Below, in pieces: positions 1 through 41,491 of a DNA stretch of 41,491 bases. The stretch is from an uncultured Mycoplasma sp. GTDB taxonomy: Bacteria > Bacillota_I > Bacilli_A > RF39 > UBA660. The stretch is taken from the NCBI GenBank assembly GCA_964538205.1, contig CAZIFN010000002.1:1-41491 (forward strand), given 5' to 3'. How positions within the stretch are numbered: the first letter of the stretch is position 1; every line of letters begins with the position of its first letter. Under the pieces are notes generated by a model that worked only from the letters and a program-made list of their open reading frames with translations, was not told the DNA's origin and made no database searches. A program made the translations under genes and the position numbers.

Positions 1-1
1 A

Positions 2-109
2 ATTACTGATATATTTGCAGAATGTTCTATAGATTATGATAAAAATAGTGATACTACAATAACATTTTATAAAACAATTCAAAATAAATTTCTATGTGAT
101 ATAAAATAA
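2..109 (+). CDS. 3' end of a CDS truncated by the window edge; product unknown
   Basis: Frame 2 is stop-free for 35 codons from the window edge (ITDIFAECSIDYDKNSDTTITFYKTIQNKFLCDIK) and ends at TAA 107-109. That is unusual in such AT-rich DNA. Confidence 0.3.
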   Translation: MTDIFAECSIDYDKNSDTTITFYKTIQNKFLCDIK

Positions 110-143
110 ATTATATTTATCCAAAAAATGTAAAAGCAAAAAC

Positions 144-157
144 AGAATATATGTTCG
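144..157 (+). promoter_or_regulatory. Candidate LexA (Cheo-type) SOS box upstream of dinD
   Basis: AGAATATATGTTCG contains GAAT-N4-GTTC, one mismatch from the Firmicute GAAC-N4-GTTC core. It lies about 85 nt upstream of a DNA-damage-inducible dinD homolog. Confidence 0.4.
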
Positions 158-240
158 TGAAAAATGTGGATTTAGATAGACAATTTTGTTATAATAATTG
201 TGTAAAAAGATTTATTGAAATTATAGAACTGGAGGTTTAA

Positions 241-1065
241 ATGAACATAGAAGAATATAATGAAAAAACATTTGAAAGTGTAAAACATTTTGATGAACTT
301 GGGAATGAATACTGGGAAGCCAGAGAATTAATGCTTTTACTAGAGTATAGTAAATGGGAAAATTTTCATAAAGCTATAAAAAAAGCAATGATAGCTTGTG
401 AAACTAGTAATAATAATGTTAGTGATCACTTTCCTGAATTCAGGAAACCGATAGTTGGTGGAAAAGGGAATATACAAAATGTTATAGACTATCATTTATC
501 AAGATATGCTTGTTATTTAATTGTGCAAAATGCAAATCCCAGAAAAAAATCAGTTGCACTAGGACAAACTTACTTTGCTATTCAAACCAGAAAGCAAGAA
601 ATAACGGAATTAGAGTATTCTAAATTATCTGAAGATGAAAAAAGGTTATATACTAGAATTCTTGTAAACAATAAAAACAAATATCTATTTAAGACTGCTA
701 AAGAAGCTGGTGTAGAAAATTTTGGAAAGTTTAATAACTTTGGATATAAAGGCTTATATAATGGGGAAACAGCTAAGCAAATTGCAATAAGAAAAAAAAT
801 AAAAGAAAATGAAGATATTCTTGATTATATGGGCAGTGAAGAATTGGGTGCTAATCTTTTCCGAATAACTCAGACAGAAGCAAAATTAAAAAAAGATAAT
901 GTTGATAATGAGGAGGATGCTTGTATAACTCATTACAATGTAGGAAAAACAGTTAGAAAAGCAATTGAGGAATTAGGCGGTAATATGCCTGAAACGTTAC
1001 CAACTCCAAAAAAATCTATAAAAGAGTTAGAACGTGAAGAATTATTAAAAATTGGAAACAAATAA
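241..1065 (+). CDS. dinD: DNA-damage-inducible protein D (DinD, BRO-N-like N-terminal domain)
   Basis: 274-aa ORF with RBS GGAGG 6 nt upstream. The N-terminus FESVKHFDELGNEYWEARELMLLLEYSKWENF...YHLSRYACYLIVQNANPRK matches the DinD family as I recall it. Confidence 0.8.
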   Translation: MNIEEYNEKTFESVKHFDELGNEYWEARELMLLLEYSKWENFHKAIKKAMIACETSNNNVSDHFPEFRKPIVGGKGNIQNVIDYHLSRYACYLIVQNANPRKKSVALGQTYFAIQTRKQEITELEYSKLSEDEKRLYTRILVNNKNKYLFKTAKEAGVENFGKFNNFGYKGLYNGETAKQIAIRKKIKENEDILDYMGSEELGANLFRITQTEAKLKKDNVDNEEDACITHYNVGKTVRKAIEELGGNMPETLPTPKKSIKELEREELLKIGNK

Positions 1066-1101
1066 TAATTGCAGATTAAATATAGGAAAGTGAGATAAAA
1101 A

Positions 1102-2055
1102 ATGGAAGCTCGTAGATTTATAATTGGTGATGAAAAAGATATATGTGAGGTTATAAAAAAAGACATTTTAACAGAGAACGTTTGTGATTATTCGATTGAA
1201 TCTATTAATCATTTAATAAAACAGCAAAATGAGGAAACAATCAGAAAAAGAGCAAAAAGTTTCCACTGCTATACATTTTTAGATAATAATAAAATTGTCG
1301 GAGTAGGAATGATTGGTCCATATTGGGATAGTTTAACAGAAAGTTCTTTTTTTACGATATTTAGAGATCCAAAATATAAAGGAAAAGGGTTAGGAAGATT
1401 TATTATAGAAACTTTAGAAAAAGATGAATATTATTTAAGAGCAGATAGAGTTGAAATACCTTCTAGTATAACAGCAGTAGAATTTTACAAACATTTCGGA
1501 TGGGATTTTAAAGAGCATGGTAATATTGTTGATGATGAAGGAATTTATCGTATGGAAAAATTTCCAAAGTCAAACAAAAAAGTTAAAAGTATAAAATATA
1601 ATATGCGTCCATATATAGATAATGAACACCATAATTTTAAAGAGTTTATATATCAAACAAAAAAACAAGCATATAAAAAATACGTTGAAGAAAATTGGGG
1701 AGAATGGAACGAACAGGTTCAAAGAAATTTATTTGATAAATTTATAAATAGTGTATCAAATGATGCTTGGATAATTCAACTGAATGGTAAAAACATAGGT
1801 TTTTATAATGGACAAGAACTAGAAGATGGAAACTATGAAATAGGGAATATATGCATTATTCCTGAATATCAAGGTAAAGGTATAGGAACACAGGTATTAA
1901 AAGATATTTTAGAATTACATAAAGAACAAGATATACATCTTCAATGTTTTAAATCTAATCCGGTTAAAAAGTTATACGAAAAATTAGGGTTTATATTAAA
2001 TGAGGAAACAGATTTTCATTATCAAATGATAAAGAAAACAAAATTATTAAAATAA
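1102..2055 (+). CDS. Tandem-domain GNAT family N-acetyltransferase
   Basis: Two acetyl-CoA-binding motif A copies are present (YKGKGLGRFIIETLE and EYQGKGIGTQVLKDILE) in the N- and C-terminal halves of a 317-aa ORF. Confidence 0.75.
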   Translation: MEARRFIIGDEKDICEVIKKDILTENVCDYSIESINHLIKQQNEETIRKRAKSFHCYTFLDNNKIVGVGMIGPYWDSLTESSFFTIFRDPKYKGKGLGRFIIETLEKDEYYLRADRVEIPSSITAVEFYKHFGWDFKEHGNIVDDEGIYRMEKFPKSNKKVKSIKYNMRPYIDNEHHNFKEFIYQTKKQAYKKYVEENWGEWNEQVQRNLFDKFINSVSNDAWIIQLNGKNIGFYNGQELEDGNYEIGNICIIPEYQGKGIGTQVLKDILELHKEQDIHLQCFKSNPVKKLYEKLGFILNEETDFHYQMIKKTKLLK

Positions 2056-2310
2056 AAGATTAGATGCGTTTTTGGATACGTTCTGCTCGTGAAGCGAAGT
2101 GTAACCGAGTATAGCCGAGTGTATAAAAGTGCGAATTTAAAGGATAAAATGCTAATTTGTGCTACTAAATGACATCAAATTAAAAAATATATGGTTCTTG
2201 GAAAAAATATAAACAATGTTGTGGAAAGCATTATAAAATAAGGATATAGACAACAATTTAAATGTGGACATTTTTTATATAAGTAAATAATATATGTAGG
2301 AGTTGATAGT

Positions 2311-3384
2311 ATGCTTTATTTAAAAAAGATAAATTTTGAAGATATTGAAGAAGAATATAAAGCGATAACGTCCATTCCAGCACAAGAAAATGGATTTGAA
2401 AATAAATATCATAACGTTACAAAGGATGAATTTGTAAACAAAGTAATTCCTAAATTATTAAAAAATTCGGAGGGTTTAGAGTTGCCTGATGGATATGTTC
2501 CTGATACTTATTTCTTTTTATGGGATGATAAGAAGATAGTTGGATTATTTAAAATAAGACATTATTTAAATGATTTCTTAAGAAAAGGAGCAGGTCATAT
2601 AGGATATGAAATATTGCCTGAGTATAGAGGTAAAGGCTATGCAAAGCAAGGACTTCTTTTGGCAATTGAAAAATGCAAAGAACTAATAAAAGAAGATGAA
2701 ATATATTTATCTGTTCGTAAAAATAATCCTGCTTCATTAAAAGTTCAATTAGGATGTGGAGCTTTTATAGTTGGAGAAACAGATGAAGAATATCTTACTA
2801 GAATAAAATTAAAAGATAATAGTATTACTTTTGGATTTAGAGATTTAAAAAGAAACGACTGGAAAAGAATTACTAAAAAAGAAGTTATAGTTGAAGATGA
2901 AAAAAATGAATTTTTTGAAGGAAAAGTTTGTTATTTAGATATGCAACTAGTAGAATCTCCTTTATCAGTTGATTCACCAACTGGTAAGGTTACAATAGCA
3001 GATAACAACTATAAGAATTTAATATTTGCTCCTAAAGAAGAAAATTATTGGCTAACTGTTATGTTTGATGATCAAGATAATTTAATAGAAAGTTATTTTG
3101 ATATTACACGAACTAATGATTTTAGTAATCCAGAAAACCCATATTTTGTTGATATGAAATTAGATGTCTGTATTCCTAATGGCCATGAACCAACAATAAT
3201 GGATGAAGAAGAATTGAAAGAAGCATATGAACACGGACTAATTACTGAAGAAGATTTTGAAAATGCCTATAATATAGCAAACAAAATTATAAGGACATAT
3301 AATTTACATAAAGAAAATTACTATAACTTTATATATAGTTTATATAATAAATACAGAAATAATAAAGCAAATAGATTATTATAA
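2311..3384 (+). CDS. GNAT acetyltransferase fused to a C-terminal DUF402 (nucleoside di/triphosphatase-like) domain
   Basis: The N-terminal half has the GNAT motif EYRGKGYAKQGLLLAIEK. The C-terminal half has a DUF402-like block: YFDITRTN...YFVDMKLDVCI...IMDEEELKEAYEHGLITEEDF. RBS is GGAG. Confidence 0.7.
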   Translation: MLYLKKINFEDIEEEYKAITSIPAQENGFENKYHNVTKDEFVNKVIPKLLKNSEGLELPDGYVPDTYFFLWDDKKIVGLFKIRHYLNDFLRKGAGHIGYEILPEYRGKGYAKQGLLLAIEKCKELIKEDEIYLSVRKNNPASLKVQLGCGAFIVGETDEEYLTRIKLKDNSITFGFRDLKRNDWKRITKKEVIVEDEKNEFFEGKVCYLDMQLVESPLSVDSPTGKVTIADNNYKNLIFAPKEENYWLTVMFDDQDNLIESYFDITRTNDFSNPENPYFVDMKLDVCIPNGHEPTIMDEEELKEAYEHGLITEEDFENAYNIANKIIRTYNLHKENYYNFIYSLYNKYRNNKANRLL

Positions 3385-3455
3385 AACAATATATACAGAT
3401 TTGAAGCAGGAAAGGTTAATGGAAAAGAAAACAAATTTTTACCTTTGAAATCTTT

Positions 3456-3953
3456 ATGCACAACATTATACATGATATAATTAATACAAAATCAATAGCA
3501 ATTTATAGAGGAGAAAAAAATTTAGATATGGATAAATTTAAGGAAATAAGACCTGTTGTGCTTGGAATAGTAAAAAAAGGCAATAAAATTTTAGTTAGTA
3601 AAGGATATGATAAAACTAAAAATGAAATATTCTATAGAAGTATAGGTGGAGGTATTGAATTTTTAGAAAATAGTAAAGAGGCTCTAAAAAGAGAATTTAA
3701 AGAAGAACTTAATATAGATATTAGTGTAGGTGAATTTGTTGGAATTTCCGAAAATATATTCACCTATAATGGAAAAAAAGCACATGAATTAATATTGTTT
3801 TACAACGTTGATATAAATGATTCAGATTATAAAGAAGAATATCATGTAATTGATGATAACTGTGAAGTTGATGCAACATGGATTGATATAGATAAATTTA
3901 TAAATGGAGAATTAAAAATATATCCAACTGAAATATTTGAATATTTAAAATAA
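3456..3953 (+). CDS. NUDIX hydrolase
   Basis: Nudix box GGGIEFLENSKEALKREFKEELNI (GX5EX7REUXEEXGU). The true start may be ATG 3528 (MDKFKEIRP), which has AGAGGAG 14 nt upstream. Confidence 0.8.
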   Translation: MHNIIHDIINTKSIAIYRGEKNLDMDKFKEIRPVVLGIVKKGNKILVSKGYDKTKNEIFYRSIGGGIEFLENSKEALKREFKEELNIDISVGEFVGISENIFTYNGKKAHELILFYNVDINDSDYKEEYHVIDDNCEVDATWIDIDKFINGELKIYPTEIFEYLK

Positions 3954-4077
3954 TAGCCAATTATTGGATTGATATAAATAAAAAAAGTACAGATAATTTG
4001 ACTGTTAATATTCTTTTTTGGAAATAATTGACGGTAAAATACAAAATATAAAATATAATAATTCTAGAGGTGATAAT

Positions 4078-4812
4078 ATGCGATTACTATTAAATGGTGG
4101 TGGAAGTACAGAACAATTGATTCCGACAATGATTAAATTAAACGAAATAATTGACCATGATAAGCCAATATTATATGTACCATTAGCTATGGATGAAGTT
4201 GAACATCCATATGATAGTTGCTACGAATGGTTTAGTCAGCAAATTATAAATGTATCAGTACCAGGATTAGATATGGCAAGATCCTTTGAAGATTTAACTT
4301 CTAAAAATTTAAATGAATATTCAGCGGTTTTTATTGGAGGTGGAAACACATATAAATTATTAAAAGGATTAAAAGAAACTGGTGCATTTGATAAAATTCA
4401 AGAATACATTCAAAATAATGGTATTGTTGTAGGATGTAGTGCTGGTGCAGTTGTTTTTGGAAAAGACATTGATATAATTTCAAGTATGGATTCTAATGAT
4501 GTTAAATTAACAAATACTAAAGGGTTTAATGTATTATCAGGAATTTCAATATTTCCACACTATATAAATTTAAAATCTAAATTAACTGTCGAAGAAAACC
4601 AAGCAATAATAGAAAAATATACAAAGACAATTATAGACTTTAGTTTAAAAAATGGAGATGTTTATGCTATTCCAGAAGAAGATACAATATATATAGATGG
4701 TACTAATGTAAAAATAATAGGAACAAGAAATTATTTTTATTTCAAAGATGGAGTAAAACAAGAATTTGAACTAGATAATAGTTATAGTTCAAAAAAACAA
4801 ATTTCTCATTAG
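4078..4812 (+). CDS. Peptidase S51 / type 1 glutamine amidotransferase-like (peptidase E family) protein
   Basis: Strong RBS AGAGGTGATAAT directly before ATG 4078; the ORF-track TTG 4018 has none. Nucleophile-elbow motif VVGCSAGA and FIGGGNTYKLL are typical of the family. Confidence 0.7.
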   Translation: MRLLLNGGGSTEQLIPTMIKLNEIIDHDKPILYVPLAMDEVEHPYDSCYEWFSQQIINVSVPGLDMARSFEDLTSKNLNEYSAVFIGGGNTYKLLKGLKETGAFDKIQEYIQNNGIVVGCSAGAVVFGKDIDIISSMDSNDVKLTNTKGFNVLSGISIFPHYINLKSKLTVEENQAIIEKYTKTIIDFSLKNGDVYAIPEEDTIYIDGTNVKIIGTRNYFYFKDGVKQEFELDNSYSSKKQISH

Positions 4813-4967
4813 GAATATGTGCCAATCATCACTCAATAGAAAGTACAATAAAAAAAGTCTAATATTGCAACATATCGTTGATGAAACAACAGATGTATAT
4901 AAAAAAGTAGAAGAAAGTTAACCTAAAGATACAATATATTGTATAAAAATATATAAAATTTTAACAA

Positions 4968-4999
4968 AAATACACAAAATTAATAATTTTTGTGTATTT
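4968..4999. terminator. Perfect 12-bp AT-rich hairpin, possible bidirectional terminator
   Basis: AAATACACAAAA (4968-4979), 8-nt loop, TTTTGTGTATTT (4988-4999). Confidence 0.45.
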
Positions 5000-5242
5000 A
5001 TAATATAAGACATACAAAAAACTAAAAAAAGTATTTCTTGCAAAAGAAAGTATGATAAATTAATAGTAAATAAAATGAGTGCGGTAGCAACTATCGAAAT
5101 TTAAACCTATGGAGAATAAAAAGAGACCTTTATTTATGACGTAGTGATTTTGCGACAAATTTTAATTTGTCTTTTGCTATGTTAATTTAGTACAATGGCA
5201 GAATGCAAGAATAAATGATATAATAATTATAGAGGTGATAAT

Positions 5243-6190
5243 GTGAGTAATTATATTAAAAAATTAGCACTTTCAAAAGGATATAGCGAATCTCTTTCAG
5301 AAGCGTTAGAAAAAGTAATACCCTCATCAATCATATACTATGGTCAAGAATATCAAGATTTAATTTTAGAAACACTAAATAATACTAATATATACATATG
5401 TAATGAAGACGAAACAGTATATGACACTGTAAGTAAAATTGATGAAGTATCTGATGAAGAAATTGTTAAAAAAGATGATTTAATGGTAGCATCAGGAGTA
5501 GTTTCTAATGTGCCTAAAATAATCTACAAAGATGAAGAATATATAATAGATTCAGTATCAAGATATATAATTTTAAGAGACGGTGACTTTGAAAAAGAAT
5601 CAAATGTTAGGACACTTGTACATGAGTTTTCCCATGCACTTAAATCATACAAGAACTCTGAATATATAAAAGGAGATATATTATATTCAAGAAACGGATT
5701 AATAGAATCATTCTACAAGTTATCCACCGATGAAACTGGAAAAGTAATAAAAAAATTAATAACTGAAAAAAGAGTAGGAATGGAAGAAGGCTTTAATTCT
5801 TTAGATGAAAGAGAAATAATGAATATAATAACAGGAAAAAACACAGAAACAGATAGCTATAAAGCCTTATCAGTTATTGCCGAAGAGTCTGATAATTTAT
5901 TAGGATTACGAGCTATAAGAATTAAATCACAACTTTCAGGAGACGTCGATTTATACAAAAATCATTTTAATGGAAATAGTGAAAAAGATATATTTGAAGA
6001 ATTAGCTTCAGATGAAGATAAATTAGTTGAGGCAAGCTATGAAGGATTTAAAAATATATTATTATTTGCATCAACAAATAAAGAAGATCAAAATAAAGTA
6101 GAAAAAATAAATGAGAAAACAAAAGCAAGCTTTGAAAAATGTCGCAGCCATATAGATGAAGCACTAGCAATCAGAGGAATAGAAATTTAA
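5243..6190 (+). CDS. Hypothetical protein with an HExxH (zinc-metalloprotease-like) motif
   Basis: GTG start preceded by AGAGGTGATAAT and an extended -10 TGATATAAT (5216-5224). LVHEFSHAL is the only recognisable motif; no signal peptide is evident. Confidence 0.6.
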   Translation: MSNYIKKLALSKGYSESLSEALEKVIPSSIIYYGQEYQDLILETLNNTNIYICNEDETVYDTVSKIDEVSDEEIVKKDDLMVASGVVSNVPKIIYKDEEYIIDSVSRYIILRDGDFEKESNVRTLVHEFSHALKSYKNSEYIKGDILYSRNGLIESFYKLSTDETGKVIKKLITEKRVGMEEGFNSLDEREIMNIITGKNTETDSYKALSVIAEESDNLLGLRAIRIKSQLSGDVDLYKNHFNGNSEKDIFEELASDEDKLVEASYEGFKNILLFASTNKEDQNKVEKINEKTKASFEKCRSHIDEALAIRGIEI

Positions 6191-6228
6191 AACAATCTCA
6201 AATATGGAAGATAAAATTAGGAGAACAT

Positions 6229-6711
6229 ATGGAAATAATAGAATATAATGAAAAATATATTGAAGATGTAAAAGACTTACTTGTAGAACTTGAAGAGTAT
6301 ATTATATCTATTGATAAAGACAATTTAGATCAATTACATCAAGATTATAGAGAGAAAATGGCAATTTTAGATTTAGAAGAAGTAAATAATTATAGTGGAA
6401 AATGTTACTTGGCTATTGAAAATAATAAGGCAGTAGGATTAATTATGGGCTGTATACCGCCTTATGAAGAGTATGATTATTTAGATTATAAATGTCCTAA
6501 AAGAGGAGAAGTAACAGAATTGATCGTTAGTAAAAAAGTTAGAAGTAAGGGACTTGGTCAAAATCTATTAACTAAAATGGAAGAGTATTTTAAAAGTATA
6601 GGTTGTGAATATATTTTAGTTGATGTCTTTGCTTATAACGAAAATGCAATTAAGTTTTATAATAAAAATAACTATCATGCAAGAATGTATACTGATATTA
6701 AGAAAATATAA
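6229..6711 (+). CDS. GNAT family N-acetyltransferase
   Basis: 160-aa ORF with RBS AGGAG and motif A VRSKGLGQNLLTKMEEYF. Confidence 0.8.
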   Translation: MEIIEYNEKYIEDVKDLLVELEEYIISIDKDNLDQLHQDYREKMAILDLEEVNNYSGKCYLAIENNKAVGLIMGCIPPYEEYDYLDYKCPKRGEVTELIVSKKVRSKGLGQNLLTKMEEYFKSIGCEYILVDVFAYNENAIKFYNKNNYHARMYTDIKKI

Positions 6712-6794
6712 TTAAAAGTACCTAAATACTTATTTACATTCATAAAATAAAAAAACTTCTCGTTTAATATAATATAAATGAGAGGAGAAACTTT

Positions 6795-7748
6795 ATGAAT
6801 GATAAAGCTCAAAAATATAGTGTTGTCAATAATTATAAAAAAGCATCCAGTAATAAAGAAAAGGTAAAATTCTGTTATGTTCAAGGATTAAAAGGAGAAA
6901 AAGGAGATAAGGGAGACCCGGGTAATATAAGTGTTGCTGTAGGAAATGTTGAAACCGTAGAGCCAGAAATATCTGCAAAAGTAGAAAATGTTGGAACTAA
7001 TGAAAATGTAGTTCTAAATTTTAAAATTCCAAGAGGAAAAGATGGAAATGAAGGTCCACCGGGTCCAAAAGGTGATACCGGTGAAAAAGGAGAACAAGGA
7101 ATTCCTGGAATACAAGGAGAAAAAGGTGATAAAGGAGATCAAGGTCCGGCAGGATTAGAAGGAATAAGTGAAAGTATAGTCATAGAAAAGACAGAAACAT
7201 TAGATTCGACTGAAGAAGCTGAAGTTACCGATGACTTTGAAAATAATGTTCATCATTTGACATTTCATATTCCAAAAGGAGAGCCTGGTCCAAAAGGAGA
7301 TACCGGTGCAGGAGCTGGTTCCACATCATTAAATGCAATAATTTATGCCGGCTACCAAAATGCCACAGATTCAAGACCGTTAACAATAAAAGAAAAAATA
7401 TTCATTCCAAGTTCAACAAGTTTTTTTGATGTTCCAACTAGCATCAATATTGACATAAAAACAACAGGTATTTATGAAATTACATTATGTGGAAAAATTT
7501 CTGGTGTTACACCCGACAATGGTGCCAAAGTTTTTCTATTAAATACTGTAACAGGAACTGTAATAAATAATTTGACATTTGAGTTAAAAGAAGGAGAAAC
7601 AAGTGATATGTGTTTTTCTGGATCAACAATAACAGAAGTATTTGCACCAGCAACTTTTCAAGTGAAAACAGGTATTAGTAATGATCCTAATACTGCTAAT
7701 ATAACGTTTTCTGATGTCATTTTAATAGTAAAAAGATTTAATACTTAA
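6795..7748 (+). CDS. Collagen-like triple-helix repeat protein with a BclA-like globular C-terminal domain
   Basis: Three G-X-Y tracts (GLKGEKGDKGDPG; [43 protein letters not shown]; GEPGPKGDTGAGAG) are followed by a roughly 140-aa beta-rich tail. RBS is GAGGAG. Confidence 0.8.
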   Translation: MNDKAQKYSVVNNYKKASSNKEKVKFCYVQGLKGEKGDKGDPGNISVAVGNVETVEPEISAKVENVGTNENVVLNFKIPRGKDGNEGPPGPKGDTGEKGEQGIPGIQGEKGDKGDQGPAGLEGISESIVIEKTETLDSTEEAEVTDDFENNVHHLTFHIPKGEPGPKGDTGAGAGSTSLNAIIYAGYQNATDSRPLTIKEKIFIPSSTSFFDVPTSINIDIKTTGIYEITLCGKISGVTPDNGAKVFLLNTVTGTVINNLTFELKEGETSDMCFSGSTITEVFAPATFQVKTGISNDPNTANITFSDVILIVKRFNT

Positions 7749-7750
7749 AC

Positions 7751-7802
7751 AAAAAACTAGATAAAAGATATAAAATACAACATATCTATTTAATCTAGTT
7801 TT
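7751..7802. terminator. Bidirectional terminator shared by convergent collagen-like genes
   Basis: AAAACTAGAT (7753-7762) pairs with ATCTAGTTTT (7793-7802). An inner AGATAT/ATATCT helix is present, and the hairpin is flanked by an A-run and a T-run. Confidence 0.6.
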
Positions 7803-8779
7803 ATAATGCTCATTTTAGCAGTTACACTACCATCAAAAATTAAGTCTGTAGTTTGTTCAGAAGTAATAACTAATGTTAGTTCATCATCTTCTATTAGTCC
7901 AGTTATCACTGTACCATAAGCGTTACATATAACATTTGCTTTTCCCTCACATTTAATTTCGCTACCTAAAATTTTTGCATCGGTATTTTTAACACTCAAA
8001 ACAAAATCAGTATCAACAGATGGAGCAACATTTATGAAATAATTAATTTGATATATACCAATTTTCCTAATGCCTATCGCAAAATTAGTATCATATCTAA
8101 CAAAAATGGCCGGACCAGCTTTTTCTAAAGGAATTATTGTTTCGGTATCAGCCATAACATTAAACGTTTGTGTCGACTCTGAATATCGTTCTCCATATGC
8201 ACCTACGCCACTAGGATCGCCTTTAGGTCCCTGCTCTCCTTTAGGTCCAATATCACCTTTTTCTCCAGTGTCACCTTTAGGACCAACAGGACCAGGATCA
8301 CCTTTTTCTCCTTTTTCACCTTGGATTCCAGGAATACCTTGTTCTCCTTTAGGTCCAATATCACCTTTTTCACCAGCATCACCTTTAGGACCAACAGGAC
8401 CAGTATCTCCCTTTTCTCCTTTTTCACCTTGTATTCCAGGAATGCCTTGTTCTCCTTTAGGTCCAACATCGCCCTTTTCGCCAACATCACCTTTAGGACC
8501 AGTAGGACCAGCAATATGTCCTGCATTTTCATAATCCATAATATCTTCATTCCAATAGTATAAATCTCCATTTATCAGATAAGTATCGCCCATAGTACCT
8601 ACTGGATGTTCATTTTTTAATTCATCTAAAGAAATAAAAGAACCTTTAATACTGATTCCAGTTCCAGGAGCACCTCTAGGACCTGTAGGTCCTATAATAT
8701 TACAAATTCCAAGCTCCTTTAACTTTCTTCTCAAAACAATATTCTCTTTTAAATAATTAAAATCGTCACATTCTTTCAT
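7790..8779 (-). CDS. Collagen-like triple-helix repeat protein (BclA/tail-fibre-like)
   Basis: [12 protein letters not shown], then a globular insert ([14 protein letters not shown]), then about 100 residues of uninterrupted G-X-Y, then a beta-rich C-terminal domain. RBS is GGAGG. Confidence 0.8.
8213..8509 (-). repeat. In-frame tandem repeat, about 2.7 copies of a 108-bp (36-aa, 12 G-X-Y) unit
   Basis: GPKGD[V/A/T]GEKGD[V/I][20 protein letters not shown][T/P]GPV recurs head-to-tail. The antisense and alternate-frame ORFs in the track (8070-8534, 8203-8571, 8321-8563) are by-products of this repeat. Confidence 0.85.
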
Positions 8780-8935
8780 ACTTACCTCCTGATGCTACTA
8801 TATTTTATGTAAATAAATAAAAAATGTATCTAAAAGTTTCCAATTAATATCAAAATAAAATCAAAATACATTTCCATTAATATCTAAAAATGATATACTT
8901 AAATAGAAATTAAATACAATAAAAAGGAGTAAATT

Positions 8936-10936
8936 ATGAAAAATGAAAAATTAGAAATGTTTTTTTTAGCCACCATTATAATTATTATATCATCTTTTGC
9001 AGCCATGATTTCTGGTTCGGGAACAGTTTTTGGAATTGTAATGTGGACACTAATTGTTTCCGTGACTTATCTTACAAATCGCAAAAAAAGACTCTCAAAA
9101 AATAAAGAAACGGAAATACAACATGTTCCTATTAATCCAACTTCGTATATTAAAATATGCCCTAAATGTAAAACAAAACTAAATTTAAACGACAAGTTCT
9201 GCAAAGCTTGTGGCTATAAATATGTAATAGGAACAGATAATAATTTTAATAGAATAATTGTTAGCCAAAGTAACTATGATGAAATATTTAGATTAGATCA
9301 AGAAGCCATGTTAACTGCTTTTATTAATAGAGAGTTGAAAAAAGCACAGTTTGATCCAAACAAAATGTTACCAGCAGATGTCTTAAAAAGAAAAAATAAT
9401 CTTAGTATAATTTTTAATATACTAGTATTTATATACATATCATTAATATTTTTTCATTTTCCAACCCTAACATATATCATTGGCTTAGTTATATTAATAG
9501 TTTTTTATAGAAAGACCAAAAAATATGATTTAATGACATACTTAAAAAAAGAAATAAAGGCTAGGCCGGGTGAAAAAGTATCAAATATTATTATGCATGC
9601 TAAATCTAATTTAGTAACTGATAATAAACAATTCACTAGAAAGGTAGCATTTATAACCGCAATAGTCTTACCATTAATTATTTTTATGAATCCCCACATA
9701 ATGTATGAAGAAACATCAGAAGGATATGCAGTAAGATTTTATACCTTTGGTTTATCTAACTTTACTAGTGCAACAATACCTGCTACTCATAATGGTAAAG
9801 ATGTCGTCAGTCTAAGAGGAAATACTTTTTCCAATATGCCATTTTTAACTACAGTTTCTTTACCAGATACAATTGTAGAAATAAGAGGACAAGCATTTAA
9901 AAATGATGTTAGTCTAATAGATGTAAACATTCCAGTAAATTTAAAATATTTAGGCGGGGGAGCGTTTTATAATTGTATGTCAATAAGAAAAATAACTCTA
10001 CCAGATAGTTTAACAGAGTTAGGAGGAGAATCATTTTATGGTGCCAGCAACTTAGAAGAAATAACTCTATCAAAAAATCTAACTGAAATAAGAGGAAATA
10101 CTTTTGAAAATTGTACCTCCCTAGAAACAATTACTATTCCTGATAAAGTAACAAGAATAGGTGGACATGCCTTTTATAATAATAGTTCATTATCAAAAGT
10201 TAATATTTCTGAATATAGCCAATTAAATGAAATAGGCTCATCCGCATTCAGACTTTGTGGAAGATTATATGAAATAACTTTACCAAGAGGAGTTTATATT
10301 AATGAAAGAGCCTTTAAAGAAAGTCCAACTAGAATATACTATTTTGATCAAGAATTAATTGATAGAGATATATCTGGTAATAATACTTGGCTAAAAAAAT
10401 ATGAAAAAGTCACATTTACTGATTATAATATTAGCGTTAGTATAAAAACTTATGACTATAATCAAGAAAATTTAAATAAAGGAACAATTATTATTGACTT
10501 TAATGATGAAATAAATAATGATATTAGATTCAGTTTTTCTTCAAATGCTACAAAAAGTGACATAGAAAATGATGCTGTTAAATTTGTATATAAAGATTAC
10601 ATCTTTCAAGTACTTAGTTTTCAAGAAAACCAGATGGTAATCACAATTAATAAAAATATTGATTATAAAGATTTAAAAAATAAAGAAAGCTATAGTTTTG
10701 GAGAAGAAGGAGACTCTCTACAACTCTCTAATTCTAACTACATAATTAAACTAGAAAAAAAAGAACAAATAAATGGACGAATTAATTATTATTTTTCTTG
10801 TAATGGCTCTGAATTTAATCATTCAATTGGAAACGGGTATTATACTTCAGCAACTTATAATAATGATGAAGTAAAAATACAGCTTAGTTCTTTTTATGGA
10901 GCTCAAGGAATTTATTTAAATATTTATTACAATTAG
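8936..10936 (+). CDS. Multi-pass membrane protein with a cytoplasmic zinc-ribbon and an extracellular BspA-type leucine-rich-repeat (LRR_5) domain
   Basis: Hydrophobic helices lie at the N-terminus, around residues 165-190 and around 235-255. Zn-ribbon CPKCKTKLNLNDKFCKACGY. At least seven LRR units of about 23 aa (e.g. IPDKVTRIGGHAFYNNSSLSKVNI). RBS is AAGGAG. Confidence 0.75.
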   Translation: MKNEKLEMFFLATIIIIISSFAAMISGSGTVFGIVMWTLIVSVTYLTNRKKRLSKNKETEIQHVPINPTSYIKICPKCKTKLNLNDKFCKACGYKYVIGTDNNFNRIIVSQSNYDEIFRLDQEAMLTAFINRELKKAQFDPNKMLPADVLKRKNNLSIIFNILVFIYISLIFFHFPTLTYIIGLVILIVFYRKTKKYDLMTYLKKEIKARPGEKVSNIIMHAKSNLVTDNKQFTRKVAFITAIVLPLIIFMNPHIMYEETSEGYAVRFYTFGLSNFTSATIPATHNGKDVVSLRGNTFSNMPFLTTVSLPDTIVEIRGQAFKNDVSLIDVNIPVNLKYLGGGAFYNCMSIRKITLPDSLTELGGESFYGASNLEEITLSKNLTEIRGNTFENCTSLETITIPDKVTRIGGHAFYNNSSLSKVNISEYSQLNEIGSSAFRLCGRLYEITLPRGVYINERAFKESPTRIYYFDQELIDRDISGNNTWLKKYEKVTFTDYNISVSIKTYDYNQENLNKGTIIIDFNDEINNDIRFSFSSNATKSDIENDAVKFVYKDYIFQVLSFQENQMVITINKNIDYKDLKNKESYSFGEEGDSLQLSNSNYIIKLEKKEQINGRINYYFSCNGSEFNHSIGNGYYTSATYNNDEVKIQLSSFYGAQGIYLNIYYN

Positions 10937-10948
10937 GTTGGTGAAAAC

Positions 10949-12682
10949 ATGAAATTTATTCATTTATTATATGTGCCAACAATGGCATGTAATATGGGCT
11001 GCAAATACTGTTACTTAGAAGATAACACAGTAGATGAAAAAACAAAATATGGTGCATTAGATACCTTAAAGTATGCAATAGATAAATTCAAATTAGCAGA
11101 AGTAATTCCTTTCAATATTTCTCTTCACGGAGGAGAAGTAACTACTTTAGATAAAAATACTTTTCATGATATTATAAAATATATAGACAACTATTATAAA
11201 GAAAATAAGGAAATAATTACCAAAGCAGGATTTAAATTAGGTAGTCCACATATTAAAACAAATTTATATAACTTAGAAAAACATATTGATACGATAAAAG
11301 AATATAATGTTTCCATATCTGGAAGCCTAGATCTTCCTTTATCACTTCACAATAAATATAGAGTTACAAAAAACAATCAAAAAACTTTAGACAAAATATT
11401 AAAAAATATTGAGCTTTTACGTAATATACCAAATAAGAAAAAAGTATCAGCCACTATTTTTAAAGAACATTATAACTACCTTGATGAAATTATAGATGAT
11501 ATAAAATTTTTACATAATAATACATGTTTAGATATGAATGATTTTAACTTTATGATTGGATTTGACTATAATTCAAATGGCATTCTACATCACTTAACTG
11601 AAGAAGAACAAGTTGAGTTTTATAAACGTATGCATGAAGAATTTGACAATACAGATTTAGATTATGGTGTTTCAGGTCCTTGGTTTGATGAGTTTGGCCC
11701 AGAATACTGTACAAATTGTGATAACTGTGGCGAAAAATTCTTTCTACTAGAACGAAACGGTGATATATATTCTTGTGTACGAGGACAAAAAAATAAAGAT
11801 TACTATTATGGTAACATTTATACAGACAGTGTAGAACAAATATTACAAACCGCAAAAGATAAAATATATTCTAATCATAACAAATTAAACTTTAATGAAG
11901 AATGTAGTACCTGTGGATATTTATACTTATGCAAAACCGGTTGTCCTTTTGTAAAAAATAATTATATGACAAATAAAAGTTATACATGTAAACTCCAACA
12001 AAAAATGTATGAAGACCGAAACTTAAAAAAAGATGAATATAATGAAGAAACTGTATATAAATACGTTTTAAAAATGAGGTCTCAAGACGTTATTAAGTAT
12101 ATACCAAAAACAAAAACAACAGAATATCCATCATTAGAAGAGATTATAAAAAATGATGAAAATTTAAAATATATATATGATAATGAATCTTTCATATTAG
12201 AAATAGATAACATAAAATACTCTATTTCATCACAAATAATAAAAAAGACTAGAGATATAATATATATAACACCAGAAAGTAAAGTAAAAATATATATGAA
12301 AAAAGATCTTATTAAAGAACTATGTGATTATCCAGAAAATAATTCATTATATATAATTTTATTATCCGGAAATTTAGTAAAATATGGAGATGAAGAAAGA
12401 ACAAAACAAAGACATTTAGCAACCATTCAAATATATAAGGGAATATTAGACAGTGTAAACGAAAGTCAACAAAATTACTATTCATACGATATAACAAACT
12501 TATTTAATGAATACAAAGCTGGCTTCTCAAGTGACATGCCTAATAATATTTTCTTTACAACATCATCATTAAGAGATTATCATTACTTAAAACAAAAAGA
12601 AAATGCTTATTATCATATACAGGCTATAAATTTACCATTTCAAAATATAGAATTTTATTATATAGATAAGGAGTTAAAATAA
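10949..12682 (+). CDS. Radical SAM/SPASM-domain enzyme with an uncharacterised C-terminal extension of about 200 aa
   Basis: N-terminal CNMGCKYC (CX3CX2C), a GGE motif (LHGGEVT), and SPASM-type auxiliary cluster cysteines CTNCDNCG...DIYSC and CSTCGYLYLCKTGC (CX2CX5CX3C). At 577 aa it is much longer than typical maturases. Confidence 0.8.
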   Translation: MKFIHLLYVPTMACNMGCKYCYLEDNTVDEKTKYGALDTLKYAIDKFKLAEVIPFNISLHGGEVTTLDKNTFHDIIKYIDNYYKENKEIITKAGFKLGSPHIKTNLYNLEKHIDTIKEYNVSISGSLDLPLSLHNKYRVTKNNQKTLDKILKNIELLRNIPNKKKVSATIFKEHYNYLDEIIDDIKFLHNNTCLDMNDFNFMIGFDYNSNGILHHLTEEEQVEFYKRMHEEFDNTDLDYGVSGPWFDEFGPEYCTNCDNCGEKFFLLERNGDIYSCVRGQKNKDYYYGNIYTDSVEQILQTAKDKIYSNHNKLNFNEECSTCGYLYLCKTGCPFVKNNYMTNKSYTCKLQQKMYEDRNLKKDEYNEETVYKYVLKMRSQDVIKYIPKTKTTEYPSLEEIIKNDENLKYIYDNESFILEIDNIKYSISSQIIKKTRDIIYITPESKVKIYMKKDLIKELCDYPENNSLYIILLSGNLVKYGDEERTKQRHLATIQIYKGILDSVNESQQNYYSYDITNLFNEYKAGFSSDMPNNIFFTTSSLRDYHYLKQKENAYYHIQAINLPFQNIEFYYIDKELK

Positions 12683-13041
12683 TGAATAAAGAACCCGAAA
12701 CATATGAAGAATTAATTAGACAAAAAAAATGTGTAGACATAACAAAGTATTATGATATAACTGCAGAAGAACTAGAAGAAATATACAACTTTCTAACAAA
12801 AAATGTTAATGGAGAAGTACTAGCTGGATTAGATAATATAAGGCTAAACGTAGGAAATACTACTATAGCAATAATAAATGCAACTCTTAAACTAGTAGCA
12901 GGAATAGATGGTTTAAAAATAACCAATAGTTCTTTTAAGATAATTCCTCACTACTCACCATCATCAGGATCTAGTTCATATGGAGGATCATCATCAAACA
13001 ATAACAATAATAACAATAACAATAACAATAATAATAGATAG
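12682..13041 (+). CDS. Small protein with a low-complexity Ser/Gly/Tyr tail ending in 13 consecutive Asn; candidate rSAM substrate
   Basis: Its start overlaps the rSAM stop (TAATG), implying translational coupling. The C-terminus reads HYSPSSGSSSYGGSSS-N13-R. No Cys-rich core and no TM helix. Confidence 0.6.
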   Translation: MNKEPETYEELIRQKKCVDITKYYDITAEELEEIYNFLTKNVNGEVLAGLDNIRLNVGNTTIAIINATLKLVAGIDGLKITNSSFKIIPHYSPSSGSSSYGGSSSNNNNNNNNNNNNNR

Positions 13042-13052
13042 GAGTAAAAAAT

Positions 13053-14066
13053 ATGCCATTAATATCTGATAATTACCATATAAAAAAATTAAATAAATAT
13101 GGAATAAATATAAAAACAAAATATATAGTTGATAATAAAATATTAGAACGTAATACTAATAATTCTAATAATGATGATATTCTAAATGGTATTAGATGTG
13201 AAAAAGGCTATTATTTAAAAGATAAACTATTACATACAGAGAAAATATTTGACTCTAGAATAGAATATACATTTATATCAAAAGAACAAGAAGCAACAGA
13301 ATATACTTGTCCAAATTGTGGTATGCATTCAAAACTAAAAGACTTTATAGATTGTTGTCCTTATTGTCATACGTATTATAATATTGATTATACAAATAAA
13401 AATTTAGCAACCAAGTATCATTATGATAGAGTATTAGCAAATACAGGTTATAGAATAATAACAGCCATAATAGACTTCATAATTAGTTTAATATTAAGCT
13501 ATATATTTATAAAAATAACATCAAGAACATTTAATAATTATGATATTTCAAAAATATTTATATATGGACTAATATTATCACTTGTACTGTATTACATATT
13601 CTATATTGCAGATGCCTATATTATCTTAACACCAATAAAAATATATAAAGATAAACAAAATGAAAAACAAAAATCTTTCTGGGAAAGAACAAAAATAGAT
13701 AAGAAAAAGTTTTTTAATAACTTAAATTATGAAATAGGAAAAAAATATTATAATATAGATAATATAATTGATTATGATATTATAGATTATATAGAATTTA
13801 AGGATTATACTAAAGACAATAAACTATATGTAGAAGTAAATGCAGAAGTAAGAATTGTCTATTATGAAAATAATAAAATACATTCTAAAAATATTAAAGA
13901 TAAATATATAATGAGAAAAGAAAATGATGATATTTTAGAATTAAAAGATAAAGCAAATTTAATAAAATGTCATAACTGTGGTGCTTCAATTGATGCTAAT
14001 AAAGGAGAATGTACATATTGTCATACTAAGACAAAATATCTTCAAGCCTGGGTATTAACTAACTAA
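13053..14066 (+). CDS. Membrane protein with two zinc-ribbons flanking two TM helices
   Basis: CPNCG...CCPYCH (N-terminal) and CHNCG...CTYCH (C-terminal). Hydrophobic segments IITAIIDFIISLILSYIFI and IFIYGLILSLVLYYIFYI. RBS is GGAG. Confidence 0.65.
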   Translation: MPLISDNYHIKKLNKYGINIKTKYIVDNKILERNTNNSNNDDILNGIRCEKGYYLKDKLLHTEKIFDSRIEYTFISKEQEATEYTCPNCGMHSKLKDFIDCCPYCHTYYNIDYTNKNLATKYHYDRVLANTGYRIITAIIDFIISLILSYIFIKITSRTFNNYDISKIFIYGLILSLVLYYIFYIADAYIILTPIKIYKDKQNEKQKSFWERTKIDKKKFFNNLNYEIGKKYYNIDNIIDYDIIDYIEFKDYTKDNKLYVEVNAEVRIVYYENNKIHSKNIKDKYIMRKENDDILELKDKANLIKCHNCGASIDANKGECTYCHTKTKYLQAWVLTN

Positions 14067-14210
14067 AAAGTTCGTATAAAAAACTATCCATACATAAATA
14101 AAGAAAGTATTATGATTATTAAGTGTTTTTCATATTCATATTAACACATGACTAGACTCAATGTTTCAAATGATATGTCATATTTGAAGTTTATACCAAT
14201 ACTATTAATG

Positions 14211-14237
14211 CCATATTAATAAATAATATGGTTTTTA
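14211..14237 (+). terminator. Rho-independent terminator ending the 8.9-14.1 kb operon
   Basis: CCATATTA, 5-nt loop, TAATATGG, followed by TTTTTA. Confidence 0.55.
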
Positions 14238-14265
14238 TATGTTATAATACATATGAGGTGAAACT

Positions 14266-14514
14266 ATGCAAAAAATAAAAATAAATGGTATATATAAACA
14301 TTTTAAAGGAAACTATTACTTAGTTATAGATCTAGCAACAGATTCTGAAACAAATGAAGAACTTGTTATATATAGAGCCTTATATGATGATAATAAACTT
14401 TGGGTAAGATCAAAAGAAATGTTTTTAAGTGAAGTAGATTATAAAAAATATCCAAATATCAAACAAAAATATAGATTTGAATTACAAAATATAGAAAAAA
14501 TTAATAATAACTAA
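14266..14514 (+). CDS. DUF1653 domain protein
   Basis: [44 protein letters not shown] matches the DUF1653 signature as I recall it. RBS is GAGGTGA. Confidence 0.7.
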
Positions 14515-14516
14515 TT

Positions 14517-14546
14517 AAAAAAGCATCATAAAAACAAATGCTTTTT
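14517..14546 (+). terminator. Rho-independent terminator
   Basis: AAAAAGCAT, loop, ATGCTTTTT immediately after the stop codon. Confidence 0.6.
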
Positions 14547-14807
14547 ATAACAAAAAGTGTATTTGCAAAAACATTATAAGAATCTAAAACACATAAAAAA
14601 GAGCCAATACTGGCTCCATCTATTATAAGAGGATCTTCACACTATATAGTGAACCTTCCTCAATAATAATATATGTAATGTTAAAAAATATATACATTAA
14701 AATTTACAATATGAGTAATTGTTTTAAATACAAAAATATGATAACATAATAATAAATATAAAGTATAAAAGTAAAAAAAATAAACACTATAATAAGGAAG
14801 AACTAAA

Positions 14808-15906
14808 ATGGAAATAAAAGAAATGAAAGAAATACTAAATAAATATTTACTAGAAGTAGAAAATCTATGGAGGTCACTTTGACATAGATGAAAAAAAAGA
14901 AAAGTTAAAAGCACTACAAGCAGAAACTGAAAATCCTAATTTTTGGAATAATCGTGAAAAAAAAGACAAAGTATTATCTGAGCTTAGTAGTATTAAAGAA
15001 ACAGTTAATAGTATAGAAAATGTACAACAAAATATTAAAGACACTATAGAAATTGTAGAATTATTAGAAGAAGAACTAGATGAAGAATTATTAAAACAAG
15101 TAGAAATAGTAACTAATAAATTACCTGAGGATATAGAAAACTTAAATCTATTTTTACTACTATCAGGTCCCTATGATGCATCGGATTGCATTTTAGATAT
15201 TCACTCAGGTGCCGGTGGTACAGAAGCTTGTGATTGGGCCTTAATGCTATATCGTATGTATACTCGCTGGTGTGAAAAGAAAAAATATAAAATAGATTTA
15301 TTAGATTATCAAACAGGTGAAGAAACTGGTATAAAAAGTGCCTCTCTTTTAATAAAAGGACATAATGCTTATGGATATTTAAAAAATGAAAAAGGCGTTC
15401 ATCGTTTAGTAAGACTGTCACCATTTGATGCTAATAATCGTCGTCATACATCTTTTGCATCAGTAGAAATAACTCCAGAAATAAAGCAAGATAACACTAT
15501 AGAAATAGATGAAAAAGACTTAAAGATAGATGTTTATCGTTCATCAGGATCCGGAGGACAAGGAGTAAATACAACAGATTCGGCAGTAAGAATAACACAC
15601 TTACCAAGTAAAATAGTAGTCACTTGTCAAAATGAAAGAAGTCAAATTCAAAATAAAGAGCAAGCACTCCGAGTATTAAAAAACAAATTATTAGTAAAAA
15701 AATATGAAGAACAGGAAAAAGAGTTAAATAAATTAAAAGGAAATCAAATGAACATAGAGTTTGGTTCTCAAATAAGAAGTTATGTAATGCATCCATATTC
15801 GATGGTAAAAGATCATCGTACAAATTGTGAAACAAGTAATGTAGAAAAAGTATTAGATGGAGATATAGACGAATTTATAAAAAGTAATTTAAAAAGAGGG
15901 TTATAA
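14808..15906 (+). CDS. prfB: Peptide chain release factor 2, expressed via a programmed +1 ribosomal frameshift
   Basis: ORF0 is ATG 14808 plus 24 codons to CTT TGA C (TGA 14880-14882). The +1 frame from GAC 14881 is continuous with track ORF 15244-15906. RF2 motifs SPF (RLSPFD) and GGQ (SGSGGQGVN) are present. Confidence 0.9.
14868..14883 (+). other. prfB recoding site (internal SD-like GGAGG plus slippery CTT TGA C)
   Basis: TGG AGG TCA CTT TGA C: GGAGG lies 3 nt upstream of the CTT-TGA-C shift site, the same layout as the classical RF2 autoregulatory site. Confidence 0.85.
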
Positions 15907-15907
15907 T

Positions 15908-16789
15908 ATGAATATTTTTTCAAAAAACAAAAACTTTAGAATACTAGAAGAAATAAAAGAAAAATCAAAATATAAAAGATTAGTCAAATTTATCATTGGC
16001 TGTTTTTTAGTTGCTATTGCATATAATCTTTTCTTAGCACCAAATGACATTGTAGCAGGTGGTGTAGGCGGAATTGCTATAATATTAAATGAAATATTTA
16101 ATATAGAATACTTTATTGTAATATTGATAAGTAATCTTATTCTTTTAATAGTAAGTTATATATTTTTAGGTAAAGAAAAAACAAAAGGTTCAATACTTGG
16201 CTCATTAGTTTTTCCAATTTGTGTAAAATTAACATCTAATATTGGAGCATATATAGATATAGATAATACCCAATTATTACTATCAGCTGTCTTTGGTGGC
16301 GTACTATATGGTTTTGGTGCCGGTATGATTTTTAAAGCTGGATTTACCGGCGGAGGAACAGACATTATAAGTCAATTAATTAATAAATATTTAAAACTTA
16401 GTATCGGAAAAAGTATTCTATGTACAGACGGCAGCATCGTAGTTTTATCATCATTTGTTTTTGGAACTAACAAATTACTATATTCTATAATTACACTTTA
16501 TATAATTAGTTTAATTTCAGATAGAGTTATACTTGGAATTTCAGATAGTAAAGCATTCTATATAGTAACAGATGAAGAAAAAGCAATTAAAGAATACATA
16601 CTTAAATACTTAAATCACGGAGTAACAGTATTCAATGCTAAAGGTGGTTTTGCTAAAGAAAAACAAACTGTATTAATGTGTGTATTACCAACAAAAGAAT
16701 ATTATAGATTAAAAGAGGGAATATCAGAAATAGATCCAGATGCATTCTTTGTAGTAACTGATGCTTATGAAGTATTCGGAGGTGAATGA
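15908..16789 (+). CDS. YitT family membrane protein (DUF161 repeats plus C-terminal DUF2179)
   Basis: Multi-pass membrane N-terminus with GGxGG motifs. The C-terminal block ILGISDSKAFYIVTDE...VTVFNAKGGF...DAFFVVTDAYEVFGG is typical of the family. Confidence 0.8.
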   Translation: MNIFSKNKNFRILEEIKEKSKYKRLVKFIIGCFLVAIAYNLFLAPNDIVAGGVGGIAIILNEIFNIEYFIVILISNLILLIVSYIFLGKEKTKGSILGSLVFPICVKLTSNIGAYIDIDNTQLLLSAVFGGVLYGFGAGMIFKAGFTGGGTDIISQLINKYLKLSIGKSILCTDGSIVVLSSFVFGTNKLLYSIITLYIISLISDRVILGISDSKAFYIVTDEEKAIKEYILKYLNHGVTVFNAKGGFAKEKQTVLMCVLPTKEYYRLKEGISEIDPDAFFVVTDAYEVFGGE

Positions 16790-16790
16790 T

Positions 16791-17648
16791 ATGGATGAAA
16801 TAATAGAAAAACTAAAACGAAAAAAAGTTGGAAAAAGAGTTGCAATGCTAATAATTTCTCTCCTTTTTAGTGCCATAGTATATAATTTGTTTTTATTACC
16901 TGTAAATTTAGTAACCGGTGGCTCAAGTGGAATTGCTACAATAACTAAATATGTATATGATATAGATCCAGCTTTAATGATTTTAATAGTATCAATAATA
17001 TGTGCTATTTTAAGCCTCATGTATTTAGGTCCAGAAGTAACAGCTGTAACATTATTAGCAAGCGTATTATACCCTTTATTTGTAAAAATAACTGAACCAT
17101 TGGTTAGTATAATTCAAATTGATTATAGTGATATGTTTGTTATAACATTATTTGCAGGCGTCTTAAATGGAATAGCTAATGGAATAATGTATAAAACAGG
17201 ATACAGTAATGGTGGCTTACCAGTAATCAGCCAGATATTAGAAAAATACCATAAAATACCAATTGCCAAAACTAGTGCTTTTATGAATATAACAATTGTA
17301 CTCATTGGTGGAATATTCTTTGGATCAACCAATGTTATGTATGCTATTATTCTTATCTATTTAAATAGTATAATAATAAATAAAGTATTATTAGGAATAT
17401 CAAATAATAAAGCCTTCTATATTGTTACAACAGAAGAAGATCAAATTAAAAGTTATATTATAAGAACATTAGGACATAGTGTAACTGTTTTTGATGTAAA
17501 AGGTGGTTTCTTAAATAAGAAAAGTAAAGTAGTATTAACAGTTGTTCCAACAAGCGAATATTATCGTGTAACAGAAGGTATAAAAGCAATTGACAGTAAT
17601 GCATTCTTTGTTGTGACTGACTCATATGAAGTAGTAGGTGGAAAATAA
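16791..17648 (+). CDS. YitT family membrane protein, tandem paralog
   Basis: Same architecture as the upstream gene. I prefer ATG 16791 (GGAGGTGAATGAT upstream) over track start 16761, which overlaps the previous gene. Confidence 0.8.
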   Translation: MDEIIEKLKRKKVGKRVAMLIISLLFSAIVYNLFLLPVNLVTGGSSGIATITKYVYDIDPALMILIVSIICAILSLMYLGPEVTAVTLLASVLYPLFVKITEPLVSIIQIDYSDMFVITLFAGVLNGIANGIMYKTGYSNGGLPVISQILEKYHKIPIAKTSAFMNITIVLIGGIFFGSTNVMYAIILIYLNSIIINKVLLGISNNKAFYIVTTEEDQIKSYIIRTLGHSVTVFDVKGGFLNKKSKVVLTVVPTSEYYRVTEGIKAIDSNAFFVVTDSYEVVGGK

Positions 17649-17820
17649 TGTAAATTAAAACATGAAAGCATAGTCTTTCTTTTTTTAGTATGGAAAACAT
17701 ACCATCAAAATAGAAACATTGAAAGACAACTATAAACAATCGAATGTGACAAAAATCTACTTTTGTCTTTTGTCCTTTATATAAATATGATATACTTAAA
17801 TAGTTAAGGTGGTTGATAAA

Positions 17821-18519
17821 ATGGATTTGATCAGAATTAAACATGTTGAAAAAAAATATAAAAATGGAGTAACTGCCATTTATGATTTAAATTTAGCTAT
17901 AGAAAAAGGTTCATTTGTCTTTGTAATAGGTGGCTCTGGCTCAGGAAAAAGTACATTAATTAAAATGTTATATCGTGAAGAAAAACCTACCCATGGACAA
18001 ATAATACTTGGTGGATTAGATGTTGGAAAATTAAGAAATAAAAAAGTATATAAATTAAGAAGAAAACTAGGAATAGTTTTCCAAGATTATAGATTACTTC
18101 CTAAATTAACAGTATATGAAAACGTAGCTTTTGCCTTAGAAGTAATTGGTGCTAAAAAAGATGAAATTAGAGTAAAAGTATTAAAAGCTCTGGAAGATGT
18201 CGGATTAAAGAATAAAATACATAATTATCCAGATCAATTATCTGGTGGAGAACAGCAACGTGTAGCAATAGCAAGAGCAATAGTTAACAATCCTAAATTA
18301 CTATTATGTGATGAGCCAACCGGAAATCTTGATCCAGAAAAAAGTATGGAAATTATGAAAGTACTTGATGATATTAATAAGTCAAGAGGAACAACAATAA
18401 TAATGGCAACACATGATAAAGATATAGTTAATAAAATGAAAAAACAAGTTTTAATCTTAAAAGATGGACATCTAGTTAACTTTAAAGAGAAAGGAGTCTA
18501 TGATAATGAAGCTATTTAG
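17821..18519 (+). CDS. ftsE: Cell division ATP-binding protein FtsE
   Basis: Walker A GGSGSGKST, signature LSGGEQQRVAIARA, Walker B LLLCDEPTGNLD. Followed by ftsX. RBS AAGGTGG precedes ATG 17821. Confidence 0.9.
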   Translation: MDLIRIKHVEKKYKNGVTAIYDLNLAIEKGSFVFVIGGSGSGKSTLIKMLYREEKPTHGQIILGGLDVGKLRNKKVYKLRRKLGIVFQDYRLLPKLTVYENVAFALEVIGAKKDEIRVKVLKALEDVGLKNKIHNYPDQLSGGEQQRVAIARAIVNNPKLLLCDEPTGNLDPEKSMEIMKVLDDINKSRGTTIIMATHDKDIVNKMKKQVLILKDGHLVNFKEKGVYDNEAI

Positions 18520-19405
18520 AATGTTAGGTAGAAGTATTAGAGATGCCTTTAAAAGCGTAATTAGAAATTTCAGTTTATCGTTAGCCTCAATTTCATGTAT
18601 TACAATAACTTTAATTATTGTATCACTTGCCATAATGGCTTCACTAAATATTAATAATTTTACAGAAGAAATAGAAAAAGATTTAACTATAGTTGTCTTT
18701 TTAGAAAGAGAAGCAGATGATAATAATATAAAAGAAGTAAAAAAAGAATTAAATAAAATATCAAATATAGAAAAAATAACTTTTATATCAAAATCAGAAG
18801 TAAAAAAACAAATGCAAGATGAGTCAGAAATATTTGCTAAAGTATTAGAGGGATATGAAGATGATGAAAGTCCTTTAAAAGATACATATCAAGTAAAAGT
18901 AAAAAATATAGAGAAAATAAAACAAACAGCAGAAACTATAAAGAAAATTGACTCTGTATCAGTTGTACGCTATGGTGAGGGAATGGTAGAAAAATTAGTA
19001 TCTGCCTTTGCTTCAATAAAAAAAGTAACTTATGGAGTTGTTATAGCCTTAATAATTGTTACAGTATTCTTAATTGTTAATACAATAAAATTAACAATAT
19101 CAGCAAGAAAAAGAGAAATAGGAATTATGAGATTAGTAGGAGCAAGCAACTTCACAATAAAAACACCATTCATAATAGAAGGAATGATACTAGGTGTTTT
19201 AGGTTCAATAATACCAATAGTGTTTACAACATATGGATATATGGCTTTCTATAAGCATTTTGATGGCTATTTATTTTCAAAGCTAATAGTATTAATAAAA
19301 CCAGAACCATTTATATATACAACTTCATTAATGGTAATAATTATAGGAATCTTAGTAGGTATGATTGGTAGTGCAGGTGCCGTTAAGAAATATTTAAAAA
19401 TATGA
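18506..19405 (+). CDS. ftsX: Cell division permease-like protein FtsX
   Basis: N-terminal TM helix, a large extracellular loop and three C-terminal TM helices, overlapping ftsE. The start is 18500 or 18506; 18506 has better spacing from AAGGAG. Confidence 0.85.
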   Translation: MKLFRMLGRSIRDAFKSVIRNFSLSLASISCITITLIIVSLAIMASLNINNFTEEIEKDLTIVVFLEREADDNNIKEVKKELNKISNIEKITFISKSEVKKQMQDESEIFAKVLEGYEDDESPLKDTYQVKVKNIEKIKQTAETIKKIDSVSVVRYGEGMVEKLVSAFASIKKVTYGVVIALIIVTVFLIVNTIKLTISARKREIGIMRLVGASNFTIKTPFIIEGMILGVLGSIIPIVFTTYGYMAFYKHFDGYLFSKLIVLIKPEPFIYTTSLMVIIIGILVGMIGSAGAVKKYLKI

Positions 19406-20631
19406 TGAAAAACACTAAATTAATTTCTATAATAACTATAGCTACACTTCTTACAGCATTTGCAACACTACCGTTAAATGTAAATGCTAAAACAGTTAAA
19501 CAGTTTGAAGAAGAAGTGGAAAAATATACAAAAGAGCTTCAAGAAAAAAAAGATAATTTAGCTCAAAATGATGCCGAAGTAGCAGAAATAAGGGCTAAGG
19601 TTTCTAAAATAGAAAAGCAAATAGAAGAAGCAGAAGCAGAAATAAATAGTTTGCAAGAAGAAATAGATAAAAGTAATGAAGAAATAAAAGAAAAAGGCGA
19701 AGAAAGTAAGAAGATAATAGAATATTATCAAATATCAAATGGTGATAACATATATCTTGAATATGCTTTTGGAGCAACAGATATAACTGATATGATATAT
19801 AGATTATCAGTTGTTGAACAATTAACTGAATATAATGATAATTTAATTAAGGAATTAGAAGAATTAATAGAAAAAAATAAGAATCAACAAAAAGAATTAT
19901 CAAGTAAAAAGACTGAATTAAATCAACTTAAAACAAATTTAGAAAATGAAAGATCAAAAGTAGAAGCTGATTCCATGGCTATAAGAGAGACAATGCCAAC
20001 AATTGAAGAACAAATAAAAGCAGCAAAAGCAAATGTAACCTATTATAAAAATTTAGGTTGTGGTTCTACAGAAGATATACAAGCTTGTCAATATAGAATA
20101 CAACAAGCATCTGGGTCTAGCTCTACTCCAAGTGCTAATGGATTTTATCGTCCGTTACAATATGGATATATTACTCAAGGTTACTATGGCTATGGTGGAC
20201 ATTTGGGTATAGACTTATCAAGTTCTGATAAAGCAATCGCTGTTTATCCAATAGCAACTGGCACAGTATTTAAAATATATTATGACAACTGTAAATCTGG
20301 TGATTGGCGAAATGGTGGAAACTGTAGTTATGGATGTAATGGTAAAGCACTTGTTGTTAAAATAAGACATAATGTAGGTGGCAAATATATTTACTCAACA
20401 TATGCTCATTTAAGAAGTTTTGGAAATATTTCTGAAGGACAAGTCGTAACGCCATTTACAGTAATTGGCTACATGGGCTCAACAGGTTGCTCAACAGGGC
20501 CACATTTACATTTAGAAATAACTAAATGTGATTGGAACTATGGTGGTGGTTGTAGTTGGGCGGTATATCAACAAAGTACAATAAATCCATCAAATTACGT
20601 AAGTTTTCCATATAGATGGGATAATAGATAA
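19402..20631 (+). CDS. Secreted coiled-coil M23 family metallopeptidase (likely FtsEX-associated murein hydrolase)
   Basis: Signal peptide, a coiled coil of about 200 aa, and M23 motifs GGHLGIDL (HxxxD) and GPHLHLEI (HxH). The start overlaps the ftsX stop (ATGA). Confidence 0.85.
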   Translation: MMKNTKLISIITIATLLTAFATLPLNVNAKTVKQFEEEVEKYTKELQEKKDNLAQNDAEVAEIRAKVSKIEKQIEEAEAEINSLQEEIDKSNEEIKEKGEESKKIIEYYQISNGDNIYLEYAFGATDITDMIYRLSVVEQLTEYNDNLIKELEELIEKNKNQQKELSSKKTELNQLKTNLENERSKVEADSMAIRETMPTIEEQIKAAKANVTYYKNLGCGSTEDIQACQYRIQQASGSSSTPSANGFYRPLQYGYITQGYYGYGGHLGIDLSSSDKAIAVYPIATGTVFKIYYDNCKSGDWRNGGNCSYGCNGKALVVKIRHNVGGKYIYSTYAHLRSFGNISEGQVVTPFTVIGYMGSTGCSTGPHLHLEITKCDWNYGGGCSWAVYQQSTINPSNYVSFPYRWDNR

Positions 20632-20647
20632 TGTGATAATATTTTGG

Positions 20648-20676
20648 TTGACAGATAACAAAAACTATGTTAGACT
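20648..20676 (+). promoter_or_regulatory. Sigma-A-type promoter for the leader and ABC exporter
   Basis: TTGACA (20648-20653), 17-nt spacer, TAGACT (20671-20676) preceded by an extended -10 TG. Confidence 0.5.
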
Positions 20677-20706
20677 ATAAATGAATTTGAAGAAAGGAGT
20701 GAGAAT

Positions 20707-20793
20707 ATGAACATAGCAGTATATAATAACAAACAAATAATTAAAAGAATAAATGACCTAATTGGGAATACACATATTCTCACTTGTTTTTAG
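20707..20793 (+). CDS. 28-codon small ORF (leader peptide or small exported peptide): MNIAVYNNKQIIKRINDLIGNTHILTCF
   Basis: RBS AAAGGAG lies 7 nt upstream. The ORF is not in the track because it is too short. It sits between a promoter and a terminator directly upstream of the ABC exporter. Confidence 0.4.
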   Translation: MNIAVYNNKQIIKRINDLIGNTHILTCF

Positions 20794-20804
20794 CTTATCT
20801 AATC

Positions 20805-20830
20805 AAGAGGTCATTTAGACCTCTTTTATT
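20805..20830 (+). terminator. Intrinsic terminator / attenuator immediately upstream of the ABC exporter RBS
   Basis: AAGAGGTC, loop ATTTA, GACCTCTT, then TTATT. The RBS AAAGGAG of the exporter starts 8 nt later. Confidence 0.6.
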
Positions 20831-20851
20831 ATGCAAGAAAGGAGTAATGAT

Positions 20852-22609
20852 ATGAAAAAAGAAAATAACTTTAAGATTTTATGGAAATATTTAAAAGAAG
20901 ATAAACTTAAACTAATAATTTATATTATTTTAGTATTATGTACTTACTTACCTGCACTATTTAATGCCTACTTCTGGGGAAAAGCACTTGAATTTCTTAT
21001 TATAAAAGACATACATAATTTCTTTAAATATTTAGTAATATGGGAAGGGATATATATAATTGCATATTCATTTATACAAGTAATCACAAACAAATTATAT
21101 AATTATCTAGAAATAAAATTTATTCAAAATGTTAGTATGGACTTATATAGAAAAATAGACTCATTACCAGCAAGAGCTTTTGAAGAGATAGGCGTTGGTG
21201 AATTTATAAATAGATTATATAATGATCCAGATAGAATAATGGAATTGCTTAATAAATTAATTAAACTAATTTGTAAAAGCTTAGTTGTAATTGTAATTCT
21301 AATACTAGCTTTTTCTATCTCATTTATAATAGGTATAGAAATAATAATATTTGGATTTATCATGGGTTATATATCTACAAAATATTTTCCAAGAATTAAA
21401 AAAACACAAGAAAAAATCAAAAAAGAATCAGATGTTTATGTCAAAACAGCAACTGAAAATATAACTGGAATAAGAGAAATTAAAGCCCTAGGTATAAAAA
21501 ATAATATAGAAACAAATCTTAAAGAACAACTTTCAGAACTATTTAATCATACTAAAAAGATAAGAAACTATGAAGTATGGTATCACTGCCTAAATAACCT
21601 ATCATATTATATATTACAATTTATTATTTTATATACAGCAGGATATTATTTTGTTATAGGTAAAATAACATATGCATTATTTATTATGATAGAAATGTAT
21701 ATTTGGAGAGTAGATGAAGTAGTAGAAAGTATATCAGAGTTTGGTGTTAGTTATAATAAAGTAACAGTATCTTTAAAAAGAATTGGTGAAATTATAAATA
21801 ATAAATTATATCAAGATGAAAGTTATGGTAAAAAAGAATTAACAAATAATAAAGGTATAGTAGAATTTAGGAATGTAAAATTTAAATATTCTGATGAAGA
21901 AGAATATACTTTAAATGGACTTAGTTTAAAATTAATGCCAAATAAAAAGAATGCAATAGTAGGTAAATCTGGAAATGGCAAATCAACAATATTTAATTTA
22001 TTATTAAGATATTTTGATGCAACAGAAGGAGAAGTATTAATAGATGGAATAAATATAAAAGACTTAACAGAAGAATCATTAAGAAAGAATATATCTGTTA
22101 TTAGACAATCGCCATTTTTATTTAATTTATCAATTATTGATAACTTTAAATTAGTAAAAAAAGATGTAACCATAGAAGAAATAAGAAAATATTGTAAAAA
22201 AGCTTATATTGATGAGTATATTATGTCACTGCCAAAACAATATGAGACAATAATAGGAGAAGGTGGAATAAATTTATCAGGAGGTCAAAAACAACGTTTA
22301 GCAATTGCGAGAACACTATTATTAGATACTAAAATAATATTATTTGATGAAGCAACATCAGCTTTAGATAATGAATCTCAAGAGTACATAAAAAAGACAA
22401 TAGATGAGTTAGTAAAAAATCATACTGTAATTATTGTAGCACACAGATTATCAACAATTGTAGATGCTGATGTTATAAATATAATAGATAAAGGAAAGTT
22501 AGAATCCATTGGTACACACAAAGAACTATTAAAAAAATCAAAAATATACAAAAGTTTATATTCAAATGAAAATTCAAATTCACACAATAATACTAATCCC
22601 TCTTTTTAA
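20852..22609 (+). CDS. ABC transporter, fused permease/ATP-binding (type I exporter, MsbA/LmrA-like)
   Basis: Six-TM N-terminal half; Walker A GKSGNGKST, signature LSGGQKQRLAIAR, Walker B ILFDEATSALD. I prefer ATG 20852 (RBS AAAGGAG) over 20831. No C39 peptidase domain. Confidence 0.85.
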   Translation: MKKENNFKILWKYLKEDKLKLIIYIILVLCTYLPALFNAYFWGKALEFLIIKDIHNFFKYLVIWEGIYIIAYSFIQVITNKLYNYLEIKFIQNVSMDLYRKIDSLPARAFEEIGVGEFINRLYNDPDRIMELLNKLIKLICKSLVVIVILILAFSISFIIGIEIIIFGFIMGYISTKYFPRIKKTQEKIKKESDVYVKTATENITGIREIKALGIKNNIETNLKEQLSELFNHTKKIRNYEVWYHCLNNLSYYILQFIILYTAGYYFVIGKITYALFIMIEMYIWRVDEVVESISEFGVSYNKVTVSLKRIGEIINNKLYQDESYGKKELTNNKGIVEFRNVKFKYSDEEEYTLNGLSLKLMPNKKNAIVGKSGNGKSTIFNLLLRYFDATEGEVLIDGINIKDLTEESLRKNISVIRQSPFLFNLSIIDNFKLVKKDVTIEEIRKYCKKAYIDEYIMSLPKQYETIIGEGGINLSGGQKQRLAIARTLLLDTKIILFDEATSALDNESQEYIKKTIDELVKNHTVIIVAHRLSTIVDADVINIIDKGKLESIGTHKELLKKSKIYKSLYSNENSNSHNNTNPSF

Positions 22610-22752
22610 ACTTTAAGTGACAAAATTACTGACAAGGAACAACTAAATTTTTAGAAAACTTGTAAAATATAGTGAAATATGTTAATATATACCCATGGCT
22701 GACAGAAAAAAACTGTTATCCATAATAAATAAGTATATTGAAGGAGGAAATT

Positions 22753-23160
22753 ATGAATTTTTTAGTTACTGCTTTAGCAATTGGTACAATCAATAGCAAT
22801 GTAGCAATTGATAGTCAAATTTCATCAAAAATTGAAGACCATAATGCTATGGTTGAAGAAAAAGTAAATGAAGGGATTAAATACTTTGTTGAACATTTCG
22901 AACAAGGTAAGGAATATTTAGAAAGTCACCTTCTTGAAGGTGAAGACTATATTGAGTCTCACTTGGAAGATGGAACAGAATATATTGAATCTCACTTAGA
23001 AGAAGGAAAAGATTATATTGAGTCTCACCTAGAAGAAGGAAAAGACTATATAGAAGAAAATTGGAATGAAGGTTTTGATAGATTAGATAAAGAAACTAAT
23101 TCTAATTTAGGAACAGCACTAAAAAGTGTATGTGACAAAATATTCAAAATATTTAAATAA
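22753..23160 (+). CDS. Small His/acidic protein built from six 11-residue repeats
   Basis: RBS AAGGAGG precedes ATG 22753, followed by a hydrophobic N-terminus MNFLVTALAIGT. Repeats: VEHFEQGKEYL / ESHLLEGEDYI / ESHLEDGTEYI / ESHLEEGKDYI / ESHLEEGKDYI / EENWNEGFDRL. Confidence 0.65.
   Translation: MNFLVTALAIGTINSNVAIDSQISSKIEDHNAMVEEKVNEGIKYFVEHFEQGKEYLESHLLEGEDYIESHLEDGTEYIESHLEEGKDYIESHLEEGKDYIEENWNEGFDRLDKETNSNLGTALKSVCDKIFKIFK
22888..23085 (+). repeat. Six tandem 33-bp in-frame repeats (hendecad periodicity)
   Basis: The DNA unit tatattgagtctcacctagaagaaggaaaagac recurs with few changes. The last two full copies encode identical peptides. Confidence 0.8.
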
Positions 23161-23162
23161 AA

Positions 23163-23194
23163 GAAAAGAGTATCGTTTGATACTTTTTTCTTTT
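23163..23194 (+). terminator. Rho-independent terminator
   Basis: GAAAAGAGTATC, loop GTTT, GATACTTTTTTC (one mismatch), followed by TTTT. Confidence 0.65.
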
Positions 23195-23255
23195 GACATA
23201 AATAACATAATATAATATGATATATTTATAATAGAACAAAAGATAGAGGGATAAT

Positions 23256-23774
23256 ATGAAAGATGGAATTATAAAATTTGTAAGTATCGTTTTAGCAATC
23301 ATAAGTGTTATAATACTTATCGTATTTCTTCAAAATATAATATATAATGGAAAACCATTTACTATATTAGATTATAGACTTTTAATAGTAGATAAAGATA
23401 ATAAAGATTTAAATATAAGTAAAGATGATTTAATAATAGTAAATGAAAAAGATATTAATAATATAAAGGAAAATATGATAATTTCTTACACTCTTAATGA
23501 AAAAGATATATACTTTGGTACAGTAAATAATGTAAATGATGATGATTCAATAGAAATAGCTTTTTCTTCTGAAAAGACACATATAATTAATAAAGCCTCA
23601 GTAATAGGAACATATCAGTTTATGATTAAACATTTAGGTAAATATATTTTATATTTAAGAACATTTAAAGGTTTTATATTATCAATAGGTATAGTATTTG
23701 TAATCTTATTAATAATTACAAGTATTAGTAAAATAACACTATTTACTAAAAAAATATTTACAAAAAAATACTAA
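23256..23774 (+). CDS. Bitopic membrane protein, possibly a catalytically inactive SipW-type (S26B) signal-peptidase homolog
   Basis: N- and C-terminal TM helices bracket a beta-rich domain of about 110 aa, the SipW/archaeal-type layout. Where SGSMxP...GD is expected it reads LLIVDKDNKDLNISKDDLIIV, so no Ser-Met-Pro. RBS is GAGGG. Confidence 0.5.
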   Translation: MKDGIIKFVSIVLAIISVIILIVFLQNIIYNGKPFTILDYRLLIVDKDNKDLNISKDDLIIVNEKDINNIKENMIISYTLNEKDIYFGTVNNVNDDDSIEIAFSSEKTHIINKASVIGTYQFMIKHLGKYILYLRTFKGFILSIGIVFVILLIITSISKITLFTKKIFTKKY

Positions 23775-23816
23775 AAAAAGCGGTTTTCTTAATAAAAAGA
23801 AACACTGCTTTTTTTA
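23773..23816. terminator. Bidirectional terminator between convergent genes
   Basis: A7-GCGGTTTTCTT, loop, AAGAAACACTGC-T7: an imperfect stem with an A-run on one side and a T-run on the other. Confidence 0.55.
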
Positions 23817-24347
23817 TAGTTTTACAATATTTAAAAAGGCATTAGTACCATCAGCAGGTGAAATAGTAACAGTAGATGTTGATTCAATACTTAAACTTAT
23901 ATTATCACCAGCTGCAAATGAATTAATAGAACTTCCAATAAAATCCACATCTTGATTAGCAGTTACGTCTTTAATAATTGTAGTACTACCGATTGGTGTA
24001 GTATTTTGACTTATTTCAACTGTTATATTAGCATTAGTATTAGAAGAGCCAGAAAAGAAATAATCAACTTTATAGTTTCCAGCTTCAACTATTGTTAGAG
24101 CATTTTGAACTCCTGTTGTTACATTTGATGTAGGACCAGTACTGCCTAAAGGTATAGTTTGAGCAACATTTTGATCTAAATTAATAGTATTAGTAGCATT
24201 ATCATATTTGCGACCGAAAGCACTAGTAGCAGAAACACCGCTCGGTCCAGTTGGCCCTGTCGGACCTATTGGCCCAGTAGGGCCAGCGACGTAGCAAACT
24301 TTCTTTGCCTTAAAATCATTACAGTTATTTATACAGTCATCAGACAT
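23814..24347 (-). CDS. Short collagen-like protein with a BclA-like (C1q/TNF-like) C-terminal domain
   Basis: VCYVAGPTGPIGPTGPTGPSG is followed by a beta-rich domain of about 140 aa (AGNYKVDYFFSGSS...). RBS is AAGGAG. Confidence 0.75.
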   Translation of the reverse strand: MSDDCINNCNDFKAKKVCYVAGPTGPIGPTGPTGPSGVSATSAFGRKYDNATNTINLDQNVAQTIPLGSTGPTSNVTTGVQNALTIVEAGNYKVDYFFSGSSNTNANITVEISQNTTPIGSTTIIKDVTANQDVDFIGSSINSFAAGDNISLSIESTSTVTISPADGTNAFLNIVKL

Positions 24348-24527
24348 AAATATACTCCTTTCTATAATAATTTATGATTATAATAACTAAATGCTCATTA
24401 TCTTATTACTAGAAAGAAAAGCTCTAAACTAAAAATTTTAAAATCGATATCACAATTCTTACAACTAATATCTACATTTAATAATTAAAAAATAAAGAAG
24501 AAAACATGCAAGTTCTAAGTTCTTTTA

Positions 24528-25145
24528 TTATAAGTCTTTTTCAAAAATATATTGAGCATGTGCAGTTTTTACATTTTGTTCAAAAAATTTGATATAGCTT
24601 TCTTTTACTTCATCAATTTCAAAAAAAATGAATCCATAAGTGTCAGACTGCCAAGAAAATCCTTCTTTTAAATTAAATTTATTTGCTTTTTTTACATCGT
24701 CAATATTTATAAAGTCAAAGACTTGTATCATTAACGAAGGTTTATATCCAAGTTTTATATATAGAGGACATGCTCTAAAACGTGCACCTAAATCAATATG
24801 TTTAATTTCTTTATACTTACATCTTTTTTCAAATTCGTTAATTAGTGATTTTGCGTAGCCTTTATTTCTATAATTGAGATCAACTGCAATTGTTCCAAGC
24901 GTAATTTTCTTTTTGTTTGTATCCATTCCTTTTCCAGTGATTGCGGCGATAATCTTTTTGTCTTTTGTAATATACATTAATAATTCATTATCAATTTCTA
25001 ATTGCTTATTCATTTCCATAAAACGTTCACCCATCGTAAAATAGTGTTCGTTGTTTATTTTTGCATCCTCATAAAAAGTCATTGAAAGAAAATCAAATAC
25101 CTTTTTTAGTTCTTTTTTATTTTTTACAGTTTTAATATTAATCAT
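24528..25145 (-). CDS. GNAT family N-acetyltransferase (last gene of the RiPP-like operon)
   Basis: Motif A NYRNKGYAKSLINEFEKR. Co-oriented with the PqqD-like gene and 42 nt downstream of it. Confidence 0.75.
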   Translation of the reverse strand: MINIKTVKNKKELKKVFDFLSMTFYEDAKINNEHYFTMGERFMEMNKQLEIDNELLMYITKDKKIIAAITGKGMDTNKKKITLGTIAVDLNYRNKGYAKSLINEFEKRCKYKEIKHIDLGARFRACPLYIKLGYKPSLMIQVFDFINIDDVKKANKFNLKEGFSWQSDTYGFIFFEIDEVKESYIKFFEQNVKTAHAQYIFEKDL

Positions 25146-25187
25146 ATTATATTACTCCTATTATTACAATTATTTAACAGAAACATT

Positions 25188-25475
25188 TCAAAAAAATTCA
25201 TTTTCTTCATAGCCTAAATTAATCCATTGACTTTCATGAAAGTTATTGTTTGAATTAGGAATATTATCAATTAATTGCAAATTTTTTAAATCATCTAATA
25301 TATCATTTTCTAATTCAATTCCTAATGGATGATTGGGATTATATCCAGTTTTTAATTTTTCAAATAGTTCATAAGAACTAAGTGGCAATTCATAATTTTG
25401 AATAGTTGAACAATCACAAATCAGTAAGTAATTCTCTTCTTTTCTGTATTTAACATATTTTTTTAAGTAAATCAT
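25188..25475 (-). CDS. PqqD-like / RiPP recognition element (RRE) candidate
   Basis: 95 aa. Its start overlaps the stop of the rSAM/SPASM gene (TAATG). Size, position and the pattern YLLICDCSTIQNYELPLSSYELFEKLKTG...DILDDLKNLQLI fit stand-alone PqqD-family peptide chaperones. No HMM search was run. Confidence 0.5.
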   Translation of the reverse strand: MIYLKKYVKYRKEENYLLICDCSTIQNYELPLSSYELFEKLKTGYNPNHPLGIELENDILDDLKNLQLIDNIPNSNNNFHESQWINLGYEENEFF

Positions 25476-26617
25476 TAAGCACTCTCCCTAATTCCATATT
25501 CTTCTCTGTTGTTTTTTTGTTTTGCTTCTTCTAATTTTCTTTTAAGTTCTTCTAGTTTATATAACCCTAAATTTTTACCATTTTCAATACAATAAGGTGT
25601 TGGCATCAATGGATCGTCAAACCATTGAATGCTTTGTGGAGGACACCTATCACATTTATTTTTAACTTTACATCCATCGCATCCACGAGTTTGATACGAT
25701 CTAAATATGTTAAAAGGCTTACCGTCCCATATTTCTTTTAATGCTTTTTTAGTAATGTTATCCCACTTTATTTCTTTTTTCGGTGGATTTACTCTAGCTA
25801 AAGGGCAAGGTGTTGTAATTCCATCTGAATTTATTTCACAAAACCATTTTGCAGCCGGACATTCATAATAAATCATAGAAGATGCTGTTTCTTTTTTTAA
25901 ATTTGGCATATCTATAAAATTAACCATAATATTATTATTTGCACATTCTTTTTGAAGATCAAACCAATATTTATTTGGAAGTTCAGATTCAGATACAAAT
26001 ATTTCACTATTTTCCTTTGCTCTACCAGAAATAGATATTGTAGACAAAGACCAGTTACAAGGCTTTAAAGTAATCACTAGATTTTTTAATTTATCTATTT
26101 TATGAATGTTTTTCGGATGGATACAGGTTGCAATAGAAGTTCTAATGTTCGCACTGGTAAATGCCTTAATACTACTTACTGCTTTATCAAATAATACTTT
26201 TTCGGATTTTCCCTGAACATTTTTTCTTAAATAACCATGTGTAATCCAATCTGCACCATCTAGACTTATTTGTATTCCTAAAATATAATTTTTTGCCTTT
26301 AATATTGCTTTTAATATTTTATCACTAAACACTCCATTAGTTGTTAGCATAAAATAAATTTCATTTTTTATTAATGCATCTATTATTTTTATGAAGTCCG
26401 GATGAGTTGTCGGCTCTCCACCGGAAATATTAACAAAAAACACGCCGTTTTTTGCTAAATCTTCAATAATTTTTAACCATTCATCTCCTGTCAATTCTTT
26501 TTCTGGAATATTATTTCCATAACTGCCATAACAGTGTTTACAGCGCATATTACATTTTGAAGTTAAAATTAAATAGCAGTTATGTGGTATTTTCAGACAT
26601 TGATTATTATTTTTCAT
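25475..26617 (-). CDS. Radical SAM/SPASM-domain peptide-modifying enzyme (PqqE/MftC-like architecture)
   Basis: CNMRCKHC near the N-terminus, SGGEPT, and C-terminal auxiliary-cluster cysteines (YYECPAAKWFCEINSDG...PCP; CDGCKVKNKCDRC). RBS is AAGGAAAG. Confidence 0.8.
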   Translation of the reverse strand: MKNNNQCLKIPHNCYLILTSKCNMRCKHCYGSYGNNIPEKELTGDEWLKIIEDLAKNGVFFVNISGGEPTTHPDFIKIIDALIKNEIYFMLTTNGVFSDKILKAILKAKNYILGIQISLDGADWITHGYLRKNVQGKSEKVLFDKAVSSIKAFTSANIRTSIATCIHPKNIHKIDKLKNLVITLKPCNWSLSTISISGRAKENSEIFVSESELPNKYWFDLQKECANNNIMVNFIDMPNLKKETASSMIYYECPAAKWFCEINSDGITTPCPLARVNPPKKEIKWDNITKKALKEIWDGKPFNIFRSYQTRGCDGCKVKNKCDRCPPQSIQWFDDPLMPTPYCIENGKNLGLYKLEELKRKLEEAKQKNNREEYGIRESA

Positions 26618-26872
26618 AGTTACCTACTTTCCTTTTTTACTATTTTTATTACATTATTTGATAAAATATATATTTTTTATCTGATAAATTGGAATATCCA
26701 AGCCAACCAAGATGTTCTCTTGTGCTAAAAAAATATTGTCACTTACAAATCTATTTTTCTTTTTCTATGTCCTTTCGAGAACTCTTCAATAGATAAGGAA
26801 CATTGCTGTTAATAATGTTAGGCTTTTTCCGCTTTGATTATTTATATCAATATAGATTTTATATTAATTTAA

Positions 26873-27856
26873 TTATTTCTTTCTTGCAAGATAGTATTGA
26901 AAAATACTATTATACTTCTTACTGTATCCTATTTGTTCAATTAATTCTAAATTTAAATCCTTAAATTTTTCCTTTTTAATTAATATTGGAGTGTGACCAA
27001 TACAAATTATGCATCCATTTTTTTTAACTTTTTTAACTAGTAAATCAAAAAGTTTATTCGCATCATGAGTATTTACAACTCCACCATTAAGAAACCTTAA
27101 TATTAATAAATCTACACTATTGTTTTTGATTGGAGAATCAAATGCATTACAACATTTTGATTCATCTACGTTCTTTTTAGAATAATTAACCATATCTTCG
27201 CTCATATCATGTCCTACTGTTGTGCATGTTGGAATTACATCTTTTATCACTTTTAAAAATTCTCCAGTTGAACATGCAGGATCATAAACTATTTTAGGAT
27301 TTAATTTATATTTTTTTATTATTTCAATTGTATAGTCTCTAATATGTTTTTCTCCTGTAGATAAATATGAAGCTATTTCATCATTTACATTCCAGTTTAA
27401 GTTATTAGATGTTTGTTCTAAATTTGTGTCAAAATATTTAAAACGAAATGGATAAAATATATCACATAACTTTCGGTTCTTTACTATATTATTAAACATT
27501 TTACGTTTTTCTTGATTAGTAAAGGGATAATATTCAAGAGAAATTTTTCTATATTTATAATTACAATTTTTTAAAATTCCTAATAACATATTCTGCGTGA
27601 TATTACTACAATTGATTGACTTCAGTTGATTGTTTAAATATAATTGTGAAATAGTTTTTCTACCTAATATTACTGTGTTGTTATAAGTAATATAGAAGAT
27701 AGTTTGGGGCATATTGAAATCATATTCAACAAATTCTGTACATTTTCTATCATAAATTTGAATTTTATCATCAACATTAATATCTTCTAATGATTGTTTA
27801 TATAATTCGATTTCTCGATTTATAATTTGCTCTTGCATTAACAATTTATTTTTCAT
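26873..27856 (-). CDS. Class I SAM-dependent methyltransferase with an uncharacterised N-terminal domain of about 180 aa
   Basis: Motif I VYDPACSTGEF, an acidic loop VGHDMSEDM and motif IV-like DLLILRF. Confidence 0.7.
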   Translation of the reverse strand: MKNKLLMQEQIINREIELYKQSLEDINVDDKIQIYDRKCTEFVEYDFNMPQTIFYITYNNTVILGRKTISQLYLNNQLKSINCSNITQNMLLGILKNCNYKYRKISLEYYPFTNQEKRKMFNNIVKNRKLCDIFYPFRFKYFDTNLEQTSNNLNWNVNDEIASYLSTGEKHIRDYTIEIIKKYKLNPKIVYDPACSTGEFLKVIKDVIPTCTTVGHDMSEDMVNYSKKNVDESKCCNAFDSPIKNNSVDLLILRFLNGGVVNTHDANKLFDLLVKKVKKNGCIICIGHTPILIKKEKFKDLNLELIEQIGYSKKYNSIFQYYLARKK

Positions 27857-27871
27857 TGTTTCCCTTTCAAA

Positions 27872-27916
27872 AATTTAAAAAGAAGCAACATTATTAAAAA
27901 TATAATATTGCTTTCC
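27872..27916 (-). terminator. Hairpin plus T-run directly after the precursor ORF (probable leaky terminator)
   Basis: On the minus strand AAGCAATATTAT pairs with ATAATGTTGCTT (one mismatch), followed by CTTTTTAAATTT. The hairpin starts 5 nt after the TAA stop. Confidence 0.55.
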
Positions 27917-27920
27917 TTTA

Positions 27921-28034
27921 TTAGTATTGATTTTGGCAGCAAACAGACATTGCTAATATTTTCATTACTTTAGTATTCTTTTTAGTATTAACTTTTACCG
28001 CAACTGTTGCTAATCCGGCAGTTCCTGTTCCCAT
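27921..28034 (-). CDS. Candidate RiPP precursor peptide, 37 aa: MGTGTAGLATVAVKVNTKKNTKVMKILAMSVCCQNQY
   Basis: Hand-translated; too short for the ORF track. Strong RBS GAGGAGGG lies 4 nt before the ATG. It sits between rSAM/SPASM and methyltransferase genes on the same strand and is followed by its own hairpin. Confidence 0.6.
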   Translation of the reverse strand: MGTGTAGLATVAVKVNTKKNTKVMKILAMSVCCQNQY

Positions 28035-28091
28035 AATACCCTCCTCTCTAATTATATATATAAACCTATTTTAAAATAAACAGATTTATAT

Positions 28092-29369
28092 CTAACGTTT
28101 TAGAATATGCTTTTTTATACAATTATTCAAGTTATATTTATATGTTTCACATTCTGGCTTGTTTTGTTTAATTGAAATAAATGGACATCCTCCCATGCAA
28201 ATTGGAAGTATCTCACATTGACAACATTCATCATATTCAAACGGATTCCATGTGTAAAATCTGTTATTTAATACACCTGTAATTTCATTGTCAAAAGGAT
28301 AGTCATATACCGTAGCTATTCTTCTTTCTGGTCTGCCAATATCGTTTTCGCATTTAAATAAGTTTAAATTTGGGTCAATTACGAAAGTACCAACTTTAGC
28401 AGCTCTACAATAAATTGGCTTTTGTCTTGGAAAAGGGGATGCCATATCTTTGTCTTGACTCATATTATTATCAAACTCGTCTAATAGAGAAGCATATTCT
28501 TTTTTATTAAAATAACTATCGTTTTCATTTTTACATGAATCGGTATATTCTCTAACTAAACCTAAGTACATCTCTAATTTAAGCTCATTTGTAACATATT
28601 TTCTCAATTCTTCAATATGTGTATAATTTTTTTTATCTACATTCATTCTGATAACTGGATTAATACCATGTTTTTTTGCTATTAATGAGTTTGCTACAAT
28701 CTGATCAAAAGTTGCCAATCCCCCTATTAGACACCTTCTTTGGTTATGAATGTGTTCAGGACCATCCAATGTAATAAATAATTGATTAATTTTTAAATCT
28801 GGAAGTTGCTTTATAATGTTCTCTGACAATAAGTAACCATTTGTGGTTAAGAACGCATTATAATCAACATTTAAGCTATTACACACTTCAATTATTTCTT
28901 GACTCATTTTTTGTATTATACTAAATACTAATAGCGGCTCTCCGCCAAACCATATTAAGTTTAATTTCGTATATCCAAGTGAAAGTTGTTTTTTAATGAA
29001 CTTTATAATTTCTATTTGTTCATCTTCATTTATAATTTTACCATATCTATCTTCATAACAATATGGACATTTAAAGTTACAACGCAAAGTTGGTGCAATG
29101 GTAATTGTTAATAAGTCTTTTTCCTGTTGTTCTTTGATATATCTGTCTTTTAAAAATTTTAGTTCATCAAAGTCGTCATTAATTATCATGCCTTTTTTGA
29201 ATAATTCATGATATGCTTTAATATTGAAGTCATCAGGCAAAACGTTGGTTGAAGATTTTAAATTTTCATAAGTTTGTTTAGAAATTTCTGCAAATGATGA
29301 ATTTAAAATATTAATTAAATAAAATTTCTTGCCATATTTTTTAAATATATTATATTTTGATAGTTTCAT
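28092..29369 (-). CDS. Radical SAM/SPASM peptide maturase with an N-terminal RRE-like domain (sacti/ranthipeptide-synthase-like architecture)
   Basis: About 90 aa precede CNFKCPYC. Then GGEPLL and the SPASM motif CCQCEILPICMGGC (CX2CX5CX3C). I prefer start ATG 29369 (MKLSKYN), because the track start 29384 lies inside the RBS GAGGAG. Confidence 0.8.
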   Translation of the reverse strand: MKLSKYNIFKKYGKKFYLINILNSSFAEISKQTYENLKSSTNVLPDDFNIKAYHELFKKGMIINDDFDELKFLKDRYIKEQQEKDLLTITIAPTLRCNFKCPYCYEDRYGKIINEDEQIEIIKFIKKQLSLGYTKLNLIWFGGEPLLVFSIIQKMSQEIIEVCNSLNVDYNAFLTTNGYLLSENIIKQLPDLKINQLFITLDGPEHIHNQRRCLIGGLATFDQIVANSLIAKKHGINPVIRMNVDKKNYTHIEELRKYVTNELKLEMYLGLVREYTDSCKNENDSYFNKKEYASLLDEFDNNMSQDKDMASPFPRQKPIYCRAAKVGTFVIDPNLNLFKCENDIGRPERRIATVYDYPFDNEITGVLNNRFYTWNPFEYDECCQCEILPICMGGCPFISIKQNKPECETYKYNLNNCIKKHILKR

Positions 29370-29390
29370 GTAAATTCTCCTCATTCTGAA

Positions 29391-30521
29391 TTATTTTGTA
29401 GTTTTTCTTAATACTTTTGGTGCAGTATTATTATCTGATTGCTTTGATGATTCTTCATATATTGATGGGATATGACCGAAAACTAATGCTTTTTTTCTAA
29501 TCATTGTTGTAACTTCTTGCCTATTGTGGAATAAACTTTTAATTGCTAATACATCATAATTTTGACTTAAGATTTGAATGGATTCTTTGATATCTTCTTC
29601 AACTTTGTTTGGTAATTTTAAAGTTACAATGGCTATGCCATTATCCTTTAATGATTTTACAAGCTTATTCATAATATTTGATGTAGCTTGCGGCTCAATG
29701 TTCATATCATTTACAATTATATCAAAGAAATTTTCAAAATCCAAATCCTCAATTCTACATTTATAATGATGAATCTTCGGATTGGATTCAAGTTCTGGTT
29801 TTAGATTACCGGGATCAACTGCCACAACTTCGTATCCATAATCTGCTAATACTTTTGTCCATCCGCCTGGAGAGGCACCAATATCCAATGCATAGCCGGT
29901 TCCGTCCAAAGTAACATTAAACTTTGATAAAGCTTCTTTTAATTTATTTTCAGCTCTTGAAATAGAACGCCCTCCTTTACCACAAATTCTGTATTCGTCA
30001 CAGTGAAAATTTAAATTTTCTTTACTAGAAGAGAATCCTAAATAATAGTCATTATGATGAATCATAATTGATAATACTTTGATGTCATCATTTTTTAAAC
30101 TGGTATCTGAAAATGTTGGTATATTTCCCCTTTGCTCATAGTGAGATCCAACGAACACTTCTAAATCCTTTGATGAATAATCTAATCCATTTTTACCGCC
30201 ACTGATAATTCTACATTGTACTGCAAATGATTCTTTTGTTAATGTTGATATACTATTAATACCTGATAAAATTTCTTGTTCGTCCAACTCTAAATTCTCA
30301 GTGATTTTACCATTTTTCATTACTGGCATTATATGTTTAATAAAAATGGGTGATTTCTCTAATAATTTGTTTATAAATTCTTCTTTTTCTAATTTAGAAT
30401 CAATCATTAAAACACTGTCTGAAAAGACACTTTCAACTTCTAATTCTTCATCAACTGCTATCAATTCACTTAGCATGCTTTTTCTAAAACATGGTGTATA
30501 AGTAATAATAAATTTGCTCAA
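29391..30521 (-). CDS. RlmM-like SAM-dependent methyltransferase (THUMP-like N-domain plus FtsJ-like 2'-O-MTase domain)
   Basis: SISRAENKLKEAL...YALDIGASPGGWT...VVAVDPGNL...IVNDMNIEP...VTLKLP aligns block-by-block with my recollection of E. coli RlmM (SRSTLKLEEAF, VDLGACPGGWT, SVDNGPM, CDMVEKP, NLKLP). RBS is GAGGAGG. Confidence 0.65.
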   Translation of the reverse strand: MSKFIITYTPCFRKSMLSELIAVDEELEVESVFSDSVLMIDSKLEKEEFINKLLEKSPIFIKHIMPVMKNGKITENLELDEQEILSGINSISTLTKESFAVQCRIISGGKNGLDYSSKDLEVFVGSHYEQRGNIPTFSDTSLKNDDIKVLSIMIHHNDYYLGFSSSKENLNFHCDEYRICGKGGRSISRAENKLKEALSKFNVTLDGTGYALDIGASPGGWTKVLADYGYEVVAVDPGNLKPELESNPKIHHYKCRIEDLDFENFFDIIVNDMNIEPQATSNIMNKLVKSLKDNGIAIVTLKLPNKVEEDIKESIQILSQNYDVLAIKSLFHNRQEVTTMIRKKALVFGHIPSIYEESSKQSDNNTAPKVLRKTTK

Positions 30522-30556
30522 AATATAACCTCCTCATAAATAAGTTAATACAAAAA

Positions 30557-30590
30557 TGAGTAGTCACCAAAAAGGTACTATGACTACTCA
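30557..30590. promoter_or_regulatory. Perfect 10-bp inverted repeat in the 5' region of the RiPP-like operon (candidate operator or 5'UTR hairpin)
   Basis: TGAGTAGTCA (30557-30566), 14-nt spacer, TGACTACTCA (30581-30590), 36 nt upstream of the first start codon of the operon. Confidence 0.4.
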
Positions 30591-30990
30591 ATAATATCAC
30601 AATTTATATCAAAGAAAGTATCAAGGCCATAATACAATCCCACATTCCATTGATAAATATTATAAAGGCATTTTTATAAAAGTCAACAAAAAATTAGTAA
30701 TAAAAGCTTTGATAAAAGATTAACTTTTAATGTTATAATATAAATATATATGAGGTGATTTGGTGTGTTAGTAATTTTTGAAAGATTAGATAATTTTGGA
30801 ATAACTGTACTGGGCAAATGATAAAAGATTATTTAACTAGAAATATACTGAAATATCAAAAAATGAAACAAATATTTGTAAATAAATAAAAAAATGATGT
30901 CATAAGGACCTTTAGATTCTGCTTTGAAAGCATATTTGTTTGCAACAGATAGATACATAAGAATAAAATAAAAGGAGTCTATAGAAAAGA

Positions 30991-31572
30991 ATGAAAGAAA
31001 ATCTTAATAGTTTATTAGAAAGTTTAAAAAAGTGTGAAATTTGTAAAGAGAATTTTGGATTCCAACCTCATCCTATATTTTTAGGAAATGTTAATTCTAA
31101 AATAGTTCAGATTAGTCAGGCACCATCCGCAACAGTCCATGAAACGCTAAAACCTTTTACAGACAAATCAGGAAGCAAATTAAAATATGAATGGTATATG
31201 ATTGATGATGATGTATTTTATAACCCAGATAATTTTTATATCGCAGCTCTGGCACATTGTTATCCTGGAAAAGATAAAAACGGTAATGATAGAATGCCAC
31301 CAAAGATTTGTTTTGAAACTTGGATAAAAAAAGAATTAGAATATATAAATAATAAGATTTATATAATACTTGGTTCAAAAGCTGCAAAAGTGTTTTTTCC
31401 AGATGAAAATTTTAATGAATTAATTTTCAAAAATAATTATATTAATGGTAAATTAGCTATTGTATTACCGCATCCATCTCCAATTAATATAAAATGGTTT
31501 AAAGATCATCCTGAATTTATGGAAAAAAGAATATTTGAAATAAGAAAAATAATAAATGAAGTATTAACATAA
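30991..31572 (+). CDS. Uracil-DNA glycosylase superfamily protein
   Basis: Motif A-like VQISQAPS and motif B HPSPINIKW. Size is typical (193 aa). RBS is AAGGAG. Confidence 0.7.
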   Translation: MKENLNSLLESLKKCEICKENFGFQPHPIFLGNVNSKIVQISQAPSATVHETLKPFTDKSGSKLKYEWYMIDDDVFYNPDNFYIAALAHCYPGKDKNGNDRMPPKICFETWIKKELEYINNKIYIILGSKAAKVFFPDENFNELIFKNNYINGKLAIVLPHPSPINIKWFKDHPEFMEKRIFEIRKIINEVLT

Positions 31573-31701
31573 GAGAAAAGAATTTAAATTGTGAAAATAT
31601 TTAGAAGTATATTCAAGCAAAAAGACCCGTTTTTAATACTGTAAAAATAGGCTAGAATACGAATTTTCTTTTTGACGATGGCTGCAATAAAGGAGAAAAA
31701 T

Positions 31702-31993
31702 ATGGAGAAAAAGAAAGAAGCAATGTTCAAAATTCATTCAAAATTTAAACCTAGCGGAGATCAACCAAGCGCGATTGAAGAGTTAGCTAAAGGTATAGAA
31801 TCTGGGAAGAAACATCAAGTATTACTTGGTGCAACAGGAACAGGAAAAATGTTTACCGTTGCAAATGTAATTGCTAGTGTAAAATAAACCAACACTAGTT
31901 TTAGCTCACCATAAAACTTTAGCAAGTCAATTATATAATGAATTTAATGAATTATTCCCAGAAAACGCAGTAGAGTATTTTGTTTCCTAGTAT
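31702..31993 (+). pseudogene. uvrB: Decayed duplicate of the uvrB 5' end (frameshift plus premature stops)
   Basis: [21 protein letters not shown]...[18 protein letters not shown] parallels UvrB residues 1 to about 90. One extra base near 31880 shifts the frame, and TAG replaces TAT at 31988-31990. Positions 31825-31993 are roughly 90% identical to 33442-33609. Confidence 0.85.
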
Positions 31994-32086
31994 AGAAATA
32001 CCTTAAAAATAGTGATATTTGGTGATATTTGATACTATTTAATCCAGAAAAATGAACGAAATAACACTACAAGATACTAAACGAAC

Positions 32087-32116
32087 AAATAAAATTTGTG
32101 ACCGATATTCGTGTCC
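32087..32116 (+). repeat. Left copy of the direct repeat flanking the Fic cassette
   Basis: AAATAAAATTTGTGACCGATATTCGTGTCC, compared with 33204-33242 AAATAAATTTGTGGCCGAAGTATATTTTTATTCGTGTCC. Confidence 0.6.
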
Positions 32117-32169
32117 TAAGTTTATTTGATTAAATACATTAAAATATAATAGAAATGGAGGAATTTATA

Positions 32170-33147
32170 ATGAAAAATATAGATATAACAAAACCGGTGT
32201 TTCATATTACTGAAGATAATAAAAAAATTATAAACGAAATAGAAAAAAGACTTGATTTAATTATTATTGATGATAATGAAAAAAAAAGAAAATTGCAGAT
32301 TAAGTCTAAAGTTAGATCAATTCATTCATCATTAGCGATTGAAGCAAACTCTTTATCATTAGAATCAGTTGAGAGTATTGTTGAAAATAAAACAGTTTTA
32401 GGTAATAGAAAAGAAATTCAAGAAGTAAAAAATGCTAATGAATTGTATGAACACATAAACGAATATAATTGGAAAGATGAGAATGATTTTTTAAAAGCTC
32501 ATACATTAATGATGAAGTATTTTGATGATGATAATGGTTATTATAGAAATCATGGTGAGGGAGTAAAAAAAGGAAATGAAGTAATTTATTCAGCTCCACA
32601 ATCTATATTAGTTCCATCTCTTATGAGAAGTTTATTTGAATTTATGATTGATAATGAAAATAAAATTCATCCATTAATATTATCTTCTATATTTCATTAT
32701 TATTTTGTATATGTTCATCCATTTAGCGATGGTAATGGTAGAATGGCTAGATTTTGGGTAAGTTTGATTTTAACCAATTGGAATTCAAAATTTAAATATA
32801 TTCCTATTGAAGAAGAAATATATTTAAATCAACAAAAATATTATGATTCTATTGCACAATGCCATATTAATGGTAATGCGAATGTATTTATTGATTTTAT
32901 GTTAATGTGTATTAATTCATCATTACAAAAAACTACCCAGAAAACTACCCAGAAAATAAAATTAAATAACAATCAATTAAAAATTATAGAATTAATAAAA
33001 GAAAATCCTAAGGTTACAAGAAATGAATTAGCCAGTATTTTGAATATTACATCAGATGGTGTTAAATATAACTTAAAAAAATTATTGGATAATGATATTA
33101 TTGAAAGAATTGGACCAGATAATGGTGGTTATTGGGAAGTAAAATAA
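32170..33147 (+). CDS. Fic family protein (AMPylase-type) with a C-terminal winged-helix DNA-binding domain
   Basis: Fic motif HPFSDGNGRMARFW (HxFx[D/E]GNGRxxR). N-terminal SLAIEAN resembles the inhibitory [S/T]xxxE[G/N] helix. C-terminal wHTH LKIIELIKENPKVTRNELASILNITSDGVKYNLKKL. The start at 32170 follows GGAGG. Confidence 0.85.
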   Translation: MKNIDITKPVFHITEDNKKIINEIEKRLDLIIIDDNEKKRKLQIKSKVRSIHSSLAIEANSLSLESVESIVENKTVLGNRKEIQEVKNANELYEHINEYNWKDENDFLKAHTLMMKYFDDDNGYYRNHGEGVKKGNEVIYSAPQSILVPSLMRSLFEFMIDNENKIHPLILSSIFHYYFVYVHPFSDGNGRMARFWVSLILTNWNSKFKYIPIEEEIYLNQQKYYDSIAQCHINGNANVFIDFMLMCINSSLQKTTQKTTQKIKLNNNQLKIIELIKENPKVTRNELASILNITSDGVKYNLKKLLDNDIIERIGPDNGGYWEVK

Positions 33148-33200
33148 TGTATTAATGTTTGTCTTAAATATAAATAATTGTTTTATGTTTTGTTGTAGTT

Positions 33201-33229
33201 TTGAAATAAATTTGTGGCCGAAGTATATT
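33201..33229 (+). promoter_or_regulatory. Candidate sigma-A promoter of uvrB
   Basis: TTGAAA (33201-33206), 17-nt spacer, TATATT (33224-33229). Confidence 0.45.
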
Positions 33230-33242
33230 TTTATTCGTGTCC
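33204..33242 (+). repeat. Right copy of the direct repeat flanking the Fic cassette (overlaps the uvrB promoter)
   Basis: See 32087-32116. The right copy carries about 10 extra nucleotides that create the TATATT -10 element. Confidence 0.6.
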
Positions 33243-33339
33243 ATTAAATTTTGAATAATCAAATTGACTATAGGACACGAATTTTCATCAAATGAATACA
33301 AATTTTATGGTTGATAATAGTCATAGTAAGGAGGACAAA

Positions 33340-35289
33340 ATGTTTAAATTAGTATCAAAATTTGAGCCTGCTGGGGATCAGCCACAGGCAATAAAAGAAT
33401 TGGTAGATGGAATTAATGAAGGTAAAAAACATCAGGTATTACTTGGTGCAACAGGAACAGGAAAAACGTTTACCATTGCAAACGTAATTGCAAGAACGAA
33501 TAAACCAACACTAGTTTTAGCTCACAATAAAACTTTAGCAGGTCAATTATATAGTGAATTTAAAGAATTATTCCCAGAAAACGCAGTAGAGTATTTTGTT
33601 TCTTATTACGATTATTATCAGCCAGAAGCATATGTACCATCAACAGATACATATATAGAAAAAGATTCTTCTATTAATGATGAAATTGATGAATTACGTC
33701 ATGCGGCAACCTCAGCATTACTATCAAGAAATGATGTAATTGTAGTAGCTAGTGTTTCATGTATCTATGGCATTGGTGAAGTAGAAGAATACAAAAATAA
33801 AATGTTAACATTGTCATTAGGAGATAAAATAGAAAGAAACAATGTCTTAACAAAACTAGTGGACATGTTATATGAAAGAAATGATCTTGATTTTAAACGT
33901 GGTACTTTTAGAGTTAGAGGTGATACCTTAGAAATAATACCAACAAACCAAAATACAACAGGCTATCGTATAGAGTTCTTTGACGATGAAATAGATAGAA
34001 TAAGCGAAATAGATACAGTAACAGGAGCCATTATAAATAACAAAAAGAATATAAGTATTTTTCCAGCAAGTCACTTTGTTGTTAGTGATGAAAAACTACA
34101 TTTAGCAATAGAACGAATAAAAGAAGAGTTAAAAGATCGTCTTATTGAATTAAAACAAGAAAATAAACTACTAGCCGCTGAACGCCTAGAACAAAGAACA
34201 AATTATGACATAGAAATGTTAGAAGAAACTGGATTTTGTTCTGGCATAGAAAACTATTCAGCACCTATGGCAGGAAGAAAAAAAGGAGAAACACCAGTAA
34301 CCTTAATGGACTTTTTTCCAGATGATTACTTACTAGTCGTTGATGAGTCACATGTTACACTTCCACAAGTTAAAGGAATGTATAATGGAGACCGAGCTCG
34401 TAAAATGAACCTAGTTGAATATGGATTTCGTCTACCAAGTGCCCTAGATAATAGACCTTTACAATATGAAGAATTTGAATCAAAAATTAATCAAGTTATA
34501 TATGTTTCAGCAACACCAGGAGATTTAGAATTAACTCAAACTGCTAATAAATATATTGAACAAATAATTAGACCAACAGGACTATTAGATCCAACGATTG
34601 AAGTTAGAAAAACAGAAGGACAAATAGATGATTTAGTTAGCGAGATAAAAGAACGAATTGCTAAAAATGAAAGAGTTTTAATAACAACGCTAACAATTAG
34701 AATGTCAGAAGAATTAACTAATTACCTAAAAGAATTAGATATAAAAGTTGCTTATCTACATTCCGAAATAAAAACTTTAGAAAGAATGCAAATAATTCAT
34801 GATTTAAGAATTGGAAAATATGATGTAATTGTAGGAATAAATTTATTAAGAGAAGGTATAGATATTCCAGAAGTGTCATTAATAGCAATCCTAGATGCAG
34901 ATAAAGAAGGATTCCTAAGAAGCACCAGAAGTCTTATTCAAACTGTAGGACGATGTGCAAGAAATGCGAATGGACATGTTATTATGTATGCAGACAAAAT
35001 AACAGAATCTATGGAAAATGCTATTTCTGAAACAAAAAGACGTAGAAATATTCAAGAAAGATATAATCAAGAACATAACATAATACCAAAAACAATCAAA
35101 AAAGATATTCGTGAAGTAATAAGTAATTATGATACAAAAAAAGATAAGAAAGATAAAAAATTATCAAAGAAAGAAGAAGCACTACTTATGGAAAATATTG
35201 AAGAAGAAATGAAAGAAGCAGCTAAAAATCTTGACTTTGAAAGAGCAATGGAGTTGCGTGATATACTTTTTGAAATGAAAGCTAATTAA
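33340..35289 (+). CDS. uvrB: Excinuclease ABC subunit B
   Basis: [18 protein letters not shown], Walker [14 protein letters not shown] box VVDESHVT, helicase motifs and the C-terminal UVR domain ([11 protein letters not shown]). RBS AAGGAGG precedes ATG 33340. Confidence 0.95.
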
Positions 35290-35448
35290 CAATTTCTGTG
35301 GAAAAAGAAAATGAATACTAATTTAATCCACAAAAACTGTGAATAAAGATACTAAGAATAATATTTTAGTATTTTTTTAATATCGAAAAAAAGAATTCGT
35401 GATGGTGAAATAGCAAAGTTGTGATATAATATGAAACGGGTGATTTAT

Positions 35449-38262
35449 ATGGACAAAATTATTGTAAAAGGAGCAAGAGAAAACAATTTAAAAAATATAG
35501 ATATAGAACTACCAAAAAATAAATTAATTGTTATGACTGGACTATCAGGTTCAGGAAAAAGTAGTTTAGCTTTTGATACAATATATGCAGAAGGACAGAG
35601 AAGATATGTTGAAAGTCTATCTGCATATGCTAGACAGTTTTTAGGTAATTCTGAAAAACCAGATGTTGATAGTATAGAAGGATTATCACCAGCAATCAGT
35701 ATTGATCAAAAAACAACATCAAATAATCCAAGATCAACAGTTGGAACAGTAACAGAAATATATGATTATTTAAGACTTCTATTTTCAAGAATTGGCATTC
35801 CATATTGTCCTACTCATAATATACCAATTTCTTCCCAAAGTGTAGAAGAAATGACAAATAAAATATTAGAGTATGAAGAAGGAACCAAAATTATAATTTT
35901 AGGCCCTGTTGTTCATGGCGAAAAAGGTACTCATAAAGATATATTTGAAAAACTGCGTAAAGAAGGATACAGTAGAGTTCGCGTAAATGGTGAAATGTTA
36001 GATCTTAGTGATGATATATTATTAGAAAAAAATAAAAAAGATTCAATTGATGTAGTAATAGATAGAATTGTTATAAAAAATGACTCCAGAAGTAGAATCT
36101 ATGAAGCTCTTGAGTTAGCAACCAAACTATCATCTGGAAAAGCAGTTGTTCAAATATTAGGAGAAAATGCAAAAGAATTAGTATTTTCAGAACAATTTGC
36201 TTGCCCACATTGCGAATTTTCTTTGCCAGAGTTAGAACCGAGAATATTTAGTTTTAACGCACCATACGGAGCATGTCCAGAATGTAAAGGCCTTGGTATA
36301 AAATTACAAATAGATGAAAACTTAGTTATACCAGACAAAACTTTAAGTATCAATGAAGGGTGTATTAAAACATTAAGCGACGATCAAGATGGAATATATT
36401 ATAAAAAATTAGAATGCGTATGTAAGCATTACAAAATAGATATGAATAAGCCTTTTGGAAAATTAAAAAAAGAACATCAAGAAATAATACTACATGGTAC
36501 AAATGAACCTATAAAGTTTAATTATGCTACTAAGTCAGGAAATATTATGAATTCTATAGATTATTATGAAGGAATTATTGATAATTTAGAAAGAAGATAT
36601 ATGGAAACTAGTTCCACTTGGATTAGAGAATGGCTAGAAAATTACATGGTTGAATATGAATGTGATACTTGTCATGGCGCTAGACTTAATGATAATGTAT
36701 TGTCAGTAAAAATAGCTAATAAAAATATTTATGAAGTAACCTGTATGAGTATAAAAAAATTAATAACATTCTTTGAAAAGTTAAAATTAACCGAATCAGA
36801 AAAACAAATAGCAAACTTAGTTTTAAAAGAAATAAATGAAAGACTATTATTTTTATCAAATGTCGGACTAGGATATTTAACTTTAAGTCGTAGTGCGGGA
36901 ACATTATCAGGAGGAGAAGCACAACGTATACGATTAGCTACTCAAATTGGCTCACATTTAACAGGTGTCTTATACGTTTTAGATGAGCCTAGTATTGGAC
37001 TTCATCAAAGAGATAATGAAAAATTAATTAACTCTATGAAAGAAATGAGAGATTTAGGAAATACACTTATAGTTGTTGAACACGATACAGATACAATGTT
37101 AGCTGCAGATTATCTAGTAGATATAGGTCCAGGAGCAGGCGATAAAGGTGGCTACATAATAGCAAAAGGAACACCAGAAGAAGTAATGAATAATGAAAAA
37201 AGTATTACAGGACAATACTTATCCGGCAAAAAATGTATTGATATTCCTCAAAAAAGAAGAAAAGGCACTGGAAAATATTTAAAAATAAAAGGAGCAACAG
37301 AAAATAATTTAAAAAATATTGATGTAGATATTCCGCTAGGAACGTTTACTTGTATAACTGGTGTATCCGGTTCAGGAAAAAGTACATTGATAAATGAAAT
37401 ACTATGTAAATCAATATCTAATAAATTATATAAATCCAAAGAAAAGCCTGGAAATTGTAAGAAAATATTAGGAATTGAAAATTTAGATAAGCTAGTTGCT
37501 ATCTCTCAAAATCCAATAGGAAGAACACCAAGGTCTAATCCTGCAACATATACAGGTGTATTTGATGATATAAGAACATTATTTACAACAACAAAAGAAG
37601 CAAAAATGTATGGATTTGAAAAGAATCGCTTTTCTTTCAATGTAAAAGGTGGAAGATGCGAAGCCTGTAGAGGTGATGGCGTAAAAAAAATAGAAATGCA
37701 CTTCTTACCAGATGTCTATGTTCCTTGTGAAATATGCCATGGAACTAGGTATAATAGAGAAACACTGAACATAAAATATAAAAATAAAAACATTGCCGAA
37801 GTATTAGACATGAGAGTTACAGAAGCCTTAGAATTTTTCAGTAACATCCCAAAAATTAAAAACAAATTACAAGTGCTAGAAGACGTTGGTTTAGGATATA
37901 TAAAACTTGGACAAAGTGCACCAACATTATCAGGAGGAGAGGCAGAACGTGTAAAACTAGCAAAAGAATTACAAAAAAAGGCAACAGGAAAAACATTATT
38001 TGTCTTAGATGAGCCAACAACTGGTCTACATACAGACGATATAAACAGGTTACTTGCAATTTTACAAAAAATAGTAGATAATAATGATACAGTAGTAGTA
38101 ATAGAACACAATTTAGATGTTATCAAAGTAGCTGATTATATAATAGACTTAGGCCCTGAAGGTGGAGATGATGGTGGAGAAGTAGTAGCAACTGGTACAC
38201 CAGAAGAAGTTGCAAAAAATAAAAAATCTTACACAGGACAATTTTTAAAGAAAATACTATAG
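35449..38262 (+). CDS. uvrA: Excinuclease ABC subunit A
   Basis: Two ABC modules ([18 protein letters not shown]; [16 protein letters not shown]) and zinc-finger Cys pairs (CPHCEF...CPEC; CEACRGDG...CEIC). ATG 35449 follows GGGTGA. Confidence 0.95.
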
Positions 38263-38272
38263 AGGTGATAAT

Positions 38273-38698
38273 GTGCGTCTAATCATAAAAGAAAAAAACA
38301 AAATAAGACTAAATAAGTTTATAGACTGGTTATTATATATGATAGGATATATAATTGTATTTATTACTGTAAGTATGTTATTTAAAAGCGTTCAAATAGA
38401 TCACAGTCATTTCTTTATATATTCAACACTAATAGTATTTGTCATTTACATATTAAATAAAGTCTTAAAACCAATACTATTTACTATAACAATTCCTATA
38501 ATAGGAATAACACTGGGTTTATTTTATCCATTTATCAACTTATTTATATTAAAAATAGCGGATTGGATACTAGGAGATTGTTTTAATTTAACAAATATAT
38601 TTGTAGCACTTCTAGTCGCAATATTATTATCTATAATGAATTTTATAATGGAAGAAATAATAAAAAAAATAATAAAGAGGGTAAAGAAATATGGATAA
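38273..38698 (+). CDS. DUF360 / YvlD-like four-TM membrane protein (phage-holin-4 superfamily)
   Basis: 141 aa with four hydrophobic helices. GTG start after AGAGGTGATAAT. Its position downstream of uvrA matches the Bacillus yvlD neighbourhood. Confidence 0.6.
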   Translation: MRLIIKEKNKIRLNKFIDWLLYMIGYIIVFITVSMLFKSVQIDHSHFFIYSTLIVFVIYILNKVLKPILFTITIPIIGITLGLFYPFINLFILKIADWILGDCFNLTNIFVALLVAILLSIMNFIMEEIIKKIIKRVKKYG

Positions 38699-39551
38699 AA
38701 TAGCAATCGATTTAGGTCCTATACAAATCTATTGGTATTCAATCATAATATTTATAGGAATGCTAGTAGCTAGTATTGTAATTTTTAAAGAAGCAAGAAG
38801 AAGAAATATAGATGAAGATTTTCTAGTAAATTTAATATTCAATACCATCATAATTGGTCTTATAGGAGCAAGACTTTATTATGTATTATTTAATCTTTCT
38901 TACTATTTACAATATCCAATTGAAATATTAGCAGTATGGAATGGTGGCCTAGCTATACATGGTGGTATTTTTGCTGCCTTAATATTTATAATTATTTATT
39001 GTAAAAAACATGAAGTAAATTGTATACAAATATTAGATATAATTGTAGTTGGCTTAATAATAGCTCAAGCAATAGGACGCTGGGGAAATTTTGTTAACTG
39101 TGAGGCTTATGGTCACATAACAACACTTCAAGAATTAAAGCAAAAAGGAATTCCAACTTTTATCATAAATAACATGTATATATTAGGAGAATATAGACAA
39201 CCAACATTCTTTTATGAGTCAACTTGGTGTTTAACAGGATTTATTGCCATGTTAATGATTAGAAAATTTAAGTATTTAAAACGAGGACAATTAACAGGTT
39301 TTTATTTAATCTGGTATGGATTAGGAAGATTTGTTATTGAGGCAATGAGAACAGATTCATTAATGATAGGTTCTATAAAAATAGCCCAGGTAGTATCAGT
39401 TGTTTTTGTAATAGTAGGAATAATACTATTCTTATATAATATGTTTAAAAGTACCAAAGATGATAGAAAATTATATACAGAGGATCTTTCAAAAAAAGAA
39501 GAAGTAAGTGCAATAAAGTACTACAAGAAAAGAGGTAATCATTATGTATAA
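38691..39551 (+). CDS. lgt: Prolipoprotein diacylglyceryl transferase
   Basis: Motifs WNGGLAIHGG and GRWGNFVNCEAYG; multi-pass membrane protein. Confidence 0.9.
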   Translation: MDKIAIDLGPIQIYWYSIIIFIGMLVASIVIFKEARRRNIDEDFLVNLIFNTIIIGLIGARLYYVLFNLSYYLQYPIEILAVWNGGLAIHGGIFAALIFIIIYCKKHEVNCIQILDIIVVGLIIAQAIGRWGNFVNCEAYGHITTLQELKQKGIPTFIINNMYILGEYRQPTFFYESTWCLTGFIAMLMIRKFKYLKRGQLTGFYLIWYGLGRFVIEAMRTDSLMIGSIKIAQVVSVVFVIVGIILFLYNMFKSTKDDRKLYTEDLSKKEEVSAIKYYKKRGNHYV

Positions 39552-40497
39552 AAAAGTAGTAGTATTAGGTGGAGGAACAGGAATTTCTTACTTATTAAAA
39601 GGCTTGAAAGATTTTCCAGTTGATATAACAGCCGTCATAACAGTTTCAGATAACGGACGTTCTACAGGAAAATTAAGAGAAGAATTTCATACTCCAGCCG
39701 TTGGAGACATTAGAAGAGTTATAACCTCTCTTTCTGAAATAGATGATCCAATAAAGAAACTAATGGAATATAGATTTAATACTTCAAGTGATTTAGATGG
39801 ACATGCACTAGGAAATTTAATTTTAACTGCTATGCTTGATATAACAGGATCATTAAAAGCATCAATTGCTAACTTAAGTAAACTATTAGATGTAAAACAT
39901 AAAGTACTACCAATATCAGAAGACTCTTCATTAACACTCATGGGTCTAGATACAGAAGGAAATATTATAGAAGGAGAAGAACAAATAACTAAAGCTCACA
40001 GAAAATTTGAAAAAATATATTACAAAAGTGAGCCTAAAGTATTAAAAGAAGTTCTAGATGCCTTACAAGAAGCAGACTTAATAATATTTAGTATGGGAAG
40101 TTTATATACATCTATTTTGCCTAATATCATATGTAAAGAAGTAAAAGAAGTTTTAGATAAAACAAAAGCACCTATAATGTATTTATGTAACTTCGTAACC
40201 CAACCAGGAGAAACAGACGGCTTTTCAGTAAGTGATCATATCAAACTAATAAATAAATATTTAAATAACAAAAAAATAGATGTAGTAATTGCAAGTAATA
40301 CTAAAATAAATACAGAAATAGCAGAAAGATATTCAACTGCCGAACAAAAATCTCCAGTCAAAATAGATTATGATAATATTGAAAAACTAGGAGTAGAACT
40401 AATAGAAGATGATTTAATAATAGTAGAAAATAAAATACTAAGACATAATAGTTTAAAACTAAGTTCTTTAATATTTTCATACTTAATGAGGAATTAA
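39544..40497 (+). CDS. yvcK: Gluconeogenesis factor YvcK (CofD-like, UPF0052)
   Basis: N-terminal VVVLGGGTG, SDNGRSTGKLR and LGNLILTAM. Immediately upstream of whiA, as in Bacillus. Confidence 0.85.
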   Translation: MYKKVVVLGGGTGISYLLKGLKDFPVDITAVITVSDNGRSTGKLREEFHTPAVGDIRRVITSLSEIDDPIKKLMEYRFNTSSDLDGHALGNLILTAMLDITGSLKASIANLSKLLDVKHKVLPISEDSSLTLMGLDTEGNIIEGEEQITKAHRKFEKIYYKSEPKVLKEVLDALQEADLIIFSMGSLYTSILPNIICKEVKEVLDKTKAPIMYLCNFVTQPGETDGFSVSDHIKLINKYLNNKKIDVVIASNTKINTEIAERYSTAEQKSPVKIDYDNIEKLGVELIEDDLIIVENKILRHNSLKLSSLIFSYLMRN

Positions 40498-40498
40498 T

Positions 40499-41428
40499 AT
40501 GTCATATACAATAGAAATAAAAAAAGAAGTATCAAGTTTAGATTCCACAAATTCAGAAATAATAGCAGAATTATCAGGCTTTATTAGAAATAATGCTTAT
40601 ATAAATAATGAAACATTGTTTATGACAACAGAAAATGAATTTGTTATTGAAAGACTAAATAAATTCTTTAAAAAAATATATGAAGTTGAACTAAATATAG
40701 AAATAAAAGATAATCTAAATTTTAATAAAAAAAATTTATATTTATTATCTATAAACCAGAAATTGGCCCTTATTTTAAAAGATCTTGGATATTATGACAA
40801 TGATAATAATTATTTAGATACACCGCCGAACTATATCGTTGGAGCAAATGAAGAAATAAGAGCATATCTTAGAGGTTGTTTCTTATGTACAGGAAGTATT
40901 AATAATCCAGAAACATCAAGATATCATATGGAATTACTAATTTCTAGGCCAAGCGAAGCTGTATTTATCCAAAAATTATTAAATATATTTGATTTAAATG
41001 CCAAAATATTAAATAGAGAAAAAGGATATATGATATATATAAAAGAAGCAGAAAAAATAAGTGATTATATAAAAATTCTTGGTGCTAATAATGCCGTATT
41101 ATTCTTTGAAAATGCAAGAATTTATAGAGAAAAGAAAAATCAAACTAATAGATTAAACAATTGTGAACAAGCAAATATGGACAAAGTATTCCAAACAGCA
41201 ACCAGTCAGTTAGAACAAATAAAAATAATAGAAGAAGCTAATGGATATACTTTATTAGATGAAAGAACTAAACAAGCTTTTGATTATCGTAAAAAGTATC
41301 CAGAATCATCTTTAAAAGAACTAAGTGAAATAATAACTTTAGAAACAGGAAAGCCCATAACTAAATCAGGACTTAATCATAGATTTAGAAAAATAAAAGA
41401 ATTAGCTGAAAAGTTAAAAAAGCTCTAA
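40499..41428 (+). CDS. whiA: DNA-binding protein WhiA
   Basis: Degenerate LAGLIDADG-like domains (YLRGCFLCTGSINNPE) and a C-terminal HTH (SLKELSEIITLETGKPITKSGLNHRFRKI). Confidence 0.9.
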   Translation: MSYTIEIKKEVSSLDSTNSEIIAELSGFIRNNAYINNETLFMTTENEFVIERLNKFFKKIYEVELNIEIKDNLNFNKKNLYLLSINQKLALILKDLGYYDNDNNYLDTPPNYIVGANEEIRAYLRGCFLCTGSINNPETSRYHMELLISRPSEAVFIQKLLNIFDLNAKILNREKGYMIYIKEAEKISDYIKILGANNAVLFFENARIYREKKNQTNRLNNCEQANMDKVFQTATSQLEQIKIIEEANGYTLLDERTKQAFDYRKKYPESSLKELSEIITLETGKPITKSGLNHRFRKIKELAEKLKKL

Positions 41429-41440
41429 ACTTTAGAGCTT
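41420..41440. terminator. Hairpin overlapping the whiA stop; the T-run is on the minus strand only
   Basis: AAGCTCTAAA C TTTAGAGCTT, preceded by AAAAA on the plus strand. It may terminate a convergent gene beyond the window or act in both directions. Confidence 0.35.
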
Positions 41441-41491
41441 CAGACTGTTGACAAAGTAAAATTTGTTAATAGTCTTTTTATTTTAATAAAA

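What the first reader, a model, noticed from the sequence alone, without database searches (positions are those of the whole stretch)
8936..14237. Four-gene operon coupling a long rSAM/SPASM enzyme to two zinc-ribbon membrane proteins (one LRR-bearing) and a poly-Asn-tailed small protein
The genes are separated by 12 nt, -1 nt (TAATG overlap) and 11 nt, and share one terminator (14211-14237), so they form a single unit. The rSAM has a clear CX3CX2C and a SPASM CX2CX5CX3C cluster but carries an extra C-terminal region of about 200 aa with no motif I recognise. It is bracketed by two membrane proteins that each have cytoplasmic Cys4 zinc-ribbons. One is a 666-aa protein displaying BspA-type leucine-rich repeats outside the cell. 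The other is a 337-aa protein with two ribbons flanking two TM helices. There is no protease, exporter, PqqD-like gene or Cys-rich peptide. I know of no described RiPP, cofactor or defence system with this composition. It could be a surface or spore-associated modification machine, since collagen-like BclA-type genes lie immediately upstream. A signalling or defence module with an LRR sensor is another possibility.
Basis: partly seen in the sequence, partly recalled or inferred. Interest (0 to 1): 0.75.

Follow-up and report, generated by a model that had tools for sequence, protein, structure and literature searches.

The report
Radical-SAM enzyme paired with poly-asparagine tails
A conserved four-gene module in uncultured gut bacteria is built around an iron-sulfur radical enzyme and a small protein ending in about 13 asparagines, and the same enzyme/asparagine-tail pairing recurs in unrelated bacteria and next to phage tail fibres, pointing to an undescribed protein modification.

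Summary
In detail: four co-directional, tightly spaced genes lie at 8936-14066. They encode A (membrane, Zn-ribbon, BspA-type LRR), B (577-aa rSAM/SPASM), C (119 aa with a poly-Asn tail) and D (membrane hairpin with two Zn-ribbons).

The order A-B-C-D is invariant in 80 of 80 species-level genomes. These are gut RF39-like Bacilli and MAGs labelled Lachnospiraceae. No flanking gene is conserved.

The core is the B-C pair.
- B's roughly 200-aa C-terminal extension is specific to this family: 106 clusters among 1.84 billion representatives.
- Relatives only 26-40% identical, in high-GC bacteria, Mu-like Campylobacter phages and jumbo-phage contigs, almost always sit beside a protein whose extreme C-terminus is an Asn run. 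Examples are SS-N17-G, T-N10-G and tail fibres ending STNNNNY.
- An Asn-tailed ORF is present in 106 of 112 family loci and in none of 3,846 control ORFs.
- The tracts are codon-scrambled (AAC 37% against 14%, p about 2e-55).

B is closest to anSME (PDB 4K36, E 1.4e-18) but lacks its catalytic Asp.

Best reading: B modifies the Asn tail after translation, and A and D are lineage-specific membrane partners. The chemistry is unknown. No family model or paper was found. The proposed spore/collagen and defence links are not supported.

The parts
8871..8899 (+). Candidate sigma-70-type promoter (TTTCCA-17-TATACT with extended TG) upstream of gene A
   Evidence: Consensus scan. This is a weak, pattern-only match, and promoter-like sites are not enriched in this AT-rich region.
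8936..10936 (+). Gene A: 666-aa membrane protein with an N-terminal TM pair, a cytoplasmic Cys4 zinc ribbon, further TM helices, an extracytoplasmic BspA-type LRR and a variable C-terminal domain
   Evidence: ORF. PF13306 LRR_5 5.3e-47 and zinc-ribbon Pfam hits. Hydrophobic segments at 8-26, 156-174 and 233-251. Present in 79-80 of 80 loci directly upstream of B. The LRR and TM4-5 are conserved; the N-terminus and residues 470-666 are variable.
9158..9211 (+). A: Cys4 zinc ribbon (C75, C78, C89, C92)
   Evidence: Each Cys is conserved in 92% of 65 orthologues. CxxC-x(8-25)-CxxC is present in 65 of 72 orthologues.
9773..10330 (+). A: BspA-type leucine-rich repeat region (about aa 280-465)
   Evidence: Pfam LRR_5 and LRR_8. 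NCBIfam HupY/LrrG partial hit 1.8e-13. This is the most conserved part of A.
10949..12682 (+). Gene B: 577-aa radical SAM/SPASM enzyme with a family-specific C-terminal domain
   Evidence: Pfam Radical_SAM, Fer4_12 and SPASM. Best NCBIfam hit is anSME TIGR03942 at 6.5e-26, far below its cutoff. phrog_1802 matches full length at 1.5e-38. 221 species genomes carry it at 66-79% identity.
10988..11011 (+). B: CX3CX2C radical-SAM cluster motif (C14, C18, C21)
   Evidence: 100% conserved in 79 orthologues. Invariant in the distant-member alignment A2.
11708..11989 (+). B: SPASM domain with eight Cys (C254, C257/C260, C276, C319, C322, C328, C332, C347) for two auxiliary [4Fe-4S] clusters
   Evidence: All are 100% conserved. 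They align one-to-one with anSMEcpe C255, C261, C276, C317, C320, C326, C330 and C348.
12026..12679 (+). B: family-specific C-terminal extension (aa 360-577), an alpha/beta domain proposed to dock the substrate tail
   Evidence: Only 106 representative clusters among 1.84e9 carry it, always at the C-terminus of rSAMs of about 580-616 aa. Invariant residues persist across members 26-48% identical. In the AF2 model, residues about 400-555 have pLDDT 64-90 in 10-residue blocks. No Pfam, PDB or fold match was found.
12682..13041 (+). Gene C: 119-aa protein, the proposed substrate of B; its start overlaps the stop of B (TAATG)
   Evidence: ORF. Present in 79 of 80 loci immediately after B, with a median B-C gap of -4 nt. 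No Pfam, NCBIfam or PHROG family matches.
12682..12954 (+). C: folded domain (aa 1-91) of two helices and five strands, with a conserved N-terminal MNKEPETYEELIRxKRC motif and a variable middle
   Evidence: AF2 pLDDT is 87-95 (10-residue blocks) over residues 11-90. No significant match in PDB or BFVD. The N-terminal hairpin is shared with the C-like protein of the high-GC locus L221 (hhalign 85%).
12955..13038 (+). C: disordered Ser/Gly linker plus poly-Asn tail; the Asn run N106-N118 lies at 12997-13035, followed by Arg and the stop
   Evidence: Sequence (interleaved AAC/AAT codons). The tail is conserved in about all orthologues. Codon scrambling: AAC 0.37 against 0.14, p 2e-55. It is the only one of 69 window ORFs with such a tail.
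13053..14066 (+). Gene D: 337-aa protein with a conserved N-terminal domain, Cys4 ribbon 1, a two-helix membrane hairpin, a cytoplasmic domain and Cys4 ribbon 2
   Evidence: ORF. 843 homologues, all unnamed. Present in 76 of 80 loci after C; three of the four loci lacking it are cut short of where D would lie, the fourth (L078) was not examined. No family match above cutoff.
13308..13367 (+). D: zinc ribbon 1 (C86, C89, C102, C105)
   Evidence: 100% conserved in 73 orthologues.
13443..13610 (+). D: hydrophobic hairpin (aa 131-149 and 168-186)
   Evidence: Kyte-Doolittle scan. The short loop between the helices implies that both ribbons lie on the same (cytoplasmic) side; this is an inference.
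13968..14021 (+). D: zinc ribbon 2 (C306, C309, C320, C323)
   Evidence: 97-99% conserved.
14211..14237 (+). Weak AT-rich hairpin plus U-run, a possible intrinsic terminator of the unit
   Evidence: RNA fold gives dG -9.1 kcal/mol, z = -1.6. The terminator scan did not call it because it has fewer than 3 G-C pairs.

Best explanation
The four genes are one conserved module. Its functional core is an enzyme-substrate pair.

B is a three-cluster radical-SAM/SPASM enzyme on an anSME-like scaffold, with a family-specific C-terminal domain of about 200 aa. C is a small cytoplasmic protein made of a folded 90-aa domain, a flexible Ser/Gly linker and 10-18 asparagines at the very C-terminus.

Proposed mechanism:
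1. B captures the free, disordered Asn tail of C. It probably does so through its extra C-terminal domain and the invariant Arg-x-Gln next to an auxiliary-cluster cysteine.
2. B reductively cleaves SAM.
3. The 5'-deoxyadenosyl radical abstracts a hydrogen from a residue in or next to the Asn run, installing a covalent modification.

Candidate modifications, in my order of preference:
- (a) C-beta chemistry or cross-linking on Asn, as in DynA- and PapB/NxxC-type enzymes.
- (b) L-to-D epimerisation of Asn.
- (c) Oxidation of the Ser/Thr/Cys that usually precedes the run.

A and D are partners found only in the gut-Firmicutes version. Each is anchored in the membrane with Cys4 ribbons on the cytoplasmic side. 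They most likely dock the enzyme and/or the modified C at the membrane, beneath the external LRR of A.

Shown: gene content, conservation, cofactor-binding motifs, and the family-wide enzyme/Asn-tail association.
Inferred: that the tail is the substrate, the role of the extension, the topology, the roles of A and D, and the chemistry.
For: 1. Module: A-B-C-D order is invariant in 80 of 80 genomes, and only these four families recur. B and C overlap or abut, with a median gap of -4 nt.
2. Cofactor sites: all three Fe-S sites are 100% conserved and align with anSMEcpe.
3. Extension: it is confined to this family (106 of 1.84e9 clusters) and has invariant polar and aromatic residues.
4. Independent lineages: relatives 26-40% identical keep an Asn-tailed neighbour. 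Examples:
   - L081 and L082, GC 0.60-0.62: RSS-N17-G and RNS-N14-G.
   - L221, GC 0.58: T-N10-G.
   - Campylobacter Mu-like phage CAM-P21: tail fibre ending ...STNNNNY.
   - Mu-like phage L225...GSGPNNNF.
   - Jumbo-phage contigs L096, L170 and L171.
   - L226: a collagen-repeat fibre ending ...GYNNNNNGNNH.
5. Statistics: an Asn-run tail is present in 106 of 112 family loci and in none of 3,846 ORFs in 105 control loci around other rSAMs. The controls include viral loci and 23 low-GC loci.
6. Selection at protein level: a poly-Asn tract persists in 60% GC genomes. Codons are scrambled: AAC 0.37 against 0.14, p 2e-55, and the median longest identical-codon stretch is 3 in tracts of 13.
7. Accessibility: the tail is predicted to be disordered and C-terminal, so it is free to enter an active site.
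8. Degenerate case: in L172 the rSAM is frameshifted and the fibre tail has decayed to ...GNNS.
Against: - There is no biochemical evidence. Adjacency does not prove an enzyme-substrate relation.
- The most distant branch (L222-224, 26% identity) shows no Asn tail nearby. L219 is too short to judge.
- The residue before the run is Ser, Thr or Cys in 103 of 105 tails, but it is Tyr, Pro or Arg in some phage branches. The exact target residue is therefore unclear.
- anSME's catalytic Asp277 is not conserved, so the best-understood chemistry of the closest relative probably does not apply.
- C has no signal peptide, so its link to the membrane proteins A and D is conjecture. A and D were not detected (by BLAST) in the three high-GC loci, and nothing resembling them appears in the ORF lists of the phage loci read.
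Confidence: 0.62

Rival explanations
1. The Asn tail is a docking tag or regulatory plug rather than the site of chemistry. It recruits or gates the rSAM, whose true substrate is elsewhere: another residue of C or the fibre, A or D, or a small molecule.
For: The extension and the Asn tail co-vary in occurrence, which fits binding as well as catalysis. The conserved HY.PSS / SYAPS segment lies just upstream of the tail in C and in the Campylobacter fibres. C has a 97%-conserved single Cys in its folded domain.
Against: The upstream segment is not shared by the high-GC C-like proteins. Tail length varies from 3 to 20 Asn. No alternative substrate gene is conserved across contexts.
Confidence: 0.17
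2. This is a classical RiPP pathway. C is a precursor whose modified C-terminal peptide is cut off and exported as a bioactive product, and A and D act as an unconventional exporter or immunity pair.
For: The closest curated families are peptide maturases such as DynA, PapB, DarE and HxsB. C is small and directly follows the enzyme gene.
Against: None of the 80 loci carries a protease, ABC/MFS exporter or RRE/PqqD domain. The N-terminal part of C is a confidently folded 90-aa domain, not a leader. In phages the Asn tail sits on structural tail-fibre proteins of 280-1000 aa. Neither A nor D has transporter-like features.
Confidence: 0.08
3. This is a defence or signalling module. The LRR of A senses an external ligand or phage and signals through the Zn-ribbon proteins to the rSAM effector.
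For: LRR sensors and rSAM effectors (viperin-like) occur in defence systems. There is a weak pVip hit to the rSAM core (2e-6). Phage homologues of B exist.
Against: There are no PADLOC hits for A, C or D. The flanks are housekeeping genes, not defence islands. The pVip hit covers only the generic rSAM core. The B-plus-Asn-tail pair stands alone, without A or D, in other lineages and lies inside phage tail modules.
Confidence: 0.05
4. The poly-Asn tail is compositional noise of an AT-rich genome, and the gene cluster has no functional link to it.
For: The window is 26% GC. AAT-rich low-complexity tracts are common in such genomes (literature on Plasmodium and Dictyostelium).
Against: Only 1 of 69 window ORFs has such a tail. 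None of 618 ORFs in low-GC control loci has one. The tract is present in genomes of 58-62% GC. Codons are scrambled. Its position at the extreme C-terminus is invariant.
Confidence: 0.01

Closest known systems
Anaerobic sulfatase-maturating enzyme (anSME; PDB 4K36-4K39; TIGR03942)
   Same: It is the closest solved structure by fold (Foldseek E 3e-5) and by profile (E 1.4e-18 over residues 6-355). It has the same three-cluster rSAM/SPASM architecture, and all eight auxiliary Cys align. It also acts on a protein substrate rather than a small peptide.
   Different: B scores 91 bits against a cutoff of 349. The proposed catalytic base Asp277 is replaced by V or H followed by an invariant R-x-Q. 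B has an extra C-terminal domain of about 200 aa. No sulfatase is nearby and the partner has no C/S-x-P/A-x-R motif.
SPASM peptide maturases acting on Asn/Asp C-beta (DynA of dynobactin, PapB- and NxxC-type ranthipeptide synthases)
   Same: These are the next-best curated hits (DynA 9.5e-25, PapB 2.5e-21). From the literature as I know it, they abstract hydrogen from Asn or Asp side-chain carbons to make C-C or C-S cross-links. That gives a precedent for chemistry on Asn.
   Different: All scores are far below the family cutoffs. The tail has no Trp or Cys partner residue. There is no RRE, leader peptide, protease or exporter. Substrates here are folded proteins, including phage fibres.
phrog_1802 ('radical SAM domain-containing protein', PHROGs v4)
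   Same: The window's B matches it over its full length, extension included (1.5e-38). Phage members match at up to 6e-142. This is the same protein family.
   Different: The PHROG entry has no functional annotation beyond 'radical SAM'. The deposited phage record calls the gene 'hypothetical protein'. The link to Asn-tailed neighbours is not recorded there.
Proteusin-type rSAM epimerases (PoyD/OspD; polytheonamides) and MftC of mycofactocin
   Same: This is an analogy from my own knowledge, not tested here. PoyD epimerises many residues in an Asn-rich precursor. MftC is a SPASM enzyme that acts on the extreme C-terminus of its partner peptide.
   Different: Neither appears among the best 25 of 26 NCBIfam hits for PoyD-type models, and the MftC hit is marginal (3.4e-6). 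Neither has the C-terminal extension or a homopolymeric Asn substrate.

Membership tests
Radical SAM superfamily (PF04055) | CX3CX2C motif binding the SAM-cleaving [4Fe-4S] cluster in a partial TIM barrel | tested here: met
   PF04055 4.5e-11. C14, C18 and C21 are 100% conserved. The core superposes on anSME.
SPASM subfamily (PF13186 / TIGR04085) | C-terminal Cys-rich domain ligating two auxiliary [4Fe-4S] clusters (7-8 Cys) | tested here: met
   PF13186 is above its cutoff (22.7 against 21.5). TIGR04085 scores 42 against 27. Eight Cys are 100% conserved and align with anSMEcpe Aux I and Aux II ligands.
anSME (TIGR03942 equivalog) | Score above the curated cutoff | tested here: not met
   91.3 bits against a cutoff of 349.45.
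anSME (TIGR03942 equivalog) | Catalytic base Asp277 adjacent to Aux I ligand Cys276. The role of the residue is taken from my knowledge of the anSMEcpe structure papers. | tested here: not met
   The aligned position is V277 in the window and H in the family consensus, followed by an invariant Arg-x-Gln.
anSME (TIGR03942 equivalog) | A sulfatase substrate with a C/S-x-P/A-x-R motif encoded in the genome context | tested here: not met
   No sulfatase domain was found in the cluster proteins or the flanking ORFs that were scanned. The conserved partner is the Asn-tailed protein C.
RiPP maturase with RRE (PqqD-like recognition element) | A PqqD/RRE domain fused to the enzyme or encoded nearby, plus a short leader-core precursor | tested here: not met
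   No PqqD or RRE hit in A-D. C has a folded 90-aa domain rather than a leader.
Curated peptide-maturase equivalogs (DynA, PapB, HxsB, DarE/W, AmcB, GrrM, YhhB, CbpB, and others) | Score above the curated cutoff of the NCBIfam model | tested here: not met
   All 25 listed rSAM models score 14-91 bits against cutoffs of 265-855. The exception is the generic SPASM domain model.
phrog_1802 long rSAM family | Full-length match that includes the C-terminal extension | tested here: met
   1.5e-38, residues 9-571 against profile positions 49-551 of 556.
Long-rSAM / Asn-tail pair (family proposed here) | An adjacent gene whose product ends in an Asn run within 10 residues or fewer of the C-terminus | tested here: met
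   Window C ends in N13-R. The feature holds in 106 of 112 family loci and 0 of 105 control loci.
Known anti-phage defence systems (PADLOC-DB v2) | Component proteins matching PADLOC models | tested here: not met
   No hits for A, C or D. B has only a weak pVip match to the generic rSAM core, 2.2e-6.
BspA-type LRR surface proteins (PF13306) | LRR_5 repeats above the gathering threshold | tested here: met
   A scores 159 bits against 27.7. The extracellular location is inferred from topology only.
BclA-type exosporium / spore context | Conserved linkage of the cluster to collagen-like BclA genes or sporulation genes | tested here: not met
   Homologues of the two collagen ORFs are present in 0 and 2 of 80 loci. 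The BclA_C hit is below its cutoff (20 against 38 bits).

The most novel reading that the evidence does not exclude
A previously unrecognised radical-SAM post-translational modification is written onto homopolymeric asparagine C-termini. It is shared by cellular proteins in several bacterial phyla and by phage tail-fibre proteins (Mu-like, collagen-like and jumbo phages). It may create, for example, a cross-linked or D/L-epimerised 'Asn tip' needed for fibre or adhesin function. The extra domain of the enzyme would then be a new poly-Asn reader.
Probability: 0.45. Interest if true: 0.9.

Novelty: new variant of a known kind. Interest (0 to 1): 0.76.

Why it matters
If the reading is right, it defines a new substrate class for radical-SAM/SPASM maturases: homopolymeric Asn tails on folded proteins. 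It also defines a new recognition domain, and it gives conserved bacterial poly-Asn tracts a function for the first time.

It would be the first indication that some phages mature tail-fibre proteins with their own radical-SAM enzyme. One example is a sequenced Campylobacter phage, CAM-P21. That bears on host recognition and on phage engineering.

The module is also one of the few strongly conserved gene sets of unknown function in the uncultured gut RF39-like Bacilli. It is present in at least 221 species-level genomes, at 66-79% identity among the 80 loci fetched. The hypothesis can be tested directly with two proteins and mass spectrometry.

Tried and rejected
- Family libraries: Pfam, NCBIfam, PADLOC and PHROGs gave no family for C or D, and nothing for B's extension.
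- PDB by sequence: the single B sequence and the shallow alignment A1 found nothing relevant. Only the diverse profile A2 reached anSME.
- Fold search of the full-length B model: only core matches, and nothing for the extension. The SPASM region was poorly modelled.
- Fold search of the C model: no significant match in PDB or BFVD.
- hhalign: no relation of D or A to the phage partner proteins (phrog_10241, tail assembly chaperone) or to the high-GC 2-TM protein. No relation of C to the fibre C-termini.
- Collagen/BclA link: rejected.
- Prophage origin of the window's cluster: rejected, because the flanks are housekeeping genes. The 'viral' ABCD contig L161 has no structural phage genes in the 13 kb read, judged from its ORF list only.
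- Viral-contig scans for P0265, P0343 and P0312 found nothing.
- Literature: seven searches found no paper linking radical SAM enzymes with poly-Asn tails or tail-fibre modification. The one CJIE1 hit concerned a different rSAM.
- 'Ser to formylglycine' reading: I considered an anSME-type oxidation of the Ser before the run. I down-weighted it because Asp277 is not conserved and some tails lack Ser, Thr or Cys at position -1.

Full report
**1. The observation**

The window is 26% GC.
- A, 8936-10936, 666 aa
- B, 10949-12682, 577 aa
- C, 12682-13041, 119 aa
- D, 13053-14066, 337 aa

The gaps are 12 nt, a 1-nt overlap and 11 nt.

The domain claims hold.
- A carries BspA-type LRR_5 repeats (5.3e-47) and zinc-ribbon signatures.
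- B carries Radical_SAM, Fer4_12 and SPASM domains.
- C and D match no family above threshold in Pfam, NCBIfam, PADLOC or PHROGs.
- The Cys4 ribbons are conserved across orthologues: 92% in A, 100% and 97-99% in D. So are all Fe-S ligands of B, at 100%.
- Hydropathy supports the proposed topology, with ribbons inside and the LRR outside. This remains a prediction.

The 'shared terminator' (14211-14237) is a weak AT-rich hairpin with a U-run (dG -9.1 kcal/mol, z = -1.6). The consensus scan does not call it.

**2. Is it a unit?**

B has thousands of close relatives. A scan of one genome per species found it in 221 genomes; the 80 fetched are 66-79% identical to it. Most are uncultured gut MAGs labelled Bacilli, Tenericutes or Mollicutes (RF39-like). 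A few are labelled Lachnospiraceae or Acetatifactor, with GC 0.41-0.50.

In all 80 fetched loci the order is A-B-C-D on one strand. Four loci lack D and one also lacks C; three of them (L011, L033, L036) end before the missing gene would lie, and the fourth (L078) was not examined.

Unsupervised clustering of all neighbouring ORFs finds only these four families in 76-80 of 80 loci. Every other family is present in at most 11. The window's own flanks are housekeeping genes: GNATs, NUDIX, peptidase S51, YitT, FtsE/FtsX with an M23 peptidase, and prfB. The two collagen-repeat genes upstream are absent from the other loci (0 and 2 of 80).

The collagen/spore association is not supported.

**3. The unexpected part: the poly-Asn tail**

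Aligning 79 C orthologues shows four regions:
- a conserved N-terminus, MNKEPETYEELIRxKRC
- a variable middle
- a conserved IDG...IIPHYxPSS segment
- an almost invariant C-terminus, GGSSS-N(10-18)-R

AlphaFold models residues 10-90 as a confident domain of two helices and five strands (pLDDT about 90-95). The tail is disordered. The fold has no significant match in PDB or BFVD.

The tract is encoded by interleaved AAC and AAT codons. Across 77 tails, AAC makes up 37% of codons against 14% in the adjacent rSAM genes (odds ratio 3.5, p about 2e-55). The longest identical-codon stretch has a median of 3 in tracts of median 13. This is the signature of selection for the amino-acid homopolymer and against slippage-prone DNA.

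**4. The rSAM family and its extension**

A search of 1.84 billion representative proteins with residues 360-577 alone found only 106 clusters. In every full-length case the segment lies at the C-terminus of an rSAM of about 580-616 aa.

Members 26-48% identical to one another, some clearly from high-GC organisms, keep invariant residues in the extension: YG..K..H ... T..H..N..YH.Q..N.P. The AF2 model of B is moderate overall (pLDDT 64), but the extension is an alpha/beta domain at pLDDT about 64-90 (10-residue blocks) over residues 400-555.

Only the core finds structural relatives: anSMEcpe 4K36-39, then BlsE, CteB, SuiB and ChlB among lower-ranked matches. With the diverse family profile, anSMEcpe is also the top sequence hit (E 1.4e-18, residues 6-355). 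All eight auxiliary-cluster cysteines align.

At the position of anSME's proposed catalytic base Asp277, the family has a variable residue (V in the window, H in the consensus) followed by an invariant Arg-x-Gln. Every curated NCBIfam rSAM model is missed by a wide margin; the best is 91 bits against a cutoff of 349. The scaffold is therefore anSME-like, but B is not an anSME.

**5. The pairing generalises far beyond this genome**

Neighbourhoods of distant family members were read directly.
- L081 and L082 (GC 0.60-0.62, rSAM 37% identical): the ORF immediately downstream ends ...RSS-N17-G and ...RNS-N14-G.
- L221 (GC 0.58): the downstream 120-aa protein ends ...DGTWT-N10-G. Its N-terminal (K/R)RC helical hairpin is related to C (hhalign 85%, 42 columns).
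- PHROGs contains this enzyme family as phrog_1802. The window's B matches it at 1.5e-38 over its full length.
- Mu-like Campylobacter prophages, identical to phage CAM-P21 (MW462221.2), where the gene is annotated 'hypothetical protein'. The order is baseplate wedge, tail protein, tail fibre (phrog_1162, PF12571), phrog_10241, rSAM, tail assembly chaperone, fibre-like protein, sheath. The tail fibre ends ...SYAPSxSTNNNNY.
- L225, another Mu-like phage...GSGPNNNF, then a phrog_10241 homologue, then the rSAM.
- Jumbo-phage contigs...RNNNGNNNNSCSGGW and ...FSNNNNNNLAGNV.
- L226: a collagen-repeat, fibre-like protein ending ...GYNNNNNGNNH.
- L172: the rSAM is frameshifted and the fibre tail has decayed to ...GNNS.

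Quantitatively, an ORF with at least four consecutive Asn in its last 12 residues occurs in 106 of 112 family loci. It occurs in none of 3,846 ORFs from 105 control loci around unrelated rSAMs, including viral contigs and 23 low-GC loci. In the window it is 1 of 69 ORFs.

The tail grammar over 105 distinct proteins is as follows:
- The residue before the run is Ser 96, Thr 6, Cys 1 and Arg 2.
- Asn count is 4-20, median 13.
- At most six residues follow the run, usually Arg, Gly, Tyr or nothing.
- Two further branches, read later, show Tyr or Pro at position -1.

The universal feature is therefore the near-C-terminal Asn run.

Exceptions or unknowns:
- The most distant branch (L222-224) has no visible Asn tail. 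It has a 2OG-Fe(II) oxygenase and a second rSAM instead.
- L219 is too short to judge.

**6. What is core and what is accessory**

A and D were not detected in the three high-GC loci by BLAST (for L081/L082; gene table for L221), and nothing resembling them appears among the ORFs read in the phage loci. The L081/L082 lineage has an unrelated 2-TM protein upstream. The phages have a phrog_10241/p148-type protein between the fibre and the rSAM. The L221 pair stands alone.

The minimal conserved system is therefore B plus an Asn-tailed protein. A and D are a gut-Firmicutes elaboration. Both are mostly cytoplasmic proteins tethered by TM hairpins, with Cys4 ribbons. A adds an external LRR and a variable ectodomain.

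**7. Mechanism**

The most economical reading is that B is a protein maturase whose substrate is the free, disordered Asn tail. The family-specific extension, together with the invariant Arg-x-Gln beside Aux-I Cys276, would act as the tail or C-terminus reader.

Related SPASM enzymes abstract hydrogen from Asn or Asp side-chain carbons (DynA, PapB/NxxC types; my own knowledge). These families are the next-best hits after anSME. I therefore rank Asn C-beta chemistry or cross-linking first, Asn epimerisation second, and anSME-like oxidation of the flanking Ser/Thr/Cys third. The last is disfavoured by the missing Asp277 and by tails lacking Ser, Thr or Cys at position -1.

The roles of A and D, docking the enzyme or the modified C at the membrane beneath an external LRR, are inference only.

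Rivals, with my confidence in each:
- Tail as a docking tag only: 0.17.
- Classical secreted RiPP: 0.08. No protease, exporter or RRE is present, C is a folded domain, and phage fibres carry the tail.
- Defence or signalling: 0.05. There are no PADLOC hits, the flanks are housekeeping genes, and the pair occurs in phage structural modules.
- Compositional noise: 0.01. This is contradicted by the high-GC cases and the controls.

**8. Novelty**

No curated model, deposited annotation or searchable paper links this enzyme family to Asn-tailed proteins or to tail-fibre maturation.

The kind, a SPASM maturase with a cognate protein substrate, is known. Four things appear new:
- the substrate class
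- the extra domain
- the phage tail-fibre connection
- the Zn-ribbon and LRR membrane partners

I rate it a new variant of a known kind, with high interest. The key prediction can be tested with two recombinant proteins and mass spectrometry.

Noticed in passing
window 14809-15906: prfB (RF2) has the canonical programmed +1 frameshift: an SD-like GGAGG followed by CTT TGA C at 14877-14883. UGA is therefore a stop codon here (code 11), although related MAGs are labelled Tenericutes or Mollicutes.
   Followed up: partly
window 6795-7748 (+) and 7790-8779 (-): Two convergent collagen-repeat genes. They hit phage 'tail fibre' PHROGs only through the collagen repeats and hit BclA_C weakly (20 bits against a cutoff of 38). 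Neither has an Asn tail, and neither is conserved next to the cluster.
   Followed up: yes
L226 1-243 (locus of distant family member P0326): Here the Asn-tailed partner of the rSAM is itself a collagen-repeat, fibre-like protein ending ...GYNNNNNGNNH.
   Followed up: partly
window 15908-16789 and 16761-17648: Two tandem, overlapping YitT/DUF2179 membrane-protein paralogues.
   Followed up: no
window 241-1065: A Bro-N domain protein with a strong PHROG match (phrog_8036, 3e-89). It is the only clearly phage-associated gene seen in the flanks, and no other prophage genes were seen near it.
   Followed up: no
L081 6850-7299; L221 4878-5240: The high-GC C-like proteins carry a hydrophobic, possibly membrane-associated stretch just before the Asn tail, which the Bacilli C lacks. 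This may be a cis equivalent of the membrane partners A and D.
   Followed up: no
L222-L224 (locus of P0343): The most distant branch of the long-rSAM family has no Asn-tailed neighbour. It is followed by a 2OG-Fe(II) oxygenase and a second rSAM, and preceded by a Hint/intein-like protein ending ...EAHLNKF.
   Followed up: no
L172 7953-9710 and 6257-7339: In this prophage the rSAM's C-terminal motif is lost to a frameshift, and the neighbouring fibre tail has degenerated to ...SMGNNS. This is consistent with co-decay of enzyme and tail.
   Followed up: partly
window 9000-14000: GC skew drops to about 0.02-0.13 across the cluster, against 0.2-0.36 in the + strand flanks. GC falls to 0.195 over gene D. 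This may hint at a different history from the surrounding genes.
   Followed up: no

Follow-up and report, generated by a model that had tools for sequence, protein, structure and literature searches.

The minus-strand operon analysed here probably represents an undescribed family of radical SAM RiPPs, consisting of a biosynthetic operon for which a mechanism is proposed. The family is regarded as undescribed because none of the NCBIfam equivalog models reaches its cutoff, and literature searches on the operon and the peptide family returned no described counterpart. The central reading of the original prediction, a radical SAM RiPP operon with a real precursor and no named class, is supported. 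The predicted layout was also borne out: the seven minus-strand ORFs, the gaps between them, the Cys motifs, the overlap at TAATG and a hairpin following the short ORF are all present. The accessory genes hint at the ribosome as a target of the product but do not prove it. The features are located as follows in the analysed stretch of 41,491 nucleotides (the window).

30659..30686, minus strand: sigma-70-type promoter (TTGACT, 16 nt, TATAAT), 11 of 12 consensus positions
30604..30630, minus strand: short leader ORF (MALILSLI, then stop) with SD-like GTGGGA ahead
30551..30591, minus strand: intrinsic-terminator-like hairpin (11-bp stem) with T-run, a putative attenuator between leader ORF and first gene
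29391..30521, minus strand: predicted RlmM-like RNA ribose 2'-O-methyltransferase, THUMP-like and FtsJ-type domains, 376 aa
28092..29369, minus strand: rSAM1, radical SAM/SPASM peptide maturase, 425 aa, with N-terminal extension of ~90 aa
27921..28034, minus strand: precursor peptide MGTGTAGLATVAVKVNTKKNTKVMKILAMSVCCQNQY, leader motif TGTAGLA, core CCQNQY; GGAGG ribosome-binding site 6 nt upstream
27877..27913, minus strand: hairpin and T-run after the precursor gene, 12-bp stem, dG -15 kcal/mol
26873..27856, minus strand: candidate isonocardicin-synthase-like SAM-dependent 3-amino-3-carboxypropyl transferase, 327 aa
26618..26872, minus strand: pseudogene remnant of an Amidohydro_2 gene of ~526 aa, found by tblastn with intact orthologues
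25475..26617, minus strand: rSAM2, radical SAM/SPASM, without fused leader-binding domain, 380 aa
25188..25475, minus strand: rSAM2 partner of 95 aa, RRE (PqqD-like) fold, coupled by TAATG; AF2 pLDDT 86.5
24528..25145, minus strand: GNAT acetyltransferase, 205 aa, last gene of the operon; Pfam Acetyltransf_1, E 6.7e-10

The RlmM-like gene has a TTG start and the ribosome-binding site GAGGAGG. The longest ORF in the rSAM1 frame starts at 29384, and the start was taken at 29369; homologues open with MKxSKYN and GAGGAG lies 7 nt before this position, so the predicted 21-nt gap to the RlmM-like gene is correct. A 57-nt gap separates the rSAM1 gene from the 37-codon ORF, and 255 nt lie between the 327-aa gene and the rSAM2 gene. 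Independent metagenome and MAG contigs carry these genes, with the short ORF among them, in an identical order and with protein identities of 41-71%, which is far beyond chance. The gene cluster is real and is kept in roughly twelve uncultured bacteria of low GC content. The two radical SAM/SPASM enzymes and the RRE-fold partner of rSAM2 form its core set; the RlmM-fold RNA 2'-O-methyltransferase and the GNAT are near-core, while the isonocardicin-synthase-like enzyme and an amidohydrolase (a pseudogene in the window) are optional. The cluster has neither a conserved protease nor a conserved exporter.

The 37-codon ORF, proposed originally as the precursor, is a genuine gene: on other contigs, 14 distinct homologues immediately follow the orthologous rSAM gene. 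A conserved short ORF, the absence of which from homologous rSAM neighbourhoods would count against a peptide pathway, is thus present. All 14 homologues share the motif TGT(A/V)G(L/I)A, which is the recognition motif of the precursor N-terminus, and an invariant CCQNQ(Y/F)-stop at the C-terminus (Phe replaces the terminal Tyr in locus L007); a Lys-rich linker lies between the motif and the core. The codons of the invariant residues vary synonymously, which indicates purifying selection on the precursor. The hairpin after the precursor gene is found at the matching place in L002, L004, L005, L007, L011 and L216, and is weak or absent in L009. It is likely a partial terminator setting the precursor:enzyme ratio, by which precursor mRNA would be held in excess over enzyme mRNA.

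Both rSAMs contain the CX3CX2C motif and score above the SPASM domain cutoffs (rSAM1, TIGR04085, 46 bits vs cutoff 27; rSAM2, PF13186, 30.5 bits vs cutoff 21.5), and the auxiliary-cluster Cys residues are invariant in both family alignments. Concerning the possibility that the enzymes belong to non-peptide families, the best models of rSAM1 are all peptide maturases, namely Clo7bot TIGR04334 (318 bits, cutoff 600), CefB NF038107 (226 bits, cutoff 600) and TIGR04463 (226 bits, cutoff 525), and among solved structures its best match is the thioether synthase CteB (E 1e-21). These families and PapB share the domain plan of rSAM1, in which an N-terminal extension precedes a CX3CX2C radical SAM core and a SPASM domain. 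As in ranthipeptide and sactipeptide maturases, the SPASM domain has the full set of auxiliary-cluster Cys, the protein aligns end to end with the models, and the maturase gene adjoins the precursor gene. On the other hand, the scores of rSAM1 come to roughly half of the respective cutoffs, one invariant hexapeptide in which two Cys are adjacent forms the core instead of a Cys-rich repeat, and the system requires a second, unrelated rSAM that has an RRE partner of its own. The rSAM1 subfamily is distinct, comprising about 20 protein clusters at at least 41% identity, and its next relatives are Clo7bot-type maturases at no more than 37% identity. Of the predicted RRE-like N-terminus, the ~90-aa extension is confirmed, but an hhalign comparison with the family of the 95-aa partner gave no significant match; an RRE within this region is plausible.

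A variant cluster from candidate division WS6 carries the RlmM-like gene, a short peptide (MKINPGTSGLAQ...RPIQMSSCAHNEY), an rSAM2 homologue (47% identity) and its partner (36%), and has no rSAM1. The peptide ends C-A-H-N-E-Y, the second Cys being replaced by Ala. This variant allows each Cys to be matched tentatively with a maturase: as rSAM1 and the second Cys are missing together, rSAM1 may be assigned to the second Cys, an assignment drawn from this one variant lineage. From distant homology we infer thioether formation by the rSAMs. In the proposed mechanism each rSAM would install one modification in the core hexapeptide, most likely a Cys-derived thioether cross-link. The conserved residues Cys(-6), Asn(-3) and Tyr(-1) would fall to rSAM2, and the second Cys(-5), for which Gln(-2) is a possible partner, to rSAM1. 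The pairs assigned to the two enzymes would both have i to i+3 spacing.

The first gene of the operon encodes a protein that is predicted to be an RNA ribose 2'-O-methyltransferase because it combines a THUMP and FtsJ fold with a K-D-K-E tetrad; K193, D272 and E336 are invariant among 41 homologues and K302 is conserved in at least 90%. The FtsJ domain is recognised by Pfam (E 1.4e-13), and the best full-length PDB match of the AF2 model (pLDDT 86) is E. coli RlmM 4atn (E 1.5e-21, TM 0.65/0.68), followed by THUMP methyltransferases. RlmM is the 23S rRNA C2498 2'-O-methyltransferase. The two-domain fold and the tetrad are common to both proteins, but 74.7 bits against the NCBIfam RlmM cutoff of 176 show that the operon's enzyme is not an RlmM orthologue. 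Self-protection is a more likely role than peptide tailoring: the enzyme would methylate the ribose 2'-OH of the producer's RNA, probably rRNA. Its location inside a biosynthetic cluster is that of producer resistance methyltransferases, and holomycin Hom12 provides a precedent for an RNA methyltransferase serving self-resistance within such a cluster (PMC3826145). Stand-alone homologues of the operon's enzyme exist (46-52% identity) without peptide genes or attenuator. As homologues occur alone, the family may be a housekeeping methyltransferase in these lineages. The L007 cluster has no RlmM-like gene.

The operon could alternatively encode an ordinary sactipeptide or ranthipeptide, that is, a small thioether bacteriocin made by rSAM1 and perhaps rSAM2, with the other enzymes having no link to the ribosome. 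The RlmM-like, GNAT and 327-aa genes would then be neighbours or minor tailoring genes. The families nearest to rSAM1 mature Cys-rich peptides, CteB is its best solved relative, and RlmM-like homologues are also found alone. Furthermore, the core combines Cys with Asn and Gln, and the acceptors in known ranthipeptides are usually residues of the Asn/Asp/Gln/Glu type. We nevertheless consider this explanation unlikely, given family scores far below cutoff, two adjacent Cys only, an RlmM-like gene that opens the operon at nearly all loci, with 10-34 nt between it and rSAM1, and is also kept in the WS6 variant without rSAM1, and the conserved position of the GNAT.

The region upstream of the operon bears on the proposed undescribed, possibly ribosome-directed family. 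The promoter is the joint-best consensus match within 23500-31200. In L002, L004, L005 and L216 equivalent promoters lie upstream of the orthologous gene, and an SD with a short ORF (8-27 codons) of non-conserved sequence is found at the matching place, so the architecture of promoter, leader ORF and terminator is present in five loci. When a ribosome footprint is set over the leader stop codon in a folding model, the terminator is lost in these four relatives. In the window the modelled footprint ends 1 nt short of the terminator stem, and the leader ORF pairs through its 3' part with the methyltransferase gene's ribosome-binding region. Leader-peptide attenuators of the erm, vmlR and bmrCD types control inducible ribosome-protection or resistance genes. 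The layout here resembles them in its promoter, SD with short non-conserved ORF, terminator that overlaps or adjoins the leader stop codon, and regulated gene. Unlike in these types, no antiterminator helix was identified in the leader region, no stalling motif is conserved among the leader ORFs of the five loci, and the putative element precedes a whole biosynthetic operon. Expression would be responsive to ribosome stalling.

Two methyltransferases had been predicted, but for the second one the label of a class I SAM methyltransferase proved to be too generic; instead of two tailoring methyltransferases, the pair consists of an aminocarboxypropyl-transferase-like protein and the RlmM-fold RNA 2'-O-methyltransferase. 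The only PDB sequence match of the 327-aa protein is isonocardicin synthase (Nat), 8zhu (E 3.1e-31, 27% identity), a full-length homologue (residues 45-326 align to 44-325), and Pfam finds generic methyltransferase domains only. Nat-type enzymes alkylate phenols, including a tyrosyl phenol, with the 3-amino-3-carboxypropyl group of SAM (PMC11869996). Since isonocardicin synthase acts on a phenol, the C-terminal Tyr of the precursor, the phenol available here, is a likely target, and this group would be transferred to it after the rSAM steps. Whether a methyl or an aminocarboxypropyl group is transferred cannot be read from sequence alone. Nat and the tyrosyl aminocarboxypropyl transferase McalACT act on non-ribosomal substrates, whereas the candidate acceptor here is in a ribosomal peptide context and the gene is accessory in the peptide family, being present in the window, L002, L005, L126, L159 and L216.

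The adjacent 255 nt, previously taken for an ORF-free spacer, are not featureless but hold a decayed amidohydrolase gene. Intact orthologues from L002, L004, L005 and L011 gave collinear same-strand tblastn matches at 26860-26769 and 26816-26658 (E 0.003 over the whole window). The remnant comprises ~34 N-terminal and ~35 C-terminal codons with a frameshift, stops and an internal deletion of ~450 codons. The corresponding slot holds an intact gene in L002, L004, L005, L011, L100, L125 and L159; the gene is absent from L126, L216, L007 and L009, and looks optional because the L126 and L216 clusters are otherwise complete. This scar is the argument for the rather improbable view that the window's cluster is decaying and makes nothing or an incomplete product; against it, the seven other ORFs are all intact with ribosome-binding sites, an identical copy of the cluster was found in an independent sample, and L126 and L216 lack the amidohydrolase alone.

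The rSAM2 gene is translationally coupled via TAATG to the gene of its RRE-fold partner. The best NCBIfam models of rSAM2 are MftC (104 bits, cutoff 265), PqqE (97, cutoff 381) and SkfB, all below cutoff; its resemblance to the non-peptide enzymes NirJ2 and AhbD is as good as that to MftC and PqqE, and SkfB and PqqE are the best PDB relatives. The PqqD-like assignment of the 95-aa partner holds for the predicted fold, as the top Foldseek matches are leader-binding domains (TbiB1 5v1v, CteB, SuiB, ThcOx, lasso B1), and fails for the sequence, which has no Pfam or PDB match, PF05402 included. An unfused SPASM rSAM with a small RRE-fold protein, a short precursor with C-terminal Tyr and no dedicated exporter recall mycofactocin (MftA/B/C) and PQQ (PqqA/D/E); the core differs, CCQNQY instead of GVY or E-x3-Y, and the partner lacks the PF05402 sequence match. 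It is very unlikely that the product is an intracellular peptide-derived small molecule or cofactor of this kind, needing no exporter or leader protease, in which rSAM2 and its partner modify the C-terminal Tyr (e.g., oxidative decarboxylation and cross-linking) and the amidohydrolase cuts off the modified fragment for decoration: the top model match, the separate partner, the invariant C-terminal aromatic residue, the lack of a conserved protease or transporter, the amidohydrolase in many clusters, and the glycosyltransferases, PIG-L deacetylase and carbamoyltransferase of the WS6 variant, which recall mycofactocin glycosylation, are outweighed by rSAM2 scores well below cutoff, the absence of MftD/E/F or PqqB/C homologues and of associated dehydrogenases, Phe for Tyr in L007, and the dispensable amidohydrolase.

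Within the proposed RiPP family, the GNAT is kept at the equal position in relatives (34-72% identity). It would acetylate an amine, which could be a tailoring reaction or a pro-drug/immunity step. A weak hairpin with a T-run lies 3' of its gene.

The operon occupies the minus strand, with seven genes packed into 6 kb, and analysis of ORFs, domains and hairpins in the window recovered every element listed in the original prediction.

Elements of the operon, in order of transcription
30521-29391, minus strand: RlmM-like FtsJ-type methyltransferase, 376 aa, TTG start
29369-28092, minus strand: rSAM1, radical SAM/SPASM enzyme, 425 aa
28034-27921, minus strand: precursor ORF, 37 codons, with GGAGG 6 nt upstream and a 12-bp hairpin plus T-run after it
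27856-26873, minus strand: 327-aa protein with generic methyltransferase domains
Between the 327-aa gene and rSAM2, minus strand: 255-nt gap
26617-25475, minus strand: rSAM2, radical SAM/SPASM enzyme, 380 aa
25475-25188, minus strand: 95-aa gene, overlapping rSAM2 by TAATG
25145-24528, minus strand: GNAT acetyltransferase, 205 aa

That the 37-codon ORF is a real precursor gene is borne out by 14 distinct homologues, which lie directly 3' of rSAM1 wherever DNA context was retrieved. These were collected from contig ORFs, a back-translated pattern scan of metagenomes (four true precursors in 120 matches, the rest mostly chance) and phmmer against 1.84 billion representative proteins. In all seven close-cluster contigs retrieved, an ORF of 36-43 codons with a GGAGG-type ribosome-binding site directly follows rSAM1, usually with a hairpin 3' of it. 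All 14 peptides carry the motif TGT(A/V)G(L/I)A in their N-terminal part, followed by a variable, mostly Lys-rich linker; 13 terminate in CCQNQY-stop and one in CCQNQF. Third codon positions vary over the invariant residues, and the precursor is therefore under purifying selection. In the core, just two Cys, side by side, precede Q-N-Q-Y; C..N and C..Q are candidate pairs at i to i+3 spacing. The family is rare: the whole phmmer library yielded no more than six representative peptide clusters at E <=0.001. A Hadza gut metagenome and two NCBI MAGs are among its known sources, and neither the core motif nor the gene combination is mentioned in the literature searched.

Both rSAMs, together with the adjacent conserved precursor gene, have the generic characteristics of radical SAM/SPASM RiPP maturases. 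Each has a CX3CX2C radical SAM core and a SPASM domain that passes its cutoff: rSAM1 scores 58.7 with PF04055 and 46.4 with TIGR04085 (cutoff 27), rSAM2 scores 84.2 with PF04055 and 30.5 with PF13186 (cutoff 21.5), and the Cys residues of both are invariant. The rSAM1 start at 29369 is preferred over that of the longest ORF (29384), considering that homologues begin MKxSKYN and that GAGGAG lies 7 nt upstream. Close relatives of rSAM1 form approximately 20 protein clusters at 41-90% identity, beyond which identity falls abruptly, to at most 37% for Clo7bot-type maturases. When solved structures are searched with the rSAM1 family profile, the thioether synthase CteB comes first (E 1e-21), followed by anSME, ChlB and SkfB. 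rSAM2, which has no N-terminal extension, lies at roughly the same distance from MftC (104 bits), PqqE (97), NirJ2, AhbD, ScmE and SkfB.

Below this generic level the cluster fits no class that can be named, as originally proposed, since it fails the tests for Clo7bot, CefB, TIGR04463, mycofactocin and PQQ. rSAM1 aligns end to end with the RiPP maturase models for Clo7bot, CefB, TIGR04463, FlmE/OhkG and geopeptide, all far below cutoff; the equivalog cutoffs are missed at 317.9 versus 600 for Clo7bot (TIGR04334), 226.4 versus 600 for CefB (NF038107) and 225.7 versus 525 for TIGR04463. A scan of genome contigs with the rSAM1 alignment gave, among the matches listed, only Clo7bot-type relatives at <=37% identity. 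The CCQNQ[YF] peptide is absent from the Clo7bot-type loci listed (at least 80), which is uninformative on which named species carry the family, and a literature search on Clo7bot gave nothing relevant to the cluster. Mycofactocin is contradicted by the score of rSAM2 against the MftC equivalog (104.4 versus 265), by a precursor ending in QNQY, not GVY, and by the lack of MftD/E/F-type genes in every family locus examined. As for PQQ, rSAM2 scores 96.8 against PqqE versus a cutoff of 381, and PqqB/C genes and the E-x3-Y motif of PqqA are absent.

The 95-aa gene had been described as PqqD-like. It has no sequence match to PF05402, to any other Pfam family or to the PDB, even as a profile. The AlphaFold model, built on 13 homologues (pLDDT 86.5), has only RRE domains as its top PDB fold matches: TbiB1, then CteB, SuiB, ThcOx and lasso B1. 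For TbiB1 Foldseek gives E 0.012, probability 1.0 and TM 0.57-0.61, and no match reaches E 0.001. The model is consistent with an RRE leader-binding fold, the match being inconclusive at TM 0.5-0.6 and weak E-values. Only 12 clusters of this partner were found. An RRE in the N-terminus of rSAM1 was also considered; hhalign of residues 1-92 against the 95-aa family gave a probability of 0.2%, which is not significant.

Comparison of family loci by tblastn defines a core set of rSAM1, precursor, rSAM2 and the 95-aa partner. Two further genes are near-core: the RlmM-like gene, always first and 10-34 nt before rSAM1, is missing only in a rearranged locus (L007), and the GNAT gene, always last, is absent only in L009/L010. 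Optional genes encode the 327-aa protein (the window, L002, L005, L126, L159 and L216) and an Amidohydro_2 protein of ~526 aa (L002, L004, L005, L011, L100, L125 and L159). In accordance with the original prediction, the operon contains no protease or exporter, and neither is conserved across the family loci. Individual loci carry additions. One cluster is preceded, at a distance of 111 nt, by an MTA/SAH nucleosidase (L011 6104-6793; 246 bits versus a cutoff of 169), which would remove what rSAM, methyl and aminocarboxypropyl transfer leave as by-products, and an extra 255-aa radical SAM protein follows GNAT in another (L216 12693-13460).

We propose that two RRE-type modules would bind the TGTxGLA leader. 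The chances are about even that CCQNQY receives one modification from each rSAM, a thioether ring being the likeliest form. The cluster would combine the workings of a sactipeptide/ranthipeptide pathway with those of a PqqE/MftC-type module; the thioether chemistry is proposed from homology to CteB-type enzymes. How the work may be divided between the two enzymes is indicated by a variant cluster from candidate division WS6 (L213/L214 3807-11201). It holds homologues of the RlmM-like protein (51% identity), rSAM2 (47%) and the 95-aa partner (36%), two glycosyltransferases (GT1 and GT4), a PIG-L deacetylase and a carbamoyltransferase, and it has no rSAM1. Its 43-aa peptide, MKINPGTSGLAQNVSSRVSNILRASSSKIVRPIQMSSCAHNEY, ends in CAHNEY; Ala replaces the second Cys, and the two Gln become His and Glu. 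Leader motif and C-terminus of the WS6 and CCQNQY peptides are recognisably related (P-[VI]-x-M-x-x-C-x-x-N-x-Y). Because the peptide without the second Cys accompanies the cluster without rSAM1, the simplest reading of this one lineage is that the shared Cys(-6)/Asn(-3)/Tyr(-1) would be the site of rSAM2 and its partner, and that rSAM1 would modify the extra Cys(-5), possibly together with Gln(-2). In either case the pairing would be i to i+3. An invariant six-residue core is combined with two unrelated rSAM maturases, and a natural variant hints at their division of labour. The variant also suggests a wider peptide superfamily with C-x-x-N-x-Y termini, possibly glycosylated.

The 327-aa protein had been taken for a class I SAM methyltransferase. 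Generic methyltransferase domains are present, but over its full length the protein is a homologue of isonocardicin synthase (Nat), its single PDB sequence match at E <0.01 (E 3.1e-31, 27% identity), with residues 45-326 aligning to 44-325 of the 326-aa chain of Nat. Isonocardicin synthase moves the 3-amino-3-carboxypropyl group of SAM onto a phenol, and a homologue does so on a tyrosyl phenol (PMC11869996). Whether the Nat-like enzyme aminocarboxypropylates the Tyr phenol of the precursor we consider evenly poised. Wherever the 327-aa gene is present the precursor ends in Tyr, and the one cluster with a terminal Phe is without it, a weak correlation because 13 of the 14 precursors end in Tyr anyway. 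A literature search on aminocarboxypropyl groups and RiPPs found nothing relevant; within the literature searched, this is possibly the first aminocarboxypropyl transferase of isonocardicin-synthase type that acts on a ribosomal peptide. The C-terminal domain of a 737-aa protein annotated as YcaO-like on Bacillus cereus 03BB108 plasmid pBFI_2 (L219 5723-7936) is 32% identical to the 327-aa protein, and this fusion is possibly another peptide-modifying use of the fold. The GNAT probably acetylates an amine.

The 255-nt gap between the 327-aa gene and rSAM2 is not the ORF-free spacer that it was thought to be. Intact amidohydrolases from four relatives match it collinearly on the same strand (tblastn, whole-window E 0.003): residues 4-22 (KIYIDINNQSGK), residues 15-34 past a frameshift (KKPNIINSNVPYLLKSS) and residues ~484-515 (FFSTREHLGWLGYSNLSDKKYIFY), with stop codons between the matching segments. 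The collinear matches, frameshift and stops identify the spacer as the scar of an internal deletion of ~450 codons. Loss of the amidohydrolase need not inactivate the pathway, because two otherwise complete clusters (L126 and L216) naturally lack the gene.

A ribose 2'-O-methyltransferase of FtsJ/RrmJ type carrying a THUMP domain is encoded by the first gene, as judged from its catalytic residues, SAM motif I and predicted two-domain fold. The K-D-K-E tetrad (K193, D272, K302 and E336), a hallmark of ribose 2'-O-methyltransferases, is conserved among 41 homologues, and SAM motif I is present as DIGASPGGWT. The AlphaFold model (pLDDT 86) matches E. coli RlmM (4atn) over its whole length (381 columns, E 1.5e-21, TM 0.65/0.68), with THUMP-domain tRNA methyltransferases next. 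The protein is not an RlmM orthologue: it scores 74.7 with NF008734 versus a cutoff of 176, and only the methyltransferase half aligns.

This enzyme could methylate RNA of the producer as self-protection, and not tailor the peptide, a reading to which we give a little less than an even chance. The precedent is Hom12 of the holomycin cluster, an RNA methyltransferase that confers self-resistance from within a biosynthetic cluster (PMC3826145). The rest of the probability is shared by tailoring of a ribose-bearing substrate and by a housekeeping neighbour. The RlmM-like family comprises more than 200 clusters, far more than that of rSAM1, and stand-alone homologues of 46-52% identity (L215 7001-8029, L217 8001-9143 and L218 8001-9032), with no peptide, rSAM or attenuator near them, show that it is not restricted to these clusters. 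They may have a housekeeping function or be orphan immunity genes. A literature search on RlmM in gene clusters gave nothing relevant. A dithiolopyrrolone (holomycin-like) product was suggested by the combination of Cys-Cys, acetyltransferase and RNA methyltransferase; the required oxidoreductase and decarboxylase genes are absent, and the idea is therefore kept only as the precedent for self-resistance. An APH-type kinase was likewise rejected as a recurrent partner, the copies in L009/L010 and beside the orphan methyltransferase in L215 not being orthologous (34% over 86 residues).

A compact leader precedes the methyltransferase gene.

Leader region ahead of the first gene
30686-30659, minus strand: promoter, 11 of 12 consensus positions, joint-best in the region
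30630-30604, minus strand: 8-codon leader ORF MALILSLI, preceded by an SD-like sequence
~30591-30551, minus strand: 11-bp hairpin plus T-run, followed by the ribosome-binding site of the methyltransferase

The same order of promoter, SD with short ORF, strong terminator and gene is found in four other loci (L002, L004, L005 and L216), with leader ORFs of 8-27 codons that are not conserved in sequence and stop codons inside or adjoining the 5' arm of the terminator. When a ribosome is placed at the leader stop in a simple folding model, the terminator is lost in four of the five loci; the exception is the window, where the modelled footprint misses the stem by 1 nt and the leader ORF is instead predicted to pair, through its 3' end, with the ribosome-binding region of the methyltransferase. 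No antiterminator helix was identified in the leader region, and no Rfam family matches in the region or the window, and thus the leader is not a known riboswitch. A promoter, short ORF and terminator in this layout characterize the ribosome-dependent attenuators that control inducible resistance genes. By this analogy and the folding model, the leader looks like a putative ribosome-mediated attenuator, and it is conceivable, if rather doubtful, that it couples operon expression to the state of the ribosome.

The most far-reaching interpretation, in which the cluster makes RiPPs of a new, ribosome-targeting class and confers immunity by a new methylation, is in our view improbable. According to it, the modified C-terminal aromatic residue of a small, doubly cross-linked peptide would enter the peptidyl-transferase region and block translation, the RlmM-like enzyme would protect the producer by 2'-O-methylation of its rRNA, the GNAT may hold intermediates inactive by N-acetylation, and the operon would be turned on when ribosomes stall on the leader ORF. 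The embedded methyltransferase and the putative attenuator point to translation as the mode of action and to a directly testable resistance mechanism; if the interpretation is true, uncultured bacteria of the gut and of candidate phyla would encode the class. New peptide chemistry, and antibiotics such as darobactin and the ruminococcins, have already come from radical-SAM RiPPs. New rSAM RiPP families are regularly found by genome mining, which limits the surprise of another one. The family is of interest for its homologue of a rare aminocarboxypropyl transferase in a ribosomal-peptide setting, for the RNA 2'-O-methyltransferase embedded in the cluster under a putative leader-ORF attenuator, and for the comparative hint at what each rSAM does. 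The system of seven genes is small and could therefore be synthesised and expressed.

The window has a G+C content of ~26% and nearly all of its genes are on the plus strand; the minus-strand block at 24.5-30.7 kb coincides with a change of sign in GC skew. Both GC and AT skew switch exactly across the cluster (24000-31000), the main minus-strand block of the window. The genes that flank the cluster differ in every related genome, and it therefore behaves as a mobile accessory unit; skews and flanks would fit an accessory island that was inserted or inverted. PADLOC returned only generic rSAM and methyltransferase similarities, and hence the cluster is not a known defence system. The window contains no tRNA or rRNA genes.

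A family-4 uracil-DNA glycosylase (30991-31572, plus strand) diverges from the operon promoter, a Fic-domain protein (32155-33147, plus strand) neighbours the cluster, and an MsbA-type ABC exporter (20831-22609, plus strand) lies on the opposite strand 2 kb beyond GNAT. None of the three is kept beside the cluster in related loci, and for this reason the exporter cannot be assigned to it. Two paralogous proteins with collagen-like GPT repeats (23814-24347 and 7790-8779, both minus strand) are 27% identical to each other and have Scl/Lcl-like matches; one of the genes follows GNAT at a distance of 180 nt on the same strand, but the cluster does not have it as a conserved neighbour elsewhere. 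A third radical SAM/SPASM protein of 577 aa (10949-12682, plus strand), with anSME (91 bits), DynA (87) and PapB (76) as its best models, all below cutoff, is encoded directly after a 666-aa protein (8936-10936, plus strand) that carries a zinc-ribbon and BspA-type leucine-rich repeats. These two may represent a second, unrelated peptide- or protein-maturation system.

Follow-up and report, generated by a model that had tools for sequence, protein, structure and literature searches.

Closest described systems

The mycofactocin system comprises the precursor MftA, which ends in CGVY, the RiPP recognition element (RRE) MftB, the radical SAM (rSAM)/SPASM enzyme MftC, the peptidase MftE and the glycosyltransferase MftF. 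The cluster described here lies in a stretch of 41,491 nucleotides from an uncultured Mycoplasma sp. (contig CAZIFN010000002.1; hereafter the window). Like mycofactocin, it has a short precursor that is invariant at its extreme C-terminus and ends in Tyr, with a conserved Cys shortly before; an rSAM/SPASM enzyme (rSAM2) that carries no N-terminal RRE and is paired with a discrete, predicted RRE of ~95 aa; and a hydrolase gene. MftC is the best or near-best NCBIfam match of rSAM2, and the glycosyltransferases of sister clusters and a phenol-alkylating-type enzyme here parallel the way in which MftF decorates the Tyr-derived phenol. The systems nevertheless differ. MftC (TIGR03962), the top NCBIfam match of rSAM2, gives 104 bits where the cutoff is 265 (71-103 bits for environmental members), and the peptide and the RRE match no NCBIfam model, Mft or other. 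The tail is C-x-x-N-Q-Y instead of C-G-V-Y, and Phe may replace Tyr. No MftD-like oxidase or creatininase-type MftE is present in the cluster. Mft has no GNAT, which is universal among the partners here. The carriers belong to anaerobic gut Bacilli or to uncultured bacteria of the environment rather than to Actinomycetota.

The PQQ system (PqqA, the RRE PqqD and PqqE) likewise pairs a tiny precursor carrying invariant Glu/Tyr-type residues with a discrete RRE and an rSAM/SPASM enzyme, and the solved structures closest to rSAM2 are SkfB, in first place, and PqqE, in second. The proposed core of our peptide is invariant, as in PQQ, which suggests a product of fixed structure. In contrast to PQQ, homologues of PqqB, PqqC and PqqF are lacking, rSAM2 scores 97 bits against the PqqE model (cutoff 381), and Gln/Glu and Tyr are adjacent here but spaced as E-x-x-x-Y in PQQ.

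Maturases of sactipeptides and ranthipeptides (SkfB, CteB, PapB, QhpD) are rSAM/SPASM enzymes that act on Cys-containing precursors via an RRE. Our loci resemble these systems in the invariant Cys of the peptide and in the structural relatives of the two enzymes, those closest to the accessory enzyme rSAM1 being CteB and anSME. A second Cys tracks rSAM1, as a thioether donor would, and a thioether is a candidate here. The best family match of rSAM1 is the Clo7bot maturase (TIGR04334; 318 bits, cutoff 600), but every score against the sactipeptide and ranthipeptide families and the uncharacterised Clo7bot/CefB/TIGR04463 families stays well short of the respective cutoff. In the Clo7bot locus L001, seven Cys-rich precursors lie in tandem upstream of the maturase and an ABC exporter is encoded as well, whereas our loci encode a single precursor, which contains one Cys or two and an invariant core, and lack an exporter.

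Isonocardicin synthase (Nat) and McalACT, a tyrosyl aminocarboxypropyl transferase, move the 3-amino-3-carboxypropyl group of SAM onto a phenol oxygen, and isonocardicin synthase homologues aminocarboxypropylate phenols, tyrosyl included (PMC11869996). The known members belong to non-ribosomal pathways, whereas the homologue in our cluster, similar over near full length, accompanies a peptide that ends in Tyr. Our searches of open-access papers found no RiPP decorated by an isonocardicin-synthase-type enzyme.

A short peptide gene between the enzyme genes

A reading of the window from sequence only had pointed to a 37-codon ORF with a TAA stop as a candidate RiPP precursor. The ORF is there on the reverse strand (Table 1); it encodes MGTGTAGLATVAVKVNTKKNTKVMKILAMSVCCQNQY and is followed by tandem stops (TAA TAA). 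It had been called untracked, which is true only of that reading and not of the public record, where gene callers had already called it, without a name. The claim that it carries the strongest Shine-Dalgarno sequence of the operon stands, with GAGGAGGG being best and essentially tied with the GAGGAGG ahead of the first gene (29391-30521), and an AGGAGG-type sequence precedes the peptide orthologue in all loci. The N-terminal third is GC-rich, as had been noted: codons 1-13 have 51% G+C against 26.7% for the window, in the top 0.74% among 39-nt windows. The sole Cys residues are indeed the CC pair, C32 and C33, at -6 and -5 relative to the C-terminal Tyr.

Table 1. Positions of the cluster genes and sequence elements in the window
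Feature	Position	Strand	Remarks
Sigma-70-like promoter TTGACT-16-TATAAT	30659..30686	-	Upstream of operon; best match, 11/12 positions; consensus match only
FtsJ/RlmM-like 2'-O-methyltransferase-type protein	29391..30521	-	First gene of operon; syntenic in most loci
rSAM1, radical SAM/SPASM peptide maturase, Clo7bot/CefB/TIGR04463-related	28092..29384	-	Accessory enzyme
TATAAT-like box within the partly conserved GGTTTATATATA element	28051..28056	-	From upstream-region alignment
Shine-Dalgarno GAGGAGGG	28039..28046	-	4 nt 5' of ATG
Precursor peptide gene	27921..28034	-	37 codons + stop, second in-frame TAA; orthologues at same position in L081-L096, L102, L103
N-terminal motif, codons 3-9 (TGTAGLA)	28008..28028	-	Family-wide GTxG(L/I)A; proposed leader recognition motif
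C-terminal codons 32-37 (CCQNQY)	27924..27941	-	Proposed core and modification site; family C-x-x-N-(Q/E)-(Y/F)
Post-stop hairpin + T-run	27868..27913	-	Terminator/attenuator-like; 12-bp stem, 7-nt loop; 5' arm 27902-27913, loop 27895-27901, 3' arm 27883-27894, then CTTTTTAAATTTTT
Isonocardicin-synthase-like SAM-dependent enzyme	26873..27856	-	Candidate 3-amino-3-carboxypropyl transferase
Amidohydro_2 gene remnant	26618..26872	-	Decayed: ~1.3-kb internal deletion + frameshifts
rSAM2, radical SAM/SPASM enzyme	25475..26617	-	Proposed signature maturase of family
Discrete RRE (predicted), 95 aa	25188..25475	-	AF2 model pLDDT 85
GNAT acyltransferase/acetyltransferase	24528..25145	-	Core partner; RRE-fused in most environmental loci

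Conservation and selection on the peptide

An equivalent gene of 36-44 aa was found directly after the rSAM1 gene in every orthologous locus, down from 90% to 41% identity of rSAM1, always intact and in exactly one copy per related locus. A profile search with a 43-aa family member as the first row of the alignment, run against 5.8 billion proteins, retrieved 27 protein clusters with E-values down to 1e-17; none is named, and the TGTxGLA and CCQNQ(Y/F) motifs are invariant among them. Altogether we gathered 53 distinct peptides that have in common an N-terminal GTxG(L/I)A and a C-terminal C-x-x-N-(Q/E)-(Y/F) directly before the stop. When aligned, 52 of the 53 have Cys at -6, and all 53 have Asn at -3 and Gln or Glu at -2. 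The last aligned residue is Tyr (49) or Phe (4), and in 52 peptides nothing follows this aromatic residue, the remaining one carrying a single extra Ser. A single Cys is usual in the family, and only the first Cys of the pair is family-wide. The CCQNQY tail is invariant in the gut group and generalises to C-x-x-N-(Q/E)-(Y/F) across the wider family.

The peptide strictly co-occurs with the rSAM genes, and the 80 loci with more distantly related Clo7bot-type rSAMs that served as a negative control all lack it. Among the matches listed by a scan of genome contigs with the rSAM1 profile, we found only Clo7bot-type relatives of at most 37% identity, none with the peptide. A search of viral contigs for phage carriage returned generic rSAM matches only. 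Substitutions in the peptide gene are not blind to coding: invariant residues, including those of the N-terminal motif, are encoded by 2-4 different synonymous codons across loci, and pN/pS is 0.34-0.57. The 37-codon ORF is a real, conserved gene under selection, and the conservation of the ORF and its tail, the co-occurrence and the purifying selection that the sequence-only reading had named as checks were all found.

No Pfam or NCBIfam model and no solved structure covers the peptide or rSAM2, and literature searches with the core and leader motifs and the related families, among open-access papers, returned nothing relevant to either. The peptide family is apparently undescribed.

Enzymes of the cluster

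rSAM2, of the CxxxCxxC and SPASM class, has invariant C22, C26 and C29 and eight invariant Cys in its C-terminal part. It shares 48% identity with its counterpart in an otherwise unrelated cluster (L098), in which the other genes differ and the peptide has a single Cys. In a metagenome scan with the rSAM2 profile, loci of at least ~32% identity with enough flanking sequence each have a peptide ending in C-x-x-N-Q/E-Y/F, and those below ~30% identity have no such peptide. Besides the peptide, the only proteins that the diverse loci have in common are rSAM2 and RRE/GNAT. Comparative sequence analysis thereby points to rSAM2 (25475-26617), and not the rSAM1 beside the peptide gene, as the family-defining enzyme.

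The structure predicted for the 95-aa protein has an RRE fold. Foldseek placed it closest to TbiB1 and lasso B1 RREs (leader-bound) and to the RRE domains of CteB, SuiB, ThcOx and LynD, with TM ~0.55 and probability 1.0, the best E being only 1.5e-3. Sequence searches of Pfam, NCBIfam and PDB gave no significant match for this protein, nor did an hhalign comparison with the N-terminus of rSAM1. In other loci the RRE is fused to the GNAT or to an rSAM1-type enzyme.

Cys at -5 is present in all 14 loci with rSAM1 and in none of the 11 without it, an association that covers only about three lineages and is phylogenetically non-independent. This co-variation predicts the residue on which rSAM1 acts, and we propose that it is Cys33.

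The product of the gene next to the peptide hairpin (26873-27856) matches only generic methyltransferase domains in Pfam, but aligns with isonocardicin synthase (PDB 8zhu) at E = 3.1e-31, from residues 45-326 of 327 to residues 44-325. Its homology to a phenol aminocarboxypropyl transferase makes the C-terminal Tyr the likely target of the enzyme. The gene is missing from several otherwise complete loci (L085, L093 and L088), so it is a tailoring option and not part of the core. In sister clusters its place is taken by genes for a GT4, a PIG-L and a carbamoyltransferase, a replacement that would fit a hydroxyl group, for instance the Tyr phenol, as the handle. Between this gene and rSAM2, comparison by blastn with a 91% identical locus (L096), which has an intact 525-aa Amidohydro_2 gene, together with frame analysis, revealed the amidohydrolase remnant listed in Table 1; given this pseudogene, the pathway in this genome may be incomplete or decaying.

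The best solved relative of the FtsJ-like protein in a profile comparison is RlmM (E = 5e-11), which aligns at equivalent positions and whose methyltransferase domain starts at the same position, as in a putative two-domain layout of the RlmM kind. The K-D-K-E tetrad (K193, D272, K302, E336) is invariant in eight orthologues and aligned with the RlmM motifs; the score against the RlmM equivalog is 74.7 bits, short of the cutoff of 176. The methyltransferase of L098 was considered as a homologue of this protein, and the comparison showed no homology. Genes downstream of the GNAT were rejected as cluster members, as they are not conserved (collagen-like here, various in L081 and L091). Across the diverse loci, no conserved protease or exporter was detected among the cluster genes.

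Hairpin, possible promoters and predicted expression

A hairpin with a T-run had been placed 5 nt after the stop, which is approximately right: its core stem begins 7-8 nt past the stop, or 4-5 nt with weak A-U pairs included. Its folding energy is -15 kcal/mol (z = -3.6), and none of 200 shuffles was as good. The 12-bp stem directly followed by CUUUUUAAAUUUUU is the layout of an intrinsic terminator, and termination is putative. A consensus terminator scan of the window did not call this hairpin because there are few G-C pairs in the stem. A hairpin is found at the equivalent place in seven of eight distinct loci (mostly z -4 to -6.6) and also in L098, with weak T-runs in several loci. The arrangement of precursor followed by hairpin stands for the gut and L098-type gene order, to which it belongs, but not for the minimal environmental cassettes, where the hairpin is absent and the peptide gene lies ~25 nt upstream of the rSAM2 gene. 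Where both are present, the strong Shine-Dalgarno sequence and the hairpin would raise peptide output above that of the downstream enzymes.

The element around the TATAAT-like box is kept also in L098 (36% GC). A promoter scan of the window did not score this box, which is weakly suggested by the upstream alignment as possibly the peptide gene's own promoter.

A proposed pathway and its alternatives

The locus has the generic features of an rSAM/SPASM RiPP, namely a clustered and co-inherited short precursor gene, an rSAM/SPASM enzyme and an RRE (by predicted fold). The earlier proposal of a RiPP precursor with a strong Shine-Dalgarno sequence and a hairpin fits a gene that is conserved, intact, co-inherited with the rSAM genes and selected, and ORF 27921-28034 very probably encodes a RiPP precursor that is matured by the cluster enzymes. 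The cluster is a new variant of rSAM-modified RiPP with putative mature chemistry.

We infer all chemical steps, as well as the assignment of leader and core and the effect of the hairpin on stoichiometry. Which end is leader and which is core had been held to be undecidable from the sequence; from indirect arguments, with both ends conserved, we now assign with fair confidence an N-terminal leader with GTxGLA as recognition motif and the C-terminal hexapeptide as the putative core. The leader, comprising the GTxGLA motif and a hydrophobic block of the K-V-L-K type, would be bound by the 95-aa RRE, which would hand the hexapeptide C-x-x-N-Q-Y-COOH to rSAM2 for the family-defining radical modification. 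This may be the closure of a Cys-to-carbon thioether ring with N, Q or Y as acceptor, or else the C-terminal aromatic residue may react as in mycofactocin; mycofactocin-like chemistry at the C-terminal Tyr and Cys thioethers, both already raised in the sequence-only reading, are the leading candidates. In the gut-Bacilli version, the Clo7bot-like rSAM1 would use the extra Cys at -5. The isonocardicin-synthase-like enzyme would probably add a 3-amino-3-carboxypropyl group to the Tyr phenol. The GNAT may acylate an amine on the leader-bound peptide, and the amidohydrolase, lost here, would trim or release the product.

Other explanations of the ORF fare worse. Short ORFs are plentiful on both strands of a window with such low GC content, which would speak for a chance ORF in AT-rich DNA behind an SD-like purine run; the conservation data refute this and leave it virtually no probability, since length, frame, termini and position are kept down to 41% identity of the flanking enzymes, peptides of the family stand beside rSAM2 enzymes only 32-50% identical, and the E-values of the profile search go down to 1e-17. 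A small ORF that ends a few nucleotides before a terminator-like hairpin, with tandem Cys codons close to its stop, is also the classical layout of a regulatory leader peptide, whose translation (stalling at the Cys codons, occupancy of the stop) would govern the hairpin and read-through without the peptide being a substrate. We rejected this reading, which we consider very improbable, on the pattern of conservation: amino acids are conserved in three blocks with synonymous turnover, beyond the putative regulatory codons, and most family members have only one Cys. Moreover, a hairpin would not fit into the ~25 nt of the minimal cassettes, and the cluster has a dedicated RRE.

It is somewhat less improbable, though still unlikely, that the peptide is real but not a substrate, serving instead in regulation or immunity or as a membrane-active toxin, while the rSAMs have another target such as RNA or a small molecule. 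The leading gene of the operon does encode a protein that resembles RNA 2'-O-methyltransferases and whose K-D-K-E tetrad is intact, a conserved protease or exporter is lacking, and rSAM2 resembles AhbD and NirJ, rSAMs of cofactor biosynthesis, about as well as peptide maturases. However, the strict co-occurrence of peptide, rSAM2 and RRE, together with the predicted RRE fold, is the signature of a RiPP enzyme and its substrate. The invariant residues lie at the extreme C-terminus, one of them co-varying with the accessory rSAM, and the peptide lacks both a hydrophobic helix and a signal sequence, all of which argues for the precursor reading.

Possible products and distribution

With the precursor reading, the unnamed 37-codon ORF comes to define a RiPP family that is coherent and widespread, with a searchable signature made up of a GTxG(L/I)A...C-x-x-N-Q/E-Y/F peptide, a dedicated rSAM/SPASM enzyme and an RRE, often GNAT-fused. 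The isonocardicin synthase homologue predicts a Tyr tailoring reaction in a RiPP family. A near-invariant core with no conserved exporter or protease is unusual for antimicrobial RiPPs and reminiscent of peptide-derived cofactors. We tentatively consider, as a possibility with rather low odds, that the product is a non-antibiotic cofactor or signal similar to mycofactocin or PQQ, in which the C-terminal N-Q-Y and the Cys of a sacrificial peptide are converted to a small molecule of fixed structure. A Tyr-derived phenol would then be decorated according to lineage, by aminocarboxypropylation in gut Bacilli and by GlcNAc-type glycosylation, deacetylation and carbamoylation in others. If so, this would be a new peptide-derived metabolite that is widespread in anaerobes, including common human-gut bacteria. 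Less likely than a cofactor or signal, the RlmM-like 2'-O-methyltransferase could be a self-resistance rRNA methylase, in which case the product would target the ribosome.

Since uncultured Bacilli that are abundant in the gut are among the carriers, the product could have a bearing on the physiology of gut microbes or on how microbes interact. Carriers of the peptide family range from gut bacteria to groundwater.

The peptide gene and its conservation

The peptide gene lies in an operon that, on our analysis, would work like a RiPP recognition element (RRE)-dependent radical SAM (rSAM)/SPASM RiPP pathway. On the minus strand it runs from ATG to TAC TAA TAA and translates to MGTGTAGLATVAVKVNTKKNTKVMKILAMSVCCQNQY. 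Its Shine-Dalgarno (SD) sequence, GAGGAGGG (spacing to the ATG 4 nt), had been called the strongest in the operon and is rivalled only by the GAGGAGG preceding the first gene. A hairpin with a T-run had also been noted 3' of the stop codon; we found a 12-bp stem with a 7-nt loop, followed by CTTTTTAAATTTTT, that folds at -15 kcal/mol (z = -3.6; 0 of 200 shuffles as stable). A simple terminator scan of the window missed this hairpin because its stem has few G-C pairs. The G+C content of codons 1-13 is 51% versus 26.7% in the window (top 0.74% of 39-nt windows), in agreement with the GC-rich N-terminal part described previously. Public records already include the ORF as a gene-finder prediction, unnamed and in a singleton 90% cluster. 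Production of the precursor in excess over the downstream enzymes, in this gut-type gene order, would fit both the strong SD and the hairpin. Just 5' of the SD is an AT-rich element, GGTTTATATATA(N)TAAT, with equivalents in four other loci (L081, L084, L096, and L098) and kept even at the 36% GC of L098; the precursor gene could have its own promoter or operator here.

Coordinates of the features in the window
Feature	Position	Strand	Basis or best match
FtsJ/RlmM-like methyltransferase	29391-30521	-	family searches
rSAM1, radical SAM/SPASM maturase	28092-29384	-	Clo7bot maturase TIGR04334, 318 bits (cutoff 600)
AT-rich element	28051-28075	-	
SD of peptide gene	28039-28046		
Peptide	27921-28034	-	ORF translation
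Hairpin	27883-27913		folding
Methyltransferase-like protein (isonocardicin synthase, Nat-like)	26873-27856	-	family searches
255-nt gap with amidohydrolase remnant	26618-26872	-	comparison with L096
rSAM2, radical SAM/SPASM enzyme	25475-26617	-	MftC, 104 bits (cutoff 265)
95-aa protein	25188-25475	-	without family match
GNAT	24528-25145	-	family searches
177-aa ORF	23814-24347	-	without family match
Third radical SAM/SPASM protein	10949-12682		below all cutoffs
Its neighbours	8936-10936, 12682-13041, 13053-14066		
CTTTGAC	14877-14883	+	
ORF with RF-2 C-terminal domains	15244-15906		
YitT/DUF2179 paralogues	15908-17648	+	
Fic/DOC protein	32155-33147	+	

rSAM1 homologues with identities from 90% down to 41% were traced to their own contigs, and in every locus an intact 36-44-aa gene lies directly 3' of rSAM1 (for example MSTGTAGLAITKAKTDAKKTTVVMQEVAMATCCQNQY, MNTGTVGLAMANVKSNTKNTKALKKVAMAVCCQNQY, and MEEISTGTVGLAVLSHDDVQDESIPDLKILFPLDILVCCQNQF). 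All orthologous loci have an AGGAGG-type SD at this gene and exactly one copy by the family HMM, and a strong post-stop hairpin was found in seven of eight distinct loci; among 80 listed loci around more distant Clo7bot-type rSAMs, the HMM detected none. Searched with a profile, 5.8 billion proteins yielded 27 peptide clusters, none named, in which T3, T5, G7, and the CCQNQ tail are invariant. The codons at invariant residues vary by locus (ACA/ACT/ACG/ACC, GGA/GGT/GGG, TGC/TGT, AAT/AAC, and TAC/TAT) and pN/pS of the whole gene is 0.34-0.57, which therefore indicates selection on the protein sequence, as the sequence-only reading had suggested. The ORF, SD, hairpin, composition, and orthologues together confirm its observation of the gene.

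The wider peptide family

A metagenome scan with the rSAM2 profile returned 80 loci. Every locus with an rSAM2 identity of at least ~32% and sufficient flank encodes a peptide of the same design (for example MEEDYKIGPGTAGLAQRISSEYELKQKDIEEKLYVLKQKILMPCGHNQY), in line with the proposed co-occurrence with rSAM genes; the peptide was absent from scan loci below ~30% identity. This set and the orthologous one comprise 53 distinct peptides, all with Asn at position -3 from the C-terminus, Gln (48) or Glu (5) at -2, and Tyr (49) or Phe (4) at -1, one having a single extra Ser behind. Also common to them are the motif GTxG(L/I)A at the N-terminus and a hydrophobic block of the K-L-Y-V-L type. Of the CC pair highlighted earlier, the first Cys (-6) alone is universal, or nearly so (52/53), and the second (-5) is limited, among the loci compared, to those with rSAM1. 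Members were sampled from the gut of human, mouse, and rabbit, from groundwater and activated sludge, and from sediment of lakes and the sea.

When ten long and diverse loci are compared, no protein families are common to them except rSAM2 and the RRE/GNAT protein (mostly one RRE-GNAT polypeptide), and the minimal system is therefore the peptide, rSAM2, and RRE-GNAT. The family-defining enzyme is rSAM2. In minimal cassettes, rSAM2 follows the peptide gene after ~25 nt, without a hairpin. Conservation and the co-occurrence with rSAM2 and RRE support the interpretation of the peptide as a precursor. Every component, environmental ones included, falls below NCBIfam model cutoffs, and motif and keyword searches of the open-access literature found nothing on the family.

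The 95-aa protein and sister clusters

Using phmmer against 1.8 billion representatives, we found only 34 relatives of the 95-aa protein. With these as alignment, AlphaFold predicts a beta-sheet followed by helices (pLDDT 85), and the best Foldseek matches are RREs throughout: TbiB1 and another lasso-peptide B1 protein, both leader-peptide-bound, and the RRE domains of CteB, ThcOx, SuiB, LynD, and PbtF. None of the E-values is better than a modest 1.5e-3, but the match list is coherent; judged from its predicted fold, the protein is an RRE. Two relatives are fusions, one to a Clo7bot-like rSAM and one to a GNAT.

In two mouse-gut contigs (L098 and L099), the RRE is 39% identical and the adjoining rSAM 48% identical to rSAM2. 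A 44-aa gene of L098 (MNSEKVMPGTSGLAQNVSSRKSIMGKKLKVLKKVKAGTCQQNEY) has the SD GAGGAGGG and a terminator hairpin. The L098 cluster (1491-15282) differs otherwise, and it and its sister clusters L107 and L109 encode a B12-rSAM, AMP-binding and carrier (PCP) proteins, carbamoyltransferase, GT4 glycosyltransferases, and PIG-L deacetylase, which suggests that the product also exists in a glycosylated or acylated form. Elsewhere (L100:8001-8914 and L101), an RRE-protein homologue is paired with GNAT in a 1.6-Mb genome; neither an rSAM nor a family peptide was detected within 8 kb, and the RRE-GNAT pair can therefore occur without the rSAM system.

Accessory enzymes

Cys at -5 is present in 14 of 14 loci with a Clo7bot-like rSAM1 and in 0 of 11 long loci without it, an association that is suggestive rather than statistical proof because the rSAM1-positive loci represent about three lineages. 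The association singles out Cys33 as the probable target of rSAM1, which would place the site of modification at the C-terminus.

The Nat-like protein matches isonocardicin synthase (PDB 8zhu) over almost its full length (E = 3e-31). Isonocardicin synthase and its homologue from an animal attach the 3-amino-3-carboxypropyl group from SAM to phenol oxygens, tyrosyl included (PMC11869996). The sole phenol in the peptide is the C-terminal Tyr. The Nat-like gene is missing from the Phe-ending locus L088, the one informative Phe group, and also from Tyr-ending L085 and L093. The closest solved relative of the FtsJ-like protein is RlmM, which it matches at equivalent positions, and its K-D-K-E tetrad is invariant; tailoring and self-resistance are its two candidate roles. 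Most gut loci encode a ~526-aa Amidohydro_2 protein between the Nat-like gene and rSAM2. This gene is decayed in the window, with the start codon lost, several frameshifts, and, compared with the 91%-identical L096, a ~1.3-kb internal deletion (junction about 26747-26750); the other operon genes are intact.

Possible chemistry

The closest layouts are those of mycofactocin and PQQ, which likewise combine a tiny precursor whose C-terminal core is invariant with a discrete RRE and a SPASM enzyme lacking an RRE of its own. By score and gene content, the operon falls outside mycofactocin, PQQ, and Clo7bot. Most likely, the RRE would bind the N-terminal leader and hand the C-terminal hexapeptide to rSAM2. 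This enzyme could link Cys(-6) by a thioether bond to a carbon atom in N, Q, or Y, which fits because its closest solved relative is SkfB and, to our knowledge, all Cys-dependent SPASM peptide maturases known so far form thioethers (sacti- and ranthipeptides). It could equally act on the C-terminal aromatic residue in the manner of MftC, which would account for the place of that residue at the peptide end; the mycofactocin precursor MftA has a conserved, unmodified Cys near its C-terminal Tyr. Both chemistries fit the data, and we prefer neither.

Genomic setting and other loci

The window is chromosomal, with UvrAB, WhiA, Lgt, FtsEX, PcsB, and prfB present. Its UvrB is 89% identical to the nearest named homologues, which belong to uncultured 'Bacilli bacterium' MAGs. 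In the closest relative (L096:247-3609), two integrases of phage type and a PemK toxin are encoded beside the cluster. Because its flanking genes vary from genome to genome, the cluster seems to be mobile or accessory; close relatives were not found on viral contigs. Just downstream, the 177-aa ORF has a Cys-rich N-terminus followed by a collagen-like GPTGPIGPTGPTGPSG repeat and is not kept beside the cluster in other genomes.

The third radical SAM/SPASM protein (577 aa) is anSME/DynA/PapB-like, and its neighbours are a BspA-type leucine-rich-repeat protein and two ORFs without family match; here the contig may have a second locus for a peptide maturase. Upstream of the ORF bearing the C-terminal domains of RF-2 is CTTTGAC, the classical +1 frameshift site of prfB. 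The gene for release factor 2 probably uses programmed frameshifting, which would imply that UGA is a stop codon in the host organism. The two YitT/DUF2179 paralogues are in tandem, and the Fic/DOC protein has a C-terminal winged-helix domain.
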